NCBI GenBank assembly: GCA_046297835.1 | Contig: JBKBHI010000007.1 | Span: forward strand, 151,101 to 215,100 | DNA length: 64,000 nucleotides | Direction: 5' to 3' | From: Alphaproteobacteria bacterium | GTDB taxonomy: Bacteria > Pseudomonadota > Alphaproteobacteria > SMXQ01 | Shown: positions 1 through 64,000 of the stretch, in pieces | Layout: each line of letters starts with the position of its first letter | Numbering within the stretch: the first letter of the stretch is position 1 | Notes under the pieces: model-generated | Told to the model about the DNA's origin: nothing | Databases searched by the model: none | Seen by the model: the letters and a program-made list of their open reading frames with translations, nothing else | Translations under genes and position numbers: made by a program

Positions 1-844
1 GCCAGGCTTTGTCTTTGTGGCCCATTAGCTTGTGCCAGCTCGCCTTGAACCAATAGGCGCGGACGTTGCGCCGGCCCCAGGCGCGCGCATCTTCGGCATT
101 GCGGTGCTTGGCTTCAAGATAGAGCCGCGACCAGGCGTGGTGCCAATATTTGCGCCGCAGAATCTCGTCGGTTGGCGGCGAGGACAAGCCGCCCTGGTGA
201 TGCGCGGCGGCGGCCGGAGCCTGCACCAGCGCGTAGCCGGCGCGCCGCATCTTCAGGCAGAGGTCGTCGTCCTCGAAGTAGAGAAAAATTTCAGGATCGA
301 ATCCGCCGACCTCGCGAAAGGCGGCGACCCGCACGAGCATGACCGCGCCCGAGAGGAAATCGGCGCAGATGTCCCCATCGGGCGGCAGGCGCTCCTTGCC
401 GGAGATCTTGTGCTGATCGAACAATCCGACATTGTGGGAGGCGATGCGCGCGCCGTCGGCGTTCAGGATGGCGGGGCCGACGATGCCGGCGTTGGGATTG
501 CGGTCGGCCGCGGCGACCAGCGCCTCCACCGAACCGGGAGCCATGCGCGCGTCGGGGTTGAGCAGCAGCGCGAACTCCGTTTCGACAACGGCGACGCCTT
601 GGTTGTTGGCGCGGCCGAAGCCCTGGTTGGTCACGTTGGAGATGATGTTCGCCTTCGGCAAGGCGCGCTGCGCCACGCCGGCCGAATCGTCATCGCTTGC
701 GTTGTCGACGACGACGACGGCCCTGGCCCGCGCCACCGAGGCGAGGGCATCGCCGATCACGCCGGCGCTGCGATAGGCGACGCTGACCACGGACACGCGC
801 GCCCAGGGATTGGAATCCCCGGGCGCTTCGGCGGCTTGGCTCAT
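1..844 (-). CDS. Glycosyltransferase family 2 (WbbL/RfbF-like), 3' end runs off the window
   Basis: My translation from ATG at 844: VSVVSVAY...VVVVDNAS...NQGFGRANN...LLLNPDA...GGFDPEIFLYFEDDDLC. No stop reached inside the window, so it is absent from the ORF track. Confidence 0.85.
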   Translation of the reverse strand, partial: MSQAAEAPGDSNPWARVSVVSVAYRSAGVIGDALASVARARAVVVVDNASDDDSAGVAQRALPKANIISNVTNQGFGRANNQGVAVVETEFALLLNPDARMAPGSVEALVAAADRNPNAGIVGPAILNADGARIASHNVGLFDQHKISGKERLPPDGDICADFLSGAVMLVRVAAFREVGGFDPEIFLYFEDDDLCLKMRRAGYALVQAPAAAAHHQGGLSSPPTDEILRRKYWHHAWSRLYLEAKHRNAEDARAWGRRNVRAYWFKASWHKLMGHKDKAW

Positions 845-851
845 GGACGGC

Positions 852-2888
<2,037 letters not shown>

Positions 2889-2892
2889 GGCG

Positions 2893-2921
2893 ATGATGGG
2901 GCCGGGCGGGTGCGGAATCAA
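2893..2921 (-). promoter_or_regulatory. Putative sigma70 promoter for the riboswitch-thiC transcript
   Basis: TTGATT-N17-CATCAT on the minus strand; predicted start site falls at the riboswitch 5' end. Confidence 0.55.
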
Positions 2922-2993
2922 GCGTTTCCGGGTATTGCCGGCGGCTCGGGCGGGATGAAACGGCGGGGGCCGAAATGAACCGCGCCGGACGCG

Positions 2994-3027
2994 AAAAGGG
3001 CCGGAGCGGCTGGCGCTCCGGCCCTTA
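2994..3027 (-). terminator. Rho-independent terminator after first Bug gene
   Basis: AAGGGCCGGAGCG / CGCTCCGGCCCTT stem followed by TTTT on the minus strand. Confidence 0.75.
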
Positions 3028-3052
3028 AGGCTCAGGTTCGCGACGTCGCGCT

Positions 3053-4114
3053 TTACTTGGCGGCGCCGAGCAATTGCTGCATGCGCGCGACCACTTGCGG
3101 CGGCACGTTCACGGTGTCGGCGACCAGCTTCTGCAGCTTCTCGCCGTCCATCGGGAAGAAGTCGAGCTTCATGCGCTCGACGTCGGCCAGCAGCTCCTTG
3201 TCCTTCACCGTCGCGTCGAACGCCTTGCGCAGCGCGGCGACGCGGTCGGCCGGCACGCCCGGCGTGGAATTGTAGGCGCGGCCGATATCGCCGCCCGAGG
3301 CGTAGGTGGCGAGAACCTGGCGCTCTTCGTCGTTGCGGGCCAGCTCGACGACGGCGGGCACATCGGGAATTTCCGGCGCGCGCTCGGTCACGTACTGGAT
3401 CATCATGAAGGCTTGCTTGTCCTTCAGCCAATGGGCGCGCGCGGTCTTCATGGTGTTCCACGACGTCAGCGCGCCGTTCACCTCGCCGCGTTCCATGGCC
3501 AGCAGGCCGTCGGTCGAACCCGGATAGCCGGCAATGATCTTGAACTTGGTGCCGAGCAGCCCGTTCAGGATGCGCGGATAGCCGTCGGACGGCGAGCCCG
3601 GACCGGTCGAGGCGACCGAAACTTCGGTGGTCAGGACGTCCTTGACGGTCTTGGCTTTGGTGGTGTGCCAGAAGACCTGCACCTCGATGTTCGAGGTGGC
3701 GCGGCCGATCCAGGCGAACTCGTTGGACTTGTACTGCACGCCCGGGTTTTTCAGCGCCTCTTCCAAAGCCGCAGTCTGCGACAGGGCGGAGAGCGCCGTG
3801 CCGTCCTTGGGCGCGACCGAATACATGTAATTGGCGGCCTTGAAGCCGCCGGCGCCCGGCATGTTCTGCGGCACGATCGTCGGGTTGCCCGGAATATGCT
3901 TGCCCATGTAGCGCGAAACCATGCGCGCCAGGCTGTCGTAGGAGCCGCCCGGCGCGAAGCCGATGTACATGTTGATGGTCTTGCCCTTGTAGAACTGCTC
4001 GACCGATTGCTGCGCCTGAGCGGTGGCGGGCAGGAAGGCGAGAGCGGCGGCGGAAAGGGCGACGGCGACGGCGGTGCGTCCGGCGGACGGAGTCCGCCCC
4101 TGGCGATGGATCAC
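3053..4114 (-). CDS. Bug/TctC family tripartite tricarboxylate transporter substrate-binding protein (1 of 6)
   Basis: Signal peptide ending AQA, GFAPGGSYD, NMPGAGG, GYPG...LAMERGEV. GTG at 4114 follows AGGAG. Confidence 0.9.
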   Translation of the reverse strand: MIHRQGRTPSAGRTAVAVALSAAALAFLPATAQAQQSVEQFYKGKTINMYIGFAPGGSYDSLARMVSRYMGKHIPGNPTIVPQNMPGAGGFKAANYMYSVAPKDGTALSALSQTAALEEALKNPGVQYKSNEFAWIGRATSNIEVQVFWHTTKAKTVKDVLTTEVSVASTGPGSPSDGYPRILNGLLGTKFKIIAGYPGSTDGLLAMERGEVNGALTSWNTMKTARAHWLKDKQAFMMIQYVTERAPEIPDVPAVVELARNDEERQVLATYASGGDIGRAYNSTPGVPADRVAALRKAFDATVKDKELLADVERMKLDFFPMDGEKLQKLVADTVNVPPQVVARMQQLLGAAK

Positions 4115-4318
4115 GTGAAATCTCCTGAGATGTTTTTTAATGCAGATATTTTTATTAGTTAGAAGACTACAGGCGTGCGCCGCTCCTGCCAAGGTTCGCG
4201 ATCCGTGACAGCCGCTGTCGCATTGCGCCGCACAATGGGCGCTTAAAATTCGACCATGACGACCGCAGCGCGGCTTCCCAGGTTGCGCCGGGCGGCGGAG
4301 AGCCCTAGAACCATTGTC

Positions 4319-4843
4319 ATGTTTTTCAACGCTCTATCGCCGCGAGCGCGCTGCTTCGCGGCGGCGCTGCTGATCTCCGGCACTGTCTTCGCGCCGGCTC
4401 CGGCCCGCGCCGATTGCACCGACGCGCCGGCCCCCGGCGTCGATTGGCGGCGCTGCTATCATGACGGCCGCGCTTTTCCCGGCGTCGATCTGTCGCGCGC
4501 CCAGCTGCGCGACGCCAGCTTCACGCGCGCAGATCTGTCCAAGACGACGTTCGACGGAGCCGACGCCTATCGCGCGAAATTCTATTCCGCGGTCATGCCG
4601 GGCGCGTCCTTCGCCGGCGCCCGCGTCGCCGAGGCTGATTTCAGCGAGGCGAACCTCGCCGGCGCCAGCTTCGCCCAGGCGGACTTGCGCGGCGCCAAGC
4701 TGATCGCCGCCGACCTGCGCGGGGCCGATTTCTCCGGCGCGAACCTGCGCGGGGCGGATTTCTTCCGCGCCCGCCTCGGCGGGGCGTTGTGGACCGACGG
4801 CAAAACCCGCTGCGCCGACAATTCCGTCGGCCAATGCAACTGA
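4319..4843 (+). CDS. Secreted pentapeptide-repeat protein
   Basis: Signal peptide ending PARA, then A(D/N)L/F-type repeats (ADLRGADFSGANLRGADF), Cys pairs at both ends. Start taken at ATG 4319; ORF track starts at 4256. Confidence 0.85.
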   Translation: MFFNALSPRARCFAAALLISGTVFAPAPARADCTDAPAPGVDWRRCYHDGRAFPGVDLSRAQLRDASFTRADLSKTTFDGADAYRAKFYSAVMPGASFAGARVAEADFSEANLAGASFAQADLRGAKLIAADLRGADFSGANLRGADFFRARLGGALWTDGKTRCADNSVGQCN

Positions 4844-4930
4844 GCCAGCCCCGGCTTAGCGAAGTCTTTACTCCTTCCGGATAGGATCGCGGCACCAAGG
4901 GCGGCCAGGGGGTCGCAGAGCGGGGCAGCC

Positions 4931-5989
4931 GTGGATTTCTTCGACGACCTTCAGCGCGCCAAGCGCTTGGCCGATCAGGCGATGGGCTTTCTGGGCAAAG
5001 CCCAGCAGCCGCCGCATCCGCGCAATTTCGCCCTGCTCTACGGCTATTTCGCCAACAAGAGCGCGGCTCTGACCCGCGATCTCGACCAAGCGCTCAAGGT
5101 CGGCGCGCCGCTCGGCCAAGCCACGCTCGACGCGCTCTATCAGCGCCATTTCGGCATCGACGCCGGGGCTCAGACGATCCACAAGGCGAGCGGCGTCATC
5201 GAGGCTATGCTCGACAAGATATTGTCGCAAATGGGCGAGGCGCGCGATCACAGCCGCGCCTACGGCCAGGCGCTCGAAGATTTCTCCGGCCGCATCGACG
5301 GCGGCGGCGAGGCGGGGCTCTCGCTCGACGATCTGCGCGGGGCGCTGACGACCATGCTCGACGAGACGCGCAAGATGGAAAGCAACGCGCGTCGCCTGGA
5401 AACGCAATTCGCCGCGGCGAACACCGAACTGAGCGAACTGAAGGAAAGCTTCGAGCGGGTGCGCGTCGAGGCGATGACCGACGCGCTGACCGGCATCGCC
5501 AACCGCAAGAGCTTCGACGAGCGGCTGGCCGCGCTGACCCGCGACACGGAGGTTTGGCCGCTGGCGCTGATCATGGTCGATATCGACCATTTCAAGAAGT
5601 TCAACGACAATTACGGCCATCAGACGGGCGACCAGGTGCTGCGCCTGGTGGCGCAGACGCTGGTCGATTGCGTGCGCGGCCAGGACTTCGCGGCGCGCTA
5701 TGGCGGCGAGGAGTTCGCGCTATTGCTGCCGAACACCGATCTCGACGGCGCTTTCGCGGTCGCCGACAACATCCGCAACAAGGTGGCGGCCAAGAAGATC
5801 ACGCGGCGCAGCACCGGCGAAAGCCTGGGGCAGATCACGCTGTCGCTCGGCATCTCGCGCTATCGGCCGAACGAGGAGCTGGCCGCCTTCGTCAGCCGCG
5901 CGGACCAGGGCCTCTATCTGGCCAAGGACCACGGCCGCAACCGCGTCAGCTCCGTCGAATCCCTGCGCGAGATCGCCGCGAGCGCGTGA
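4931..5989 (+). CDS. Diguanylate cyclase (GGDEF) with N-terminal helical/coiled-coil region
   Basis: DALTGIANR, DIDHFKKFND, RGQD inhibitory site, RYGGEEF active site. Confidence 0.93.
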   Translation: MDFFDDLQRAKRLADQAMGFLGKAQQPPHPRNFALLYGYFANKSAALTRDLDQALKVGAPLGQATLDALYQRHFGIDAGAQTIHKASGVIEAMLDKILSQMGEARDHSRAYGQALEDFSGRIDGGGEAGLSLDDLRGALTTMLDETRKMESNARRLETQFAAANTELSELKESFERVRVEAMTDALTGIANRKSFDERLAALTRDTEVWPLALIMVDIDHFKKFNDNYGHQTGDQVLRLVAQTLVDCVRGQDFAARYGGEEFALLLPNTDLDGAFAVADNIRNKVAAKKITRRSTGESLGQITLSLGISRYRPNEELAAFVSRADQGLYLAKDHGRNRVSSVESLREIAASA

Positions 5990-6005
5990 ACCACGCTGGC
6001 CGGCT

Positions 6006-6962
6006 TTACGCCGTCACGCGAACGTCCGCCCGATATTTCTCGCACAAGGTTTTCCAGCGCTCGGCCTTGCGCTTCTGCGCGGCGTCCACTTCGGGCGGAA
6101 TCTCCAGGAACGGCGGACGCAAGGGGCCCGGATCGACATAGCCGGCATAGCGGATGGCGATCTTCGCCGCCGTCTCGCGCCAGGACATGGTGGGCGGGGT
6201 CGCGCCCACCGGCGGCGCGAGATCGAGCGTGATCTCGGTGGCGCGGGCGATGTCGCCGCGCTTCATGGCTTCGCGCAGAGCCAATTGCGGCCAAGGCCCC
6301 ATCCAAGCTTCGATCGACCAGAACCCGCGCGCGCCGACCTGCCCGTAGGTCGCGTATTGCCATTGGTTGCAGAAGACCGTCATTTTGCCGCGCGCGATGT
6401 CGATCAGGCGCATGAATTCCGGCGGCTCGCGGTGGCTGTCCTTCATCGCGACGATGTTCGGAATCTTCAGCAGCTCCTGCACGATGCCGAGGTTGAGCTT
6501 GATGTTGTGCAGCGGCGGGTTGTGATAGACCATGATGCCGAGCTTGGGAAACAGCGCGGCGATGTCCTGAAAGAAGCGGATCGCGTTCTGCGGCGACGAC
6601 GGGAAGTAGAATGGCACGCCGATGAGCGCGCCCGCCGCCTTGGTCTGCTCGATGATTCTGAGCTTGGCGATCACCTCGCGGGTGTTCAACCCAGTCGCGC
6701 CGACGAACATCGGCACCCGGCGGTTGTTGATCTCGGCGGCGGCGCGGGTCAACGTCTCGAATTCGTTCGGCAACAACGTATGAAACTCGCCGAAGCTGCC
6801 CGCAGTCGAGATGACGTCGGCGCCGTCGCCGATCATGCGGTTCAGGCCTTTCTCGAGCCGATCGAGCGAGATCGTTTCGGTGGCGTGGATGTCCGCCGCA
6901 TCGTCCGTCGCGAAAGCCGGCATCATCGCCATAAGGCCGGAAAGCTCGTCTGACCTGATCAT
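6006..6962 (-). CDS. DHDPS/NAL-superfamily hydratase-aldolase, NahE (trans-o-hydroxybenzylidenepyruvate hydratase-aldolase)-like
   Basis: GSFGE, GATGLNTREVI, VYHNP, AMKD (Schiff-base Lys), GPLRPPF and C-terminal W..L.EKY match my recollection of NahE along the whole length. Confidence 0.8.
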   Translation of the reverse strand: MIRSDELSGLMAMMPAFATDDAADIHATETISLDRLEKGLNRMIGDGADVISTAGSFGEFHTLLPNEFETLTRAAAEINNRRVPMFVGATGLNTREVIAKLRIIEQTKAAGALIGVPFYFPSSPQNAIRFFQDIAALFPKLGIMVYHNPPLHNIKLNLGIVQELLKIPNIVAMKDSHREPPEFMRLIDIARGKMTVFCNQWQYATYGQVGARGFWSIEAWMGPWPQLALREAMKRGDIARATEITLDLAPPVGATPPTMSWRETAAKIAIRYAGYVDPGPLRPPFLEIPPEVDAAQKRKAERWKTLCEKYRADVRVTA

Positions 6963-6998
6963 CTCTTTAACTCCTGAAGTTCGCTATGAATCGGGTGT

Positions 6999-7571
6999 CT
7001 ACCACTTTTCCGGAACCGGTTTGGCCAAAGCCTCTTCCAGGCTGCTCGCGCGGATGAACTGCCCGTGCGGACGCAGGCGGCCCGTCGAATCGATTTTGTC
7101 CATGTTGCAATAAATTTCGAACTCGTAGCCGTCAGGATCGAGGAAGTTCACGGCGTAATTGCAGCCCGCGCCTTTGCGTCCTTCGAAGACGATAGGAATG
7201 CCGTTCGCCTTCAAGTAGTCCCGCGCCTTCAGCAGCATATCGGTGTTTTCGATCTCCAGGGCGAGATGCTCGACTTGCAAACCGGCATCCATGTCGCGAT
7301 GGCGCTTCGTCTTGGAGGGCTTCAGGCCGATCGCATGGTGGTCCTCGTTGCAGCGGAAGAACACCATGCCGATCTCGTTGCGGTCCGTTTCATGGAAGCC
7401 CATGACTTCCGTCCAGAAGCGCACGCTGCGCTCCATGTCGCTGACCTCATAGACGAGATGGCCGAGCTTGTTCACCTTGATCGGCGAGGTGCCGCTGTAG
7501 CGGTCCGGATGGCGCGGTTTGGCCGCAGCGGCCTCCACACGCTTATTTTCGGTCATCGTGTGATGATCCAT
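6999..7571 (-). CDS. Single-domain VOC (glyoxalase/extradiol dioxygenase) family protein
   Basis: LGHLVY, DHHAIG, EHLALE, FLDPDGYEFEIY. ATG at 7571 follows AAGGAG. Confidence 0.85.
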   Translation of the reverse strand: MDHHTMTENKRVEAAAAKPRHPDRYSGTSPIKVNKLGHLVYEVSDMERSVRFWTEVMGFHETDRNEIGMVFFRCNEDHHAIGLKPSKTKRHRDMDAGLQVEHLALEIENTDMLLKARDYLKANGIPIVFEGRKGAGCNYAVNFLDPDGYEFEIYCNMDKIDSTGRLRPHGQFIRASSLEEALAKPVPEKW

Positions 7572-7601
7572 GAGGTTCTCCTTTACCATTCAGCGCGGAG
7601 C

Positions 7602-8624
7602 TTATTTGAAGTTGGCCTTCAGAATGTCGATCACCTCTGGCGGCGTATCGGCGACGACGCGCCGGTAAAACGCTTCTAGCTCCTCGCCTTTCACCGGAAG
7701 GAACTTGAACTTGCGCTTTTCCAGCGCGGCGACGAACTCCTGATCGTTCAGCATGTCGTTCCATGCCTTGCGCAATGTGGCCACGCGTTCGGCCGGCGTT
7801 GCCGGAGGGAGAACGTAGGGCCGCGCCGCAGACAGGCCCTCGTTGATCGTCTCGAACAGAGCGCCGGGGTTCGGCATCAGTTCGCGTATGGTTGGAGCGT
7901 CGGGAATCAGCGCGTCGCGCTCGTTACCGCTGACAGCGAGCACTTTCGCGAAGCCGCTGCTCAGCCACGTCGGACGGGAGTGGACGATGCTCTCGACCGT
8001 GTTGGTGCGGCCGTCGATTTCGCCGCGCTCGATGGCGAGGTCTTGCTCGGCGCTTTCATAGCCATGCACCATGTTCAGCTTGATGCCCAAAGCATTTTGC
8101 CACACCAGGCTGAACAGATAGGTGCCGGTGCCGAGGCCTTGCGTGCCGATGGCGGGCGGCTTCGCCGATTTACGAATGTCCTCGATGCTCTTGAATTTGT
8201 CGGTCCGCACGACGAGGGCGTAGGTGCTGCGCGTCCAACTGCCGAGCACAGGCATTTTGCTGATGTCGAATTTGACCACGCTCGATCCGGCGAGCTGCTG
8301 GAGATAGTGGCCGCTACCAAGCTGATAGATATTGAGGCCGTCCGGCGCCGCGACATTGTAGGCGGCGTTGATCGAAGCGAGGCCGCCGGCACCCGGTTGA
8401 TTCTGGGCAATGACGGTCGGCTGGCCGGGAATATGCTTGCCGATGAATTGAGCGACCAAGCGGCCATCGGCATCGGCTGTGCCGCCTGCGGCATAACCGA
8501 TGACCACGCTCACGCGTTTGCCAGCATAATAATTGTCGCTCTGCGCCCAAGCGGAGCCAATCAGGGCGAGATTTGCAGCCGCCGCGGCGGTTCCACAAGC
8601 GAACACAGTGATGAATTTGGACAT
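7602..8624 (-). CDS. Bug/TctC family substrate-binding protein (2 of 6)
   Basis: Signal peptide ending AWA, GYAAGGTAD, NQPGAGG, LAIERGEIDGR. Confidence 0.9.
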   Translation of the reverse strand: MSKFITVFACGTAAAAANLALIGSAWAQSDNYYAGKRVSVVIGYAAGGTADADGRLVAQFIGKHIPGQPTVIAQNQPGAGGLASINAAYNVAAPDGLNIYQLGSGHYLQQLAGSSVVKFDISKMPVLGSWTRSTYALVVRTDKFKSIEDIRKSAKPPAIGTQGLGTGTYLFSLVWQNALGIKLNMVHGYESAEQDLAIERGEIDGRTNTVESIVHSRPTWLSSGFAKVLAVSGNERDALIPDAPTIRELMPNPGALFETINEGLSAARPYVLPPATPAERVATLRKAWNDMLNDQEFVAALEKRKFKFLPVKGEELEAFYRRVVADTPPEVIDILKANFK

Positions 8625-8690
8625 GCTTTCCTCCCTCTATTGATTTTTTGCGCCGCATTTTTGCGGTCGCGTCGCATCAGTCGGCGATGC

Positions 8691-9869
8691 TTAGCCGTAA
8701 AGCCACCTCTCGCCGTCAAGGCCGGGACGGCCCGGATATTTCGCGGCGACCGCGCGGACCGATGGATGGTCGAGTACGCCGAGCCGGCCGTTGTCGTGCA
8801 GAGTCTGATTGCCGACGACGAGCGTCGCGCCGCGCGCCTCGGCCGCCGTATGCAAGTTGTAGGGAAAATTCTTGCCGCCGCGGCCGAGATGCATGTGCAC
8901 CGCGCCGGTGTGGAACGAGGCGATGAACTCGCGGTAATCCTCGTCGGGGCATTGCGCTGCGGTGACGTTGGCGCAGGGGTGCACGCCGCCATGCGGGCCG
9001 CGGATTTCAAAGGCGTAGTCGTCGCCGACGCTCTTGGCCAATTCATGGAGGAACCGTTCGATGACGGCGGCTTCGGGGCCACCCTCGAACTTGGTCATGT
9101 GGTTGTTTTCGACAGTGATGCGCACCGGCGCGCTGAAGCGCGGCGGGATGCCGATATGGCGCGCCCACACCGGCATCATCCGGTCGCAGATGAAGACGCC
9201 CTGGGTGTCGAGCGGATTGACCGCCGGATAAATGCCTTCCGGGAAGGGGCGATAACGCCCGTCATGGCGCCAGTAGGCATAGCTGTCGCCGCCCCGGATC
9301 GGGTCGCCCGAACTGCCTTCGAGATGCGTGCCGTTGGGGTGGGTCAGCCGCCAGCGATCGCCCGGCTTCATCATTTCGGCCATGCGGTAGCGGATTTCCG
9401 AGATCAACTCGTGCGGCGTGCGCGCCCAGGCGCTGCACAACAGCGGCGCCGTCGTCGCCATGTTGCGCACCATCGGCACCTTGTTCTCGGCGAGGATGTC
9501 GTTCCATTCCTTGGTTTCCTCTTCGGAGGAAAGATCGAGGACATGGCTGATGACGATGTCGGCACCCTTCACCGCGTGCTTGAGCACCGGCGGCACGCGC
9601 CAGATGGTTTCCTTCGTCGGGATGTCCGGCCAAATGACGTTCGGACGGACCGGCATATCGACCCACATCACGGTGGGATGGGCGCCGCGCTGTTGCACGG
9701 CCGCCTGGACCCAGGCGATGGCCGTCTCGTCGACGATGTTGCGGCCGCCATGGAGCCCGTCCGGCGCGGCGACGATCAGGACGTTCTGCCCGGGCTGCAA
9801 GCGGGCGCAGTGCTCGAGCATGTCGTTGATAGCAATGGCCGCTTCGGGAGGCATAGGGGCGTACGACAT
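8691..9869 (-). CDS. Peptidase M29 / NicX-fold protein of unknown function
   Basis: Layout (LQPGQNVLIV...ADIVI...RLTHPNGTHL...FPEG...GVFICD...VRITVENNHMTKFEGGPEA...H...ATLVVGNQTLHDNG) resembles the thermophilic metalloprotease/2,5-dihydroxypyridine dioxygenase fold; remote similarity only. Confidence 0.55.
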   Translation of the reverse strand: MSYAPMPPEAAIAINDMLEHCARLQPGQNVLIVAAPDGLHGGRNIVDETAIAWVQAAVQQRGAHPTVMWVDMPVRPNVIWPDIPTKETIWRVPPVLKHAVKGADIVISHVLDLSSEEETKEWNDILAENKVPMVRNMATTAPLLCSAWARTPHELISEIRYRMAEMMKPGDRWRLTHPNGTHLEGSSGDPIRGGDSYAYWRHDGRYRPFPEGIYPAVNPLDTQGVFICDRMMPVWARHIGIPPRFSAPVRITVENNHMTKFEGGPEAAVIERFLHELAKSVGDDYAFEIRGPHGGVHPCANVTAAQCPDEDYREFIASFHTGAVHMHLGRGGKNFPYNLHTAAEARGATLVVGNQTLHDNGRLGVLDHPSVRAVAAKYPGRPGLDGERWLYG

Positions 9870-9877
9870 GATTTCTC

Positions 9878-10639
9878 CTATGGCGCGCGGCGTTTGCTGA
9901 CGCGGGCGCGTCCGGCCGTCGCGCCGCCGTCGAGGGTGATGACCGCGCCGGTCATGTAGCTGGCGGCGTCGGAGGCGAGAAACGAGACGAGATTGGCGAC
10001 ATCGGCTGACGTGCCGGCGCGGCCGAGCGGGATGTGCGCCGGCTTATCCTCGTCGGCGGATGCCGGGCGATGGCGGATCGTGCCGGGGCAGATACAGTTG
10101 ACGCGAATGCCATCGGGGCCGGCTTCGAGCGCCAGGGTCTTGGTGAACATGGCGACCGCGGCCTTCGAGGCGGCATAGGCAGCGCCGCCGGCGTAAGACA
10201 GAACCCCGCTGATCGAGCCGATATTGACGATGCTGCCGCCACCCTGCTTGCGCATATGGGGCAGGGCGGCCTGGCTACACAGCATGGTGCCGTCGACGTT
10301 GACGCGGAAGGTCTCGCGCCAATGATCGATGTTGTGGCCCTCGACCATTTCGAATGGATGGGCTGCAGCGTTGTTGCACAGCAAATCGAGGCGGCCGAAT
10401 GCGGCCGCAGCGCCGTCGACGGCGGCCCGCGCGCCCTCCGGCGTGCCGATGTCGGCGACGATCACGCGGATGCGGTCTTTATATTCGGCAAGGCTTTCGG
10501 ACGCGCGCGCGCAAGCCGCGCCATCGCGATCGGCTGCGAGCACGGACATGCCTTCGGCGGCGAGATGACGCACGATTTCGAGGCCGATTCCGGCAGCCCC
10601 GCCCGTGACAACGGCTGTTTTACGGACTTGTGTCAACAA
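9878..10639 (-). CDS. Short-chain dehydrogenase/reductase (SDR)
   Basis: TGGAAGIG, NNAA, YAASK, NCICPG. TTG start. Confidence 0.93.
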   Translation of the reverse strand: MLTQVRKTAVVTGGAAGIGLEIVRHLAAEGMSVLAADRDGAACARASESLAEYKDRIRVIVADIGTPEGARAAVDGAAAAFGRLDLLCNNAAAHPFEMVEGHNIDHWRETFRVNVDGTMLCSQAALPHMRKQGGGSIVNIGSISGVLSYAGGAAYAASKAAVAMFTKTLALEAGPDGIRVNCICPGTIRHRPASADEDKPAHIPLGRAGTSADVANLVSFLASDAASYMTGAVITLDGGATAGRARVSKRRAP

Positions 10640-10668
10640 GACCTCACGACGCTTGGCGCGACAGACGC

Positions 10669-10706
10669 AAAAAACGCCCGCCTGCCGGCGCTGGGCCGGC
10701 AGGCGG
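10669..10706 (-). terminator. Intercistronic terminator-like hairpin after the first gene of the catabolic operon
   Basis: Perfect 12-bp stem CCGCCTGCCGGC/GCCGGCAGGCGG, then GCG and six T on the minus strand. Confidence 0.55.
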
Positions 10707-10720
10707 ATATCACGTCGTGC

Positions 10721-11500
10721 TTAGGCCGCGAGGCGCGGGTTCGGAGCCGCCTGCTTGTTGTCGCGCGGCGGCTTGATGCCGGACGCTTCGTAAGCCCATT
10801 CGCCGATCTGATTGAACCACACGGTATTGACCGCCTGACGATCGCGGATGGCGGCAAGGCAAGCCTGCTGCTTCTCGGTCGTGTCGGCGTATTTCGCCAT
10901 GATGTCGAGCGGCGCGTCGCCGTGGCCGCCGTCGGAGGAGTCCGCCTCGTCGGCGGCGTCCCAATGGGCCAGCGCCTTCTGCGAAAGGTTCAGCGCCTTC
11001 CACATGTTGCGCGAGGTGCGGGCGCGTTCGCCGACGCGGGCGATCACTTCCTTGCCGCGCGACGCTTCGTTGCCGGCGATGGCCGCGAAGGCTTCGAGCC
11101 AGGGCTTGGTGCGGCTCACCCAATCGCAATAAGCGATGCGCATCATGGTGACCGGCGCGCCGCTGTAGTTGTAGATGAACTGGCGATCGACGCCGAGGGC
11201 CACGGCGAAATCGACCAAGCTTTCGTAGTGGCCGGTGACGATCGTCGGATCCTTCACCTCTTCGACGAACATGTTCTCGATCAGGTAGCTGCGCACTTCG
11301 AGGTGCGGGCAGTTACCGGTGATGTTGGCCAGCCAGCGCGGGAAATTGGCGGCGAACACGCAATGCTCGAGCGCATAAATGCGCGCGCCTTCGCGCGTCA
11401 GGTTGTTGTCGCGATATTCTTCCCACAGGGTGGGAACGCTCCACCGCAATTTGACGAAGCTGTCGAGGATTTCTTCGCGGAATTGATCGGGCGTGTACAT
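10721..11500 (-). CDS. TenA/PqqC/CADD family heme-oxygenase-like helical protein
   Basis: FP.WL..I...C......L.EN...EE......H......F..ALG, then E145 and AD...H; typical CADD-like spacing. Confidence 0.78.
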   Translation of the reverse strand: MYTPDQFREEILDSFVKLRWSVPTLWEEYRDNNLTREGARIYALEHCVFAANFPRWLANITGNCPHLEVRSYLIENMFVEEVKDPTIVTGHYESLVDFAVALGVDRQFIYNYSGAPVTMMRIAYCDWVSRTKPWLEAFAAIAGNEASRGKEVIARVGERARTSRNMWKALNLSQKALAHWDAADEADSSDGGHGDAPLDIMAKYADTTEKQQACLAAIRDRQAVNTVWFNQIGEWAYEASGIKPPRDNKQAAPNPRLAA

Positions 11501-11602
11501 AGGACGTCTCCCTCATGTGAACGGCCAGCTTCTGGGTGGCCTGTTGTGTTGAGGCCAATCTAACGACTGGGGCGACGGCGAATACGCCCTTTCCGTTCAT
11601 TA

Positions 11603-11627
11603 CCGTGTCAAGTATGATTTGACACGG
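11603..11627. promoter_or_regulatory. Perfect inverted repeat, candidate LysR operator, overlapping the lysR SD
   Basis: CCGTGTCAA-N7-TTGACACGG in the divergent intergenic region; overlaps GGAGG at 11626-11630. Confidence 0.5.
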
Positions 11628-11635
11628 AGGCATGA

Positions 11636-12610
11636 ATGGATCGTTTGAAGCTTATGGAAACCTATGCTGCCGTGGTCAAAAGCGGCAGCTATACGCGCGC
11701 CGCCCGCGAGCTGGGGGTGACCCGCGCCATGGTGAGCAAGCGCATTCAGGATCTCGAGGCGGCGCTCGGCGCCAAGCTGCTGAACCGCAATACCCATGGG
11801 CTCAGCGTCACCGGCATCGGCGGCGATTATTACGAGAGCGCGCTTAGCTTGCTGGCCGATCTGCGAGACATCGAGGAGCGGGTTCAGTCCAAGAGCGCCG
11901 CGCCGCGCGGCGAATTGAAGATCGTTTCAACCAAAACCTTCGGCGAGACGATCCTGGGGCCGATCATCGCCGAGTTCTGTCGTCTCTATCCGACGATCTC
12001 CGTGCAGGTGACGCTCGCCGACCGCGAAACGGCGTCCCACGGCATGGACCTGATCAGCGGAGGTTTCGACATCGCCGTGCGCACCTTGCCTATCCGCGAC
12101 AGCTCTCTCATCGCCCGGGCCATCACCGAATTGCCGCGTCTGCTAGTGGCCAGCCCGAGTTATCTCGAAAAGCACGATATGCCGCAACGGCCTGCCGATC
12201 TCGCGCGCCACAACTGCTTGGATCCCAGCGGAGCGGCGCAATATAGCTGGGATTTTCGCGGCAAGGATGGCGTCCGGCCGCAGACGGTGCGCGTCTCTGG
12301 CGCGCCGCGCGCCAACAGCAGCTTCGTCATCCGAGACGCCGCGCTCGCCGGTTTAGGCATTGCTATCTTGCGCGAATATCTGATCCTCGACGATATCGCC
12401 ACCGGCACGCTCGTGCCGGTGCTGCCCGCGCACGCGCTCGACGAGCGGACGCTTTACGTCATCTATCAGAGGGACCGCAGCCTGCCGCTACGCATGCGCG
12501 TGTTCATCGATTATCTGTCACAGCGCGTGAAAGATCATCTGCGCGCGCGGCCGTCGTTGCCGCCGACGCTCAATCCGCTCTTGGCGCGCGGCGGCGCCGA
12601 GCCTCGATAG
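11636..12610 (+). CDS. LysR family transcriptional regulator (CrgA-like)
   Basis: N-terminal HTH (GSYTRAARELGVTRAMVSKRIQDLE..LG.KLLNR), DIAVR, P..P.DL..HNCL; divergent from the enzyme operon. Confidence 0.95.
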   Translation: MDRLKLMETYAAVVKSGSYTRAARELGVTRAMVSKRIQDLEAALGAKLLNRNTHGLSVTGIGGDYYESALSLLADLRDIEERVQSKSAAPRGELKIVSTKTFGETILGPIIAEFCRLYPTISVQVTLADRETASHGMDLISGGFDIAVRTLPIRDSSLIARAITELPRLLVASPSYLEKHDMPQRPADLARHNCLDPSGAAQYSWDFRGKDGVRPQTVRVSGAPRANSSFVIRDAALAGLGIAILREYLILDDIATGTLVPVLPAHALDERTLYVIYQRDRSLPLRMRVFIDYLSQRVKDHLRARPSLPPTLNPLLARGGAEPR

Positions 12611-12617
12611 ATCGGTC

Positions 12618-13661
12618 CTAATAAGTCGGTTGCGCCCGCATGTTCTTGTAGCGGTCGTCGGAGATCAGGCGCAGCTCGCGCACGCCGTCCGCCTGCATGA
12701 CGCGCAGCGGCACTTCGACGCCGGGCTCGCCCAGGCTCCAGAGCCGCGTATAGAAATCGGCGAGGCCTTTGATCGGCTTGCCGCCGAGGCCGATGACGAC
12801 GTCGCCGCGCTTGAGGCCGGCTTTGGCCGCCGGGCCGCCGCGCGTGACGTTGCCGACCACCAGCGCGCCGTTCTTCTGCAATTCGTCGCTGTTGAGGCCG
12901 AGCCACGGCCGGCTCGCCTTAGGCCGGCCGCTCGCGACCATTTCGCCGATCACCGGGCGCAGCAGCTCGGCAGGCACGAACATGTTGCCGGGCAGGGCCT
13001 GGCCGTGGATCGCGTCGTTGATCATGAGCGAGCCGACGCCGATCAGCTTGCCGTCGCCGCCGAGCAGCGGCGCGCCGCCGAAGCGTTCGACCGGCGGCGA
13101 GGCGAAGATGGCGCGCTCGAGCATGTACTCCCATGACGCCGCGTAAGGGCGCACCGAGGCCACGATGGCCGGCTGCAAGCCCTGCACGCTGCTGTCGCCG
13201 GCGATAATCACCGGCTGGCGCGCCGCGAGGCCCTGGGCGCTGCCGATCTCGAGCGCCGGCAGATCTGCGGCGCCCGACAGTTTGACGAGGCCGAGGCCGC
13301 TCGCTTGGTCGAAGCCGACCACCTGCGCGCCGCGCTTGCGCCCGCGATGGTCGGTGACTTCGACCGACGCGGCGTCGGTCAGCAGATAGCCGATGGTGAC
13401 GATATGGCCGTCAGCGATGCCGTCGGCGCGGATCACCGCGCCGCCGCCCTCGCGCCGCGTGCCGAGGCGGCGCGCCGAGGGGGCGTCGGCGGGGATGTCG
13501 GCGCGCAGATGGACCACCGATTGCGCGATGCGGTCGGGCGTCAGCCGCCCGCTCTCCTGCGCCAATGCGGGCGCGCCAGCGAGGGACGCGCCGCCGGCGA
13601 TTGCGACGACGATGGCGGCGATGGTGATGGAAAGACGGGGGAACGAGAACGCCAGGCGCAT
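12618..13661 (-). CDS. Exported trypsin-like (S1C/HtrA) plus PDZ protein, catalytic triad apparently lost
   Basis: Signal peptide ending ALA, DegP-like fold motifs, C-terminal PDZ (WLGL...GPAAKAGLKRGDVV). Triad positions read IGYL, SGLGL, RFGGA. Confidence 0.8.
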   Translation of the reverse strand: MRLAFSFPRLSITIAAIVVAIAGGASLAGAPALAQESGRLTPDRIAQSVVHLRADIPADAPSARRLGTRREGGGAVIRADGIADGHIVTIGYLLTDAASVEVTDHRGRKRGAQVVGFDQASGLGLVKLSGAADLPALEIGSAQGLAARQPVIIAGDSSVQGLQPAIVASVRPYAASWEYMLERAIFASPPVERFGGAPLLGGDGKLIGVGSLMINDAIHGQALPGNMFVPAELLRPVIGEMVASGRPKASRPWLGLNSDELQKNGALVVGNVTRGGPAAKAGLKRGDVVIGLGGKPIKGLADFYTRLWSLGEPGVEVPLRVMQADGVRELRLISDDRYKNMRAQPTY

Positions 13662-13797
13662 CGGAGCCTCCCAGAAAGGTGCGGTAAAACTGTAGCGGGT
13701 CTTTCGTCGGTTGCAAAAGCCTGTTTTGCAGCGGGTTTTTCGCGCGACCGGGCGCGCGGCGGGGCGGCCGATTCGCCGCTTGGCGGATGGCGGCGCG

Positions 13798-13806
13798 TGC
13801 TATAAT
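13798..13806 (+). promoter_or_regulatory. Extended -10 promoter element just upstream of uvrD
   Basis: TG-c-TATAAT ending 8 nt before the ATG at 13815; no SD in between. Confidence 0.55.
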
Positions 13807-13814
13807 CACGGGCG

Positions 13815-16097
13815 ATGTCATCCGATCCGTTCGATCTCGCCGCCCCGGCGCCGACCCCCGCGGGCCGCTCCGGCCCTGCCGCCGCGCCGCCCTATCTCGC
13901 CAATCTCAACGAGCAGCAGCGCGCCGCCGTCGAAGCGCTCGACGGGCCCGTTCTGGTGCTCGCCGGCGCCGGCACCGGCAAGACGCGCGTGCTGGTCACC
14001 CGCCTCGCCCATATCCTCACCTCGGGCCGCGCTTTTCCGTCGCAGATCCTCGCCGTCACCTTCACCAACAAGGCGGCGCGCGAGATGCTCGAACGCGTCT
14101 CCGGGCTGATCGGCAACCGCGCCGAGGGCCTGTGGCTCGGCACCTTCCACGCCATCGGCGCGCGCATCCTGCGTCGCCATGCCGAACTGATCGGGCTCAA
14201 GCCGAATTTCACCATTTTGGATGCCGACGATCAGGTGCGCCTGATCAAACAATTGCTCGAAGCCGCCGGCATCGACGACAAGAAATGGCCGGCGCGCGCG
14301 CTCTCGGCCGTGATCCAGCGCTGGAAAGACCGCGGGCTGACGCCGGACAAGATCGGCCATGCCGACGAGGGTACGGAGGCCGCCGGCGGCCGCTTGCGCG
14401 AGCTCTACGCGCAATATCAGGAGCGGCTCAAGACGCTCAACGCCTGCGATTTCGGCGATCTCATGCTCCATTGCGTGACGCTGTTCACCAAGAACCCCGA
14501 CGTTCTCGCCGACTACCAGCGGCGCTTCCGCTATCTGCTGGTCGACGAGTATCAGGACACCAACGTGGTGCAGTATCTCTGGCTGCGCCTGCTGGCCCAG
14601 GGCTCGCGCAACATCTGCTGCGTCGGCGACGACGACCAGTCGATCTACGGCTGGCGCGGCGCGGAAGTCGGCAACATCCTGCGCTTCGAGAAAGATTTCC
14701 CGGGCGCGACCGTCATCCGCCTGGAGCGCAACTACCGCTCCACCGGGCATATTCTCGGCGCGGCCTCGGGCCTGATCGCGCACAACGAGGGCCGGCTCGG
14801 CAAGACGCTGTGGACCGACGACGCCGAAGGCGACAAGGTCGTGGTCGGCGGCGTGTGGGACGGCGAGCAGGAGGCGCGCGAAGTGGCCGAGGAGATCGAG
14901 GCGCGCCAGCGCGCCGGCGTCGGTCTCGACAATATCGCCGTGCTGGTGCGCACCGGCTCGCAGACCCGCGAGTTCGAAGAGCGCTTCATCACGCTCGGCA
15001 TCCCTTATCGCGTCATTGGCGGCCCGCGCTTTTATGAGCGCCAGGAAATCCGAGACGCCATCGCCTATTTGCGCCTGATCGCCCAGCCGGACGACGATCT
15101 GGCCTTCGAGCGCATCGTCAATACGCCGCGCCGCGGCCTCGGCGACGTCACCTTGCAGGTGCTGCATCGCATCGCGCGCGCCGAGAACCGCTCGCTGATG
15201 TATGCCGCCGAGCTCGTGACCAATACCGACGAGGTCGGCGCGCGCGCGCGCAGCTCCTTGCGCGACTTGATCGAAAGCTTCAACCGCTGGCGCGGGGCGG
15301 CGGCCGGCCTGCCGCCCGCCGAACTCGCCGAATTGGCGCTCGACGAGTCGGGCTATATCGCCATGTGGCAGGCGGACAAGTCGGCCGACGCGCCGGGCCG
15401 CATCGAGAATTTGAAGGAATTGGTCGCGGCGCTCGAAGAGTTCGAGAGCCTCGGCGCGTTCCTCGAGCATGTCAGCCTGGTGATGGAGCGCGACGCGGCC
15501 GACAGCGGCGAGATGGTCAGCCTGATGACGCTGCACGCCGCCAAGGGGCTGGAGTTCGACATCGTCTTCCTGCCGGGCTGGGAGGAAGGGCTGTTTCCGC
15601 ACCAGCGCGCGCTCGACGAATCGGGCGCGGCGGGGCTGGAGGAGGAGCGCCGGCTCGCCTATGTCGGCATCACGCGGGCGCGCAAGCGCGCCTATATCTC
15701 CTTCGCCGCCAACCGCCGGGTGTTCAACGAATGGCGCTCCAACATCCCGTCGCGCTTCGTCGATGAACTGCCGGCCGATCACGTCGAGACGAAGCCCAAC
15801 GCGATTTTCAACCAGCAGCAGCAAACGCCGCAGCGCGGCTGGTCCGATGTGGCCGACAATTCGTGGAGCGCTGGCGGCCGGTCAGGACGCGCTTTCGACG
15901 CGCGCAAGGTGGGGCCGAACAGCTACAGCGCCGCGCCGGCCAAATCCTCGCCGGCCGGGCTGAGCAAGGGCGACCGCGTTTTCCACCAGAAGTTCGGCTA
16001 TGGCCGCATCGTCGCGATCGACGCCAACAAGCTCGAGATCGCCTTCGACAAGGCTGGCCTGAAGAAGGTACTCGACAATTTCGTCGAGCCGGCATGA
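13815..16097 (+). CDS. uvrD: UvrD/PcrA superfamily 1 DNA helicase
   Basis: AGAGTGKT Walker A, LVDEYQD, VGDDDQSIY, LERNYRS, TLHAAKGLEF, YVGITRA, C-terminal Tudor-like domain. Confidence 0.96.
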   Translation: MSSDPFDLAAPAPTPAGRSGPAAAPPYLANLNEQQRAAVEALDGPVLVLAGAGTGKTRVLVTRLAHILTSGRAFPSQILAVTFTNKAAREMLERVSGLIGNRAEGLWLGTFHAIGARILRRHAELIGLKPNFTILDADDQVRLIKQLLEAAGIDDKKWPARALSAVIQRWKDRGLTPDKIGHADEGTEAAGGRLRELYAQYQERLKTLNACDFGDLMLHCVTLFTKNPDVLADYQRRFRYLLVDEYQDTNVVQYLWLRLLAQGSRNICCVGDDDQSIYGWRGAEVGNILRFEKDFPGATVIRLERNYRSTGHILGAASGLIAHNEGRLGKTLWTDDAEGDKVVVGGVWDGEQEAREVAEEIEARQRAGVGLDNIAVLVRTGSQTREFEERFITLGIPYRVIGGPRFYERQEIRDAIAYLRLIAQPDDDLAFERIVNTPRRGLGDVTLQVLHRIARAENRSLMYAAELVTNTDEVGARARSSLRDLIESFNRWRGAAAGLPPAELAELALDESGYIAMWQADKSADAPGRIENLKELVAALEEFESLGAFLEHVSLVMERDAADSGEMVSLMTLHAAKGLEFDIVFLPGWEEGLFPHQRALDESGAAGLEEERRLAYVGITRARKRAYISFAANRRVFNEWRSNIPSRFVDELPADHVETKPNAIFNQQQQTPQRGWSDVADNSWSAGGRSGRAFDARKVGPNSYSAAPAKSSPAGLSKGDRVFHQKFGYGRIVAIDANKLEIAFDKAGLKKVLDNFVEPA

Positions 16098-17014
16098 GCG
16101 AGCCGCAAGACTTGTGGAAAATCTCCCTGACCGCGCCCGACGCGGCCTATGAGGCGCTGGAAGCGGCGCTGTCGGGCTTTGGCGCGGTGAGCGCGCAGAC
16201 CGGCGCGGCGGAGCCGCACAGCGATCCGGGCAACGACCGCCCGGCGGAAGAGTGGCGCATCGAGACGATCTGCGAGACGGAGCCGGACATCTCGGCGGTC
16301 ACTTTGGCACTGGCCGAGGTCGCCGGTCCGCTCGGCTTCGCTTTGTCGGAAGTGCATATCGAGAAGCTGCCGCCGGTCGATTGGCTGGCGGAGAACCGCA
16401 AGGGCTTTCCCCCGGTGCGCGCCGGGCGGTTTTTCGTCCGCTCGGCCTTCGACGACACGCCGCCGCCGCCCGGCAGCCACGCTCTCACCATCGATGCCGG
16501 GCCCGCTTTCGGTTCCGGCCGCCATGACACGACGCGTGGCTGCCTGATCGCGCTCGACCGTTTGCTGCGGACGATGACGCGCCCGCGCGCGCTCGATCTC
16601 GGCTGCGGCTCCGGCATTCTCGCGCTCGCCGTCGCGGCGCGGCGCAAAAGTTCGGTGCTGGCGGTCGATAACGATATGTGGGCGGTACGCAACACCCGGG
16701 CCAACGCCCGCGCCAACGGCCTCGGCCGTTTCGTGCGCGCCGGCTGGAGCCACGGCTTCTCGCGCGTGCCCGCCGGGGCGCGCTACGACCTGATCTGCGC
16801 GAACATTCTCGCCAAACCGCTGGTCGCGCTGGCTCCGACGGTCAAACGCCGCCTCGCGCCTGGCGGCACGGTGGTCCTGTCGGGCTTGCTTGATCGCCAG
16901 GAAGCGCGCGTGCGCGCCGCCTATCGCGCCCAGGGCATGAAGCTGGTGCGGCGCATCCGCGTGCCGTCGAAAGATTGGGGCGTGTGGCCGACGCTGGTTA
17001 TGCAGCGAGGCTGA
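16094..17014 (+). CDS. prmA: Ribosomal protein L11 methyltransferase
   Basis: W......PPV..GRF, IDAGPAFGSGRH.TT, LDLGCGSGIL, ANILA.PL, LSGLL. ATGA overlap with the uvrD stop. Confidence 0.92.
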   Translation: MSEPQDLWKISLTAPDAAYEALEAALSGFGAVSAQTGAAEPHSDPGNDRPAEEWRIETICETEPDISAVTLALAEVAGPLGFALSEVHIEKLPPVDWLAENRKGFPPVRAGRFFVRSAFDDTPPPPGSHALTIDAGPAFGSGRHDTTRGCLIALDRLLRTMTRPRALDLGCGSGILALAVAARRKSSVLAVDNDMWAVRNTRANARANGLGRFVRAGWSHGFSRVPAGARYDLICANILAKPLVALAPTVKRRLAPGGTVVLSGLLDRQEARVRAAYRAQGMKLVRRIRVPSKDWGVWPTLVMQRG

Positions 17015-17060
17015 GCCTTTGGCTCAAGATGCGACGCGGCTGACATATGTGCGAAAAGAC

Positions 17061-17089
17061 AAAGGGCGCCTCATCCTGAGGCGCCCTTT
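17061..17089. terminator. Bidirectional terminator between prmA and the DUF1127 gene
   Basis: AAAGGGCGCCTCA-tcc-TGAGGCGCCCTTT between convergent genes. Confidence 0.8.
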
Positions 17090-17096
17090 GCGGGGT

Positions 17097-17121
17097 GAGA
17101 CATCCGGGGGGAAGATGTCTC
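17097..17121 (-). ncRNA. C-rich-loop hairpin in the DUF1127 3'UTR, candidate sRNA module
   Basis: Minus strand GAGACAUC-UUCCCCCCG-GAUGUCUC, perfect 8-bp stem; an ACCUCC lies just upstream. Confidence 0.4.
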
Positions 17122-17180
17122 GGGGATCTGCGGAGGTATCGGACGCTTACGCGGACGCTACGCTGATCTGGATCGAAGCT

Positions 17181-17495
17181 TTAGGCGACGCGGACGGCCG
17201 GGACTTCGTTGCTGTTCGAGGCGACCGGAACGACCTCGTTCGGCGTGAACAGGCCGGCCTCGGTGGCGACGATGAGCGGGATGTCGTGGCGGGTCAGGCC
17301 GGCGGCCTGGAGGCTCGCATCGCTCAGCGCGCTGAGTTCGTAGTAGCGGTCGCGCATGGTCGCGGCTTCGGCGACGACGCCGTTCAGCTTGGTCAGCGCG
17401 GCGAAAGCGCCGGCGATCAGGTTGTAGACGGCGGTGATCAGGTCGGCGCCCTTCGCGTAGGGGAGGTCGGCCGGGTTCAAATTCTGCGTGGTCAT
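17181..17495 (-). CDS. DUF1127-like small protein
   Basis: R.RY.ELSALSDASL.AAGLTR.DI pattern; AAGGAG SD. Confidence 0.7.
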   Translation of the reverse strand: MTTQNLNPADLPYAKGADLITAVYNLIAGAFAALTKLNGVVAEAATMRDRYYELSALSDASLQAAGLTRHDIPLIVATEAGLFTPNEVVPVASNSNEVPAVRVA

Positions 17496-17778
17496 GTTCT
17501 GGTCTCCTTCGGGGGTGGTCTCTGCGTTTCCTCTTTGATGACCCTTATGTAGACCCCTGACCGGTTACTGAGGAGCGACCGTTTCGCAAAACAGCTACGC
17601 GTTTAACGCATGGCTCAAAGCCGCTGTTTTCCTTGGTTTTCCATAGTCCGGTCATAAAGCCTTCACATTTAGCAGGCCGAGCCATGCGGTCGCGCGGCTT
17701 GCGCCCCGAGGGACCGGCCCTTACCTTCAAATGACGCGTTTCGCGCCGAAAAAGCCCGCTTGCTCAGGAGTTTGCCCC

Positions 17779-19839
17779 GTGAATACCGTTGCCGCCTGCC
17801 GCGACACCTATCAGGGCGATGCCGCCCTGAGCGGCCTGCTGGCCAAGGCGGCCGGCTTGCGGCTGGCGGAACCGAGCGCAGCGGCGGCCCGGACGCTGAT
17901 CGCCGGCGCGCTGGCCGCGCCCGAGGATGTGCGGGGCGATGCCTGGCTGGCGCTGATCGCCGAGGACCCTAGCCCGGCCCTGGCGGCGCAATTGCGCGCC
18001 CTGCGGGCCGAGATGGCGGCGGGGCAGGGCGACGGCGTCGAGGACGAGCCCCTGCCGACCCGGGAACGGCTCGCCGCCTTGCGCCGGGAGCTGGCCGCGC
18101 TGGGCGTCGACGGCTTTATCGTGCCGCGCGCCGACGAGCATCAGGGCGAATATGTGCCGCTCAGCGCGCGCCGGCTCGCTTGGCTCACCGGCTTCACCGG
18201 CTCGGCCGGCCTCGCCATCGCGCTGCCCGAGACGGCGGCGATTTTTGTCGATGGCCGCTACACGCTGCAAGCCGCCGCCGAGGTCGATCCGGCCGCCTTC
18301 GAGAGCCATCATGTCACGCGCAATCCGCCGTACGCCTGGCTGGCGGCGAAGCTGAAGCCCGGCCAGACCCTGGGCTTCGATCCCTGGCTGCACACGATCG
18401 AGGATGCGGCGCGCCTGCGCGCCGTTTGCGACAAGGCCGGCGCGCTGCTCAAGGCGCTCTCGGCCAATCCGCTCGATCGCGCCTGGACGCGCCGCCCGCC
18501 GCCGCCGATCGCGCCGGTCGTGCCGTTCGCCGACGCGCTTGCCGGGCGCGGCTCCGCCGACAAGCGCGCCGAGCTGGCCGCGAATCTCGCCGCCGCCGAT
18601 ATCGCCGCCGTCGTTCTGACGCTGCCCGACAGCATCGCCTGGCTGCTCAACATCCGCGGCGGCGACGTCGCCTATGCGCCGCTGCCGCTCGCCTTCGCCA
18701 TCCTTCATGCCGATGGCCGCGTCGATCTGTTCATGGATCTGCGTAAAGCCGCGCCGACGCTGCAAGCCCATCTCGGCGACGAGGTCCGCCTGCGGCCGCG
18801 CGAAGAGTTCGGCGCGGCGCTCGACGCGCTCAAAGATCGGCGCGCGCAAGCCGATCCGGCGAGCGCGCCGGCCTGGGTGTTCGACCGGCTGGAGGCGGCG
18901 GGCGTCAAGATCGTCAAGGCCGCCGACCCCTGCCAGGCGCCCAAGGCGAAGAAGACCGCCGCCGAACTGTCCGGCATCCGCGCGGCGCATCTGCGCGACG
19001 GGGCGGCGCTGACGACGTTTCTCGCCTGGTTCGCTCACAATGCGCCGAAAGGCGGTCTCGGCGAGATCGCCGCCGCCGACAAGCTGGAAGCGATCCGCGC
19101 CGCCGGCGAGCATTTTCGCGGGCTGAGCTTTCCGACCATTGCCGGGGCGGAAGGGAACGGCGCGATCGTGCATTACCGCGCCACGCCGACGACCGACAAA
19201 GGCGTCGCGCCCGGCCAGATGTTCCTGCTCGATTCCGGCGCGCAATATCTCGACGGCACGACCGACGTGACGCGCACGCTGTTCGTCGGCGGAGCGAACC
19301 CGCCGAGCGAGGAACAGCGCAGCGCTTTCACCCGCGTGCTGAAGGGCCATATCGCGCTCGCCACGGCGCGCTTCCCCGCCGGCACCAGCGGCAGCCAACT
19401 CGACGCGCTGGCGCGCCTGCCGCTATGGCAGGCCGGCTTGGATTACGATCACGGCACCGGCCATGGCGTCGGCCATTATCTCAGCGTGCACGAAGGGCCG
19501 CAGCGCATTTCGAAACTGCCCAACCGCGTCGCGCTCGAACCGGGCATGGTGATCTCGAACGAGCCCGGCTATTACAAGGCCGGCGCGTTCGGCATCCGCA
19601 TCGAGAATCTCGTCGCCGTGATCGAGGCGGGAATCGGGCCGGACGGCGTCGCCATGCTGGCGTTCGAGACGCTGACGTTGGCGCCCATCGAGCGCGCGCT
19701 GATCGATCCGGCGTTGTTGAGCGACGCGGAGGCGGCTTGGCTCGACGGCTATCACGCCCGCGTGCGTGACAGCCTGACCCCACTGGTCGACGCAGCCACG
19801 GCGGCCTGGCTGGCGGCGGCGACCGCGCCGATTCGTTAA
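17779..19839 (+). CDS. Xaa-Pro aminopeptidase (aminopeptidase P, M24B) with N-terminal extension
   Basis: DEHQGEY, WLTGFTGSAG, DGRYTLQA, DSGAQYLDGTTDVTRT, HGTGHGVG, VHEGP, SNEPGYY, GIRIEN. GTG 17779 follows AGGAG. Confidence 0.93.
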   Translation: MNTVAACRDTYQGDAALSGLLAKAAGLRLAEPSAAAARTLIAGALAAPEDVRGDAWLALIAEDPSPALAAQLRALRAEMAAGQGDGVEDEPLPTRERLAALRRELAALGVDGFIVPRADEHQGEYVPLSARRLAWLTGFTGSAGLAIALPETAAIFVDGRYTLQAAAEVDPAAFESHHVTRNPPYAWLAAKLKPGQTLGFDPWLHTIEDAARLRAVCDKAGALLKALSANPLDRAWTRRPPPPIAPVVPFADALAGRGSADKRAELAANLAAADIAAVVLTLPDSIAWLLNIRGGDVAYAPLPLAFAILHADGRVDLFMDLRKAAPTLQAHLGDEVRLRPREEFGAALDALKDRRAQADPASAPAWVFDRLEAAGVKIVKAADPCQAPKAKKTAAELSGIRAAHLRDGAALTTFLAWFAHNAPKGGLGEIAAADKLEAIRAAGEHFRGLSFPTIAGAEGNGAIVHYRATPTTDKGVAPGQMFLLDSGAQYLDGTTDVTRTLFVGGANPPSEEQRSAFTRVLKGHIALATARFPAGTSGSQLDALARLPLWQAGLDYDHGTGHGVGHYLSVHEGPQRISKLPNRVALEPGMVISNEPGYYKAGAFGIRIENLVAVIEAGIGPDGVAMLAFETLTLAPIERALIDPALLSDAEAAWLDGYHARVRDSLTPLVDAATAAWLAAATAPIR

Positions 19840-19924
19840 CCTGCTGGTGCGCGCTTGGCCTCGGAATCGCGCGCTTTTCGCTCGCCGTCATGCGCGAGAA
19901 CAGGACCGGACCGCGTCGATTCCC

Positions 19925-19948
19925 ATTTTACGCAATATTTTACGCAAT
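19925..19948. repeat. Perfect 12-bp AT-rich tandem repeat
   Basis: ATTTTACGCAAT twice, followed by ATATGTAAT, between convergent genes. Confidence 0.85.
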
Positions 19949-20090
19949 ATATGTAATGAACCGCCGATGAGCTTGGAAGCGCATCACGCGCAAATGGCGG
20001 CGATCTGCGCTCGCTTCGTCGCTCGGGTCGGACAGGCCGTCGGCGATCTGCGCACGGCGCTGGCCGGCATCGAGTCGAGCGCTGCCGCGC

Positions 20091-23920
<3,830 letters not shown>

Positions 23921-23942
23921 GGCCCGCCGCGTCGGCCGGGCA

Positions 23943-24773
23943 TCAGAACACCGAACTCCAGGCGCGGCTGATCCAAGAGCCCCTGTCCTCGGCCGGGACG
24001 AGCTGCGCGCCGGTCATCAGGGCGTAGGAGTCCTGATACCATTCGCTGCCGGGGAAATTGTGCCCGAGCACGGCGGCGGCGGCCTGGGCTTCCTGCGTCA
24101 AGCCGAGCTCAAGATAGCATTCGGTCAGGCGGTGCAGCGCCTCGGCGGCGTGCGCCGTCGTCTGATAGAGCTCGACGACGCGGCGATAGCGCGCGATGGC
24201 GGCCTGCGGCTGGTTGCGCTTCTGGTAGTAGCGGCCGACCTCCATCTCCTTGCCGGCGAGGTTGTCGTAGGCAAGGTCGATCTTGAGCCGGGCGTCGCGC
24301 GCGTATTTGCTGTCCGGGAAACGGCGCGTCACGTCCTGCAGCGCGGCGAGCGCGCGGTTGGTCAGCGACTGGTCGCGGGTGATGTCGGGGATGCGCTCGT
24401 AGAAGCTCAGCGCCTTGAGATAGTAGGCGTAGGCGATGTCCTTGCTACCCGGGTGCAGGGTGATGAACCGGTCGAGCGCGGCGATGGCCTCGTCGTAGCG
24501 GTTCATCTCGTAATAAGCATAGGCGTTGAGCAGCTGCGATTTGGTCGCCCAGACCGAATAGGGGTGCTGGCGGTCGACCTCGTCGAACAGCTTGACGGCG
24601 TCGGCCGGCGCGCCCTGGTCCATCAGGCTCATGGCCTCGTTGAACATGTCCTCGGCCGGACGGTCGGCCATCACTGGCGGCTCGGAGGAGCCGCAGGCGG
24701 TGAGGCCGAAAGCCATCATGAGGGCGGCGAGGGGGGCGGTCAGGGAAACGAAGGGACGGCGGGACACGGGCAT
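23943..24773 (-). CDS. bamD: Outer membrane protein assembly factor BamD (lipoprotein)
   Basis: Lipobox LTAC, TPR pattern (HPYS.WA, YAYYLKAL, FP.S.YA.DA, E..VGRYY); canonical position before recN. Confidence 0.94.
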   Translation of the reverse strand: MPVSRRPFVSLTAPLAALMMAFGLTACGSSEPPVMADRPAEDMFNEAMSLMDQGAPADAVKLFDEVDRQHPYSVWATKSQLLNAYAYYEMNRYDEAIAALDRFITLHPGSKDIAYAYYLKALSFYERIPDITRDQSLTNRALAALQDVTRRFPDSKYARDARLKIDLAYDNLAGKEMEVGRYYQKRNQPQAAIARYRRVVELYQTTAHAAEALHRLTECYLELGLTQEAQAAAAVLGHNFPGSEWYQDSYALMTGAQLVPAEDRGSWISRAWSSVF

Positions 24774-24825
24774 GGCGAAACGGGACCGGACAAAAGGGTT
24801 CCGGCCGTGCGGCCGGGCGGGACGG

Positions 24826-24834
24826 ACTATATCA
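24826..24834 (-). promoter_or_regulatory. Putative extended -10 element for bamD-recN-ligA
   Basis: TG-a-TATAGT about 50 nt upstream of the bamD ATG; TTGTCG further upstream (19-nt spacer). Confidence 0.4.
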
Positions 24835-24915
24835 CATCCGCCCCGCCGGGCGACAAGCGGCGGCCGCGCGCCGCCGCTTTTCAACCCCTTGGCCGGACAG
24901 GAGAAAACCCCAGCC

Positions 24916-25305
24916 TTACCGCTTGCGCGCCGGTTTTTTGCGGGGCTTGGCTTTGGTCGGGGCCTTGGCGGCCGCCAGGCGGATGTTGCCGCGCTGCACA
25001 TCGAGCCGCAGATGCGGGCCGTCGCCGTGCTTGAGGATGAAGTCGGCGACCGTCTGGCCGTCCTCATAGAGGGCGTAGCGCTTGCTCGCTTCGATACCGC
25101 CCTTGCCGCCCTTCTGATCGAGGGGATCGATGATGGTGCGCACGCGGATGGCGTCGGCGGCGCGCAGCAGGGCGGCGGTGGCGCGCCGCTTGGCGGCGAC
25201 TCCCTGATAGGTTTTGGGGCCGAGGGCGGCCCACAAGTCCTCATACAGCGCGTCGAGCGCTTTGATGTTCATTTTGTCCAACTTGGCCAATAGCGAAGCG
25301 GCCAT
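24916..25305 (-). CDS. Hypothetical 129-aa basic protein with Lys/Arg-rich tail
   Basis: GGGGAGGA SD before ATG 25305; C-terminus AAAKAPTKAKPRKKPARKR. No family recognised. Confidence 0.7.
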   Translation of the reverse strand: MAASLLAKLDKMNIKALDALYEDLWAALGPKTYQGVAAKRRATAALLRAADAIRVRTIIDPLDQKGGKGGIEASKRYALYEDGQTVADFILKHGDGPHLRLDVQRGNIRLAAAKAPTKAKPRKKPARKR

Positions 25306-25457
25306 TTCGATCCTCCCCTGAACTCTTCTATCTGTCACAAGTGTCGCTTTGCGCGACTTTCGATTGCCCGCGGCCGGCGCGGGCCATAGGCTTCCAGGCA
25401 TAACGGCACAAGCCGAACGAAAACAAGAAAAACAACATATCCTGGGAGGGAGCATTC

Positions 25458-26741
25458 ATGAACGGCCAGACCAAACGGGCCCTCGCGCCCGCATTCTGCA
25501 TGGCGTTTTGCGCCGTCGCGGCGGGCTCCGCCGCGGCGATGGAAGGCCCGGAGGCTTTCCGCGGCAAGACCGTCACCGTCGCCATCGGCTCGGGCACCGG
25601 CGGCTCGCACGACCAATGGGGCCGCCTGATCAACCGCCATATGGGCAAGCACCTGCCGGGCAACCCCACCTTGGTGCCGAAAAACTTTCCCGGCGCCGGC
25701 GGCATGGCCCTGGCCAACACGCTGTGGGCGCAAAGCCCGAAGGACGGCACGATCTTCGGCATCGTCAACCGGACGATCTATCTCGAGCCGTTGTTCGCCG
25801 GGACCAATTCCAAGGCCCAGTTCGATCCGCGCAAATTCTCCTGGATCGGTAGCGCCGACACGATCGTGAGCGTCGCCATCGCCTGGCACACCTCGCCGGT
25901 GAAGACCTGGAAGGACCTCTACGATCACGATCTGATCGTCGGCGCGGTCGGCGCCGCCAGCGGCACGACCAAGGAAGCCTACGTGATGAAGAACCTGCTC
26001 GGCTTCCGCTACCGGGTCATCATGGGCTATCCCGGCGGCAACGACGTCGATCTCGCCATGGAGCGCGGCGAGATCGAGGGGCGCGCCAATCTCGCCTATT
26101 CGGGCTTGAAAAGCCGCAACGCCAAAGAGGTGGCCGAGGGCAAGATCCGCGTCCTCTACCAGATGGGCGTCGAGAAGCACCCGGAGATGCCGAACGTGCC
26201 GTCGGTGCTGGATATCGCGCGCAACGACGAGGAGCGGCGGCTGCTCGAGCTGAACTTCATGCACAGCGACATCGGCTACAGTTTCGCCGCGCCGCCCGAC
26301 GTGCCCGCTGCGCGCCTCGCCACGTTGCGCCAAGCGTTCAAGGCGACGCTCGAAGATCCCCAATTGAAGGACGAGGCGGCCAAGCAGCAGCTCGACATCA
26401 CCCATGTGCCGGGCGAACGGCTGGAGGCGCTGATGCAGAAAGCCTATTCCGCGCCGCCGCAGATGATCGCGCGCCTGCTGGAGCTGTCGCAGCCGACGTT
26501 GCGCGAGGACATGGCCGCGGCCAACGTGGTCAAGACCAAGCTCACCGGCGTCATGCGCCAGGGCCGCGCCGTCTCTTTCATGGACAAGGGCGGGGCGACC
26601 GAAGCGGCGATCAGCGGCGGCACCACGCAGATCACGCAGGCGGGCCAGAAGGCCGAAGCCTCGGCCCTCAAGGAAGGCATGACCTGCGAGATCACCTATT
26701 ACGGCAACAAGGGCACGGCGGCGAAGATCGCCTGCGATTGA
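25458..26741 (+). CDS. Bug/TctC family substrate-binding protein (3 of 6) with extra C-terminal domain of about 80 aa
   Basis: GSGTGGSHD, NFPGAGG, GYPGG..V.LAMERGEIEGR, followed by a beta-rich extension ending CEITYYGNKGTAAKIACD. Confidence 0.88.
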   Translation: MNGQTKRALAPAFCMAFCAVAAGSAAAMEGPEAFRGKTVTVAIGSGTGGSHDQWGRLINRHMGKHLPGNPTLVPKNFPGAGGMALANTLWAQSPKDGTIFGIVNRTIYLEPLFAGTNSKAQFDPRKFSWIGSADTIVSVAIAWHTSPVKTWKDLYDHDLIVGAVGAASGTTKEAYVMKNLLGFRYRVIMGYPGGNDVDLAMERGEIEGRANLAYSGLKSRNAKEVAEGKIRVLYQMGVEKHPEMPNVPSVLDIARNDEERRLLELNFMHSDIGYSFAAPPDVPAARLATLRQAFKATLEDPQLKDEAAKQQLDITHVPGERLEALMQKAYSAPPQMIARLLELSQPTLREDMAAANVVKTKLTGVMRQGRAVSFMDKGGATEAAISGGTTQITQAGQKAEASALKEGMTCEITYYGNKGTAAKIACD

Positions 26742-26758
26742 GGGAGAGAGTTCGCGAC

Positions 26759-27253
26759 ATGACCGTCCAGTTCGCCGACGTCGTCGGCCAGAAGAAGCTC
26801 AAGCTCGGCCACAGCAAGCGCACGCTCATCCGCACCCCGGATTTCCATGTCTGGGTCCATGCGGACGAGCCGGGCACCAAAGGGCCGATGCATACGCACA
26901 CGGCCGACGAAACCTTCTATTGCCTGCAGGGCGAATGCACCTTCACGCTCAAAGAGGCGTCGGGCAAGCGCTACAAGCGCAAGCTCACGCCGGGCATGAT
27001 CGTGATGATCCCCAAGGGCGATTTCTACCAGCTGCACAATACGGGCGACGAATATCTCGTGCTGCTCGGCACGCGCGGCGAAACCGATAAGAAGCCGCGC
27101 TTCGGCAAGGCAGGCGAGAAAGTCGGCCATAACAACTGGGCGATCGAGAACAAGCACGTGATCGAGGCGCGCAAGACGCAGATCGCGCGCAAGGCCAAAG
27201 CGCCGGCGAAGAAGAAGGCGGCGGTGAAGGTCAAAGCACGAAAACGGGCTTGA
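26759..27253 (+). CDS. Cupin domain protein with Lys/Ala-rich tail
   Basis: HTHTADETFYCLQGEC and PKGDFYQLHN cupin motifs; tail KAKAPAKKKAAVKVKARKRA. Confidence 0.85.
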   Translation: MTVQFADVVGQKKLKLGHSKRTLIRTPDFHVWVHADEPGTKGPMHTHTADETFYCLQGECTFTLKEASGKRYKRKLTPGMIVMIPKGDFYQLHNTGDEYLVLLGTRGETDKKPRFGKAGEKVGHNNWAIENKHVIEARKTQIARKAKAPAKKKAAVKVKARKRA

Positions 27254-27274
27254 TCTATGATTCCGCTAAAAATC

Positions 27275-27360
27275 GTCATGCTCGGGCTTGACCCGAGCAT
27301 CCATGCCTCAAATTCTTGAGAGCCGGACGAATGGACCCTCGGATCAAGTCCGAGGGTGAC
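27275..27360. repeat. Alphaproteobacterial REP-like paired palindromic element
   Basis: GTCATGCTCGGGCTTGACCCGAGCATCCA...ATGGACCCTCGGATCAAGTCCGAGGGTGAC: two inverted hairpin units inside an outer GTCA/TGAC stem. Confidence 0.82.
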
Positions 27361-27408
27361 GATCTATTTTTTTGTGAGGCGCTTCTGCTTTAAGCAGGCC
27401 GCACGAGC

Positions 27409-27444
27409 AAAAAAGGCCAGCGGAGAAATCCGCCGGCCTTTTTT
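27409..27444. terminator. Bidirectional terminator between the cupin gene and lpxC
   Basis: AAAAAAGGCC-AGCGGA-GAAA-TCCGCC-GGCCTTTTTT. Confidence 0.85.
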
Positions 27445-27463
27445 GATTTATCGCGCCGTCTTT

Positions 27464-28423
27464 TTAACGGATCGGCGTCGCCACGAACTTGTTGGCGGCC
27501 GCGCCGGCGATCAGGGGCGCGGCGTCGAAGGCGGGTTCGGCGGTCAGCAGGTCGCTGTCGAGATCGACGATCTCGTGCGCGCTCTGGTCGGCGAACAAGG
27601 CCTGGAGCAGCTGATGGTTCATGCGGTGGCCCGAACGCGAGCCGTGGAAATGGCCGATCAGCGGCATGCCGGCGAGATAGAGGTCGCCGACCGAATCGAG
27701 CACTTTGTGGCGCACGAATTCGTCGGCGTAGCGCAGGCCGCTCTCGTTGAGCACTTTGTCGCCGCTCACGACCACGGCGTTCTCGAGCGAGCCGCCTTTC
27801 AGCAAGCCTTGGGCTTGCAGGGCGCTGACTTCGTGCGCAAAGCCGAAGGTGCGCGCGCGGGCGATCTCGCTCTTGAACGAGCCGTCGACCAGATCGAAGG
27901 CGAAGGTCTGCTGGCGCACGGCGGCGCTGGCGAAGTCGATGTCGAAGCCGATCGAGAAGCCGGCGCCCGGCTCGATGGCGGCGCGCTTGTCGCCGACGGT
28001 GACGGCGACGGGCTTCTTGACGACGACGGCGCGGCGCGCGGCCGACTGCTCGACGACGCCGGCGCATTCGATGAGGAAGACGAAGGGCGCGGCGCTGCCG
28101 TCCATGATCGGCACTTCCGGACCGTTCAACTCGACGACGGCGTTGTCGATGCCGGCGGCGGACAGCGCGGCCATCAGATGCTCGATGGTGCAGATCGTCG
28201 CGCCGTTCTTGGTCAGCGCGGTGCAGAGCTGCGAATCGGTGACGTTGCGCCAGTCGGCGGGGATCGCCGCCTGCGCGCCGGAAATGTCGGTGCGCTTGAA
28301 GACGATGCCGCTGTTCTCGTCGGCGGGCAGCAGCGTCATGGAGACCTTAGCCCCGGTGTGCAGGCCGATGCCGCCGCAACCGATGGCGTTCTTCAAGGTC
28401 TTCTGGCGGACGATCTGTCCCAT
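27464..28423 (-). CDS. lpxC: UDP-3-O-acyl-N-acetylglucosamine deacetylase
   Basis: QKTL...G.GLHTG, TIEHLMAAL, E.PIMDGSA, ARARTFGF, RHKVLD.VGDL. Confidence 0.97.
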   Translation of the reverse strand: MGQIVRQKTLKNAIGCGGIGLHTGAKVSMTLLPADENSGIVFKRTDISGAQAAIPADWRNVTDSQLCTALTKNGATICTIEHLMAALSAAGIDNAVVELNGPEVPIMDGSAAPFVFLIECAGVVEQSAARRAVVVKKPVAVTVGDKRAAIEPGAGFSIGFDIDFASAAVRQQTFAFDLVDGSFKSEIARARTFGFAHEVSALQAQGLLKGGSLENAVVVSGDKVLNESGLRYADEFVRHKVLDSVGDLYLAGMPLIGHFHGSRSGHRMNHQLLQALFADQSAHEIVDLDSDLLTAEPAFDAAPLIAGAAANKFVATPIR

Positions 28424-28554
28424 CTTGTCTTCCTAAAGGCGCGAAACGCGGACTGAAAAGAGGCGAACCAATGACGACTCGCGCACGCGCGAAGCCGAAA
28501 AAATTTCGCTCCGAGGACCATAAAGACCGGCCCCCGGAGCGTAAAATCACTGTT

Positions 28555-28570
28555 TGTTACAGAATGTTAC
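28555..28570. promoter_or_regulatory. Direct repeat upstream of lpxC, candidate response-regulator site
   Basis: TGTTAC-N4-TGTTAC (GTAAC-N5-GTAAC on the minus strand), 10-bp period, in an AT-rich patch. Confidence 0.35.
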
Positions 28571-28627
28571 GGGCGGTTCCCAGGAATCCCGCGGCTGTGC
28601 CGAGGGGCCGTGAACCGCCCATTGGCG

Positions 28628-30373
<1,746 letters not shown>

Positions 30374-30578
30374 TTTCTAGCCTCCGATGAACACAAAGGA
30401 TGATGCGGGTGAGGTGAGGTGGGCGTTGCGCCGGCCGCCAAACCGGCTGGTGGATGACAGGGCGCCGAGCGGGCCTGGGGTGCACGCCCCGAGACGAATC
30501 TCGGAAAACGTGCAGCCCGGGCCCGCCGGAAGCGCCGACCGGGACTGTGCGCCGTCCCGGCCGTATGGGGTGTGAGCC

Positions 30579-31847
30579 TTAGAAGTTTTCACGCAGCCAG
30601 ACTCCAAAACGGCCGAACATTCCGGCCGGCTCCTCGCCGTCGCGCGCGCGCGGCGCCAGCGCCCCCATGGGGGCGTCGACGTGCTTGCTGACGGCGTAGG
30701 TCAGAAGGCCGGCGCAGGTGGCGAAGGCGGGACCGCCTGTCGCCTCGGCCAAGCCGCTGATCCGCAGCGGCCGGCCGCGCCGAACCTGTTTGTCGAGAAC
30801 GCCGGCGGCCAATTCCTGCACGCCTTGCAGCTGGCTCGCGCCGCCGGTGAGGACGACGCGGCGGCCGGCGATCTTGTCGATGCCGCTGGCCTCCAAGCGC
30901 GAGCGGATGTGCTCGAAGGTCTCTTCAAGGCGCGGCTGGATGATCGAGACGAGGATGGAGCGCGGCACATGGTTGGCCTGAGCGCGGTCTTCCTCGCCGA
31001 CCAGCGGCACGTCGATGATCTCGCGCTCGTCGGACGGCGACGGGATGGCGCTGCCGTAAAGCGTCTTCATGCGCTCGGCATGGGCGAGCGGCGTGGACAA
31101 GCCGCGCGCGATGTCGCTGGTGACGTGCGCGCCGCCGATCGGCACGCTGTCGGCATGGACCAGCTTGCCGTCGTAGAAGACGGCGATGGAGGTGGTGCCG
31201 CCGCCCATGTCGATGACGGTCGCGCCGAGGTTCATCTCGTCCTCGACCAGCGCCGAGAGCGCGGCGGCGTAGGGCGACATGACCAGGGCCGAGACGTCGA
31301 GATGGCAGCGCTGGATGCAGGTGGTTAGCGTGCGGACCGCGCCGGAGGCGGCGGTGACGACGTGCATATTGACGCCGAGGCGTTCGCCGTACATGCCGCG
31401 CGGATCGCGGATGTTGCGGCTGCCGTCGATGGTGTAGCCGACCGGCAGGCAGTGGATCAGCTCGCGCTCGCCGGTCTCGCTCTGGGCGCGGCCGTGGCTC
31501 AGCACCTTGCGGACGTCCGAATCGCCGACCTCGTGGCCGGCGATGGAGACTTCGTAATTCAGCGTCTTGGATTCCGGCTGGCCGGCCGAGAGGTTGACGA
31601 TGACCTCGCGGATGGTCTCGCCGGACATCTGCTCGGCGGCCTGCACGGCCGAGAGGATCGACATTTCGGCGGCTTCGACGTCGACGATGGAGCCGGCGCG
31701 CACGCCGTCGGAACTGTGGTGCCCGATGCCGGCGACCCGCAGGTGGCCTTCGTCGTCGGCGCGCGCGATGAAGCAGCACATCTTGGTCGTGCCGATATCG
31801 AGCGCGGCGATCACGCCGTTACGCGCCTTGGCCAGAGTTTTGCGCAT
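30579..31847 (-). CDS. ftsA: Cell division protein FtsA
   Basis: ALDIGTTK, IDMGGGTT, GGAHVTSDIA, VLTGGASQL, terminal amphipathic WLRENF. Confidence 0.98.
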   Translation of the reverse strand: MRKTLAKARNGVIAALDIGTTKMCCFIARADDEGHLRVAGIGHHSSDGVRAGSIVDVEAAEMSILSAVQAAEQMSGETIREVIVNLSAGQPESKTLNYEVSIAGHEVGDSDVRKVLSHGRAQSETGERELIHCLPVGYTIDGSRNIRDPRGMYGERLGVNMHVVTAASGAVRTLTTCIQRCHLDVSALVMSPYAAALSALVEDEMNLGATVIDMGGGTTSIAVFYDGKLVHADSVPIGGAHVTSDIARGLSTPLAHAERMKTLYGSAIPSPSDEREIIDVPLVGEEDRAQANHVPRSILVSIIQPRLEETFEHIRSRLEASGIDKIAGRRVVLTGGASQLQGVQELAAGVLDKQVRRGRPLRISGLAEATGGPAFATCAGLLTYAVSKHVDAPMGALAPRARDGEEPAGMFGRFGVWLRENF

Positions 31848-31861
31848 GGTGCCGATTCCCC

Positions 31862-32734
31862 CTAGGTGTCCTTGCCGGTTTTCTTGGCGTTCGGCGCTTT
31901 CGGCGCCGGCACCCCGGGCGACAGCCGCACGACCGTCCGGTCGGGCAGCCGCAGATCGATGTTGGCCACGTCGCGCGCCAGGACGTCCTGGTTGCGCTGC
32001 ATGGCGGCGAATTTGGCCCAAGCGCGGCCGGCGTCCTGTTCGGGAAGCTGCACTTCCGCGCCGTTGTCGAAGATCACGGTCCAGCGGCGCTGGCCGACGA
32101 AGCTGAAAGCGGCGACGCGCGCGCGCAAGTCCGGCTCGGCGGCGGCGATGGCGAGAATGGCGGGCGCGTTGGTCGGCGCGCCGTCGCCGATGATCTGCGG
32201 CAATTGGCCGAAGCGCGCCGGATCGGCGCTGGGAATGACCGCGCCGTCGATATCCACCACGGCCAGCTTGCCGTCCTTCTGCCACAGCGCCATCGGCACG
32301 CGCTCTTCGAGGCGCACGAAGACGGTATCGGGCAGGCGGCGCTCGACGGTCGCCTTGCGCACCCAGGGCAGCGCTTCGAGGCGGTTCTTCGCTTCGTGCG
32401 GATCGAAGGCGAGGATGGGCGAGCCGCGGCGCACGGCGAGCGCGGCCAGCACGTCTTGGCCGGGGCTTTCGCCGCGGCCCTGCACGAGAACCTCGCCGAC
32501 CGCGAGGCCGAGCCCGGCGGACACGATCATGCCGTGCCGTTCGGCCCAAGCGCCGGCGGCGGCGATATGGCCGGCGCGCGCCAAATAAATCGGCGTGCCG
32601 ACGACGACGGCGAGCGCGGCGACGCCCGCGCCCGCGCGCAGCGCCGGCTTCAGCCAGCGCGGCGGCGGCGTGCGGCGCACCGGCTTGCGCGACCCATTGC
32701 GCGACTGTGCGCGACGCTTGTTCAGCGCGGGCAT
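31862..32734 (-). CDS. ftsQ: Cell division protein FtsQ/DivIB
   Basis: Single TM segment, POTRA (LPWVRKATVERRLPDT), IDLRLPDR; position in dcw. Confidence 0.93.
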   Translation of the reverse strand: MPALNKRRAQSRNGSRKPVRRTPPPRWLKPALRAGAGVAALAVVVGTPIYLARAGHIAAAGAWAERHGMIVSAGLGLAVGEVLVQGRGESPGQDVLAALAVRRGSPILAFDPHEAKNRLEALPWVRKATVERRLPDTVFVRLEERVPMALWQKDGKLAVVDIDGAVIPSADPARFGQLPQIIGDGAPTNAPAILAIAAAEPDLRARVAAFSFVGQRRWTVIFDNGAEVQLPEQDAGRAWAKFAAMQRNQDVLARDVANIDLRLPDRTVVRLSPGVPAPKAPNAKKTGKDT

Positions 32735-33648
32735 GAGGCGTCCTCCACGATCCAGCTCACGAGCTGCTCGAAATTGATGCCGGCATGGGCGGCGATCTCC
32801 GGCACCAGGGAGAGCGGCGTCATGCCTGGCTGGGTGTTGACTTCCAGCACGTAAAATTCGCCGTCCGCGCCTTTGGTGTCGTCGTAGCGCAGGTCGGTGC
32901 GCGAGACGCCGCGGCAGCCGAGCGTGCGGTGGGCGGCGAGGCCGATCTCCAGCGCTTCCTGGTATTTCGCGGGCGACAGCGGCGCGGGCATCAGATGCTC
33001 GGCCTTGCCGTCGGTGTATTTCGCCTCGTAGCTGTAGAAGCCCTGCTTGGGGCGAATCTCGAGGCAGCCGAGCGCCTTGTCGCCCATCACCGCGACCGTC
33101 AGCTCGCGGCCGGGGATGAAGCGTTCGACCAGCACCTGCTCGCCGTAGGGCCAGGCGGTGTCGGCGAAGGGCTTGGCGTTGTCGCCGGGCTGGACGATAT
33201 GCACGCCGACGCTGGAGCCTTCGTTGAACGGCTTGATCACGTAAGGCGCGTCCATGAAGCCGCCCTTCAGCACCTCCTCGCGGCTCAGCACCAGGCCTTC
33301 GGCGACGCGGAGGCCGGCCGCCTGGAACAGGCGTCGCGCGGTCGGCTTGTCCATGGCGATGGCCGAGGCCAGCACGCCGGAATGGGTGTAGGGCAGGCCG
33401 ATCATCTCCAGCGCGCCCTGGATGCAGCCGTCTTCGCCGAAGCGGCCGTGCAGCGCGTTGAACGCCACCTGCGGGCGCGGATGCAGCTGCTTGAGGAGCG
33501 CGCCGATGTCGCGGCCGACGTCGATGGTGACGACATGATGGCCGAGCTTCTTGAGCGCGTTCGACACGGCCGCGCCGGAGACGAGCGACACCTCTCGCTC
33601 GGCTGACCAGCCGCCCATCAGCACCGCGACTTCCATCTTGCCGCTCAT
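32722..33648 (-). CDS. ddl: D-alanine-D-alanine ligase
   Basis: VLMGGWSAEREVS, LHGRFGEDG, EGSSVG, YSYEAKY, LEVNTQPGMT. Confidence 0.97.
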   Translation of the reverse strand: MSGKMEVAVLMGGWSAEREVSLVSGAAVSNALKKLGHHVVTIDVGRDIGALLKQLHPRPQVAFNALHGRFGEDGCIQGALEMIGLPYTHSGVLASAIAMDKPTARRLFQAAGLRVAEGLVLSREEVLKGGFMDAPYVIKPFNEGSSVGVHIVQPGDNAKPFADTAWPYGEQVLVERFIPGRELTVAVMGDKALGCLEIRPKQGFYSYEAKYTDGKAEHLMPAPLSPAKYQEALEIGLAAHRTLGCRGVSRTDLRYDDTKGADGEFYVLEVNTQPGMTPLSLVPEIAAHAGINFEQLVSWIVEDASCPR

Positions 33649-34595
33649 GCCGCGCCTCCGACCGAATGCAGGCCGGGAAGCGCTTTGCCGATGCGCTTGA
33701 TCTCCCATTCGAGCGTCACGCCGCTCTCTGCGAACACGCGGCGGCGGACTTCCTCGCCGAGCGCCTCGATGTCGGCGGCGGTGGCGTCGCCGGTATTGAT
33801 CAGGAAGTTGCAGTGCAGTTCGGACACTTGCGCGCCGCCCAGGCGCAAGCCGCGGCAACCGGCCGCGTCGATCAATTGCCAGGCTTTATGGCCTTCAGGG
33901 TTCTTGAAGGTCGAGCCGCCGGTCGGCGTGCGCAGCGGCTGCGTCTCGGCGCGCGCCTGCTGGATTTCGTCCATGCGGGCCTGGATCGCGGCCGGATCGC
34001 CGGCTTCGCCCCTGAGCGTCGCGCTCGTGAAGATCCAATCTTTCGGCACGCCCGCGTGGCGATAGGTGAAGCCGAGATCGGCATGGCTCAGCTTGCGCAG
34101 CTCGCCTTGCGCATCGACGGCTTCGGCGGCGACGACGACATCGGTCATCTCGCGGCCGTAAGCGCCGGCGTTCATGCGCAGCGCGCCGCCGATCAGGCCC
34201 GGGATGCCGGAAAGGAATTCGAGGCCGGCGATGCCGGCGGCGCGCGCCGCGATGGCGACGTTCAGGTCGAGCGCGGACGCCCCGGCCGTCACGGACGGGC
34301 CATCGGTCGCAATGGTCGCGAAATCGCGGCCCAAGCGGATGACGACCCCGTCGATGCCGCCGTCGCGCACCAGCAAGTTCGAACCGACGCCGAGCACCGT
34401 GACCGGCACGTCGGCCGGCTTGCCGGCGAGAAAGGTCATAAGGTCTTCGACATCGACCGGGCGGAACATGACTTCGGCCGGGCCGCCGACCTTGAACCAG
34501 GTGACGCGCGACAGATCGGCGGCTTCCGTATAACGGCCGCGCACCGCCGGCAGGCGGTCGATCAGGCGCTGCGGGGCCTTGCGCTCGGCCATCAT
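33645..34595 (-). CDS. murB: UDP-N-acetylenolpyruvoylglucosamine reductase
   Basis: [43 protein letters not shown]. Confidence 0.96.
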
Positions 34596-36016
34596 GCCTG
34601 CGCTCCCTTCGCGAGCTTGCCCAGATCGGCGGGCAGGGCGTTGGCCCAAGTGGTGATGCTGCCGGCGCCGACGCAGACGACGAGGTCGCCCGGCGCGGTC
34701 AGGCCGGCGACGATGCCGGGCAGCGCCTCGGCGTTCGGCAGGGCGACGACCTGGCGGTGGCCGTGGGCGCGCAGGCTCTCGACCAGCGAGTCGCGGTCGA
34801 TGCCGGGGATCGGCTGCTCGCCGGCCGGATAGACGTCGGCGACGATCACCGCGTCGGCGTCGTTGAAGCAGGTGGAGAAGTCCTCGAACAAGTCGCGCAG
34901 GCGCGTGTAGCGGTGCGGTTGCACCACGGCGACGACCTTGCCCTTGTAGGCTTCGCGCGCGGCGCGCATGACGGCGGCGATCTCGACCGGGTGGTGGCCG
35001 TAATCGTCCACCACCGTCACGCCGTTCGCCTCGCCGGTCTTGGTGAAGCGGCGCTTCACGCCCTTGAAGGCGAGCAGCGCGGCGCGCATGCGTTCCTCGT
35101 CGAGGCCCATCTCTAGGCCGACGGCGATGGCGGCCAGCGTGTTCTGCACGTTATGCTTGCCGGCCATCGGCAGCTTCATGCCGCGGATCAGGCGCGGCGC
35201 GCCGCCTCCCGCGCGATCGGCGACCAGCACGTCGAAGGTGATGCCCTCGGGCGAGGCGACGAGATTGAGGCCGCGCACATCCGCTTGAGGGCTATAGCCG
35301 TAGGTGACGATCTTGCGGTCCGACAGTTTCGGGATCATCGCCTGCACTTCGGGATGATCGATGCACAGGCAGGCGAAGCCGTAGAACGGGATGTTCTCGA
35401 CGAAATTGACGAAGGCGCGGCGCACCGCGTCGAAGTCGCCGTAATGGTCGAGATGCTCGGGATCGATATTGGTGACGACGGCGATGGTCGCCGGCAGCCG
35501 CAGGAAGGTGCCGTCGGATTCGTCGGCCTCGACCACCATCCAGTCGCCGTCGCCGAGGCGGGCGTTGGTGCCGATGGCGTTGAGGATGCCGCCGATGATG
35601 ACGGTGGGGTCGAGCCCGGCGCCTTCGAGCATGGCGGCGACCAGCGAGGTCGTGGTGGTCTTGCCGTGCGTGCCGCCGACCGCGATGGCCCATTTCAGGC
35701 GCATCAGCTCGCCGAGCATCTCGGCGCGGCGCACCACGGGGATCAGGCGGGCGCGCGCGCCCGTCACTTCCGGATTGCTCGGCTTCACCGCCGAGGAGAT
35801 GACGACGACCTGCGCTTCGCCGACGTTCTCGGCGGCATGGCCGATGGCGACCTTGATGCCGAGATCGCGCAGGCGCTTGACGTTGGCGCTCTCCGCCATG
35901 TCGCTGCCCTGCACGACATAGCCGAGGTTGTGCAGCACTTCGGCGATGCCGGACATGCCGATGCCGCCGATGCCGACGAAATGGATGGTGCCGATGTTGA
36001 GCGGCAGGGCCCTCAT
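34592..36016 (-). CDS. murC: UDP-N-acetylmuramate-L-alanine ligase
   Basis: [38 protein letters not shown]. Confidence 0.98.
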
Positions 36017-37182
36017 GCGGCCTTCTCCGTGTCGTGTTTGCCGTTGCCGCCGGCGAGCAGGCCGGCGACGAGAATGGCGAGATTGGCCGCGGCGTCGCGA
36101 TGGCCGGCGGCGTGGGCCTTGTCCGCCATGCGCGCGAGCTGCTGCGGCTGGGCGAACAGGAGTTTCAGGCGCGCGGACAGCGTTTCGGGCGTGAAATCGA
36201 GCTGCGGCACGCAGACCGCGCCGCCCTGCGTTTCGATGGCGCGGGCGTTGAGCGTCTGGTGGTCGTCCATCGCGTGCGGGTAAGGCACCAGGATGGCGGG
36301 CCGGCCGGCCATGGTCAGTTCGGCGACCGTCGAGGCGCCCGAGCGGCAGACGACGAGATGGGCGTGCAGCAGGCGCTCGGGCATGTCGCCGAAGAAGCTG
36401 GCAAGATCGACGCGGATGTCGGTGCCGGCGTAGGCCGCGCGCACGCGCTCGATGTCCTCGGGGCGGCATTGCTGGCTGACGCGCAGGCGCTGGCGGATGT
36501 CGGGCGGCAGGCGGTCGAGCGCGGCGGGCACCACGTCGCTGAATACCGTCGCGCCCTGGCTGCCGCCGGTGACGAGCAGGTAGATCGGGCCGTCGCCGGC
36601 GAGCGCCGGATAGGCGTTGTCGCGCAAGGCGCGGATGCCGGGGCGCACCGGATTGCCGGTCATCACCACCTTGGCGCGGTCGGCCGGCTTGATGCCGCCG
36701 ACGCTCTCGAACGAAGTGGCGATGGCCGAGACGCGCGAGGCGAGCAGGCGGTTGGCGCGGCCGAGCAACGCGTTCTGCTCGTGGATCAGGGTCGGCACGC
36801 CGAGGCTGCTCGCCGCCATCATCGTCGGCACGGTGGCGTAGCCGCCGAAACCGACGACGACGCTGGGCTTGAGGCGCGCCAGCAGTCCGCGCGATTGCAA
36901 GCCGCCGAGCGCGAGCTCGAGCACGCCCTTGGCGCGGCCGATCAGGCCGCCGCCGCTGACGCGGCCGGCGCGGATGCGATGGGTGGCGAGCGCGCCGAGC
37001 TCGCCGCCGTAAGATTCGCCGCGGCTGTCGGTGAACAGCGCCAACGTGTAGCCGCGCGCGCGCAGCTCGGCCGCCAGCGCCTCGGCGGGGAAGACATGGC
37101 CGCCCGTGCCGCCCGCCACCAGCACGATGGGGTGGCTCTGGCTGCGGCCGTTATTCACGATGAGATCGCTGCCCGACATCAC
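36013..37182 (-). CDS. murG: Lipid II N-acetylglucosaminyltransferase
   Basis: [41 protein letters not shown]. Confidence 0.97.
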
Positions 37183-38300
37183 AGCTCCCCGAGGCCGGCG
37201 CGCCGGCGCGTCAGCGCCAGCACCATGCCCATGCCGAAGGCGATGCCGAGCAGCGACGAGCCGCCGTAGGAGATCAGCGGCAGCGTCATGCCCTTGGTCG
37301 GCATCAGATGCAGGGTGGAGGACATGTGGATGATCGCTTGCAGGCCGAACTGCACGAGCAAGCCGGTGACGGCGAGCAGGATGAACAGGTTGCCTTCCGA
37401 CAGCATGCGGGTGAAGCCGCGCAGCACGATGAAGGCGAACAGCGCGACGATGAACAGGCAGGCGATCAGGCCGAGCTCCTCGCCGGCGACGGCGAAGATG
37501 AAGTCGGCGTGCGCGTCGGGCAGGATCTCCTTCACCGTGCCTTCGCCGGGGCCGCGGCCGAACAGGCCGCCGTTCATGAAGGCTTCGAGGCCGGTGTTGA
37601 CCTGATAGCTGTCGCCCGACGACGGATCGAGGAAGCGGTCGATGCGGCTGGCGACGTGCGGCAGCACGAAGTAGGCGCCGACGATGCCGGCGACGCCGGC
37701 GATGGCCATGATGCCGACCAGCGCCATGGGAATGCCGGCGACGAACAATTGCGCGGCGAAGATCGCCGAGGTCAGCACGGCCATGCCCATGTCGGGCTGC
37801 AGCAGCAGGAGGCCGACGGTGAGGCCATAGAGCGCGACGGCGATGGTGCGGCCGGGGAAGCCCTGCTCAAGCCGGCCCGAGGCGAGCATCCAGGCCGAAA
37901 CCACGGCGAAGGCCGGCTTGATGAATTCGGACGGCTGCAGCGTGAAGCCGGCGAAGCTGATCCAGCGACGAGCGCCCTTGATCTCGACGCCGAGCAGGAG
38001 CGTCAGGATCATGCAGCCGACCATGGCGAAGAACATGACGACGGCGAGGCGGCGCACGTCGCGCACGCTCAGCAGCGAGACGGCGAGCAGCATGACGAGC
38101 GCCGGCGCGAGATAGCCGACCTGCTTGCGCACGAAATAGAAGGAATCGAGGCCGATGCGTTCGGCCACCGCCGGGCTCGCGGCGAAGATCAGCACGATGC
38201 CGAGGCCGACGAGGATCATCAGGGCGGCGAGCACCCAGCGGTCGACGGTCCACCACCAGCGGCCGAGAACGGAGGTGTCGGTGCGGGCGAAATTGATCAT
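37179..38300 (-). CDS. ftsW: SEDS peptidoglycan polymerase FtsW
   Basis: GARRWI, QPSEF.KP, QPD.G, PDAH.DFIF, P.KG.TLP.ISYGGSS. Confidence 0.97.
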   Translation of the reverse strand: MINFARTDTSVLGRWWWTVDRWVLAALMILVGLGIVLIFAASPAVAERIGLDSFYFVRKQVGYLAPALVMLLAVSLLSVRDVRRLAVVMFFAMVGCMILTLLLGVEIKGARRWISFAGFTLQPSEFIKPAFAVVSAWMLASGRLEQGFPGRTIAVALYGLTVGLLLLQPDMGMAVLTSAIFAAQLFVAGIPMALVGIMAIAGVAGIVGAYFVLPHVASRIDRFLDPSSGDSYQVNTGLEAFMNGGLFGRGPGEGTVKEILPDAHADFIFAVAGEELGLIACLFIVALFAFIVLRGFTRMLSEGNLFILLAVTGLLVQFGLQAIIHMSSTLHLMPTKGMTLPLISYGGSSLLGIAFGMGMVLALTRRRAGLGEL

Positions 38301-39703
38301 GCGCCGGCTCCCGAACGGCGCTCGCCCTGCGGCAGCGCGCGCACCAGGGCGCGGAACGCCTCGCCGCGCGCCTCGAAATTGGCGAACTGGTCGAACGAGG
38401 CGCAGGCCGGCGACAGCAGCACCGTCGCGCCGGTGATCTTCTCGGCCCAGGCGAGCTTGGCGGCGGCGTCGAGCGCGACCGGCAGCTCGCCGCATATCGT
38501 GTAGGGCACCTTGCCGTCGAGCGTGCGGGCGAAATCCTCGGCCGCCGCGCCGATCAGGAAGGCGTGGCGGATATGCTTGTGCCAGGGGCCGAGCGTCTCG
38601 ATGCCGCCTTCCTTGGCCAGCCCGCCGGCGATCCAGTAGATCGCGTCGTAGCATTCGAGCGCCTTGGCGGTCGCGTCGGCGTTGGTCGCCTTGCTGTCGT
38701 TGACGAAGGCGACGCCGGCGATGTCGGCGATCTTTTCCTGACGGTGGGCGAGGCCCGGGAAGGAGAGAATGGCCTCGGCGGCCTTCTTCGGGTCGATCCA
38801 CAGGGCGCGCGCCGCGGCGAAGGCGGCGGCGGCGTTCTGCCAATTGTGCTTGCCCGGCAGCGCCTTGGCATTGAGCAGGTTGGCGACGAGCGTCTTGCCG
38901 TCGCGCGCGCGGCTGTCGTGCAACTGCCCGTCGCGCACCCAGACGCCAGCCTCGATCGGGTTGCCGACGGTGACGGGCACGACGCGCACGCCGCGCTTGG
39001 CGATCTCCTTGGCGATGGCGCGCGAGGGCTCGTCATCGACGCCGATCACGGCGACGCCGTTGGATTTCAAGAGATCGAACAGCCGGCGCTTGGCGGCGAT
39101 ATAGCCGTCCATGCCGCCGTGGCGGTCGAGGTGATCGGGCGTGATGTTGAGCAAGACGGCGACGGCGAACGCGGGAGTGTGAACGAGCTCGATCTGATAG
39201 GACGACAGCTCCAGCACATAAGTTCCCGCGTCGCTCAATTCTTCGAGGCCGAGCGCGGCGGGGCCGAGATTGCCGCCGACGTCCATGCGCGTGCCCGTCG
39301 CTTTGAGGATGTGGGCGAGGAGCGCGGTCGTCGTCGACTTGCCATTGGTCCCGGTGATGCCGGCGAAACGCGCGCCGCTCTGGGCCTGGAGCAGCAGCTC
39401 CACGTCCGAGATGAGCGGCAAGCCTTTCGCCTTGGCGGCGGCGGCGACCGGGTGCGCCGTGGGAAAGCTGTGGGGAATGCCCGGGCTCATGACGAGCGCG
39501 GCGGACTCTTGCAACGAGGCGGCGTCGCTCAGGGGCGTCAGCGCCACGCCGGCGGCCTCGGCGGCGGCCCGCGCCTTCTCGCCGTCGTCCCAAGCCAGCA
39601 CCTTCGCGCCGCCCGCCTGCAGGGCGCGCGCGGCCGTCAGCCCGGACTTGCCGAGGCCGAGGACGGCGTAGGTCTGGTCTTTGACGAAAGGCAGCGAGAT
39701 CAC
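38297..39703 (-). CDS. murD: UDP-N-acetylmuramoyl-L-alanine-D-glutamate ligase
   Basis: GLGKSG, GTNGKSTT, ELSSYQ, NDSKATN, LSPACASFDQF.NFE.RG. Confidence 0.98.
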   Translation of the reverse strand: MISLPFVKDQTYAVLGLGKSGLTAARALQAGGAKVLAWDDGEKARAAAEAAGVALTPLSDAASLQESAALVMSPGIPHSFPTAHPVAAAAKAKGLPLISDVELLLQAQSGARFAGITGTNGKSTTTALLAHILKATGTRMDVGGNLGPAALGLEELSDAGTYVLELSSYQIELVHTPAFAVAVLLNITPDHLDRHGGMDGYIAAKRRLFDLLKSNGVAVIGVDDEPSRAIAKEIAKRGVRVVPVTVGNPIEAGVWVRDGQLHDSRARDGKTLVANLLNAKALPGKHNWQNAAAAFAAARALWIDPKKAAEAILSFPGLAHRQEKIADIAGVAFVNDSKATNADATAKALECYDAIYWIAGGLAKEGGIETLGPWHKHIRHAFLIGAAAEDFARTLDGKVPYTICGELPVALDAAAKLAWAEKITGATVLLSPACASFDQFANFEARGEAFRALVRALPQGERRSGAGA

Positions 39704-39718
39704 GGCGCGGTCGGTCCT

Positions 39719-40807
39719 TTAACGCAGTTTGAGGCTGGAGAGGCCGGCCAGCGCCAAGATCGACGCGATGATCCAGAAGCGGATCACCACGGTCGGCTCA
39801 GCCCAGCCCTTCTTCTCGAAATGGTGATGCAGCGGCGCCATGCGGAAGACGCGCTTGCCGGTGGTCTTGAACGAGATGACCTGGACGATGACGGAGATGG
39901 TCTCCAGCACGAACAGGCCGCCGATGATGGCGAGCACGATCTCGTGCTTGGTGACGACGCTGATCGCGCCAAGCGCGCCGCCGACCGAGAGCGAGCCGGT
40001 GTCGCCCATGAAGACCATGGCGGGCGGGGCGTTGAACCAGAGGAATCCGAGCGACGCGCCGACCAGCGCGCCGCAGAACACCGCGAGCTCGCCGGTGCCG
40101 GGCACGTAGTTGATCTGCAGGTAGTTAGAGAAGACCGCGTTGCCGACGAGATAGGAGATCAGCGCGAAGCAGCCGGCGGCGATCATGACCGGCACGATGG
40201 CGAGGCCGTCGAGGCCGTCGGTCAGGTTCACGGCGTTCGACGCGCCGACCATCACGAGCGCGCCGAACGGGATGAAAATCCAGCCGAGGTTGATCAGCGC
40301 GTCCTTGATGAAGGGGATCGCCAGGCTGGTCGACAGCGGATCGCGCGTGATGTCCATGATCCACAGCGTGGCGATCAGCGCGATGGCGCATTCGGCGACC
40401 AGCTTGTATTTGCCGGGCACGCCCTTGTGGCTGCGGCGCGTGAGCTTCAGGTAATCGTCGGCGAAGCCGACCGAGCCGAATCCGATGGTAACGAGCAGCA
40501 CGACCCAGACGTAGCGGTTCGACAGGTCGGCCCACAGCAGCGTGCCGGCGGCGACGCCGAACAGGATCAGCAGGCCGCCCATGGTCGGCGTGCCCTTCTT
40601 GGTCAGCAGATGGCTCTCCGGCCCGTCGGTGCGGATCGGCTGGCCGTGCGCCTGCTTGCTCTTGAGCCAGCGGATCGTCATCGGGCCGAACACGAAGCAG
40701 ACGAGCAGCGCCGTCACCGTCGCGCCGCCGGTGCGGAAGGTGATGTAGCGGAACAGGTTGAACGCCGCGAATTGGTCCGCGTAGGGCGTCAGGAGGTTGT
40801 AGAGCAT
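39719..40807 (-). CDS. mraY: Phospho-N-acetylmuramoyl-pentapeptide transferase
   Basis: [42 protein letters not shown]. Confidence 0.99.
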
Positions 40808-40829
40808 CTTCTGCGGGTGCCTTTCTGTC

Positions 40830-42263
40830 TCAGTGGCCGTTGGCGGCGGATTTGTTCGGGCTCGATCCGGCGAGCAGCTCGTCGACGATCAGGCCCATGC
40901 GGCTGCCGTGCGAGCCCTTCACCATCACCGCGTCGCCGGGGCGCACGAGCTGGCGCACCAGCGGCAGCAGCTCTTCGGCCTTGGCGGCGTGGCCGGCGCG
41001 CTTGTCGCGCGGCAGGGCTTCGTCGAGCGCGCCCATGTCGCGCCCGGCGGTGCAGACGAGATCGGCGGCGGCGGCGACATCGTCCGCCAGATCGGCATGG
41101 ATGGCGGCGGAGTCCGCGCCCAGTTCGAGCATGTCGCCGAGCACGGCGATGCGGCGGCCCCCATTGCCGACCGTGTTAGCTTTCAGCACCGCAAAAGCGG
41201 CGCGCATGGCGGCCGGGCTGGCGTTGTAGCTCTCGTCGATCAAGGTGAAGGTGCCGTCGGCCAGCGCGACCGTGTGGCGCGCGCCGCGGCCCTTGGGCGC
41301 GCTCATGCCGCCGAGCGATGCGGCGGCCTGTTCGAGATCGGCGCCGAGATGGACGGCGGCGGCGAGCACGGCGAGGCTGTTGAGCGCCCAATGGCGGCCC
41401 GGCGCGCCGATGGCGAAGGCGACGCGCTTGCCGCCGATCTCGGCCTCGATGCGGCCGCCGGTCTCGGTCGGTTCGTAGGACAGCAGCCGCGCCCACGCGC
41501 CCTGGGCGCTGCCGAAGCCGACGACGTCCGCGCCGCGCGCCAACGCCTGGCGCGTGAGGTAGCTGAAATAGGCGTTGTCGGCGTTGAGCACGGCGACGCC
41601 GCCCGGCTCGAGTCCGGCGAAGATTTCGGCCTTGGCGGCGGCGATGTCATCGACCGAATCGAAGAATTCGAGATGCACCGCCTCGATGGTGGTGACGATC
41701 GCGACATGCGGCCGCACGAGCTGGGAGAGCGGCGTCAGTTCGCCGGCATGGTTCATGCCGAGCTCGAACACGCCGAAGCGCGCGTCTTGCGGCAGGCGCG
41801 AGAGCGACAGCGGCACACCCCAATGGTTGTTCAAGCTGCCTTCGCTGGCGTGCGCCGGCCCTTGCGCGGACAGGACGAGCTTGAGCGCTTCCTTGGTGCT
41901 GGTCTTGCCGACCGAGCCGGTGACGGCGACGATGCGGGCTTTGCTGCGCGCGCGCGCGGCGGCGGCGAGGTCGCCGAGCGCCTGCAACGGGTCGGCGACG
42001 AGCAGCAGCGAGGCGTCGGCCGGGGCGTTCTCGGGCCGGCGGGCGACCACGGCGGCGGCCGCGCCCTTGGCGAGCGCGTCGGCGGCGAAGGCGTGGCCGT
42101 CGAAGTTCGGGCCCTGGATAGCGACGAACAGGTCGCCAGGCTTCACGCTGCGGCTGTCGATGGAGATGCCGGTCGCCGTCCAGTCGCGCGTCGGTTGGCC
42201 CTTGGTGGCGATCATCGCGTCGATCGAGGTCCAGAGAGGCCCAGTTTTATTCAGGGTGCTCAT
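40830..42263 (-). CDS. murF: UDP-N-acetylmuramoyl-tripeptide-D-Ala-D-Ala ligase
   Basis: [53 protein letters not shown]. Confidence 0.97.
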
Positions 42264-43777
42264 GCGCGGCCTCCCAGCCGGGCGACGGCCTTGCGCGCCT
42301 CGTCGGCGTCGTTGAACGGGATGGTCGTCGCGCCGACGATCTGGCCTTGCTCATGGCCCTTGCCGGCGAGCACCAGCACGTCGCCGCTCCGCATCATGTC
42401 GACGGCGGCGAAGATCGCCTCCGCGCGGTCGGCGATTTCAAGCGGCTTGCCTTGCGCCGCTCCGGCGAGCACGGCGCGGCGGATCGCCGCCGGCTCCTCG
42501 CTGCGCGGGTTGTCGTCGGTGACGATGACGACGTCGGCCAGTTCGCTGGCGATGCGGCCCATCTGCGGGCGCTTGCCGGGATCGCGGTCGCCGCCGCAGC
42601 CGAACACCACCATCAGGCGGCCGGACGTGTGCGGACGCAGCGCGCCGAGCACGTTGGCGAGGGCGTCGGGCGTGTGCGCGTAATCGACATAGACCGCCGC
42701 GCCGGCCGGATGGCGCGCGGCGAGCTGCATGCGGCCGTCGACGCCGTCGAGGCGCTCGAGCGTGGCGAGCGCGGCGCGCGCCGAACCGCCGGCGGCGATG
42801 ACGAGGCCGAGGGCGCAGGCGACGTTCATCGCCTGGAAATGGCCGACGAGCGGCAATTTGGCTTCGGCATATTCGCCGGCGACGGCGAAGGACACGCGCT
42901 GGCCGTCCGGCAGCACGTCGAGAATGTCGAGGCGGATGTCCTTGCCCTTTTCGCCGAAGCCGAGCACGCGCTGGCCGCGCGCGGCGCAGATCGCGCGCAA
43001 TTCCTCGAAGCGCAGCTCGTCGGCGTTGAGCACGGCGACGCCGCCTTCGGGCAGGATGTCGGCGAACAGCCGCGCCTTGGCGGCGAAATAGCTGTCCTCG
43101 TCGCCGTGATAGTCGAGATGGTCGCGCGTGAGGTTCGTGAAGGCGGCGGCGGCGAGGGCGAGGCCGTCGAGCCGGTATTGCGCGAGGCCATGGCTCGAGG
43201 CTTCGAGCGCGACATGCTCGACGCCGGCGACCTTCAATTCGGCAAGGGTGCGATGCAGCGCGACCGGATCTGGCGTGGTCAGCGAGCCCCCGGTCTTGAG
43301 CTTGGCGGACTGGAGGCCGAGGGTGCCGAGGCTCGCGCCATCGACGCCCATCAGCGCCCAGATCTGGCGCGTGAAGGAGACGACCGAGCTCTTGCCGTTG
43401 GTGCCGGTGACGGCGACGACGTTGTCCGGCTGCGCGCCGTAGAAGCGCGCGGCCATCAGTGCGAGCTTGCGGCGCGGATTGTCGTCGGTGACGAAGCCGA
43501 ACGGACGGGCCGGCTTGTTTTCACCCTCGGCGCGGCCGACGACGATGTCGGGGGCGTCGGTGCCGGTCGGCGCGAGGATGGCGGCGGCGCCTTTGGCGAT
43601 GGCGTCGGGAATGAAGCGGCGGCCGTCGAGCTTGACGCCGGGCAGGGCGGCGAACAGGAAGCCGTCGCGCACGTCGCGCGAATCGGCGGTGAGACCACCG
43701 ATTTTCACGTCCGCCGTTTTGCTGCCTGCGCTCAATGCCACCGTCTCACCGGTCAAAAGCTCACTCAACGGACGCAC
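42260..43777 (-). CDS. murE: UDP-N-acetylmuramoyl-dipeptide-meso-DAP ligase
   Basis: TGTNGKSS, LTTPD, EASSHGL.Q.R, NLTRDHLDYH, DYAHTPDAL, DNPR (DAP-specific), AGKGHE. GTG start. Confidence 0.97.
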   Translation of the reverse strand: MRPLSELLTGETVALSAGSKTADVKIGGLTADSRDVRDGFLFAALPGVKLDGRRFIPDAIAKGAAAILAPTGTDAPDIVVGRAEGENKPARPFGFVTDDNPRRKLALMAARFYGAQPDNVVAVTGTNGKSSVVSFTRQIWALMGVDGASLGTLGLQSAKLKTGGSLTTPDPVALHRTLAELKVAGVEHVALEASSHGLAQYRLDGLALAAAAFTNLTRDHLDYHGDEDSYFAAKARLFADILPEGGVAVLNADELRFEELRAICAARGQRVLGFGEKGKDIRLDILDVLPDGQRVSFAVAGEYAEAKLPLVGHFQAMNVACALGLVIAAGGSARAALATLERLDGVDGRMQLAARHPAGAAVYVDYAHTPDALANVLGALRPHTSGRLMVVFGCGGDRDPGKRPQMGRIASELADVVIVTDDNPRSEEPAAIRRAVLAGAAQGKPLEIADRAEAIFAAVDMMRSGDVLVLAGKGHEQGQIVGATTIPFNDADEARKAVARLGGRA

Positions 43778-45470
43778 CGGCGCGTCCTTTCGGAGCCGAA
43801 TAGTTCACGAACATGCGCGCCTTCACGGCCGCGTCGTCGGCGTCGATCGGCGTGACGCCGAGAATCGGCGCGATGCGCGGAATGATGCGGCCCACCACGG
43901 GGGTCGTGACCCAGCCGGCGGTGATGAAGCCGTGGTTCTCCTTGATCGGCTGCGGCTCGTCGATGGCGACGAGCACGACGTAGCGCGGATCGGTCATCGG
44001 GAAAGCGCTGACGAAAGACGACAGCACGGCGCGGCGCTTGTAGCCGCCATGATCGCCGACCTTCTCGGCCGTGCCGGTCTTGCCGCCGACGAGATAGCCC
44101 GAGGCGTTGGCGTTCTTGCCCGAGCCGTTGGTGACGACCAGGCGCATCAGTTTCTGCATGTCGAGCGCGGTGCGCTGCGAGATCACCCGCGTGCCCTGCG
44201 GCGCTTCGCCGGGCGCGCGCTTGAGCAGCGTGACCGGGCGCGTGACGCCGCCGTTGGCGATGGTGACGATGCCGCTCGCCATCTGCAGCGGGCTGACGGC
44301 GATGCCGTGGCCGAAGCCGATGGTCATGGTGTTGATCTCGCGCCATTGCGCGGGCAGCATCGGCGCGCCGACCTCGGGCAGTTCGAGCGCCGGCTTGCGC
44401 AGCAGGCCGAAGCCGCCGAGGTACTTCTTCTGCGTCTCGGCGCCGGCGGCGAGCGCCATCTTGGCCGCGCCGATGTTCGACGAATAGACCAGCACTTCGG
44501 GCAGCGTGAGCGCGCGGTTCTCGCCCCGGTAGTCGGAGATGGTGAAGCGCGAGATCTTGATCGGCTTGGACGCGTCGTAGACGCTGCCCATCGTCGCCGA
44601 GCCCGAATCGAGCGCCAGCGCCGCGGTGAACAGCTTGAACATCGAGCCCTGCTCGTAAACGCCGAGCGTGTTGCGGTTGAACAGCGTCTTGGGGTCGAGG
44701 CTGGTCGGATTGTGCGGATCGAAATCGGGCAGCGACACCATGCCGAGCATCTCGCCGGTGCGGACGTCGATCACCATCCCCGAGCCGCCGATGGCGTTGA
44801 CCCGCTTCATGCCGGTCGCGATTTCCTGTCGCAGCACGTGCTGGATGCGCAGGTCGATGGAGAGCGCGAGGCCGCGGCCGCCGCCCTTCAGAACTTCGTC
44901 GAACGAGCGCTCGATGCCGGCGAGGCCGTCGTTGTCGACGCCGGTGAAGCCGACGACATGGGCGGCGAGCGGGCCTTGCGGATAGACGCGGCGCTCGTCG
45001 CGCTGGAAATAGAGGCCGGGGATGCCGAGGCGGTTGACCTCGTATTGCTGCTTCGGCGTCAGATGGCGGCGGATCCAGACGAAGCTGCGGTTGCCGGTCA
45101 TCTTGGTCTGCAGCTCGGCGAGCGACAGGTCGGGCAGCGCCGTCATCAGCTTCTGCGCCGCGTCGCGCGAATCGAGGATCTGGCGCGGGTTGGCGTAGAG
45201 CGAGGCGGTGACGAGCGAGGTGGCGAGCAGGTTGCCGTTGCGATCGACGATGTCGGCGCGCGTCGTCGGCCAAGCGTTGCGCGCCGTGGCGGCCTGGCTT
45301 TTGGGCTCCGCGCCGCCCTGGAACACGGTGATGTCGGCGAGGCGCGCGCCGATCACGGTAAAGGCGAGCAGGAACACCGCGCCGGTTAGCAGCAGGCGCG
45401 TGCGGCCCGTTTCGAGCGCCTGCTTGGTGGCGCCCTCAAGCTTTTGCGGATGTTGCTGGCCCATGCTCAT
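43761..45470 (-). CDS. ftsI: Peptidoglycan transpeptidase FtsI (PBP3)
   Basis: RADIVDRNG, SxxK (SMFK), SxN (SSN), KTG (GKTGT). Confidence 0.96.
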   Translation of the reverse strand: MSMGQQHPQKLEGATKQALETGRTRLLLTGAVFLLAFTVIGARLADITVFQGGAEPKSQAATARNAWPTTRADIVDRNGNLLATSLVTASLYANPRQILDSRDAAQKLMTALPDLSLAELQTKMTGNRSFVWIRRHLTPKQQYEVNRLGIPGLYFQRDERRVYPQGPLAAHVVGFTGVDNDGLAGIERSFDEVLKGGGRGLALSIDLRIQHVLRQEIATGMKRVNAIGGSGMVIDVRTGEMLGMVSLPDFDPHNPTSLDPKTLFNRNTLGVYEQGSMFKLFTAALALDSGSATMGSVYDASKPIKISRFTISDYRGENRALTLPEVLVYSSNIGAAKMALAAGAETQKKYLGGFGLLRKPALELPEVGAPMLPAQWREINTMTIGFGHGIAVSPLQMASGIVTIANGGVTRPVTLLKRAPGEAPQGTRVISQRTALDMQKLMRLVVTNGSGKNANASGYLVGGKTGTAEKVGDHGGYKRRAVLSSFVSAFPMTDPRYVVLVAIDEPQPIKENHGFITAGWVTTPVVGRIIPRIAPILGVTPIDADDAAVKARMFVNYSAPKGRAGASVE

Positions 45471-45964
45471 CGCGCGACGCTCGCGGGAATGACCGGCACG
45501 GCTGGAATCGCTGGCGGAATCGCCGGCTTCGCGGGAGCGACCGGCGCGGCGGCGGCCGAATAGACCGGGGCTGGCGCGGTCGCCGTCGCGGGAACGTCGG
45601 GCGACACCGGGCGGCGCGGCGGCGCGATGCGCGCGATCATGCCTTCGGTCCCGGGCAGGCGGACGCCCGGCTCGATGTCGAGGCGCTCGGGCCGCATCGG
45701 CACGGTGGCGACGGCGGCATATTGCGCGGGATTGATCGGCTTCAAATGCACGAAACGCTCGTTCAGCTCTTCGAGGCGCTGGGGCTGGTTGAGATAGCTC
45801 CACTCGGCCTCGAGCACGTGAATCTGATTTTGCTCGCGAAGCGTGGCGGCATTGAGGCGCGCGAGCTCTTCTTCGAGCGCGACGACCTCGTATTTGACCT
45901 GGAACAGCGCGTAGCCGGCGAGCGCGGCGAGCAGCAACCAGAGGAAGGTGGTGCGGCCGATCAT
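45467..45964 (-). CDS. ftsL: Cell division protein FtsL
   Basis: Short TM segment, coiled coil, [12 protein letters not shown]; Pro/Ala tail; position in dcw. Confidence 0.88.
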
Positions 45965-47019
45965 GCGCGCGCTCCTTCCGTCTGCCAGACCGGCGCGTCG
46001 GTGCGGATCGCGCTGCGCAGGCGGGCCGAGCGCGCGCGCGGATTGCGCGCCGTCTCGTCCGCGCCGGCTTCGACCGGCTTGCGGCTGACGCCGCGGAAGC
46101 TTGGCACGGCGCCTCGTGCGCTCTCTCGGGGAAGGAGAGAGGGGAAGTGGCGCGAGGGCCGTGCCGAAGAGCCGCTGCGGGTCGCGAGGAAGGATTTGAC
46201 CCGGCGGTCTTCAAGGGAATGGAAGGAGACGACGGCGAGGCGGCCGTCGGGGCGAAGGATGCGTTCGGCGGCGGCGAGGCCGCGATCGAGTTCGCCGAGT
46301 TCGTCGTTCACGGCGATGCGCAACGCCTGGAAGGTGCGGGTGGCGGGGTCGATCGTCTCGTTGCGGCGGCCGACCTTGCGGCGCACGGCCTCGCGCACGA
46401 TCTCGGCGAGGCGGCCGGTGGTCTCGATGCGCGCCTCGGCGCGCGCGGCGACGATGGCGCGGGCGATGGCGCGCGACAGGCGCTCGTCGCCGTACTCGTA
46501 GATGACGTCGGCGAGCTCGGCTTCGGCCGTGTCGTTGACGAGATCGGCGGCGGTCGCGCCCGCGCTGGTGTCCATGCGCATGTCGAGCGGGCCGTCGGTG
46601 CGGAAGGAGAAGCCGCGCGCGGCCTGGTCGATCTGCATCGAGGACACGCCGATGTCGAGCGTCACGCCGTCCACCGCGTCCACGCCGACGGCGGCGAGCA
46701 ACTGCTCCATGTCGCCGAAGCGGCCGGGCAGCAGCGTGAGGCGCGCGCCGTAGCGCGCCGCGAGGGCCTGGCCGGCGGCGATGGCGGAGGGGTCGCGGTC
46801 GATGCCGTAAACCTTGCAGTCGCAGGCGTCGAGCAGGGCGCGGCTATAGCCGCCGGCGCCGAACGTGCCGTCGACGAACACTTCGCCGTCCTTCGGCGCG
46901 AGGGCGGCGAGGACTTCGGTCAATAGAACGGGGATATGCGGCGCAGGGGTCGCGGCGGTGTTCGCAGACAATGATCCCATGGCGCCGTCCCGGTCCTGAT
47001 CGGAGGGGGGATGGCTCAT
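45961..47019 (-). CDS. rsmH: 16S rRNA m4C1402 methyltransferase
   Basis: [65 protein letters not shown]. Confidence 0.98.
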
Positions 47020-47026
47020 GGGCGTC

Positions 47027-47521
47027 TCACCGCGAGCCTTCGGAGCCGGGAGCCGTGCCCGGCGGGGCCGCCGGACGCGGACGGACCTTCACCGTCGCGC
47101 CGCGCGCGAGCAGGCGCTCGCGCGAATTGCCGCTCTTCTTGGCGTAGGTCTCGGGCTCCCAGATCTGGAAGTGGTTGACGGCGGAGACGAACAGCGCCGT
47201 CTCGCCGATGCCGGCGTGCGCCGCGAGGGTCTGCGGCAGCATGATGCGGCCCTCGCCGTCGATCGCGAGCTGAAGCGCGTCGGCGAAGATCGTCGCCAGA
47301 TCGTCGCGTTCCTCGGAGAACTGGTCGAAATCGTCGAGGTTGGCGGCCATCTGCGCCATGTCGTCGAGCGAGAAGGCCTCGATTGCCGGCTCCTTGAAGG
47401 AGCGGAAGGCGACGATGCCGTGGACCGCCTGGCCGGCCAAGGCAGCACGGAACGGCGCCGGAACGGACACGCGGCCCTTCCGGTCGACCTTATTCGCGTA
47501 GCTGCCAAGAAATAAAGCCAC
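47027..47521 (-). CDS. mraZ: Transcriptional regulator MraZ
   Basis: F.G.....[12 protein letters not shown] and second repeat D.EGRI.LP; first gene of dcw. Confidence 0.95.
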
Positions 47522-47603
47522 AGGACCTTCCCCGCCCTTCGCCAGAACTTCCGGCCCCCCTCGCAGGACCGCCCACCGCCCGGGCGCAGAAACGCACGTG
47601 GTT

Positions 47604-47647
47604 TGGGATAGATTGGGATATCATGGGTCTATATGGGCGTCAATGGG
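47604..47647. promoter_or_regulatory. MraZ operator (five TGGG repeats, 10-bp period) overlapping the dcw promoter
   Basis: TGGG at 47604, 47614, 47624, 47634, 47644; minus-strand TTGACG-N17-TATCCC lies within the array. Confidence 0.8.
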
Positions 47648-47823
47648 ATCAGCTAGTAAAAGCTTGGGAATATTTGGCGTTTTCGCTTCTTGACCGGCTC
47701 CAATCCGGGAACTCGCAAGTCGAATCCGGCGCGCGCCAGTCCATGGCGCGAGGACTGGCAATCAAACTGCCAATTTGTTCTTGATACGTTCTTATCCGCG
47801 GGCGGATAAACGGCGGAAAATAT

Positions 47824-48209
<386 letters not shown>

Positions 48210-48218
48210 GCGGAATCT

Positions 48219-48959
48219 CTAGCTGATTTTCAATAGTTTATCGAGATAAGTCAGCGTCTCGTCGTCGATTTGGCCATCGACCCGCCAGGGCCGGAAATGG
48301 CGCTGAAACGCGGTCACGACCTGCTCCGTGGCGGTCCCGAACAGGCCGTCGGCGGCGATTTGATAGCCGTAAGCGGCCAATTTAGCCTGCAGATCGCGCA
48401 CCGCATCGCCGCTGGCGCCGAGCGCGAGCGTCGCCGGTCCGGGCGCCGGCTTGGCGGCGAGATCGGGCCAGACGCCGATGCCGTCGGCCGCCAGGCCGCG
48501 CCAGTCGAACAGTTCGCCCGGATCGGTTTTGCGCGCCGGCGCGGTGTCGGAATGGCCGAGCACGCCCCGGGCGGGAATCGGATGGCGCGCGAGGATGCCG
48601 CGCGCGAGCAGCGCGAAGGCGGCCATCTGCGCCGGCGGAAAGGGGCGGTAGCCGTGTTCGTGGCCGGGATTGGCCAGTTCGACGCCGATCGAGCGCGAAT
48701 TGACGTCGGTCGCGCCGCGCCACGCGCCGGCTCCGGCATGCCAGGCGCGGCGGTCTTCCGGCACCAGCCGGAAAACCTCCCCGGCCTCGTCGATCAGATA
48801 ATGGCTGCTGACCTTGGCTTCGGCGTCGCACAGGCGCACGCGCGCGCCATCCGCTGTCGGCATTCCGGTGTAATGCACGATCAGCAGTTCGACGCGGGTC
48901 CCCGGCGCGCGGTCGTCGTGGTTGGGCGACGGGCAATCTATGAAAGCGATCTCGCGCAT
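48219..48959 (-). CDS. N-acetylmuramoyl-L-alanine amidase (Amidase_2) with PG-binding domain
   Basis: VHYTG, VSSHYLI, AWHAG, SIGVEL, GHSD.AP.RK.DPG, AFQRHFRP; canonical neighbour of rnpB. Confidence 0.93.
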   Translation of the reverse strand: MREIAFIDCPSPNHDDRAPGTRVELLIVHYTGMPTADGARVRLCDAEAKVSSHYLIDEAGEVFRLVPEDRRAWHAGAGAWRGATDVNSRSIGVELANPGHEHGYRPFPPAQMAAFALLARGILARHPIPARGVLGHSDTAPARKTDPGELFDWRGLAADGIGVWPDLAAKPAPGPATLALGASGDAVRDLQAKLAAYGYQIAADGLFGTATEQVVTAFQRHFRPWRVDGQIDDETLTYLDKLLKIS

Positions 48960-49052
48960 GGGCTAGATATACCGCCGCGACGCCCCCGGCCGGAAGCGTC
49001 GTCAGCGATCACGATCGCGCGCGGACGCGTTCGCTCGCCGGTATGGGCAGGG

Positions 49053-49505
49053 TCAGGCTTTGTTCTTCAGGTAAAGCCGATGCAGCGCCTGCAGGCCCAG
49101 GCAATAGCCTTCGAGACCGGCGCCGCAGATGATCGCGCGCGCGACATGGCTGAGGTAGGACGGCGGCCGGTAGGCTTCCTTGTTGTAGATGTTGGTGATG
49201 TGAACTTCGATCACCGGCGTGCCGACCGAGCGCACGGCGGTGTGCAGCGCCAGCGAGGTGCGCGCGTAAGCGCCGGGGTTCATCACGATGCCGAGCGCCT
49301 TCTGGTAGCTCTCCTGCACCCAATCGACCAGCACGCCTTCGTGATTGGTCTGGCGGAAATCGATGTCCATGCCGAGCAGCTCGGCCTCTTCGCGGCACAT
49401 GCGCTCGCAATCGGCAAGCGTCTGATGGCCGTAGAGATGGGGCTCGCGGATGCCGAGCAGATTCATGTTGGGGCCGTTGAGCACGTAAACCAAAGGCTTC
49501 GCCAT
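49053..49505 (-). CDS. aroQ: Type II 3-dehydroquinate dehydratase (divergent)
   Basis: LNGPNMNLLGIREP..YG, F.QTNHEG.LVDW, EVHITN; non-canonical NPGAYARTS. Confidence 0.85.
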   Translation of the reverse strand: MAKPLVYVLNGPNMNLLGIREPHLYGHQTLADCERMCREEAELLGMDIDFRQTNHEGVLVDWVQESYQKALGIVMNPGAYARTSLALHTAVRSVGTPVIEVHITNIYNKEAYRPPSYLSHVARAIICGAGLEGYCLGLQALHRLYLKNKA

Positions 49506-49518
49506 GGGTCGTTCCTCT

Positions 49519-49553
49519 AAAAAAGACGCGCGGAGCCGGTTAGGGCTCCGCGC
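49519..49553 (-). terminator. Terminator between Bug gene and aroQ
   Basis: GCGCGGAGCC/GGCTCCGCGC stem then GTC and six T on the minus strand, immediately before the aroQ SD. Confidence 0.7.
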
Positions 49554-49569
49554 TATGCCTTACGAAGGT

Positions 49570-50586
49570 CTATTCCGCTTTCATGATCTTGTTGACGGTG
49601 TCGAGCACCGGCTTGGGCGTCTCGTAAAGGCGCGCGACGAGATCTTGCATCTCCGTGCCCTTGACGATGTCGATCTCAAGCTTCTGCTTGGCGGCGTCGG
49701 CGAGGAAATCGGCGTCCTTGAGCATGGCTTCGAAGGCGTCGCGCAACTGCTGCACGCGCGGCGCGGGGACGCCGGGCGGGGCGAAGAAGGGCCAAGCGAG
49801 AGCGGCGTCCGACTCGAGGAACTCGATGGCCTGGCGCGCTTCCGGCGTTTTGGCGAACTCATGCGCCATCGGCACGTTCGGCAGGTCGGGCGCCTTGGTC
49901 AGCGTGAATTGCGTCAAGAACTTGATCTTGCCGTCGCGCACCCAGTCGGGCACGCGCGCCTTGATGCTGCCCCAGGCCCAGCCGCAGAAGGCTTCTGTTT
50001 CGCCTTTCTCCATGGCGGCCGAAGTTTCGTTGCCGCCGGGATAGCCGACGACGGTCTTCCATTTGGTGCCGATCAGCGCGTTGAGCGCCTTGGGGAACAC
50101 GAAGGTGCGCGAGCCGGGGCCGGACGAGCCGACGATGGTCTCGCGGTTCATCACGTCTTCCATGCTGTTGACCGGCACGGTGTGCCAGACGACGCAGACG
50201 CTGGGCTCGGCGGCGCGCCCGCCGATATAGTGGAATTTGCGCGAGTCGAATTTCGCCTGCGGATCGCCGAGGATCGGCGCGAGGATGATGCCGCCGGTGA
50301 TCATGCCGAGACGCGTGCCGTCCTGCGCGCCGGTGTTGGCGAGCGTGTTGGCGGCGACCATGCTGCCGGCGCCGGGCATGTTCGTGACGATGAAGCCGGG
50401 CTCGCCGGCGATCTGCTTGCCGTAATGCTTGGCGTAAAGGCGCGCGGCGAGATCGTAGCCGCCGCCGGCGCTGAAGCCGACGACGATGTCGATGCGCTTG
50501 CCTTTGTAGAAGTCTTGCGCGGTTGCGGCCGTGCCGGTCAAACATAGCGCGAGCGTAGCGGCGAGCGCCGGAAATGCTTTGGCCAT
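49570..50586 (-). CDS. Bug/TctC family substrate-binding protein (4 of 6)
   Basis: Signal peptide, GFSAGGGYD, NMPGAGS, GYPGG...AMEKGE.E. Confidence 0.9.
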   Translation of the reverse strand: MAKAFPALAATLALCLTGTAATAQDFYKGKRIDIVVGFSAGGGYDLAARLYAKHYGKQIAGEPGFIVTNMPGAGSMVAANTLANTGAQDGTRLGMITGGIILAPILGDPQAKFDSRKFHYIGGRAAEPSVCVVWHTVPVNSMEDVMNRETIVGSSGPGSRTFVFPKALNALIGTKWKTVVGYPGGNETSAAMEKGETEAFCGWAWGSIKARVPDWVRDGKIKFLTQFTLTKAPDLPNVPMAHEFAKTPEARQAIEFLESDAALAWPFFAPPGVPAPRVQQLRDAFEAMLKDADFLADAAKQKLEIDIVKGTEMQDLVARLYETPKPVLDTVNKIMKAE

Positions 50587-50712
50587 AGTCGTCTCCCTGT
50601 CCGTCTTTTTTGCGCGGCCGCTTGTGCGGTCGTTTCCCGCTGTGGCGCGGAATAAGCGCTCAGATTAATACAATTTCTTTGCCGCCGTATTGCCCTGATT
50701 GGGACGAGCATG

Positions 50713-50743
50713 AAAAAGGGCGGCGTTGCTGCCGACGCCGCCC
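50713..50743 (-). terminator. Terminator between the two tandem Bug genes
   Basis: GGGCGGCGT/ACGCCGCCC stem followed by TTTTT on the minus strand. Confidence 0.7.
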
Positions 50744-50771
50744 GAGATGGTTGTAAGCTTTGTTCTTTTAT

Positions 50772-51815
50772 TTATTTGCTTGTTAGCAGGCCGACGACTT
50801 TGTCTTTCACCTCGGGGGGCTGGTCGAGCATGGCGATGATGGCGCGCTGCATGTCCTCGCCGCGCGTCAGGATCGGTTCGATGCTGGCCACTTTCTTCGT
50901 CTCGGCGACGAATTCGGGATCGGCCACCGTCTTGGCGAACGCGTCGCGCAGCGCCTCGGCGCGGTCGGCGGGAATGCCCGGCGGCGCGAAATAGGAACGC
51001 GCCAGATCGAGGATCGGATTGACCATGGTGAACAGCGGCCGATAGGCGTCGGGGATCACGTCCATCACCCACGGCACGTCGTATTTCGCCAGCGCCGGCG
51101 CTTTCTGGCCGGAGACCTGGAGCAGGATCTTGACCTTGCCCTCGTCGAGCAGCTGCTTGCCGCGTCCGCCGAGGAAGCCGATGAGGTCGCCGCCCGACGC
51201 GTGAATCTCGTTGCGCTCGATGGCGATCTCGATGTCGTTGTTGCGATAGCCGTAGATCATGTCCATGTTCAGCTTGAAGGCGTCCTTCAGCATCTCGGGC
51301 ACCAGGCCGTAGCCGGTCGAGCCGCGCGCCGTCGCGCCGAACTTGATGGGCTGCGGGCATTTGGCGAGCTGCTCGATCGTCTGGCACGGGAAGTCGGTGC
51401 GCATCCAATAGAGCACCGTCGCCGTGTAGAGGTTGGCGATCCAGGTGAACTTGTCGAGATCGAAGCGGATGTTGGGCTGCGAGATGGCGCGGCTGAACAG
51501 GCCCGAGGAGCCGGCGCCGATCGTCAAGCCGTCCTTCTCCGCCACGTTATAGATGTGGTTCGCCGCGGCGATCGATTCGGGCTGCGGCATGTTCTGCACG
51601 ATGATCGTCGGCTTGCCTTCCATGTGCTTCGGCAAGTGGCGCGCCGCGACCCGTGCGAGGATGTCGACGCCGCTCGATTCGCTGCTGCCGACGACGATGC
51701 GGAAGGTCTTGCCTTTGTAAAAGTCGGCGACGCTTTGCTGCGCGGCGGCGTCATGGGCGACGCCGAACGCGAGGCCCAGAATCGCTGCGGACAGAATTAG
51801 CCTGTATGGCTTCAT
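50772..51815 (-). CDS. Bug/TctC family substrate-binding protein (5 of 6)
   Basis: Signal peptide, GSSESSGVD (divergent), NMPQPES, AIERNEIH. ATG 51815 follows GGGAGGA. Confidence 0.85.
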   Translation of the reverse strand: MKPYRLILSAAILGLAFGVAHDAAAQQSVADFYKGKTFRIVVGSSESSGVDILARVAARHLPKHMEGKPTIIVQNMPQPESIAAANHIYNVAEKDGLTIGAGSSGLFSRAISQPNIRFDLDKFTWIANLYTATVLYWMRTDFPCQTIEQLAKCPQPIKFGATARGSTGYGLVPEMLKDAFKLNMDMIYGYRNNDIEIAIERNEIHASGGDLIGFLGGRGKQLLDEGKVKILLQVSGQKAPALAKYDVPWVMDVIPDAYRPLFTMVNPILDLARSYFAPPGIPADRAEALRDAFAKTVADPEFVAETKKVASIEPILTRGEDMQRAIIAMLDQPPEVKDKVVGLLTSK

Positions 51816-52020
51816 CGCATTCCTCCCATGTGAGCCGGCCATGCGTCTCGCCATGAGCGGGCGAGCGCCAGCCTTGTTTTTCTCTCGCGCGATCATAGGC
51901 GTTTTCGGCGCGCCGATGCCAGCGCGGCAGGCGCCGGCCTATCGCGTTTATTTCAAGACGGTTCAGGGAAAAATGAAACATGGCGGCAGGCGCGAGGCCG
52001 CCGCGTCATGCGTCGTTCGA

Positions 52021-52989
52021 TCAGTCTTCGAACAGCGCCGCCATGCCTTGGGGCGAGAGGAACATGCGCGACAGTTGGTGGCCGACGCCGGGCACGATGG
52101 CCAGCTTGTGATGATGCGGGGCGTAAAAGGCGTCCATGAAAGCGGCGAAAGCGGTGAGGCGGGCGAAACGCGTCGGCCCCTGCGCCTTGGCCGCGCAATG
52201 CTGAGACAAGTTCGGCGCGTTCGGGTCGGTGTCGGCGTCGCCGGCGAGATAAGTGACGCGCCGCGCGCGGTAGCGTTCGATTTGAGTCTTGGCGTCGTCG
52301 CGCTTCACATAGGCGTTGGGTTGATCGAGACCATAATTGTAGGCGTTGGTCTTGCAGTTCGACGGCGGCGGCACGGCGAAATCCGCCGCCTTATAAGCCG
52401 GCGCTCTGCCCGAGACGGGGCGGCGGGCGTCGAGATAGACGACGCTCGACGGATTGGCGACGACGTAGGACACCGGCGGCATCCCCGGCACGTCGCGTCG
52501 CGCCACCGCGTAGCGTTGCGCGTATTGGCCGCCGGCGGAATGGCCGGCGATCACGATCTTGGCGAGGTTGGGGTAGAGCGCGCGGTCGGCGAACGGCGCG
52601 ATGAGTTCGTCCATCACCGCGAAGGAACTGACGCGCGGATTGAAGGCCGTGGTGGACAAGTCGCCGGCGCGCCAATTGGAATTGTTGTCCCAAATCAGCT
52701 TGGTCCTATCCATGCCGGCGCGGTCGTTTTGTTCGTGAAAGAGCGGCGCGACGACCAGCGTCTCCGCGGCCTTGCCGCTGTCGGCGGCGGCGCGCAGGCC
52801 GACGCCGAAATAGTTGCGCACGTTGGCGTCGGTGCCATGGATCACCACGAGCGCGCGTTTGATCTCCGGATGCGGCGCGCGCAATGGCGCGCTGGCGTAA
52901 ACCGTCGTCGAGAGGCCGTTGACGGCGATGGACGATTGGCAGAGAGCGTAATTATATCCGCAATCGACGGCGGCGACGAAACGCGACAT
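52021..52989 (-). CDS. Alpha/beta-hydrolase-fold protein, start uncertain
   Basis: VIHG, nucleophile elbow GHSAGG, VVANPSS, G.AD, VPGVGH. Confidence 0.75.
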   Translation of the reverse strand: MSRFVAAVDCGYNYALCQSSIAVNGLSTTVYASAPLRAPHPEIKRALVVIHGTDANVRNYFGVGLRAAADSGKAAETLVVAPLFHEQNDRAGMDRTKLIWDNNSNWRAGDLSTTAFNPRVSSFAVMDELIAPFADRALYPNLAKIVIAGHSAGGQYAQRYAVARRDVPGMPPVSYVVANPSSVVYLDARRPVSGRAPAYKAADFAVPPPSNCKTNAYNYGLDQPNAYVKRDDAKTQIERYRARRVTYLAGDADTDPNAPNLSQHCAAKAQGPTRFARLTAFAAFMDAFYAPHHHKLAIVPGVGHQLSRMFLSPQGMAALFED

Positions 52990-53060
52990 GACAAGCCTCG
53001 GCGATGTGCGGTCGGCATGATATCGCGCCGGCGCGATCGCGCCAACGGCGTCGCCGACTT

Positions 53061-53618
53061 TCAATGCATCACGGTGAGCGGCGTCGCGTGGATGAAACGG
53101 CGGGGCGCGGGCGTGGCAGGATTCGCGCTCCGCTCCGGCAGGGTCAGGCGCGCTTCGGCGAGCGCGGTGGCGAGGCCGCAGGCGTAATCGGTGGCGATGC
53201 GCACTGCCGCCGGCGGCAGCCAGTCGGCAAGCAGCAGCGCCGCGTCGTGCGCGCGTTCGCGCTGCAGGCAGCCGATGGCGCAGAGCAGCCGCGCCTCGTC
53301 TTCCGTCAGGCCGTCGCAACGCGGCCGCCCCATCATGATCGGGCGCGTCGCCGCCGCTTCGAGAATGCTGATGAAAGACTGGAAACAAGCGACGCCGACG
53401 CTGCAAAGCGCGGCGGCGAGGAACCCGTCGCGCCAGTCGGCATGGCCGGCGTTAGGCTCGATCCGTCGCGCGGTCCACAGCCGCAGCGCGACCACCAATA
53501 AGGACTCGGCGGTGCGCAGATCGGTCAGCCGTGTGCCGGCCGGATAGGCGGCGAGCGGATCCAGTTCGGCGCGGTCGAAGTCGGGACGGAAATCGGGACG
53601 CGGAGAGAATTTCGGCAC
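53061..53618 (-). CDS. Hypothetical Cys-containing protein, possibly iron-regulated
   Basis: GTG start after AGGAGC; motif PRC..LT.DEA.LL..I..LQ; Fur-like box upstream. Confidence 0.7.
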   Translation of the reverse strand: MPKFSPRPDFRPDFDRAELDPLAAYPAGTRLTDLRTAESLLVVALRLWTARRIEPNAGHADWRDGFLAAALCSVGVACFQSFISILEAAATRPIMMGRPRCDGLTEDEARLLCAIGCLQRERAHDAALLLADWLPPAAVRIATDYACGLATALAEARLTLPERSANPATPAPRRFIHATPLTVMH

Positions 53619-53653
53619 GGCGCGCTCCTATCGTGAACGGGCGCACCTTAACG

Positions 53654-53680
53654 AATGCAATTGCAAATCATTATTAGAAT
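53654..53680. promoter_or_regulatory. Fur-like box
   Basis: TGCAAAT-C-ATTATTA at 53662-53676 matches 11 of 14 positions of the 7-1-7 Fur consensus TGATAAT-N-ATTATCA; overlapping TGCAATTGCA palindrome. Confidence 0.55.
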
Positions 53681-53788
53681 ATGCGCCTAGCAGCTAGACG
53701 CTTTCGAGCCGGCAGCCGACGGGGCCGGCTCAGGTGACGGCTTGCGCCTCCTGCGTCGCCTGTTCGAGCGGCGTCACGGCGCAAGCGA

Positions 53789-54847
53789 TCAGCGCATGTT
53801 GCCGAGGATGCTGGAGCGGTTGTCCTGCACCTTCTTGATGAAGTTGGTCATCAGATCGAAGGCTTCGTTGCGCTTGTTGGTCAGGCTCTGCATGCGCAGC
53901 ATGTCCATCTGCTGGCTGCTGTTCAGGCTGTCGATCTGGCCCTTGAGCTGCGCGATCTGCAAGTCGAGCTTTTGCGCCCGCTCCAAATCGGCGCCGGCCA
54001 GGTTGGTGGGCAGCTTGGCCCGTTCGGCGTTGAGCTGTTTCACTTGCTCGTTAAATTTCGCAACATCCTGGTTGCGCTGCTGTATCGCGTCGATCTGCGA
54101 CTTGAGCTGGCTTTCGAGCAATTCGGCGCGCTGCGACTGGATCGCCATCATGGCGGATTCGAGATCCAGGCCTTGAATGTCGATGGGCGTGACGCCGCCG
54201 ATGCCGCCGATGCTCGAGCCGCGCGCGGTGGGAGCGCTGCCGGCCGGCGCGTTCGCCGCTTGCGGATTGGCGGCGAGCGCGGAAAGCGTCGCGGTCGGGA
54301 TGGCCGCGCCGGCGCGGCTGACCACCAGCACCTCGTATTGCGGCACGGCGAACTCGCGGCCGTTGAACGCGTACTTGCAGCCGTTGCCGGCGAGCTTGCC
54401 GGGCGTCACGCCGCCTTGGCTCGCGGCGCGGCAGATCGGCAGCAGCGTCTCGCCCTCGCGCGCCGCCATGAACGCGCCCGGCGGCTTTTGGCCGTTTTGC
54501 GCCGGCACCCAGCGGACGAATTGCGGATTCTGCGCCAGCGCGGCGCTGTTGCCGAGCAGCAGATCGTAAGCCGGCAGGCTGACTTCCGCGCCGCCATGGC
54601 CGAAGGCGCAATTTCCGCCGACGACCCGGCCGATTTCGCGCGCGCCTTGATGGCTCGCGGCGCATAGCGCGGTGGGCCGGCCCTGCTCCATGCCGCCCGG
54701 AAGGGCGTTGGCGGGAATCGGCTGGCCGGCGCGCGCGGCCTGCCAGATGACCAGCGTGTCGTCCGCCGGAGCCTGCGCTTGGACAGCGGCGGGCCAGAGA
54801 ACGAGCGCGCCGGCGACGGCGGCGGACAGGAACGCGGGCTTGGTCAT
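53789..54847 (-). CDS. Secreted fusion: signal peptide, two DM9/DUF3421-like repeats, C-terminal Bsp22-like T3SS tip-filament domain
   Basis: Signal peptide ending AVQA; two W...G..P..A...G.E.G....C.....G....G....C.....G.E....Y.(V/L)L repeats; C-terminus QRAELL...QQMDMLRMQSLTNKRNEAFDLMTNF...SSILGNMR. ATG 54847 follows GAGGGG. Confidence 0.72.
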   Translation of the reverse strand: MTKPAFLSAAVAGALVLWPAAVQAQAPADDTLVIWQAARAGQPIPANALPGGMEQGRPTALCAASHQGAREIGRVVGGNCAFGHGGAEVSLPAYDLLLGNSAALAQNPQFVRWVPAQNGQKPPGAFMAAREGETLLPICRAASQGGVTPGKLAGNGCKYAFNGREFAVPQYEVLVVSRAGAAIPTATLSALAANPQAANAPAGSAPTARGSSIGGIGGVTPIDIQGLDLESAMMAIQSQRAELLESQLKSQIDAIQQRNQDVAKFNEQVKQLNAERAKLPTNLAGADLERAQKLDLQIAQLKGQIDSLNSSQQMDMLRMQSLTNKRNEAFDLMTNFIKKVQDNRSSILGNMR

Positions 54848-54996
54848 CGGATTCCCCTCGGGTTGCAGCGAGCGCCGCGTACGACAAACGCGCCGCATCT
54901 CGCGCAGATATAGCCAACTCCGGCGGGCGGCGCTGGAATTTTTCACGGGGATTTGAGCGATCGCGTGCCGGTTCAAGGCGCGTTTGGCGCGTCTTC

Positions 54997-55203
54997 TTAA
55001 CGCGCCTTGGGCGCGTCTTCCGGGGAGGGCTTGTCGAGCTGCTTGCCGTCGAGGTCGCGGCGGTCGCGCTCGAATTCGGCGACCTGGCGCGTTTTCTCGT
55101 CCTTGGCGCGGCCGAAGCGGACGCGATTCTCGTCCGCCTTCTTCGCCGAAGCGGCGCGCGCCCGCTGCTTGCGGAACTGGTTGAGATTGACGACGTCGCC
55201 CAT
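54997..55203 (-). CDS. DUF4169 family small protein
   Basis: M.DVVNLNQFRKQRAR......ADENR.RFGR.K.E pattern; family usually near fumC and an RHH gene, as here. Confidence 0.85.
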   Translation of the reverse strand: MGDVVNLNQFRKQRARAASAKKADENRVRFGRAKDEKTRQVAEFERDRRDLDGKQLDKPSPEDAPKAR

Positions 55204-55516
55204 ACTGGCCGTCCTTACCCCGCCGAAGCGGGCTGTCTCTAGGACCGGCCGGTCAGGCGGCGGGGGCGCCGCGCGGAGGGGCCGGATCGTTGGCGTCGAC
55301 TAAATCGGCGAAAAATCGTCAAGCGGCGGGGCCGCGCCGATCGGCCCCTATCATCAAAGCGCCATATTCAGTAGGATAGATTAACGGAAACAGTCGGGAC
55401 CGCAAGTGTCCTCGCAGCTTTGCCCGCCGCCGCCGGCGCGAAGCTGTAGGGACACGACGCGCAGCGATTCCGTTTCCCCCTCATCCGCCCGTTCGGCCTT
55501 CAACCCGGTTAGCCGT

Positions 55517-58500
55517 TTGAAGAAGTTTCTGTTCGTCTTCGCCGCCGTTCTCGTGCTGTTGGTCGGCGCCGCTCTCGTCGCGCCCAGTTTCATCGACTGG
55601 ACGCGCTATCGCGACACCATCGCCGCCGAGATCGAGCGCGCCGCGGGCCGCAAAGTCGTGATCGCCGGAACCGTCGAGGCGTCGCTGCTGCCGACGCCGC
55701 GCTTGCTGCTCAACGACGCGCGCTTCGGCAACATTCCCGGCGCGTCGTCGCCGGAGATGGCGCGGCTGCGCTCGCTCGAAGCGCGCGTCGCGCTGCTGCC
55801 GCTGTTCTCCGGCCAGATCGTCGTCGAAAGCTTCGTGCTGCGCGAGCCGGTCGTCACGCTCGAAGTGCTGGCCGATGGCCGGCGCAATTGGGTGTTTGAC
55901 GCCGACCCTGCGGCGGCGCAAGCCAGTCTGTGGGACGACCAGCCGTTCGTCGCGCCCGAATCGGTGCAGTTGCAGAACGCCTCGATTACCAACGGCACGG
56001 TGATCTACCGCAACGCCCTGAACGGCGACGAGGAGCGCTTCGAGAACGTCAACGCCCGCGTGGTCGCCGACAGTCTGGCCGGCCCGTTGCGTGCCGCCGG
56101 GGAGGCGCGCGTCGGCGGCAAGCCGGCCCGCTTCACGCTCGCCGCTGGCCGCTTCGATTTCCGCCACGCCACCGCGACGCCGCTCAACGCCACGGTGGAC
56201 CTGATGGGCCCGGGCGGCAACACGCTGCGCGGCGCGCTCGCGTTCAACGGCACGGCGCAGTTCGCCCCGGGGCTGAAACTGTCGGGCAAGGCGCGGCTCG
56301 GCGGCGCCGATTTCGCCGCCGCGCTCGCCAGCTTCGGCCCGACCGGCGAATTGCCGGGATTGCTCGGTCAGCCGTTCAGCCTGGAAGGCAAGCTGACGAC
56401 GGACGGCGACAAGGCGGATATCGAGGGCCTGGTGGCCCAACTCGGCGAAGTGCGCAGCCAGGGCAAGGCCGCGCTGACGTTCGTCGGCCCGCGCGACGGC
56501 AAGCCGCAACTCGATCTGGCGCTGACCTTCGGCTACATCGATCTCGACGCTTGGCTCGACATGCCGCCGCGCGCCGGCGAGGCGCGCAAGGGCGGCGGGC
56601 TGCTGCCTGCCGGCATCCGCCTGTCGCTCGAAACCTCGGCCGAGGCGATCAACTACCGCAAGGGCCTGTTCCGCCAGATCAAGGCGTCGGCCGAACTGGC
56701 CGATGGCGCGGCGACGCTGCGCCAGCTCACCCTTCAAGCGCCGGGCGGCACCGATGCGACGCTCGACGGCCGCCTCGTCGCCGAAGCGAATATGCCGCCG
56801 CGCTTCGACGGCCGCATCGACATGGCCTCCGACGATTTCCGCAATCTGCTCGGCTGGGCCGGCGTCAATGCCAAAAGCCTGCCGGCCGGGCGGCTCAACA
56901 AGCTGACGGCGACGGGCCGCATCGGCCTCGGCGTCGAGACGCTGGAACTGAGCGATCTCGACCTGCGCTTCGATTCGACCAAGCTGACCGGTGGCATTGT
57001 CGCCGCGCTCCGCGCGCGCCCGGCCTTCGGCGCGAATCTCGCCGTCGACCAGATCAATTTCGACGCCTATCTGCCAGACGGCGCGGCCGGCGGCCTGCCG
57101 CTGACGGCGGAGACGGGGGCGAGCTTTGATGCCAACATCCTGCTGCGCGCGGGCCAGTTCGTGTGGCGGCAGGTGCCGTTGCGCGATCTCGCGCTCGACG
57201 GCACCCTGGATGCCGGCAATCTGACGTTGCGCAAGCTGGCGGCCGGCGTCGGCAGCGGCGCGGGCGACGGGACCTTCTCGCTGACCGGCGAGGTCAAGGC
57301 GATCGCCGCCAAGCCGGCGGTCGCGCTCGACATCGCCGCCGAAGCGAAAGACCCGGCCGCGCTTTACCGTCTCGCCGGCATCGAGATGCCGCCCGTCCTG
57401 CCCGGCGGCCTCAAGCTCGCCGCGCGCGTCGAAAGCGACGCCAAGGGCTACCGCTTCCCCAAGATCGACGCGTCCCTCGGCGGCAACGCGATCGCCGGCG
57501 CGGCGGCGCTAGCGCTCGACGGGGCGCGGCCGAAGCTCAGCGGCAAGCTGTCGCTCGGCGCGATCGACACGGCGGCGCTGTTCGGGGTCGATGGCCGTCC
57601 GAATGCGCCGTGGTCGGACGCGCCGCTGGCGCTCTATCTGTTCGGCTTCGCCGACGCCGAACTCGATCTCGCGGCCAAGACGCTGACGCACAAGACCTGG
57701 CGCGTCGCCGACGCCGGCGCGCGCGTCACGGCGGCGAACGGCGCGCTCGCGGTCGAGGGCCTGTCGGGCAAGCTGCTTGGCGGCGATCTGGCGCTGAGCG
57801 CCCGTCTCGCGCCGGCGGAGAGCGGCGCGGCGCTCGAAGGCAGCTTCGCCTTGGCCGGCGCGAGCGTGCCGCAGGGACTGCTCGCCAGCAAGAGCTTCGA
57901 TCTCGCCGGCGGCAAGCTCGATCTCGCCATGGAGTTCGCCGCGCGCGGCGCGAGCGAGGCGGGCCTGATCGCCGGCCTCGCCGGCAAGGGCCAATACGGC
58001 TTGCAGGGCGCGACGCTGCGCGGCGTCGATCTCGCCGCCGCCGCCAAGCGTATGCCCGCGGTCGTCGCGCCGGCCGACGTGCAGGCGGCGCTCAGGACGG
58101 CGCTCGCCGGCAACGGCAAGCTCGCCTCTCTCGACGGCAGCTTCACGTTGGAGAACGGCGTGGCGGCGACTGACGATCTCGTCATGCAGATCGAAGGCGC
58201 GAAGGGCGAGGGCGAGATTCGCGCCAATCTCGCCGACTGGACGATCGAGGGCGTCATCGATTTCAAGCTCGACGGCGACGCAGCGGCTCCGCCGGCGCAA
58301 TTGCGGCTCGTCGGCCCGCTCGGCGCGGCGAGCAAAAGCTTCGACAGCGCCGCGCTACAGGCCCATGCGCTCGAACGCGCGGCCAAGATCGAGGCGGAGC
58401 GTCAGGCCAAGGTCGAAGCGGAGCGGCGCGCCGCCGCCGAGCGCGCCGCGCAGCAGCGTTTGCAACAGCAACAGCAGCAATCGGCTCCGCCCACCGCGCC

Positions 58501-58609
58501 GCCGCCGCGTCCGCAAGCGCCCGCCGCGGCCCCGTCGGCCAATGGCGCGCCGGCGCCGAGCGGCGACAGTTTCATCAACGACGTGTTGCAGGGCTTGCCG
58601 GCGAGATAG
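55517..58609 (+). CDS. AsmA family protein
   Basis: N-terminal anchor LKKFLF...APSFIDW..YR..I...GR.V.I.G...LLPTP, repeating beta-groove segments, C-terminal AsmA_2-like region, Gln/Pro tail. TTG start at 55517 is inferred. Confidence 0.88.
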   Translation: MKKFLFVFAAVLVLLVGAALVAPSFIDWTRYRDTIAAEIERAAGRKVVIAGTVEASLLPTPRLLLNDARFGNIPGASSPEMARLRSLEARVALLPLFSGQIVVESFVLREPVVTLEVLADGRRNWVFDADPAAAQASLWDDQPFVAPESVQLQNASITNGTVIYRNALNGDEERFENVNARVVADSLAGPLRAAGEARVGGKPARFTLAAGRFDFRHATATPLNATVDLMGPGGNTLRGALAFNGTAQFAPGLKLSGKARLGGADFAAALASFGPTGELPGLLGQPFSLEGKLTTDGDKADIEGLVAQLGEVRSQGKAALTFVGPRDGKPQLDLALTFGYIDLDAWLDMPPRAGEARKGGGLLPAGIRLSLETSAEAINYRKGLFRQIKASAELADGAATLRQLTLQAPGGTDATLDGRLVAEANMPPRFDGRIDMASDDFRNLLGWAGVNAKSLPAGRLNKLTATGRIGLGVETLELSDLDLRFDSTKLTGGIVAALRARPAFGANLAVDQINFDAYLPDGAAGGLPLTAETGASFDANILLRAGQFVWRQVPLRDLALDGTLDAGNLTLRKLAAGVGSGAGDGTFSLTGEVKAIAAKPAVALDIAAEAKDPAALYRLAGIEMPPVLPGGLKLAARVESDAKGYRFPKIDASLGGNAIAGAAALALDGARPKLSGKLSLGAIDTAALFGVDGRPNAPWSDAPLALYLFGFADAELDLAAKTLTHKTWRVADAGARVTAANGALAVEGLSGKLLGGDLALSARLAPAESGAALEGSFALAGASVPQGLLASKSFDLAGGKLDLAMEFAARGASEAGLIAGLAGKGQYGLQGATLRGVDLAAAAKRMPAVVAPADVQAALRTALAGNGKLASLDGSFTLENGVAATDDLVMQIEGAKGEGEIRANLADWTIEGVIDFKLDGDAAAPPAQLRLVGPLGAASKSFDSAALQAHALERAAKIEAERQAKVEAERRAAAERAAQQRLQQQQQQSAPPTAPPPRPQAPAAAPSANGAPAPSGDSFINDVLQGLPAR

Positions 58610-58615
58610 GGCGGT

Positions 58616-58866
58616 TCAGCCGTTCGCTTTCGCGCGCAACCGGTCGAGCACGTAAAGGCGGATGGCGCTGGAGAGGTTGCCGCCGCGCGCCGTGTCGATC
58701 TCCTCGATCAGCTTGCCGAGCGGCATGTTCTTCTCGGCGGCAGCGGCGCGCAGCTCGTCCCAGAAAGCTTCTTCGAGCGATACGCTGGTCTTATGGCCGG
58801 CGATCAGCACCGAGCGTTTGCGCACTCGGCTGTCCCGGCGCGTCTCTTCGTTCACGCTTTCGGGGC

Positions 58867-58870
<4 letters not shown>
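58616..58870 (-). CDS. Ribbon-helix-helix (RHH_4) domain protein
   Basis: [20 protein letters not shown]......[11 protein letters not shown]; ATGA overlap with fumC. Confidence 0.9.
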
Positions 58871-60275
<1,405 letters not shown>

Positions 60276-60279
<4 letters not shown>

Positions 60280-60695
60280 GGCCTGGATTTAACCACGCGC
60301 GTGGCGGGGCGTCTCGCGGCTTTCGCGCTTTGGCTGTTGGCCCGTTTCGCTTTGGCTTGTTTGGTCTTTTGTGCGCCGCGCGCGGCGATCACGCCGAGTT
60401 CCAGCCACGGCATGATGGCCCGCGCGTGCAGCGTGCTGCGCGGCGGCGCTTCGTAATAGGACGTGACCATCTCCTTCGCGCCGCGCATGAAGCTGAACGG
60501 CTTGCCGCCGACGCGCTCGAAGCGCACACGCGTCTCGGCGTCGGTCTTGAAATAGAGCCGGTCCTTCGCGATCAGCGCGAACATCAGCCCGTCGAGATAG
60601 AGCCCGTAGCCCCCGAACATGGCGCGCGCGCGGATGTCGCCGTGCGGCGCGAGCAGCGCGAGCACGCGCTCGACGAACTTGGTCTTCTGCGGCAT
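60276..60695 (-). CDS. TfoX/Sxy N-terminal domain protein
   Basis: [17 protein letters not shown]....LYFK, G..PF.F, SYY; basic tail. Confidence 0.9.
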
Positions 60696-60830
60696 CGATG
60701 CGGTCCCGTTGATAGGCTTGAGCGATGGGCCGATAGGTCGTCACGATATGGCTGTCATTGCGAGGCTTTTGGTTGCCGTCGCGCGTCGCGCTGTTAGTTT
60801 AGCGCCAATTTCAAAATCTGGGAGATCGTC

Positions 60831-61844
60831 ATGATCGCGCGTTTCGCCGTTACCGCCGCCGCTGCCGCCCTTTGTCTCGCCGCGCCCGCCGCCGCGCAGG
60901 ATGTCGCCGGCTTCTACAAGGGGAAGCAGATCGTCGTGCTGGTCGGCACCGGCCCCGGCACCACCTACGACATTTACGCCCACACGCTGGCCGAGCATAT
61001 GGGCCGGCACCTGCCGGGCGCGCCGAACTTCATCGTCCAGGGCATCCCCGGCGCGGGCGGCGCGAAGGCGGCGCAGATGCTTTACAACACGGTGGCGAAA
61101 GACGGCACGTATCTCGCCGTGCTGCAGCCGAACCTCGTGCTGTCGGCGGTGCTCGACGAGCAGAAGCCGCTGTTCGAATACGCCAAGTTCGGCCAGATCG
61201 GCGGCTTCGCGGCGGTCAACGGCATGCTGAGCGTCTGGACCAAAGCGCCGGCGACGACGCTGGAGGACGCCAAGAAGGTCGAGCTGTTCATGGGCACCAC
61301 CGGCCCGGGTTCGGACACCTACCAAGCGCCCAAGCTCGCCAACGCGCTGCTCGGCACCAAGTTCAAGGTGCTGTCGGGCTACAAGGACGTCGGCGAGATG
61401 GAACTGGCGATGGAGCGCGGCGAGCTGCACGGCCGCGGCGGCTCGGTCCTGTCCTGGACCTCGCGCAAGCCCGATTGGATCAGCGGCGCCAAGATCGCCT
61501 TCCTGTTCCAGATGGGCCCCAAGGCCGACCCGGCGATCCCGAACGTGCCGCTGCTGCAAGATTTGGTGCAAGGCGCGGACGCCAAGCAGATCGTCGCCTT
61601 CTTCAACGCGCCGACGGCGCTCGGGCGCGGCGTGATGACGACGCCGAACGTGCCGGCCGAGCGCTTGAAGGCGCTGCGCGACGCCTTCGCCGCGACGATG
61701 AAGGACGCGAGATTCCTGGCCGACGCGAAGACGCGCATCCTCGACATCGACCCGCTGACCGCCGAGGAATTGGAGAAGACGGTGGCCGAGGCGACGAGCC
61801 TGACGCCGGAACTGGCCGCCAAGGCGCGCGAGACGCAAAAGTAA
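60831..61844 (+). CDS. Bug/TctC family substrate-binding protein (6 of 6)
   Basis: Signal peptide ending AAA, GTGPGTTYD, PGAGG, GY......LAMERGELHGR. Confidence 0.9.
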   Translation: MIARFAVTAAAAALCLAAPAAAQDVAGFYKGKQIVVLVGTGPGTTYDIYAHTLAEHMGRHLPGAPNFIVQGIPGAGGAKAAQMLYNTVAKDGTYLAVLQPNLVLSAVLDEQKPLFEYAKFGQIGGFAAVNGMLSVWTKAPATTLEDAKKVELFMGTTGPGSDTYQAPKLANALLGTKFKVLSGYKDVGEMELAMERGELHGRGGSVLSWTSRKPDWISGAKIAFLFQMGPKADPAIPNVPLLQDLVQGADAKQIVAFFNAPTALGRGVMTTPNVPAERLKALRDAFAATMKDARFLADAKTRILDIDPLTAEELEKTVAEATSLTPELAAKARETQK

Positions 61845-61846
61845 GC

Positions 61847-62473
61847 TTAGGCCAAATCCTCTAGATAGCCGGCCACGGCCGTCGCGGCTTCATCGAGCGT
61901 TTCGGCCTCGCTGCGGCCCGACGCCTTGGTCGGCTTGAAGGAATGGTCGCCGTCGCCGATCCAGTAAATTTGGATCGCCGGCGGCAGCGCCACGGCGCGC
62001 ACCGTCTCCGGCCCGCCGAACGTGTCGCGCGTGCCCTGCACGATGATCGCCGGCAGGCGCATGCGCAGCAGATGCGAGGTGCGCAGCACGTCGGGCTTGC
62101 CCGGCGGATGGAACGGATAGCCGAGGCAGACGAGGCCGCGCGCGCCGGCATCCTCGGCGATCAGGCTGGCCATGCGCCCGCCCATCGACTTGCCGCCGAC
62201 CACGACCTTGTCCGCGCCGCCCAATTGCTCGATCGCCTCGCGGTAGCAGGCGATCAGCTTGTCGGAGCGGTCGGGCGGGCGCTTCTTGCCGTCGGCGCGC
62301 TTGGTCGCCATGTAGGGAAACTCGAAGCGCGCGACGCGGAGGCCGCTCTTCTTGGCGATGGCCTTCGCCATCGTCGCCATGAACGGATGGTCCATGCCGG
62401 CCCCCGCGCCATGGGCGAGCATCAGCGTGAGCGGCGCGGACTTGGGGCCGTCGAACAGGAAGTCGATGGCCAT
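61847..62473 (-). CDS. Alpha/beta hydrolase (Abhydrolase_11 / KANL3-Tex30-like)
   Basis: LAHGAGAGMDHPFM, RFEFPYM, GGKSMGGRMAS, LGYPFHPPGKP, QGTRD.FG, GDHSF. Confidence 0.9.
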   Translation of the reverse strand: MAIDFLFDGPKSAPLTLMLAHGAGAGMDHPFMATMAKAIAKKSGLRVARFEFPYMATKRADGKKRPPDRSDKLIACYREAIEQLGGADKVVVGGKSMGGRMASLIAEDAGARGLVCLGYPFHPPGKPDVLRTSHLLRMRLPAIIVQGTRDTFGGPETVRAVALPPAIQIYWIGDGDHSFKPTKASGRSEAETLDEAATAVAGYLEDLA

Positions 62474-62478
62474 GAACG

Positions 62479-64000
62479 TCAGTCCTTCGCGCCGAGCTTG
62501 GCGAAGAAGTCGTTGCCCTTGTCGTCCACCACGATGAAGGCGGGGAAGTCTTCGACTTCGATCTTCCACACCGCTTCCATGCCGAGCTCGGGATATTCGA
62601 GCACTTCGACCTTCTTGATGCAGTCTTGCGCCAGGCGCGCGGCCGGGCCGCCGGTCGAGCCGAGATAGAAGCCGCCGTATTTCTGGCAGGCTTCGCGCAC
62701 CACCGGCGAGCGGTTGCCCTTGGCGAGCATGACCAGCGAGCCGCCGGCCTTCTGGAATTCCTCGACGTAACTGTCCATGCGGCCGGCGGTGGTCGGGCCG
62801 AACGAGCCCGAGGCCATGCCCTTCGGCGTTTTCGCAGGGCCGGCGTAATAGACCGGATGGTCTTTCAGATACTGCGGCAGGCCGGCGCCCGAATCGAGGC
62901 GCTCTTTCAGTTTGGCGTGCGCGATGTCGCGCGCCACGATCAGCGTGCCGGTGAGCGAGACGCGCGTCTTGATCGGATGTTTGGTCAGGATGGCGCGGAT
63001 CTGGTCCATCGGCTGATTGAGGTCGATCTTCACGACCTCGCCGCCGAGCTTCTCTTCGTTGATGTCGGGCAGGAACTGCGCCGGATTGGTTTCGAGCTGT
63101 TCGAGGAACAGGCCGTCCTTGGTGATCTTGCCCATCACTTGGCGGTCGGCCGAGCAGGAGACGCCGATGCCGACCGGGCAGCTCGCGCCGTGGCGCGGCA
63201 GGCGGATGACGCGCACGTCATGGCAGAAATACTTGCCGCCGAACTGCGCGCCGATGCCGGTCGCTTGGGTGAGCTTGAAGATTTCCTCTTCGAGCGCGAC
63301 GTCGCGGAAGGCCTGGCCGTATTTGTTGCCCTGGCTCGGCAGGTCGTCGAGATAATGCGTGCTGGCGAGCTTGACGGTCTTGAGCGTCAATTCCGCCGAG
63401 GTGCCGCCGATGACGATGGCGAGGTGATAGGGCGGGCAGGCCGCCGTGCCGAGCGACTTGATCTTCTCGGCGACGAATTTGAGCAGCGACGCCGGATTGA
63501 GCAGCGCTTTCGTCTCTTGATAAAGATAGCTCTTGTTGGCCGAGCCGCCGCCCTTGGCGATGAATAGGAATTCGTATTCGTCGCCGGGCGTGGCGAACAG
63601 GTCGATCTGCGCCGGCAAATTGTCGCCGGTGTTGACCTCGTCGTACATGGTCAGCGGCGCCATCTGCGAATAGCGGAGATTCGATTCGGCGTAGGTGCGC
63701 TTGACGCCCTCCGAGATCGCCGCCTCGTCGTCGCCGCCGGTCCAGACGCGCTGGCCCTTCTTGCCCATGACGATCGCGGTGCCGGTGTCCTGGCACATGG
63801 GCAGCACGCCGCCCGCCGCGATGTTGGCGTTCTTCATCAGCTCGTAGGCGACGAAGCGGTCGTTATCGGACGCCTCGGGATCGTCCATGATCTTGCGCAG
63901 CTGCTTGAGATGGTCGGTGCGCAGCAGATGCGAGATGTCGCGGAAGGCTTCCTTGGTCAGCGCCGTCAGCGCCTCCGGCTTCACCTTCAGCATCGTCTGG
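62479..64000 (-). CDS. fumA: Fumarate hydratase class I (Fe-S; fumA/fumB type), 5' end outside the window
   Basis: [56 protein letters not shown]. fumA versus fumB cannot be resolved. Confidence 0.95.

Follow-up and report, generated by a model that had tools for sequence, protein, structure and literature searches.

What is consumed, and by which chemistry, at a locus where a LysR regulator faces six genes for enzymes and a binding protein that are only distantly related to characterized proteins? The locus (Table 1) lies in a stretch of 64,000 nucleotides from an alphaproteobacterial contig, referred to here as the window. All seven genes delimited in a first-pass annotation were recovered with the same boundaries. 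Six of them are co-oriented on the minus strand (6006–11500) with short intergenic gaps of 8–81 bp, and the LysR gene is divergent on the plus strand. Rieske, ferredoxin or flavin monooxygenase domains are absent between 6006 and 12610, in agreement with that annotation. Its proposal of an uncharacterized uptake and ring-cleavage pathway stands as far as a conserved module is concerned, whereas an aromatic or heteroaromatic substrate is no more than suggested by the neighboring genes. The module probably degrades a cyclic organic acid by an undescribed route. The fuller reading is that of a catabolic module on the chromosome, under LysR control, that serves an imported organic acid, with a hydroxylated aromatic or heterocyclic carboxylate as the most likely substrate; to it we attach an even chance.

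Table 1. Features of the LysR-associated gene cluster (positions within the window).
Feature	Position	Strand	Remarks
DHDPS-family aldolase, NahE/PhdJ-type	6006–6962	-	318 aa; ends the unit
One-domain Glyoxalase/VOC protein	6999–7589	-	Pfam Glyoxalase
TctC/Bug solute-binding protein, signal peptide	7602–8624	-	Pfam TctC
NicX-fold metalloenzyme, His-rich site	8691–9869	-	392 aa; center of the module
Classical SDR	9878–10639	-	253 aa, TTG start
G+C-rich hairpin and T-run	10677–10707	-	Intrinsic-terminator-like
Heme-oxygenase-like (HDO/CADD/PqqC-fold) protein	10721–11500	-	259 aa; first gene downstream of the divergent promoter
Dyad TGTCAA-N7-TTGACA	11606–11624	no strand	LysR/HDO intergenic region
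LysR-type regulator	11636–12610	+	Pfam HTH_1 and LysR_substrate

A survey of about 100 related loci, each taken from a metagenome bin, reveals a gene association conserved across phyla, with a fixed core of the HDO, SDR and NicX-like genes. This triad is present in about 20 loci. About twelve alphaproteobacterial bins and a single Gemmatimonas bin keep the order with a divergent LysR gene followed by HDO, SDR, NicX-like and Bug genes, which is seen among others in L001–L007, L011, L015 and L099; in L100, L104 and some 10 more loci, the triad stands by itself or beside other transporters. The first-pass annotation had let its case depend on co-occurrence elsewhere; the homologues clearly co-occur, and the set can be regarded as a functional unit. 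The uptake protein varies by lineage: Bug and LysR accompany the core in Alphaproteobacteria, while ABC or TRAP binding proteins are found in other lineages. Catabolic modules commonly keep their enzymes while exchanging the uptake component, which points to such a function here. Elsewhere, the HDO-SDR pair (52%/59% identity) adjoins a Rieske/LigXa_C protein, a cupin and a TPP enzyme, and HDO-less variants have the order NicX-like, Amidohydro_2, VOC, SDR. In a more distant clade, about 28 Binatia-type loci combine the NicX-like gene with an adjoining aldolase orthologue (43–46% identity), a bicupin and Amidohydro_2. The NicX-fold gene is linked independently and repeatedly to this NahE/PhdJ type of aldolase. 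The module does not fit the nicotinate, picolinate or naphthalene pathways, as NicX partners, a Rieske oxygenase and a NahD-type isomerase are all absent; to this extent it matches no described route, and full-text searches for a description of it gave nothing relevant. All loci found to date are from uncultured bacteria, and this counts against our reading, as does the lack of characterized members in the NicX-like, HDO and aldolase subfamilies seen here.

The dyad between the LysR and HDO genes is perfect and unique in the window (0.04 expected by chance). When 10 intergenic regions are aligned, those of the Gemmatimonas bin and of L099 among them, no block is better conserved. The dyad ends 11 bp short of the LysR ATG and is centered about 115 bp upstream of that of the HDO gene. 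A divergent regulator gene, a conserved dyad at about this distance and overlap of the dyad with the regulator's own leader are shared with LysR-type divergent catabolic operons, but the spacing differs from the textbook T-N11-A. The dyad is a probable LysR recognition site, and its TTGACA arm could double as −35 element toward the HDO gene. The gap from the HDO stop to the SDR start holds a hairpin with a 13-bp stem, followed by a T-run. A hairpin with compensating base changes is found at the equivalent place in L001–L004 and L011, with the T-run in L001–L003. It is possibly a partial terminator or attenuator and may split the unit into two transcripts, a point against our reading. Because of this strong terminator-like element, the single operon of six genes assumed earlier is uncertain, although their co-orientation was correctly described.

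The 392-aa protein at the center of the module had no match in our local copies of Pfam or NCBIfam, and its homologues carry Pfam PF26233 'NicX', the family of the 2,5-dihydroxypyridine 5,6-dioxygenases NicX/Hpo/PicD from nic, pic and nicotine clusters. In a search of the PDB with the family profile, NicX was the only match (E = 4e-5). With the AlphaFold model (pLDDT 93.7), Foldseek ranked NicX first (E = 2e-16, TM 0.61–0.68) and M29 aminopeptidases second (TM 0.43–0.47), and hhalign aligned the protein with true NicX at 97.6% probability and 16% identity. The M29/NicX fold recognized in the first-pass annotation is therefore upheld, and the two-domain, M29-derived architecture is common to NicX/Hpo/PicD (PDB 7CN3) and the 392-aa protein. 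The established opening of 2,5-dihydroxypyridine (DHP) by NicX, however, is not transferable. The metal site of the model sits where NicX holds iron, but it is His-rich (H293, H297, H320, H325, H327, H340, E344), whereas NicX uses two His, one Asp and one Ser. Only one of the four Fe ligands is common to both (NicX H318, here H340), while H265, S302 and D320 are not aligned with identical residues; H327 takes the position of S302, and H293 is two residues off H265. None of the three DHP-contact residues tested is kept, with E177, H189 and H105 replaced by S196, P208 and S114. These losses weaken our reading. The family is rare, with 61 representatives at E ≤ 1e-30 among 1.84 billion. The partner SDR matches Pfam adh_short and adh_short_C2 at about 195 bits and retrieves generic, FabG-like proteins from the PDB. 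In nearly all loci its gene, with at least 57% identity, adjoins the NicX-like gene: it immediately precedes it where an HDO gene is present and lies downstream of it in L103, L125 and L126, which lack HDO. To our knowledge, HDOs, SDRs or NahE-like aldolases have not been described as partners of NicX.

The HDO protein matches Pfam Haem_oxygenas_2 (37 bits) and TENA_THI-4 (34 bits) and reaches the cutoff of no curated CADD or PqqC model. Foldseek matches of its AlphaFold model (pLDDT 91.4) include SSO2700, PqqC, CtCADD, BesC and UndA, and it shares the seven-helix fold of the diiron enzymes CtCADD/PabS, UndA, BesC and SznF, and of the metal-free PqqC and TenA. Invariant residues are E45, H46, E80, E81, H91, E93, E145, H179, D187 and H193. 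They occupy most ligand positions of the diiron relatives (E81, H91, E145, D187, H193), and E145, D187 and H193 coincide with the presumed ligand motif of aminobenzoate synthase 9pj4. In contrast to these relatives, the first His of helix α3 is shifted by one turn (H179), and the canonical position is Ala. The protein is probably a diiron oxidase.

The Bug protein (Pfam TctC, 42.3 bits versus a cutoff of 27) has an N-terminal signal peptide ending in AWA-Q, and orthologues occupy the same position in 12 loci. As in the TphC-TpiBA system for terephthalate uptake, a Bug/TctC-family binding protein lies inside a degradative operon. Its closest PDB relatives are the terephthalate-binding TphC/TBP, but the weak similarity (E about 1e-12) counts against our reading, and unlike in terephthalate TTT operons no Rieske dioxygenase or TctA/B is encoded nearby. 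TctA/B was not found among the window genes scanned, which leaves the Bug protein an orphan. No NCBIfam equivalog reached its cutoff for the LysR protein; 12 loci encode an orthologue (54–91% identity) likewise placed and divergent.

The VOC protein and the aldolase, both treated as pathway constituents in the first-pass annotation, are not fixed parts, which also weakens our reading. The VOC gene is absent from the nearest relatives (L001, L002, L011) and present in L004–L007, L015 and L099, and the aldolase is found in five of about 22 close loci. The aldolase (Pfam DHDPS, 92.9 bits) is most similar in the PDB to PhdJ (6dan, 1e-31) and NahE (9frt, 3e-31; 6dao, 6e-31), compared with 8e-17 for YagE, and PhdJ and NahE score about 50 bits above ordinary DHDPS/KDG aldolases. 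Almost every one of 35 orthologues retains GSFGE, Tyr146, Asn148 and Lys174 at the Schiff-base position; NahE/PhdJ (PDB 6DAO, 6DAN) likewise have the Schiff-base Lys, the Tyr and a G(S/T)FGE motif, albeit at an overall identity of only about 30%. The VOC protein (Pfam Glyoxalase, 77 bits; best PDB match 3b59, followed by catechol 2,3-dioxygenases) probably starts at Met7 (7571), which is preceded by the ribosome-binding site AAGGAG and gives 190 aa. Its metal triad (H44, H108, E158) and CN-DHH motif are invariant in 6 orthologues, the second-sphere Tyr is missing with Asn148 aligned at its position, and it is possibly a small extradiol-type dioxygenase.

With a smaller but still appreciable probability, the NicX-fold protein could be a metal-dependent hydrolase or lyase, opening an amide, lactam or lactone or catalyzing decarboxylation, instead of a dioxygenase. 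The sequence of steps would then resemble dehydrogenase, lactone/lactam hydrolase and hydratase-aldolase schemes, and oxidative ring cleavage, if any, would be left to the VOC protein here and to the bicupin in the distant clade. Besides the derivation of the fold from M29 aminopeptidases and the loss of the Asp and Ser ligands of NicX, this alternative draws on the H...HxH site as the conserved feature of the wider family. Unlike in the NicX/Hpo/PicD systems, the His-rich site with all candidate catalytic residues is fully kept in bins labeled Desulfospira, Desulfobacteraceae, Syntrophaceae and Desulfatiglandales, obligate anaerobes by label, which makes O2-dependent ring cleavage doubtful and suggests that the chemistry may not need O2; such taxonomy labels can, however, be wrong. 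In the Desulfospira bin, the gene is the sole enzyme gene behind a TRAP transporter (DctPQM) and is accompanied by a sigma-54 PrpR-type activator. Moreover, Binatia-type clusters already have a ring-cleavage-type bicupin beside the aldolase, mirroring PhdI-PhdJ, a pairing of a ring-cleavage enzyme with an aldolase. Against a hydrolase or lyase speak the greater structural proximity to NicX than to M29 enzymes and the family profile, for which the PDB yielded no M29 peptidase even with the threshold relaxed to E ≤ 10. Non-catechol dioxygenases typically have three-His iron sites as well, and the frequent Amidohydro_2 neighbor of distant relatives recalls the pair of PicC decarboxylase and PicD dioxygenase. 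A variant of the nicotinate or picolinate route with the 392-aa protein as 2,5-DHP dioxygenase is very improbable: the NicX fold and the Pfam assignment of the homologues would fit, but the low identity and the exchanged ligands and substrate residues do not, and genes for N-formylmaleamate deformylase, maleamate amidase, maleate isomerase and a hydroxylase are missing from the cluster.

The NahE and PhdJ relationship of the aldolase and the extradiol triad with CN..HH motif of the VOC protein could also indicate a lower pathway of the naphthalene/phenanthrene type, with the SDR as a NahB-like dihydrodiol dehydrogenase, a role that SDRs fill in known pathways, the VOC protein as a NahC-like extradiol dioxygenase, a bicyclic aromatic acid as substrate and the initial oxygenase encoded elsewhere. 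We consider this improbable, since upper-pathway genes are absent, the VOC and aldolase genes are dispensable while the core is constant, neither sequence is a close fit (low aldolase identity, no second-sphere Tyr), and the HDO and NicX-like proteins would be left without a role. That the cluster makes or salvages a small molecule or cofactor is, if anything, slightly more improbable. Cofactor synthesis or salvage is the role of the PqqC, CADD and TenA relatives, and the characterized HDOs covered in a 2026 review, about a dozen, all serve biosynthesis or essential cofactor production and none catabolism, which also counts against our reading; the HDO described here has a catabolic context and a fixed SDR partner. 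The binding protein, the LysR regulator and the pyruvate-releasing aldolase, the exchange of the transporter type between lineages and the cupins, Rieske proteins and decarboxylases in distant clusters argue against biosynthesis, and adenylating, PKS/NRPS, methyltransferase or export genes are absent from the cluster.

For the preferred catabolic module, a possible course can be outlined. The acid would be captured in the periplasm by the Bug protein and imported by a TTT membrane unit whose genes lie elsewhere. LysR, bound at the dyad, would be activated by the substrate or by an intermediate, which would switch on the divergent genes, and the hairpin could set the HDO level apart from that of the remaining genes. 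HDO might carry out a first oxidation with O2, either a hydroxylation or an oxidative decarboxylation; in sister clusters, its position is taken by an Amidohydro_2 decarboxylase- or hydratase-type enzyme. NAD(P)-dependent dehydrogenation by the SDR could be followed by ring opening at the His-ligated metal site of the NicX-fold enzyme, for which an O2-dependent (as in NicX) and a hydrolytic mechanism (as in the parent M29 fold) seem about equally likely. Where present, the hydratase-aldolase would convert a 2-oxo-enoate to pyruvate and an aldehyde, and the small VOC protein may contribute an auxiliary ring-cleavage or isomerization step.

The lower GC content noticed by eye in the first-pass annotation was borne out by calculation: the region has 0.631 compared with 0.675 for the whole window (about 4.5 points lower), with a minimum of 0.57–0.61 at 6.5–8.7 kb and a second dip at 11.0–12.0 kb, and mean gene GC is 0.631 in the cluster versus 0.679 in the other genes (Mann-Whitney p = 0.0008). 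Recent horizontal acquisition, which had been considered possible, is nevertheless weakly supported. Synonymous codon usage of the cluster is not atypical (p = 0.42), and tRNA genes, mobility genes or flanking repeats are not present as signs of transfer. The genes flanking the cluster recur in related bins, and the window belongs to the core chromosome, adjoining the dcw cluster.

Comparison with related loci shows that the cluster is a genuine conserved unit, and it probably serves the catabolism of an imported acid; gene identities and gene associations are shown, whereas the chemistry and the order of steps are inferred. The first-pass annotation had listed six co-oriented genes divergent from a LysR gene, and this list proved correct, with the six on the minus strand, the LysR gene on the plus strand and a family assigned to each product. 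The gaps between the genes measure 8-81 bp. The proteins are all members of known superfamilies, but of subfamilies in which no member has been characterised. The LysR-controlled degradative operon is of a known type, and its enzyme content is unusual.

Genes of the cluster and features of its intergenic regions (window positions)
Feature	Position	Strand	Basis or location
Aldolase, DHDPS family	6006-6962	-	Pfam DHDPS; best solved relatives PhdJ and NahE (E 1e-31 to 6e-31)
Single-domain VOC/glyoxalase protein	6999-7589	-	Family scan, solved-structure search
Bug/TctC binding protein with signal peptide	7602-8624	-	Family scan
392-aa NicX-fold protein	8691-9869	-	PF26233 homologues, PDB profile search, AlphaFold model
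Classical SDR	9878-10639	-	Family scan, solved-structure search
13-bp G+C-rich hairpin followed by T-run	10677-10707	-	Between HDO stop and SDR start
Haem_oxygenas_2/TENA_THI-4 protein (HDO)	10721-11500	-	Family scan
Perfect dyad TGTCAA-N7-TTGACA	11606-11624		LysR/HDO intergenic region
LysR regulator	11636-12610	+	Family scan

About 100 related loci were collected and scored by tblastn of the window proteins and by called genes, and the gene set indeed recurs among them, as the first-pass proposal of a pathway had demanded. All loci from the genome collection lie in metagenome bins, with no isolate among them; likewise, 80 of the 80 genome loci encoding a NicX-like relative (L106-L183) belong to metagenome-assembled genomes, and several Binatia- and Chloroflexia-type bins contain two or three NicX-like copies. 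In one pattern (A; about 22 loci, NicX-like protein at least 59% identical), HDO and SDR genes are located directly upstream of the NicX-like gene in almost all loci, about 12 alphaproteobacterial loci also have LysR and Bug genes in the window order, as does one Gemmatimonas bin, and VOC and aldolase genes occur in five loci each. In the nearest relatives (95-97% identity), the aldolase gene directly follows the Bug gene without a VOC gene in between. Other members of this pattern carry VOC and aldolase genes together with two further HDO paralogues on the opposite side of the LysR gene (L099), the bare triad HDO-SDR-NicX-like (L100), or the triad with ABC-type binding proteins, a bicupin, a LigXa_C protein and an aldolase nearby (L104). 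The extra paralogues of L099 (1340-2927 of that locus) lie upstream of VOC and aldolase and are 46-48% identical to the window HDO. A variant seen in three loci (A2; L103, L125 and L126) has the order NicX-like-Amidohydro_2-small VOC-SDR-Opp-type ABC transporter, with an orthologous SDR (57-64% identity) and no HDO.

In a second pattern (B; about 28 loci, NicX-like protein 47-51% identical), found mainly in Binatia and often in several copies per genome, a bicupin and an aldolase that is 43-46% identical to that of the window are divergent from NicX-like-Amidohydro_2. An example is L136 (7754-12393), where, as in about 27 similar Binatia-type loci, bicupin and NahE-like aldolase genes point away from the NicX-like and Amidohydro_2 genes; the bicupin-aldolase pair resembles PhdI-PhdJ of phenanthrene degradation. 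More distant NicX-like members (43-49% identity; Chloroflexota and Desulfobacterales-type bins) are without all these partners. Together, patterns A and B indicate that two links conserved independently of each other, HDO-SDR-NicX-like and NicX-like-aldolase, are combined in the window. The uptake component varies by lineage (Bug, ABC or TRAP) and the enzymes remain constant, which is typical of catabolic modules. At a further locus (L018, 1381-9523), HDO (52%) and SDR (59%) occur without a NicX-like gene and adjoin a Rieske/LigXa_C oxygenase, a cupin, a PEPCK-like protein and a TPP-dependent enzyme, indicating that HDO-SDR is a portable two-gene unit.

The 392-aa protein had no Pfam or NCBIfam match even at E<=10, because the Pfam set scanned did not contain PF26233, and a single-sequence phmmer search against the PDB returned noise only. 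In precomputed annotation, its homologues carry PF26233 'NicX', often marked as weak, and a profile built from 36 family members retrieved NicX as the only PDB match (E 4.4e-5). The M29/NicX fold assigned at first reading was borne out by the AlphaFold model (pLDDT 93.7), for which Foldseek ranked NicX chains at the top (E 2e-16, TM 0.61-0.68), followed by the M29 aminopeptidases PepS and AmpT (TM 0.43-0.47). For comparison, true NicX genes were taken from Pseudomonas genomes and the two families were aligned by hhalign (97.6% probability, 322 columns, 16% identity) and in a joint MAFFT alignment, which gave a similar mapping. The Fe(II) ligands of NicX are His265, Ser302, His318 and Asp320, and its substrate is positioned by His105, Glu177 and His189 (PMC7910607). 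Of the four ligands, only His318 has a His counterpart (H340) in the window protein; Asp320 corresponds to Ala342, Ser302 to either Gly322 or His327, according to the alignment used, and His265 to Gly291, two residues ahead of the invariant His293. None of the three substrate residues is kept, their positions being occupied by Ser114, Ser196 and Pro208. The NicX-like family has an invariant set of its own (H293, H297, H325, H327, H340, C21, C307 and several Asp, Asn and Arg), of which H293 and the H325-x-H327 motif are still found in representatives at only 20-30% identity. The invariant His residues 293, 297, 325 and 327 near the NicX ligand positions suggest that the same site is built from other ligands. 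The protein therefore shares the fold of NicX and probably the location of the metal site, but it differs in ligand set and pocket and, judged by these residues, is no 2,5-dihydroxypyridine dioxygenase. The family is small: when 1.84 billion representatives were searched exhaustively with a profile, 537 proteins were retrieved at E<=1e-3 and no more than 61 at E<=1e-30, many of them fragments.

With respect to its chemistry, we consider it about equally probable that the NicX-fold enzyme is a dioxygenase or that it acts as a hydrolase or lyase, as in the parent M29 fold. Three-His iron centres are common among non-catechol dioxygenases, and by sequence as well as by structure the family is nearer to NicX than to M29, which argues against hydrolase or lyase action. 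On the other hand, all candidate catalytic residues are kept in bins labelled Desulfospira, Desulfobacteraceae, Syntrophaceae and Desulfatiglandales, and a chemistry shared with obligate anaerobes would favour a hydrolytic or lyase reaction, as would the position of the NicX-like gene in Desulfospira as the only enzyme gene behind a TRAP transporter, with a sigma-54 activator of the PrpR type beside it. At this locus (L170, 4657-11140), the host of which is a presumed obligate anaerobe, the activator gene is divergent from an operon of DctP-DctQ-DctM and the NicX-like gene; the arrangement at L172 is identical.

The AlphaFold model of HDO (pLDDT 91.4) has the seven-helix heme-oxygenase-like fold and matches SSO2700, PqqC, CtCADD, BesC and UndA in Foldseek at TM 0.6-0.8, whereas the curated cutoffs of the named PqqC, CADD and TenA families were not reached (PqqC 23 vs 240 bits, CADD family 34 vs 200). 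About a dozen HDOs have been characterised, all of them in natural-product or cofactor production according to a 2026 review, and in this class a 3-His/3-carboxylate set of residues on helices alpha-1 to alpha-3 binds the metal (PMC13108848). Across 27 homologues of the window protein, E45, H46, E80, E81, H91, E93, E145, H179, D187 and H193 are invariant. When profiles were aligned, E81 and H91 coincided with the EE...H motif of CADD, and E145, D187 and H193 corresponded to the E and to the D and H of H-x3-D-x2-H in the second half of aminobenzoate synthase 9pj4. Both motifs are presumed metal ligands. The position of the first alpha-3 His is taken by Ala183, and the invariant H179 is located one helical turn earlier. 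These residues make a 3-His/3-carboxylate diiron site in HDO plausible. A PQQ-related role, considered because of the PqqC fold and a tricarboxylate transporter, was rejected in view of the PqqC score far below cutoff and of invariant residues that are of the metal-ligand type. A link to thiamine, considered because of the TenA-like fold, the nearby thiC with its TPP riboswitch and NMT1/THI5-type binding proteins in distant clusters, was dropped because thiC is set apart by unrelated genes, the TenA match is at fold level only and no thiamine genes travel along with the cluster. The riboswitch (RF00059, 2785-2889(-), 66.4 bits vs a gathering score of 54.3) is located ahead of thiC (852-2699(-)), and no link of either to the cluster was found.

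The aldolase, a TIM barrel of the DHDPS family, is nearer to the NahE/PhdJ subgroup (112-114 bits) than to YagE or DapA (at most 65 bits), and the NCBIfam equivalogs DapA, HpaI, KdgD and NanA all scored far under their cutoffs. K174 (Schiff-base Lys) and Y146 (catalytic Tyr) fall on their counterparts in PhdJ, and both are invariant across 35 orthologues. We regard the protein as a putative aldolase of the NahE/PhdJ type, a subgroup defined by hydration and retro-aldol cleavage of 4-aryl-2-oxobut-3-enoates. In the VOC protein, H44, H108, E158 and the motif C80-N-x-D83-H84-H85 are invariant in 6 orthologues and match equivalent residues of 3b59; in type I extradiol dioxygenases, the corresponding positions form the metal triad and supply the catalytic His. 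The second-sphere Tyr is missing, as the 'SYF' Tyr of 3b59 aligns with Asn148, and so is the two-domain architecture, the protein consisting of just one VOC domain (about 190 aa), as other extradiol enzymes are known to do. The Bug protein carries a TctC domain (42 bits vs a cutoff of 27), and no TctA or TctB was found among the window genes scanned. The genome is rich in Bug proteins with orphan receptors: five TctC/Bug-type genes are present in the 64 kb (3053-4192, 7602-8624, 25458-26741, 49570-50586 and 50772-51896), the third of which is followed by a small cupin gene (26738-27253). The regulator consists of HTH_1 and LysR_substrate domains, and its divergent position is kept in related loci.

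Catabolism of an imported acid is the reading favoured by the binding protein, the LysR regulator, the pyruvate-releasing type of aldolase and the neighbours in distant clusters, namely bicupins, Rieske/LigXa-type oxygenases and Amidohydro_2 enzymes; these neighbours suggest that the substrate is cyclic and probably either aromatic or heteroaromatic. After uptake via the binding protein, the acid would be oxidized by HDO, dehydrogenated by the SDR and ring-opened by the NicX-fold enzyme; an optional VOC step would come next, and then hydratase-aldolase cleavage to pyruvate and an aldehyde. The occurrence of Amidohydro_2 in the place of HDO in sister clusters suggests that both supply the NicX-fold enzyme with its substrate, for example through a decarboxylation, oxidative in one case and non-oxidative in the other.

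Comparison with described routes sets the module apart from nic, pic, nah and phd. The nic/pic pathway was rejected because the ligands and substrate residues of NicX are not conserved and its partner enzymes are absent: N-formylmaleamate deformylase, maleamate amidase and maleate isomerase were found neither at 6006-12610 nor in the scanned flanks. The nah/phd lower pathway was rejected because a Rieske oxygenase and an isomerase are absent, the VOC and aldolase genes are optional, and the scheme leaves the HDO and NicX-like proteins without a role. We found no description of this gene combination in full-text literature, the coverage of which was incomplete, so that one may exist. From the uptake and ring-cleavage pathway proposed in the first-pass annotation, a genuine, conserved and undescribed catabolic module thus stands, whereas the aromatic substrate, the ring-cleavage chemistry and the horizontal origin are not established.

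A more far-reaching reading, which we consider rather unlikely, would make HDO the first catabolic heme-oxygenase-like diiron enzyme, performing the oxidative decarboxylation or hydroxylation that Amidohydro_2 performs in sister clusters and feeding new His-ligated ring-openers of the NicX fold; together with the NahE-like aldolase, these enzymes would constitute a widespread route for a natural cyclic acid that is degraded in uncultured Alphaproteobacteria, Binatia and Chloroflexota of soil and water. More generally, a degradative function of the module would add a catabolic role to a superfamily whose dozen or so characterised members have all been assigned to natural-product or cofactor production (PMC13108848), and it would assign a function to a rare NicX-fold family that has no studied member and occurs in uncultured lineages only. 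NahE/'pahE'-like aldolases, a type used as marker of PAH degradation, would also occur in unrelated pathways, which would alter the reading of metagenomes. Identification of the substrate would show a carbon source of Binatia and uncultured Alphaproteobacteria.

The GC dip noticed by eye at first reading is real (0.631 in the cluster region vs 0.675 in the window). Per gene, GC is 0.631 in the cluster and 0.679 in the remaining window genes (p = 0.0008), with a minimum of 0.57-0.61 at 6.5-8.7 kb and a second dip at 11-12 kb, and GC3 is slightly lower as well (0.81 vs 0.855, p = 0.03). In contrast, synonymous codon usage of the cluster does not differ from that of the rest of the window (p = 0.42), and a search for island boundaries revealed no tRNA gene, no flanking direct or inverted repeat and no mobility gene. 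The flanking genes, coding for an HtrA-like protease, a GGDEF protein, a pentapeptide protein and another Bug protein, are common to related bins. The core genes ftsZ, ftsQ, ddl, murC, ftsW, mraY, lpxC, uvrD and thiC lie within the window, and its division and cell-wall cluster (lpxC, ftsZ, ftsQ, ddl, murC, ftsW and mraY, 27464-40807) indicates that the window is part of the core chromosome of an uncultured alphaproteobacterium. Of the horizontal acquisition initially considered possible, only the lower GC thus holds, and recent acquisition is unsupported given the ordinary codon usage, the lack of island marks, the shared flanks and the core setting. Older mobility of the module seems likely, because the window arrangement is found at 73% identity in the Gemmatimonas bin and the triad occurs in unrelated contexts elsewhere. 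A minus-strand ORF of 250 aa (4868-5620), first taken as a flanking gene, has no family match, is antisense to the real GGDEF diguanylate cyclase gene at 4931-5989(+) (GC3 0.88) and is probably spurious.

The hairpin between the HDO and SDR genes has counterparts with compensating substitutions at the equivalent site of five related loci (L001-L004 and L011), and its T-run is retained only in the nearest relatives. It may act as a partial terminator that sets the level of HDO apart from that of the downstream genes, so that co-transcription of all six genes is not certain. The dyad in the LysR/HDO intergenic region is unique in the window, with 0.04 occurrences expected by chance, and represents the best-conserved block among ten aligned intergenic regions, including those of the Gemmatimonas bin and of L099. 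Its end lies 11 bp ahead of the start codon of LysR and its centre about 115 bp upstream of that of HDO, a position that fits a candidate LysR recognition site that would also permit autoregulation, although its N7 spacing differs from the classic T-N11-A of LysR sites.

Follow-up and report, generated by a model that had tools for sequence, protein, structure and literature searches.

The gene at 53789-54847 on the minus strand of the window (the whole 64-kb stretch of DNA that was analysed) encodes a 352-aa secreted-type fusion protein in which a signal peptide is followed by a DM9 lectin domain, a linker and a helical hairpin related to Bsp22, the type of protein that forms T3SS needle-tip filaments. 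On balance this protein is probably a Sec-exported lectin, independent of any T3SS, whose multivalency comes from self-association of the Bsp22-like hairpin; the filament, the sugar binding and the final location are what we infer in this reading. The features on which it draws are as follows.

54905..54914, minus strand: conserved -10-like element GGCTATATCT, with CTATAT at 54908-54913
54854..54859, minus strand: Shine-Dalgarno-like GAGGGG, read from the sequence, 6 nt upstream of the ATG
53792..54847, minus strand: coding sequence of the DM9::Bsp22-like protein, with its stop codon at 53789-53791 (ORF listing and sequence)
54776..54847, minus strand: putative signal peptide, aa 1-24 (MTKPAFLSAAVAGALVLWPAAVQA, followed by QA), from a hydrophobicity scan and analogous orthologue N-termini
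54551..54751, minus strand: DM9 repeat 1, aa 33-99 (Pfam DM9, AF2 model, Foldseek match to CGL1, residue conservation)
54320..54517, minus strand: DM9 repeat 2, aa 111-176 (phmmer to CGL1 and natterin-3, AF2 model, CGL1 site residues, conservation)
54218..54319, minus strand: Ala/Pro-rich linker, aa 177-210, with disorder in the model continuing to about aa 225
53792..54217, minus strand: Bsp22-family domain, aa 211-352 (homologue search, alignment, synteny of homologues in T3SS loci)
54017..54163, minus strand: conserved N-terminal hairpin helix, aa 229-277 (AF2 models and conserved columns)
53795..53992, minus strand: conserved C-terminal hairpin helix, aa 286-351 (SSQQMDMLRMQSLTNKRNEAFDLMTNFIKKVQDNRSSILGNMR; AF2 models, conserved columns, and a sub-threshold Pfam T3SS_needle_F match at aa 300-351)

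A database protein, P0001, matched the window protein at 100%. The ATG at 54847 is preceded by GAGGGG, and a GAGGGGA block was found upstream of the orthologue at locus L007 as well. A longer ORF with a TTG start, reaching 54976, was rejected because the orthologues begin at the equivalent Met. The -10-like element of the original prediction, GCTATATC, was found at 54907-54914, and GGCTATATCT proved invariant upstream of two orthologous loci, all 10 of its bases being unchanged across three orthologous upstream regions that are elsewhere 67% identical. An E. coli-type promoter scan returned no sigma-70 site upstream of the gene; CTATAT presumably fits the alphaproteobacterial -10 consensus. 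The two halves of the gene share a GC3 of 0.87, and composition therefore gives no hint of a recent fusion or of horizontal acquisition, and no paralogues were found within the 64-kb window.

The gene had been called an orphan, which did not hold: at least 14 full-length relatives combine DM9 with the hairpin, and three of them (window, L006 and L007) lie in the same gene order, a conserved housekeeping synteny. The neighbours in the window are AsmA, DUF4169, a 185-aa protein of no recognised family, a hydrolase and TctC, and the syntenic orthologues occur in alphaproteobacterial MAGs, where they are annotated only as "DM9 repeat-containing protein".

The N-terminus consists of MTK, a hydrophobic core (Kyte-Doolittle maximum of 2.35 at aa 7-17) and a VQA motif before the QA dipeptide, and similar N-termini in the orthologues bear out the cleavable-looking Sec signal that had been proposed for aa 1-24. 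Sec would export the protein by this signal peptide, with cleavage probably after Ala24, and a cytoplasmic chaperone of the Btc22 type would be dispensable because the chain would leave unfolded through Sec. The DM9 part carries four conserved Cys that are missing in the cytosolic lectin CGL1, which we count in favour of export. In a diderm, Sec alone reaches the periplasm only. No outer-membrane export route was evident near the gene, either in the window or at the orthologous loci L006 and L007, and a conserved neighbour is an AsmA-family envelope protein. These points suit a different product, a periplasmic or envelope glycan binder (of periplasmic glucans or cell-wall sugars) in which the hairpin is a small, closed coiled-coil domain for oligomerisation (dimer to tetramer) or partner binding, and no filament forms. 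We consider this unlikely, although it deserves a hearing, on grounds given with the hairpin below.

The DM9 assignment is supported. Pfam DM9 (PF11901) matched with an E value of 5.2e-15 (55.8 bits, cut-off 26.2), and the AF2 model contains two beta-domains, at aa 33-99 and 111-176, with pLDDT >90, in agreement with the DM9 lectin-like repeats of the original prediction. Foldseek aligned the model with CGL1 at a TM of 0.86-0.87, an rmsd of 1.9-2.0 A and E values of 2e-9 to 5e-9. Repeat 1 has putative sugar-site residues E54, R74 and E88 together with Cys62 and Cys80, and repeat 2 has E131, K151 and E165 together with Cys139 and Cys157; both triads align with the CGL1 sugar-site residues D22/K43/E59 (PMC4932603). 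These putative site residues are conserved in 14 aligned DM9+hairpin sequences except at position 131, which is Pro in the three most divergent of the 14, possibly through an alignment shift. Judged from sequence, the protein would bind carbohydrate at two sites of the acid-base-acid type that correspond to the ones in the oyster mannose lectin. Outside the cytoplasm the DM9 domain would fold, with one stabilising disulfide per repeat. A search for DM9-only homologues returned a single fragment, probably because of a word-index limit.

A flexible linker (pLDDT <50 at aa 200-225) appears to tie the lectin to a minimal alpha-hairpin of the Bsp22 family. The domain begins at SSIGGIGGVTPIDIQGLDLES; T3SS-linked homologues that lack a signal start at this same point, following their Met. 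The central region is shrunken, as had been noticed from the sequence: aa 278-285 form an 8-residue turn, compared with roughly 30-130 residues in aligned relatives. There is at present no domain model for the hairpin in Pfam or NCBIfam, and scans of the whole protein against both gave only coiled-coil noise for the C-terminal domain. PDB sequence searches with the protein and with the family profile found no solved relative of the hairpin, and Foldseek with a hairpin-only model returned generic coiled coils, the best being the IpaB coiled coil (TM 0.74, E 0.08), with no match to the EspA filament.

Assignment of the domain to the Bsp22 family was upheld by several lines of evidence. At E~1e-40 the hairpin has homologues in the Acidovorax soli proteins P0021/P0048, the genes for which lie between a HrpJ/TyeA gatekeeper gene and genes for a TPR chaperone and SseC-type translocators, in a locus that also encodes SctF, SctJ, SctL, SctN and SctV. 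Signal-less hairpin relatives of ~200 aa occupy the bsp22 position in Bsc-type T3SS loci, and the CluSeek preprint describes BLASTp homologues of Bsp22 in the same genera, their N- and C-terminal helices being conserved and their core variable. A Bsp22 peptide listed for MRM in a proteomics supplement, IEVPLNDALR, is identical at 9/10 positions to a T3SS-linked family member (shuffled peptides reached <=6/10); for a second Bsp22 peptide, ELESAYTTVK, matches in the family were no better than those of shuffled peptides. The link to classical Bsp22 itself is drawn from the preprint, gene position and one peptide; the classical protein did not appear among the listed matches of the family profile search, nor among the genome loci that were kept.

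Clustering at 50% identity divides the hairpin family into at least 1,631 groups. We surveyed a sample of 80 genome loci, calling members T3SS-linked if T3SS genes lay no more than 10 kb away. Every one of the 45 members that lacked an export signal was T3SS-linked (45/45), and none of the remaining members was (0/35). The 35 non-T3SS members had another export route in every case where the N-terminus could be read: a Sec signal peptide, a membrane anchor, a double-glycine leader beside a C39-ABC exporter, or residence as a passenger of a TpsA protein (ESPR/TPS). T3SS-linked members were all betaproteobacterial, while the others came from Bacillota, Actinomycetota and Alpha-, Beta- and Gammaproteobacteria. 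The architecture is not unique, being one case of a common arrangement of hairpin and exported N-terminal domain, in which other partners are Peripla_BP_6, CarboxypepD_reg, NHL and TPS/YDG. That Peripla_BP_6, CarboxypepD_reg, NHL and YDG are, like DM9, extracellular binding modules speaks for our preferred reading. In Paenibacillus a membrane-anchored homologue has a gene for a cNMP-binding PrsW protease next to it. No conserved neighbour common to every non-T3SS class was found.

The survey bears on whether the protein could be a tip or substrate variant for an injectisome encoded elsewhere in the genome, its apparent signal peptide being non-functional. As the original prediction had stated, the window lacks T3SS genes (tblastn with 14 Bsc-type T3SS proteins gave nothing at E<=0.01), and this result covers 64 kb of the genome, leaving room for an injectisome beyond it; the Bsp22-family domain, moreover, opens with the stretch found at the N-terminus of homologues secreted by the T3SS. 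That stretch, however, lies behind 210 residues, the DM9 part has conserved disulfide-type Cys pairs, no Btc22-like chaperone adjoins the gene, the L006 and L007 orthologues have no T3SS genes within 8 kb, and the 80 loci divided without exception by export signal and T3SS linkage. We regard this explanation as very improbable.

Conservation in the two helices speaks to what the hairpin does. Per-column entropy is correlated between T3SS-linked and non-T3SS members (r = 0.91), and at 39/106 columns the same residue is present at >=90% in both groups; the window protein agrees with 38 of these 39. Since it retains nearly all positions conserved in T3SS tip-filament subunits, self-association of the hairpin is most likely, whether into a filament or only into a higher oligomer. 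A lectin that is weak as a monovalent unit would in this way become a multivalent fibre, adhesin or agglutinin. Retention on this scale (38 of 39), which takes in many polar positions, goes beyond the requirements of a generic coiled coil, which weighs against the closed periplasmic oligomer introduced above, as does the clear export of other members from the cell, via C39-ABC/HlyD or as TpsA passengers. What the periplasmic binder has on its side here is that no family member has a shorter hairpin than this one, from which the central domain is absent, and that its structural matches are generic antiparallel coiled coils. Absence of the central alpha/beta domain of Bsp22 also counts against the filament in our preferred reading of a multivalent, Sec-exported lectin, as it could matter for filament packing. 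Also counted against that reading are the generic Foldseek matches of the isolated hairpin and the periplasm as the endpoint of Sec.

A further alternative makes the hairpin membrane-active or toxic and DM9 the lectin that targets it, by analogy with bacteriocins or with natterin-like toxins, which join a lectin-type N-terminal domain to a pore-forming one. Certain relatives carry bacteriocin-style double-glycine leaders beside C39-ABC/HlyD exporters and others are located inside TpsA exoproteins; CGL1 is homologous to natterin-family proteins, the N-terminal domain of which may aid pore formation via cell-surface carbohydrate (PMC4932603); and the best structural match was to the coiled coil of the IpaB translocator. 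A toxin nevertheless seems improbable, given that the hairpin has no hydrophobic segment, that no immunity-like gene common to the classes was found, and that the surrounding synteny is conserved and of a housekeeping kind. No Pfam or PDB match to an aerolysin-type pore-forming domain was obtained, the C-terminal part being an alpha-hairpin. Bsp22 itself is a filament subunit; without it the effector BteA is no longer translocated into host cells, yet the T3SS still secretes into the medium.

The occurrence of the hairpin in many bacteria without an injection system suggests a general extracellular self-assembling module. We raise, tentatively and as somewhat short of an even chance, the broader possibility that the Bsp22-like hairpin is an autonomous fibre module independent of any one secretion route, to which at least three phyla attach binding domains and which is exported by Sec, signal anchor, PCAT/T1SS, two-partner secretion or T3SS. 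The Bordetella-type tip filament would then be one co-opted case and the window protein a lectin-decorated version. The original prediction favoured a T3SS subunit that had been repurposed. T3SS-linked members are all betaproteobacterial and non-T3SS members are spread far more widely, and the opposite course, in which the T3SS recruited the hairpin, has no less to be said for it.

Until now Bsp22 has been regarded as founding a tip family that is specific to the T3SS and restricted to Bordetella plus a few Burkholderiales, and we found no published account of non-T3SS Bsp22-like proteins in the literature. What is new here is the existence of close homologues (70-87% helix identity) without any T3SS, which use four other export routes and include proteins of Gram-positive Paenibacillaceae. 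They bear on the origin of a T3SS axial component, which may have come from extracellular proteins that work without a T3SS or been passed on to them, and hairpin proteins of non-pathogens offer simple systems for studying how the conserved helices assemble. Should the hairpin truly polymerise, binding domains could be displayed on it as a compact scaffold, and if the fibre-module reading is true, these proteins would be a previously unrecognised class of extracellular filaments.

Among known systems, the SctF needle subunits (PF09392) offer one comparison. Their Pfam model weakly matched the C-terminal helix in 34/40 family members (best E 7.6e-6) and matched the window domain at E 0.034 and 14.8 bits, below the cut-off of 29.4. 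Despite these recurrent weak matches we make no claim of needle homology, because an hhalign comparison of the family with Bsc-type SctF was not significant (probability 0.6%). The EspA filament of the enteropathogenic E. coli T3SS is an analogy only, with no detectable sequence or Foldseek match: it too is built on a hairpin of N- and C-terminal helices, which polymerises, and its exposed intervening loop tolerates insertions. With CGL1 (CgDM9CP-1, the oyster mannose-specific DM9 lectin; PDB 5id8, 5idb, 5mh3) and natterin's N-terminal domain, the window protein shares a two-repeat N-type lectin fold (TM 0.87), and it keeps the acid-base-acid residues at both sugar sites of CGL1. It differs from CGL1 in being bacterial and exported, at 23% identity, and in having two extra Cys per repeat; its DM9 domain is joined to a helical hairpin, whereas DM9 of the CGL1/natterin type stands alone or is fused to an aerolysin-type domain. 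Close counterparts also include T3SS needle-tip filament subunits, namely Bordetella Bsp22 (SctA) and, in Achromobacter, Acidovorax and related genera, the Bsp22-like "Asp" proteins. Unlike these, the window protein has a putative Sec signal peptide, is extended at the N-terminus by 210 residues, lies outside a T3SS locus without a nearby Btc22 chaperone or translocators, and has its 8-residue turn where they have a variable alpha/beta central core. The helices are nonetheless homologous, with ~75% identity to a T3SS-linked member over 106 core positions, and the conserved columns and the invariant C-terminus ...GNMR are held in common.

The target gene lies on the minus strand, and the signal peptide, repeats, linker and helical domain of the original prediction were all found where it had placed them, by ORF calling, Pfam and the structure model.

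53792-54847 (stop 53789-53791), minus: target ORF, 352 aa, ATG at 54847
54854-54859, minus: GAGGGG ahead of the target ATG, read from sequence
54905-54914, minus: GGCTATATCT, -10-like, invariant in the window and two orthologous loci
53061-53618, minus: 185-aa ORF directly downstream of the target, no Pfam match, no signal peptide
52021-53406, minus: 461-aa mechanical ORF, overlapping the 185-aa gene (53061-53618)

A longer, TTG-initiated mechanical reading to 54976 was set aside, as orthologues begin at the equivalent Met. The N-terminus reads MTK, a hydrophobic core (Kyte-Doolittle maximum 2.35, aa 7-17, by hydrophobicity scan) and VQA before QA, and sequence comparison showed similar N-termini in the orthologues; this is a typical putative Sec signal peptide, with cleavage likely after Ala24. 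GC3 is 0.87 in both halves of the gene, so a recent fusion event has left no trace in base composition, and no paralogue lies within the 64-kb window. An E. coli-type scan found no promoter ahead of the gene; the upstream regions around the invariant GGCTATATCT are otherwise 67% identical, and the element contains CTATAT, the alphaproteobacterial -10 consensus. No convincing -35 was found upstream, and a promoter of its own, as first proposed, is reasonable but unproven.

Alphaproteobacterial MAGs share the order AsmA, DUF4169, DM9::hairpin and a 185-aa protein of unknown family, and NCBI labels the DM9::hairpin orthologues "DM9 repeat-containing protein", nothing more. The earlier description of the gene as an orphan falls to these syntenic orthologues and to a family profile search of 1.84 billion representatives, which gave 1,631 matches at E<=1e-3 (761 at <=1e-10, 284 at <=1e-30). 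Its claim that the window holds no T3SS gene stood, since a search of the 64 kb with 14 Bsc-type (Bordetella-type) T3SS proteins found no homologues. Between the target and the 185-aa gene lies an AT-rich stretch, and the latter gene keeps its position in both syntenic loci, L006 and L007. In the 461-aa ORF an alpha/beta hydrolase match is confined to the C-terminal ~319 aa (52024-52980), so the true start is probably internal. L007 carries two extra genes (9286-11031) between the DM9::hairpin gene and a 183-aa gene, one encoding 314 aa with a Pfam DM9 match and a helical but different C-terminus, the other an exported protein of 263 aa that Pfam does not match; a Bsp22-like domain is absent from both. 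The extra pair suggests that exported proteins have multiplied locally near the DM9 gene.

The predicted DM9 lectin-like repeats were confirmed by Pfam DM9 (PF11901; E 5.2e-15, 55.8 bits, cut-off 26.2), and phmmer with the target led to the oyster mannose-specific lectin CGL1/natterin-3. An AlphaFold2 model of the whole protein (42 sequences in, mean pLDDT 79.9) has beta-rich repeats at aa 33-99 and 111-176 (pLDDT >90), disorder at aa 200-225 and two long helices (229-277 and 286-351), and Foldseek placed the N-terminal half on CGL1 with TM 0.86-0.87, rmsd ~1.9 A and E 2e-9. In CGL1, mannose site A comprises Asp22, Lys43 and Glu59 with His52 and Phe126 stacking, and site B comprises Lys114 and Glu130 (PMC4932603). 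These sugar-site residues align to E131, K151 and E165 of repeat 2 in the HMMER alignment, and aligning repeat on repeat gives E54, R74 and E88 as the putative equivalents in repeat 1. Both triads are kept across 14 aligned full-length DM9+hairpin sequences (position 74 is R or K only), partly excepting position 131, where the three most divergent sequences have Pro, perhaps through an alignment shift. Each repeat also has two Cys (62/80 and 139/157), invariant in the 14 sequences, whose equivalent positions would fit folding outside the cytoplasm; CGL1 has no disulfides (PMC4932603). Carbohydrate binding by the DM9 part is thus predicted and plausible.

No Pfam or NCBIfam model exists for the C-terminal domain, a two-helix hairpin. 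JGI names for two family proteins, "prefoldin subunit 5" and "outer membrane murein-binding lipoprotein Lpp" (P0150, P0228), look like coiled-coil mis-annotations of a family without a model. Database searches with the whole target returned full-length DM9 + hairpin relatives (41-77% identical) and many proteins matching aa ~211-352 alone (E 1e-31 to 1e-42). Two near-invariant blocks, ...IQGMDLETAMMAVQSNRANLLExQLKxQ... and, at the C-terminus, ...NSQQMDMLRLQSLSNKRNEAFDLMTNFIKKMQDSRSSILGNMR-end, enclose a variable stretch of roughly 30-130 residues, cut to 8 in the window protein.

Family members of ~200 aa without a signal sequence occupy the position of bsp22, the gene for the Bordetella needle-tip filament subunit, in T3SS loci. 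Acidovorax soli has two tandem copies between the HrpJ/TyeA gatekeeper gene and genes for a TPR chaperone and SseC-type translocator, flanked by SctF, SctD, SctV, YscX, SctJ, SctL, SctN and YscO; a second, metagenomic locus is arranged much alike, and the order agrees with that of Bordetella bsc printed in a review. The CluSeek preprint, with Bsp22 (WP_003820049.1) as BLASTp query, reported 1-3 Bsp22-like genes per Bsc-related cluster in B. ansorpii, Achromobacter, Acidovorax, Comamonas and Variovorax, genera that our genome scan also recovered. A proteomics supplement prints two MRM peptides of B. pertussis BP2256/Bsp22; IEVPLNDALR is 9/10 identical in a T3SS-linked Achromobacter member and 8/10 in B. 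ansorpii members, with <=6/10 for shuffled versions, and the second peptide was uninformative. The family's members end ...NMR. Bsp22 is 205 aa long. Its published AlphaFold description (N-helix I26-A74, C-helix Y144-M204) fits that ending. By position, preprint and peptide, an indirect tie to the type protein, we accept the domain as the Bsp22 homologue originally proposed. The homologous region begins SSIGGIGGVTPIDIQGLDLES in the window protein, and T3SS-linked proteins begin at the same point, right behind Met (MSAINGIGGVTPMNIQGMDLET...); the arrangement resembles a complete minimal bsp22-like gene placed downstream of a DM9 gene and linker by fusion.

According to a 2020 review, "three different genes" take the place of bsp22 in B. 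ansorpii; no fewer than two of these (L024, L026; P0123, P0144) have the conserved helices and clearly belong to the family, consistent with the 2025 CluSeek preprint. Among the extracted ORFs, T3SS-linked members from Acidovorax sp. Leaf78 (L025 9956-11158) and Achromobacter deleyi (L057 9362-10570) came out at 400-402 aa, a length that may stem from fusion of tandem copies, a longer C-terminus or a misplaced start codon.

When 185,579 species genomes were scanned, 202 loci were confirmed; 80 of them were retained, their family proteins were extracted, and each locus was searched with the 14 T3SS proteins. These loci divide cleanly by export signal and T3SS linkage. T3SS genes lay within 10 kb in 45/45 loci whose members lack an N-terminal export signal (16-31 residues ahead of the MDLE motif, hydrophobicity maximum <=1.4), the named ones all betaproteobacterial, and in 0/35 of the rest, where another export device was present wherever the N-terminus was readable; start-codon choice probably shortened a few of the latter. 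Genes resembling Btc22, the Bsp22 chaperone, occurred only in T3SS-linked loci.

Export devices of members not linked to a T3SS
N-terminal membrane anchor: Paenibacillus, Cohnella, Brevibacillus, Psychrobacillus
Sec signal peptide and small two-Cys domain: Rhodocyclaceae, other betaproteobacterial assemblies
Sec signal peptide and Peripla_BP_6 domain: Patulibacter (Actinomycetota)
Double-glycine leader (e.g. LTEEELAQITGG): Microvirga, Pararhizobium, Devosia, Pseudoroseomonas, Pigmentiphaga
ESPR and TPS two-partner-secretion passenger, YDG repeats: Acinetobacter

In additional representatives CarboxypepD_reg or NHL repeats are fused to the hairpin. Homologues with other N-terminal domains, a search proposed with the original prediction, do exist (Peripla_BP_6, CarboxypepD_reg, NHL and TPS/YDG partners). 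That the target is the substrate of a T3SS encoded elsewhere in its genome is highly improbable given the clean split over the 80 loci.

Several of these loci have distinctive neighbours. In 20 Paenibacillaceae loci (L004/L005 8001-10457; L019-L022, L029, L034, L039, L042, L047, L061, L066-L070, L078, L080, L084, L085, L087) the membrane-anchored gene is followed by one for a ~606-aa protein in which a PrsW-family intramembrane protease is joined to two cNMP-binding domains, and in Paenibacillus a Crp-type regulator also lies upstream, which suggests that the hairpin is freed by proteolysis under cyclic-nucleotide control. The double-glycine-leader gene of alphaproteobacterial and Pigmentiphaga members is followed in 3/5 loci (L077 9920-16886; equivalent positions in L030 and L032) by genes for HlyD, a Peptidase_C39-ABC exporter and another large ABC protein, a bacteriocin-like export cassette for the ~200-aa protein. 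Acinetobacter giant exoproteins (L082 4949-10486; L054; P0262; P0332) combine ESPR, a TPS domain and <=9 YDG repeats with a hairpin at or near the C-terminus, several hundred residues following it in P0262 and P0332. Patulibacter ~600-aa proteins (L048 8717-10531; L031; L062; P0323) join signal peptide, type-I periplasmic binding domain (Peripla_BP_6) and hairpin, and the Paenibacillus loci L045 and L049 have a hairpin protein with a signal peptide beside a separate Peripla_BP_6 gene. Relatives with bacteriocin-style leaders and TpsA contexts would suit a membrane-active or toxic hairpin targeted by the lectin, which we regard as unlikely.

Across 106 core positions free of gaps, non-T3SS members share 70-87% identity with the nearest T3SS-linked member (75% for the window protein), a closeness on a par with that among themselves. 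Per-column entropies of 37 T3SS-linked and 38 non-T3SS sequences correlate (r = 0.91, Spearman 0.88), and 39 columns, many of them polar (Q, N, R, K, D), hold the same residue at >=90% in both groups, the window protein agreeing at 38/39. The Gram-positive Paenibacillaceae are not known to have an injectisome needle or a translocon, so contact with the rest of a T3SS cannot be the shared constraint; the simplest common cause would be self-association. In Foldseek the hairpin-only model (mean pLDDT 80.6) drew nothing beyond generic antiparallel hairpins, the IpaB coiled coil being the best (TM 0.74, E 0.08) and EspA being absent. Pfam T3SS_needle_F recurrently but weakly matched the C-terminal helix (34/40 members, best E 7.6e-6; window domain E 0.034), and profile-profile comparison of the family with Bsc-type SctF gave no significance.

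On balance we favour a Sec-exported DM9 lectin made multivalent by a self-associating hairpin. The chain would pass through Sec and lose its signal peptide, the lectin would fold oxidatively, and the hairpin would self-associate outside the cytoplasm to give a multivalent carbohydrate-binding fibre or oligomer; a Btc22-like chaperone would be unnecessary because Sec moves the chain unfolded. Counting against this is the missing central domain of the target hairpin. There is also no indication of a route past the periplasm in a diderm. A less probable alternative is a glycan-binding protein of the periplasm or envelope whose hairpin forms a closed coiled-coil oligomer.

The searchable literature does not discuss Bsp22-like proteins outside Bsc-type T3SS clusters, nor describe such domains fused to DM9 or exported by Sec, signal anchor, double-glycine leader or TPS. 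The broader pattern, a single conserved hairpin exported by five routes across three phyla, is of more interest than the target alone. The T3SS may be the borrower of this hairpin, which would turn round the direction of the original prediction, in which a T3SS filament subunit had been repurposed.
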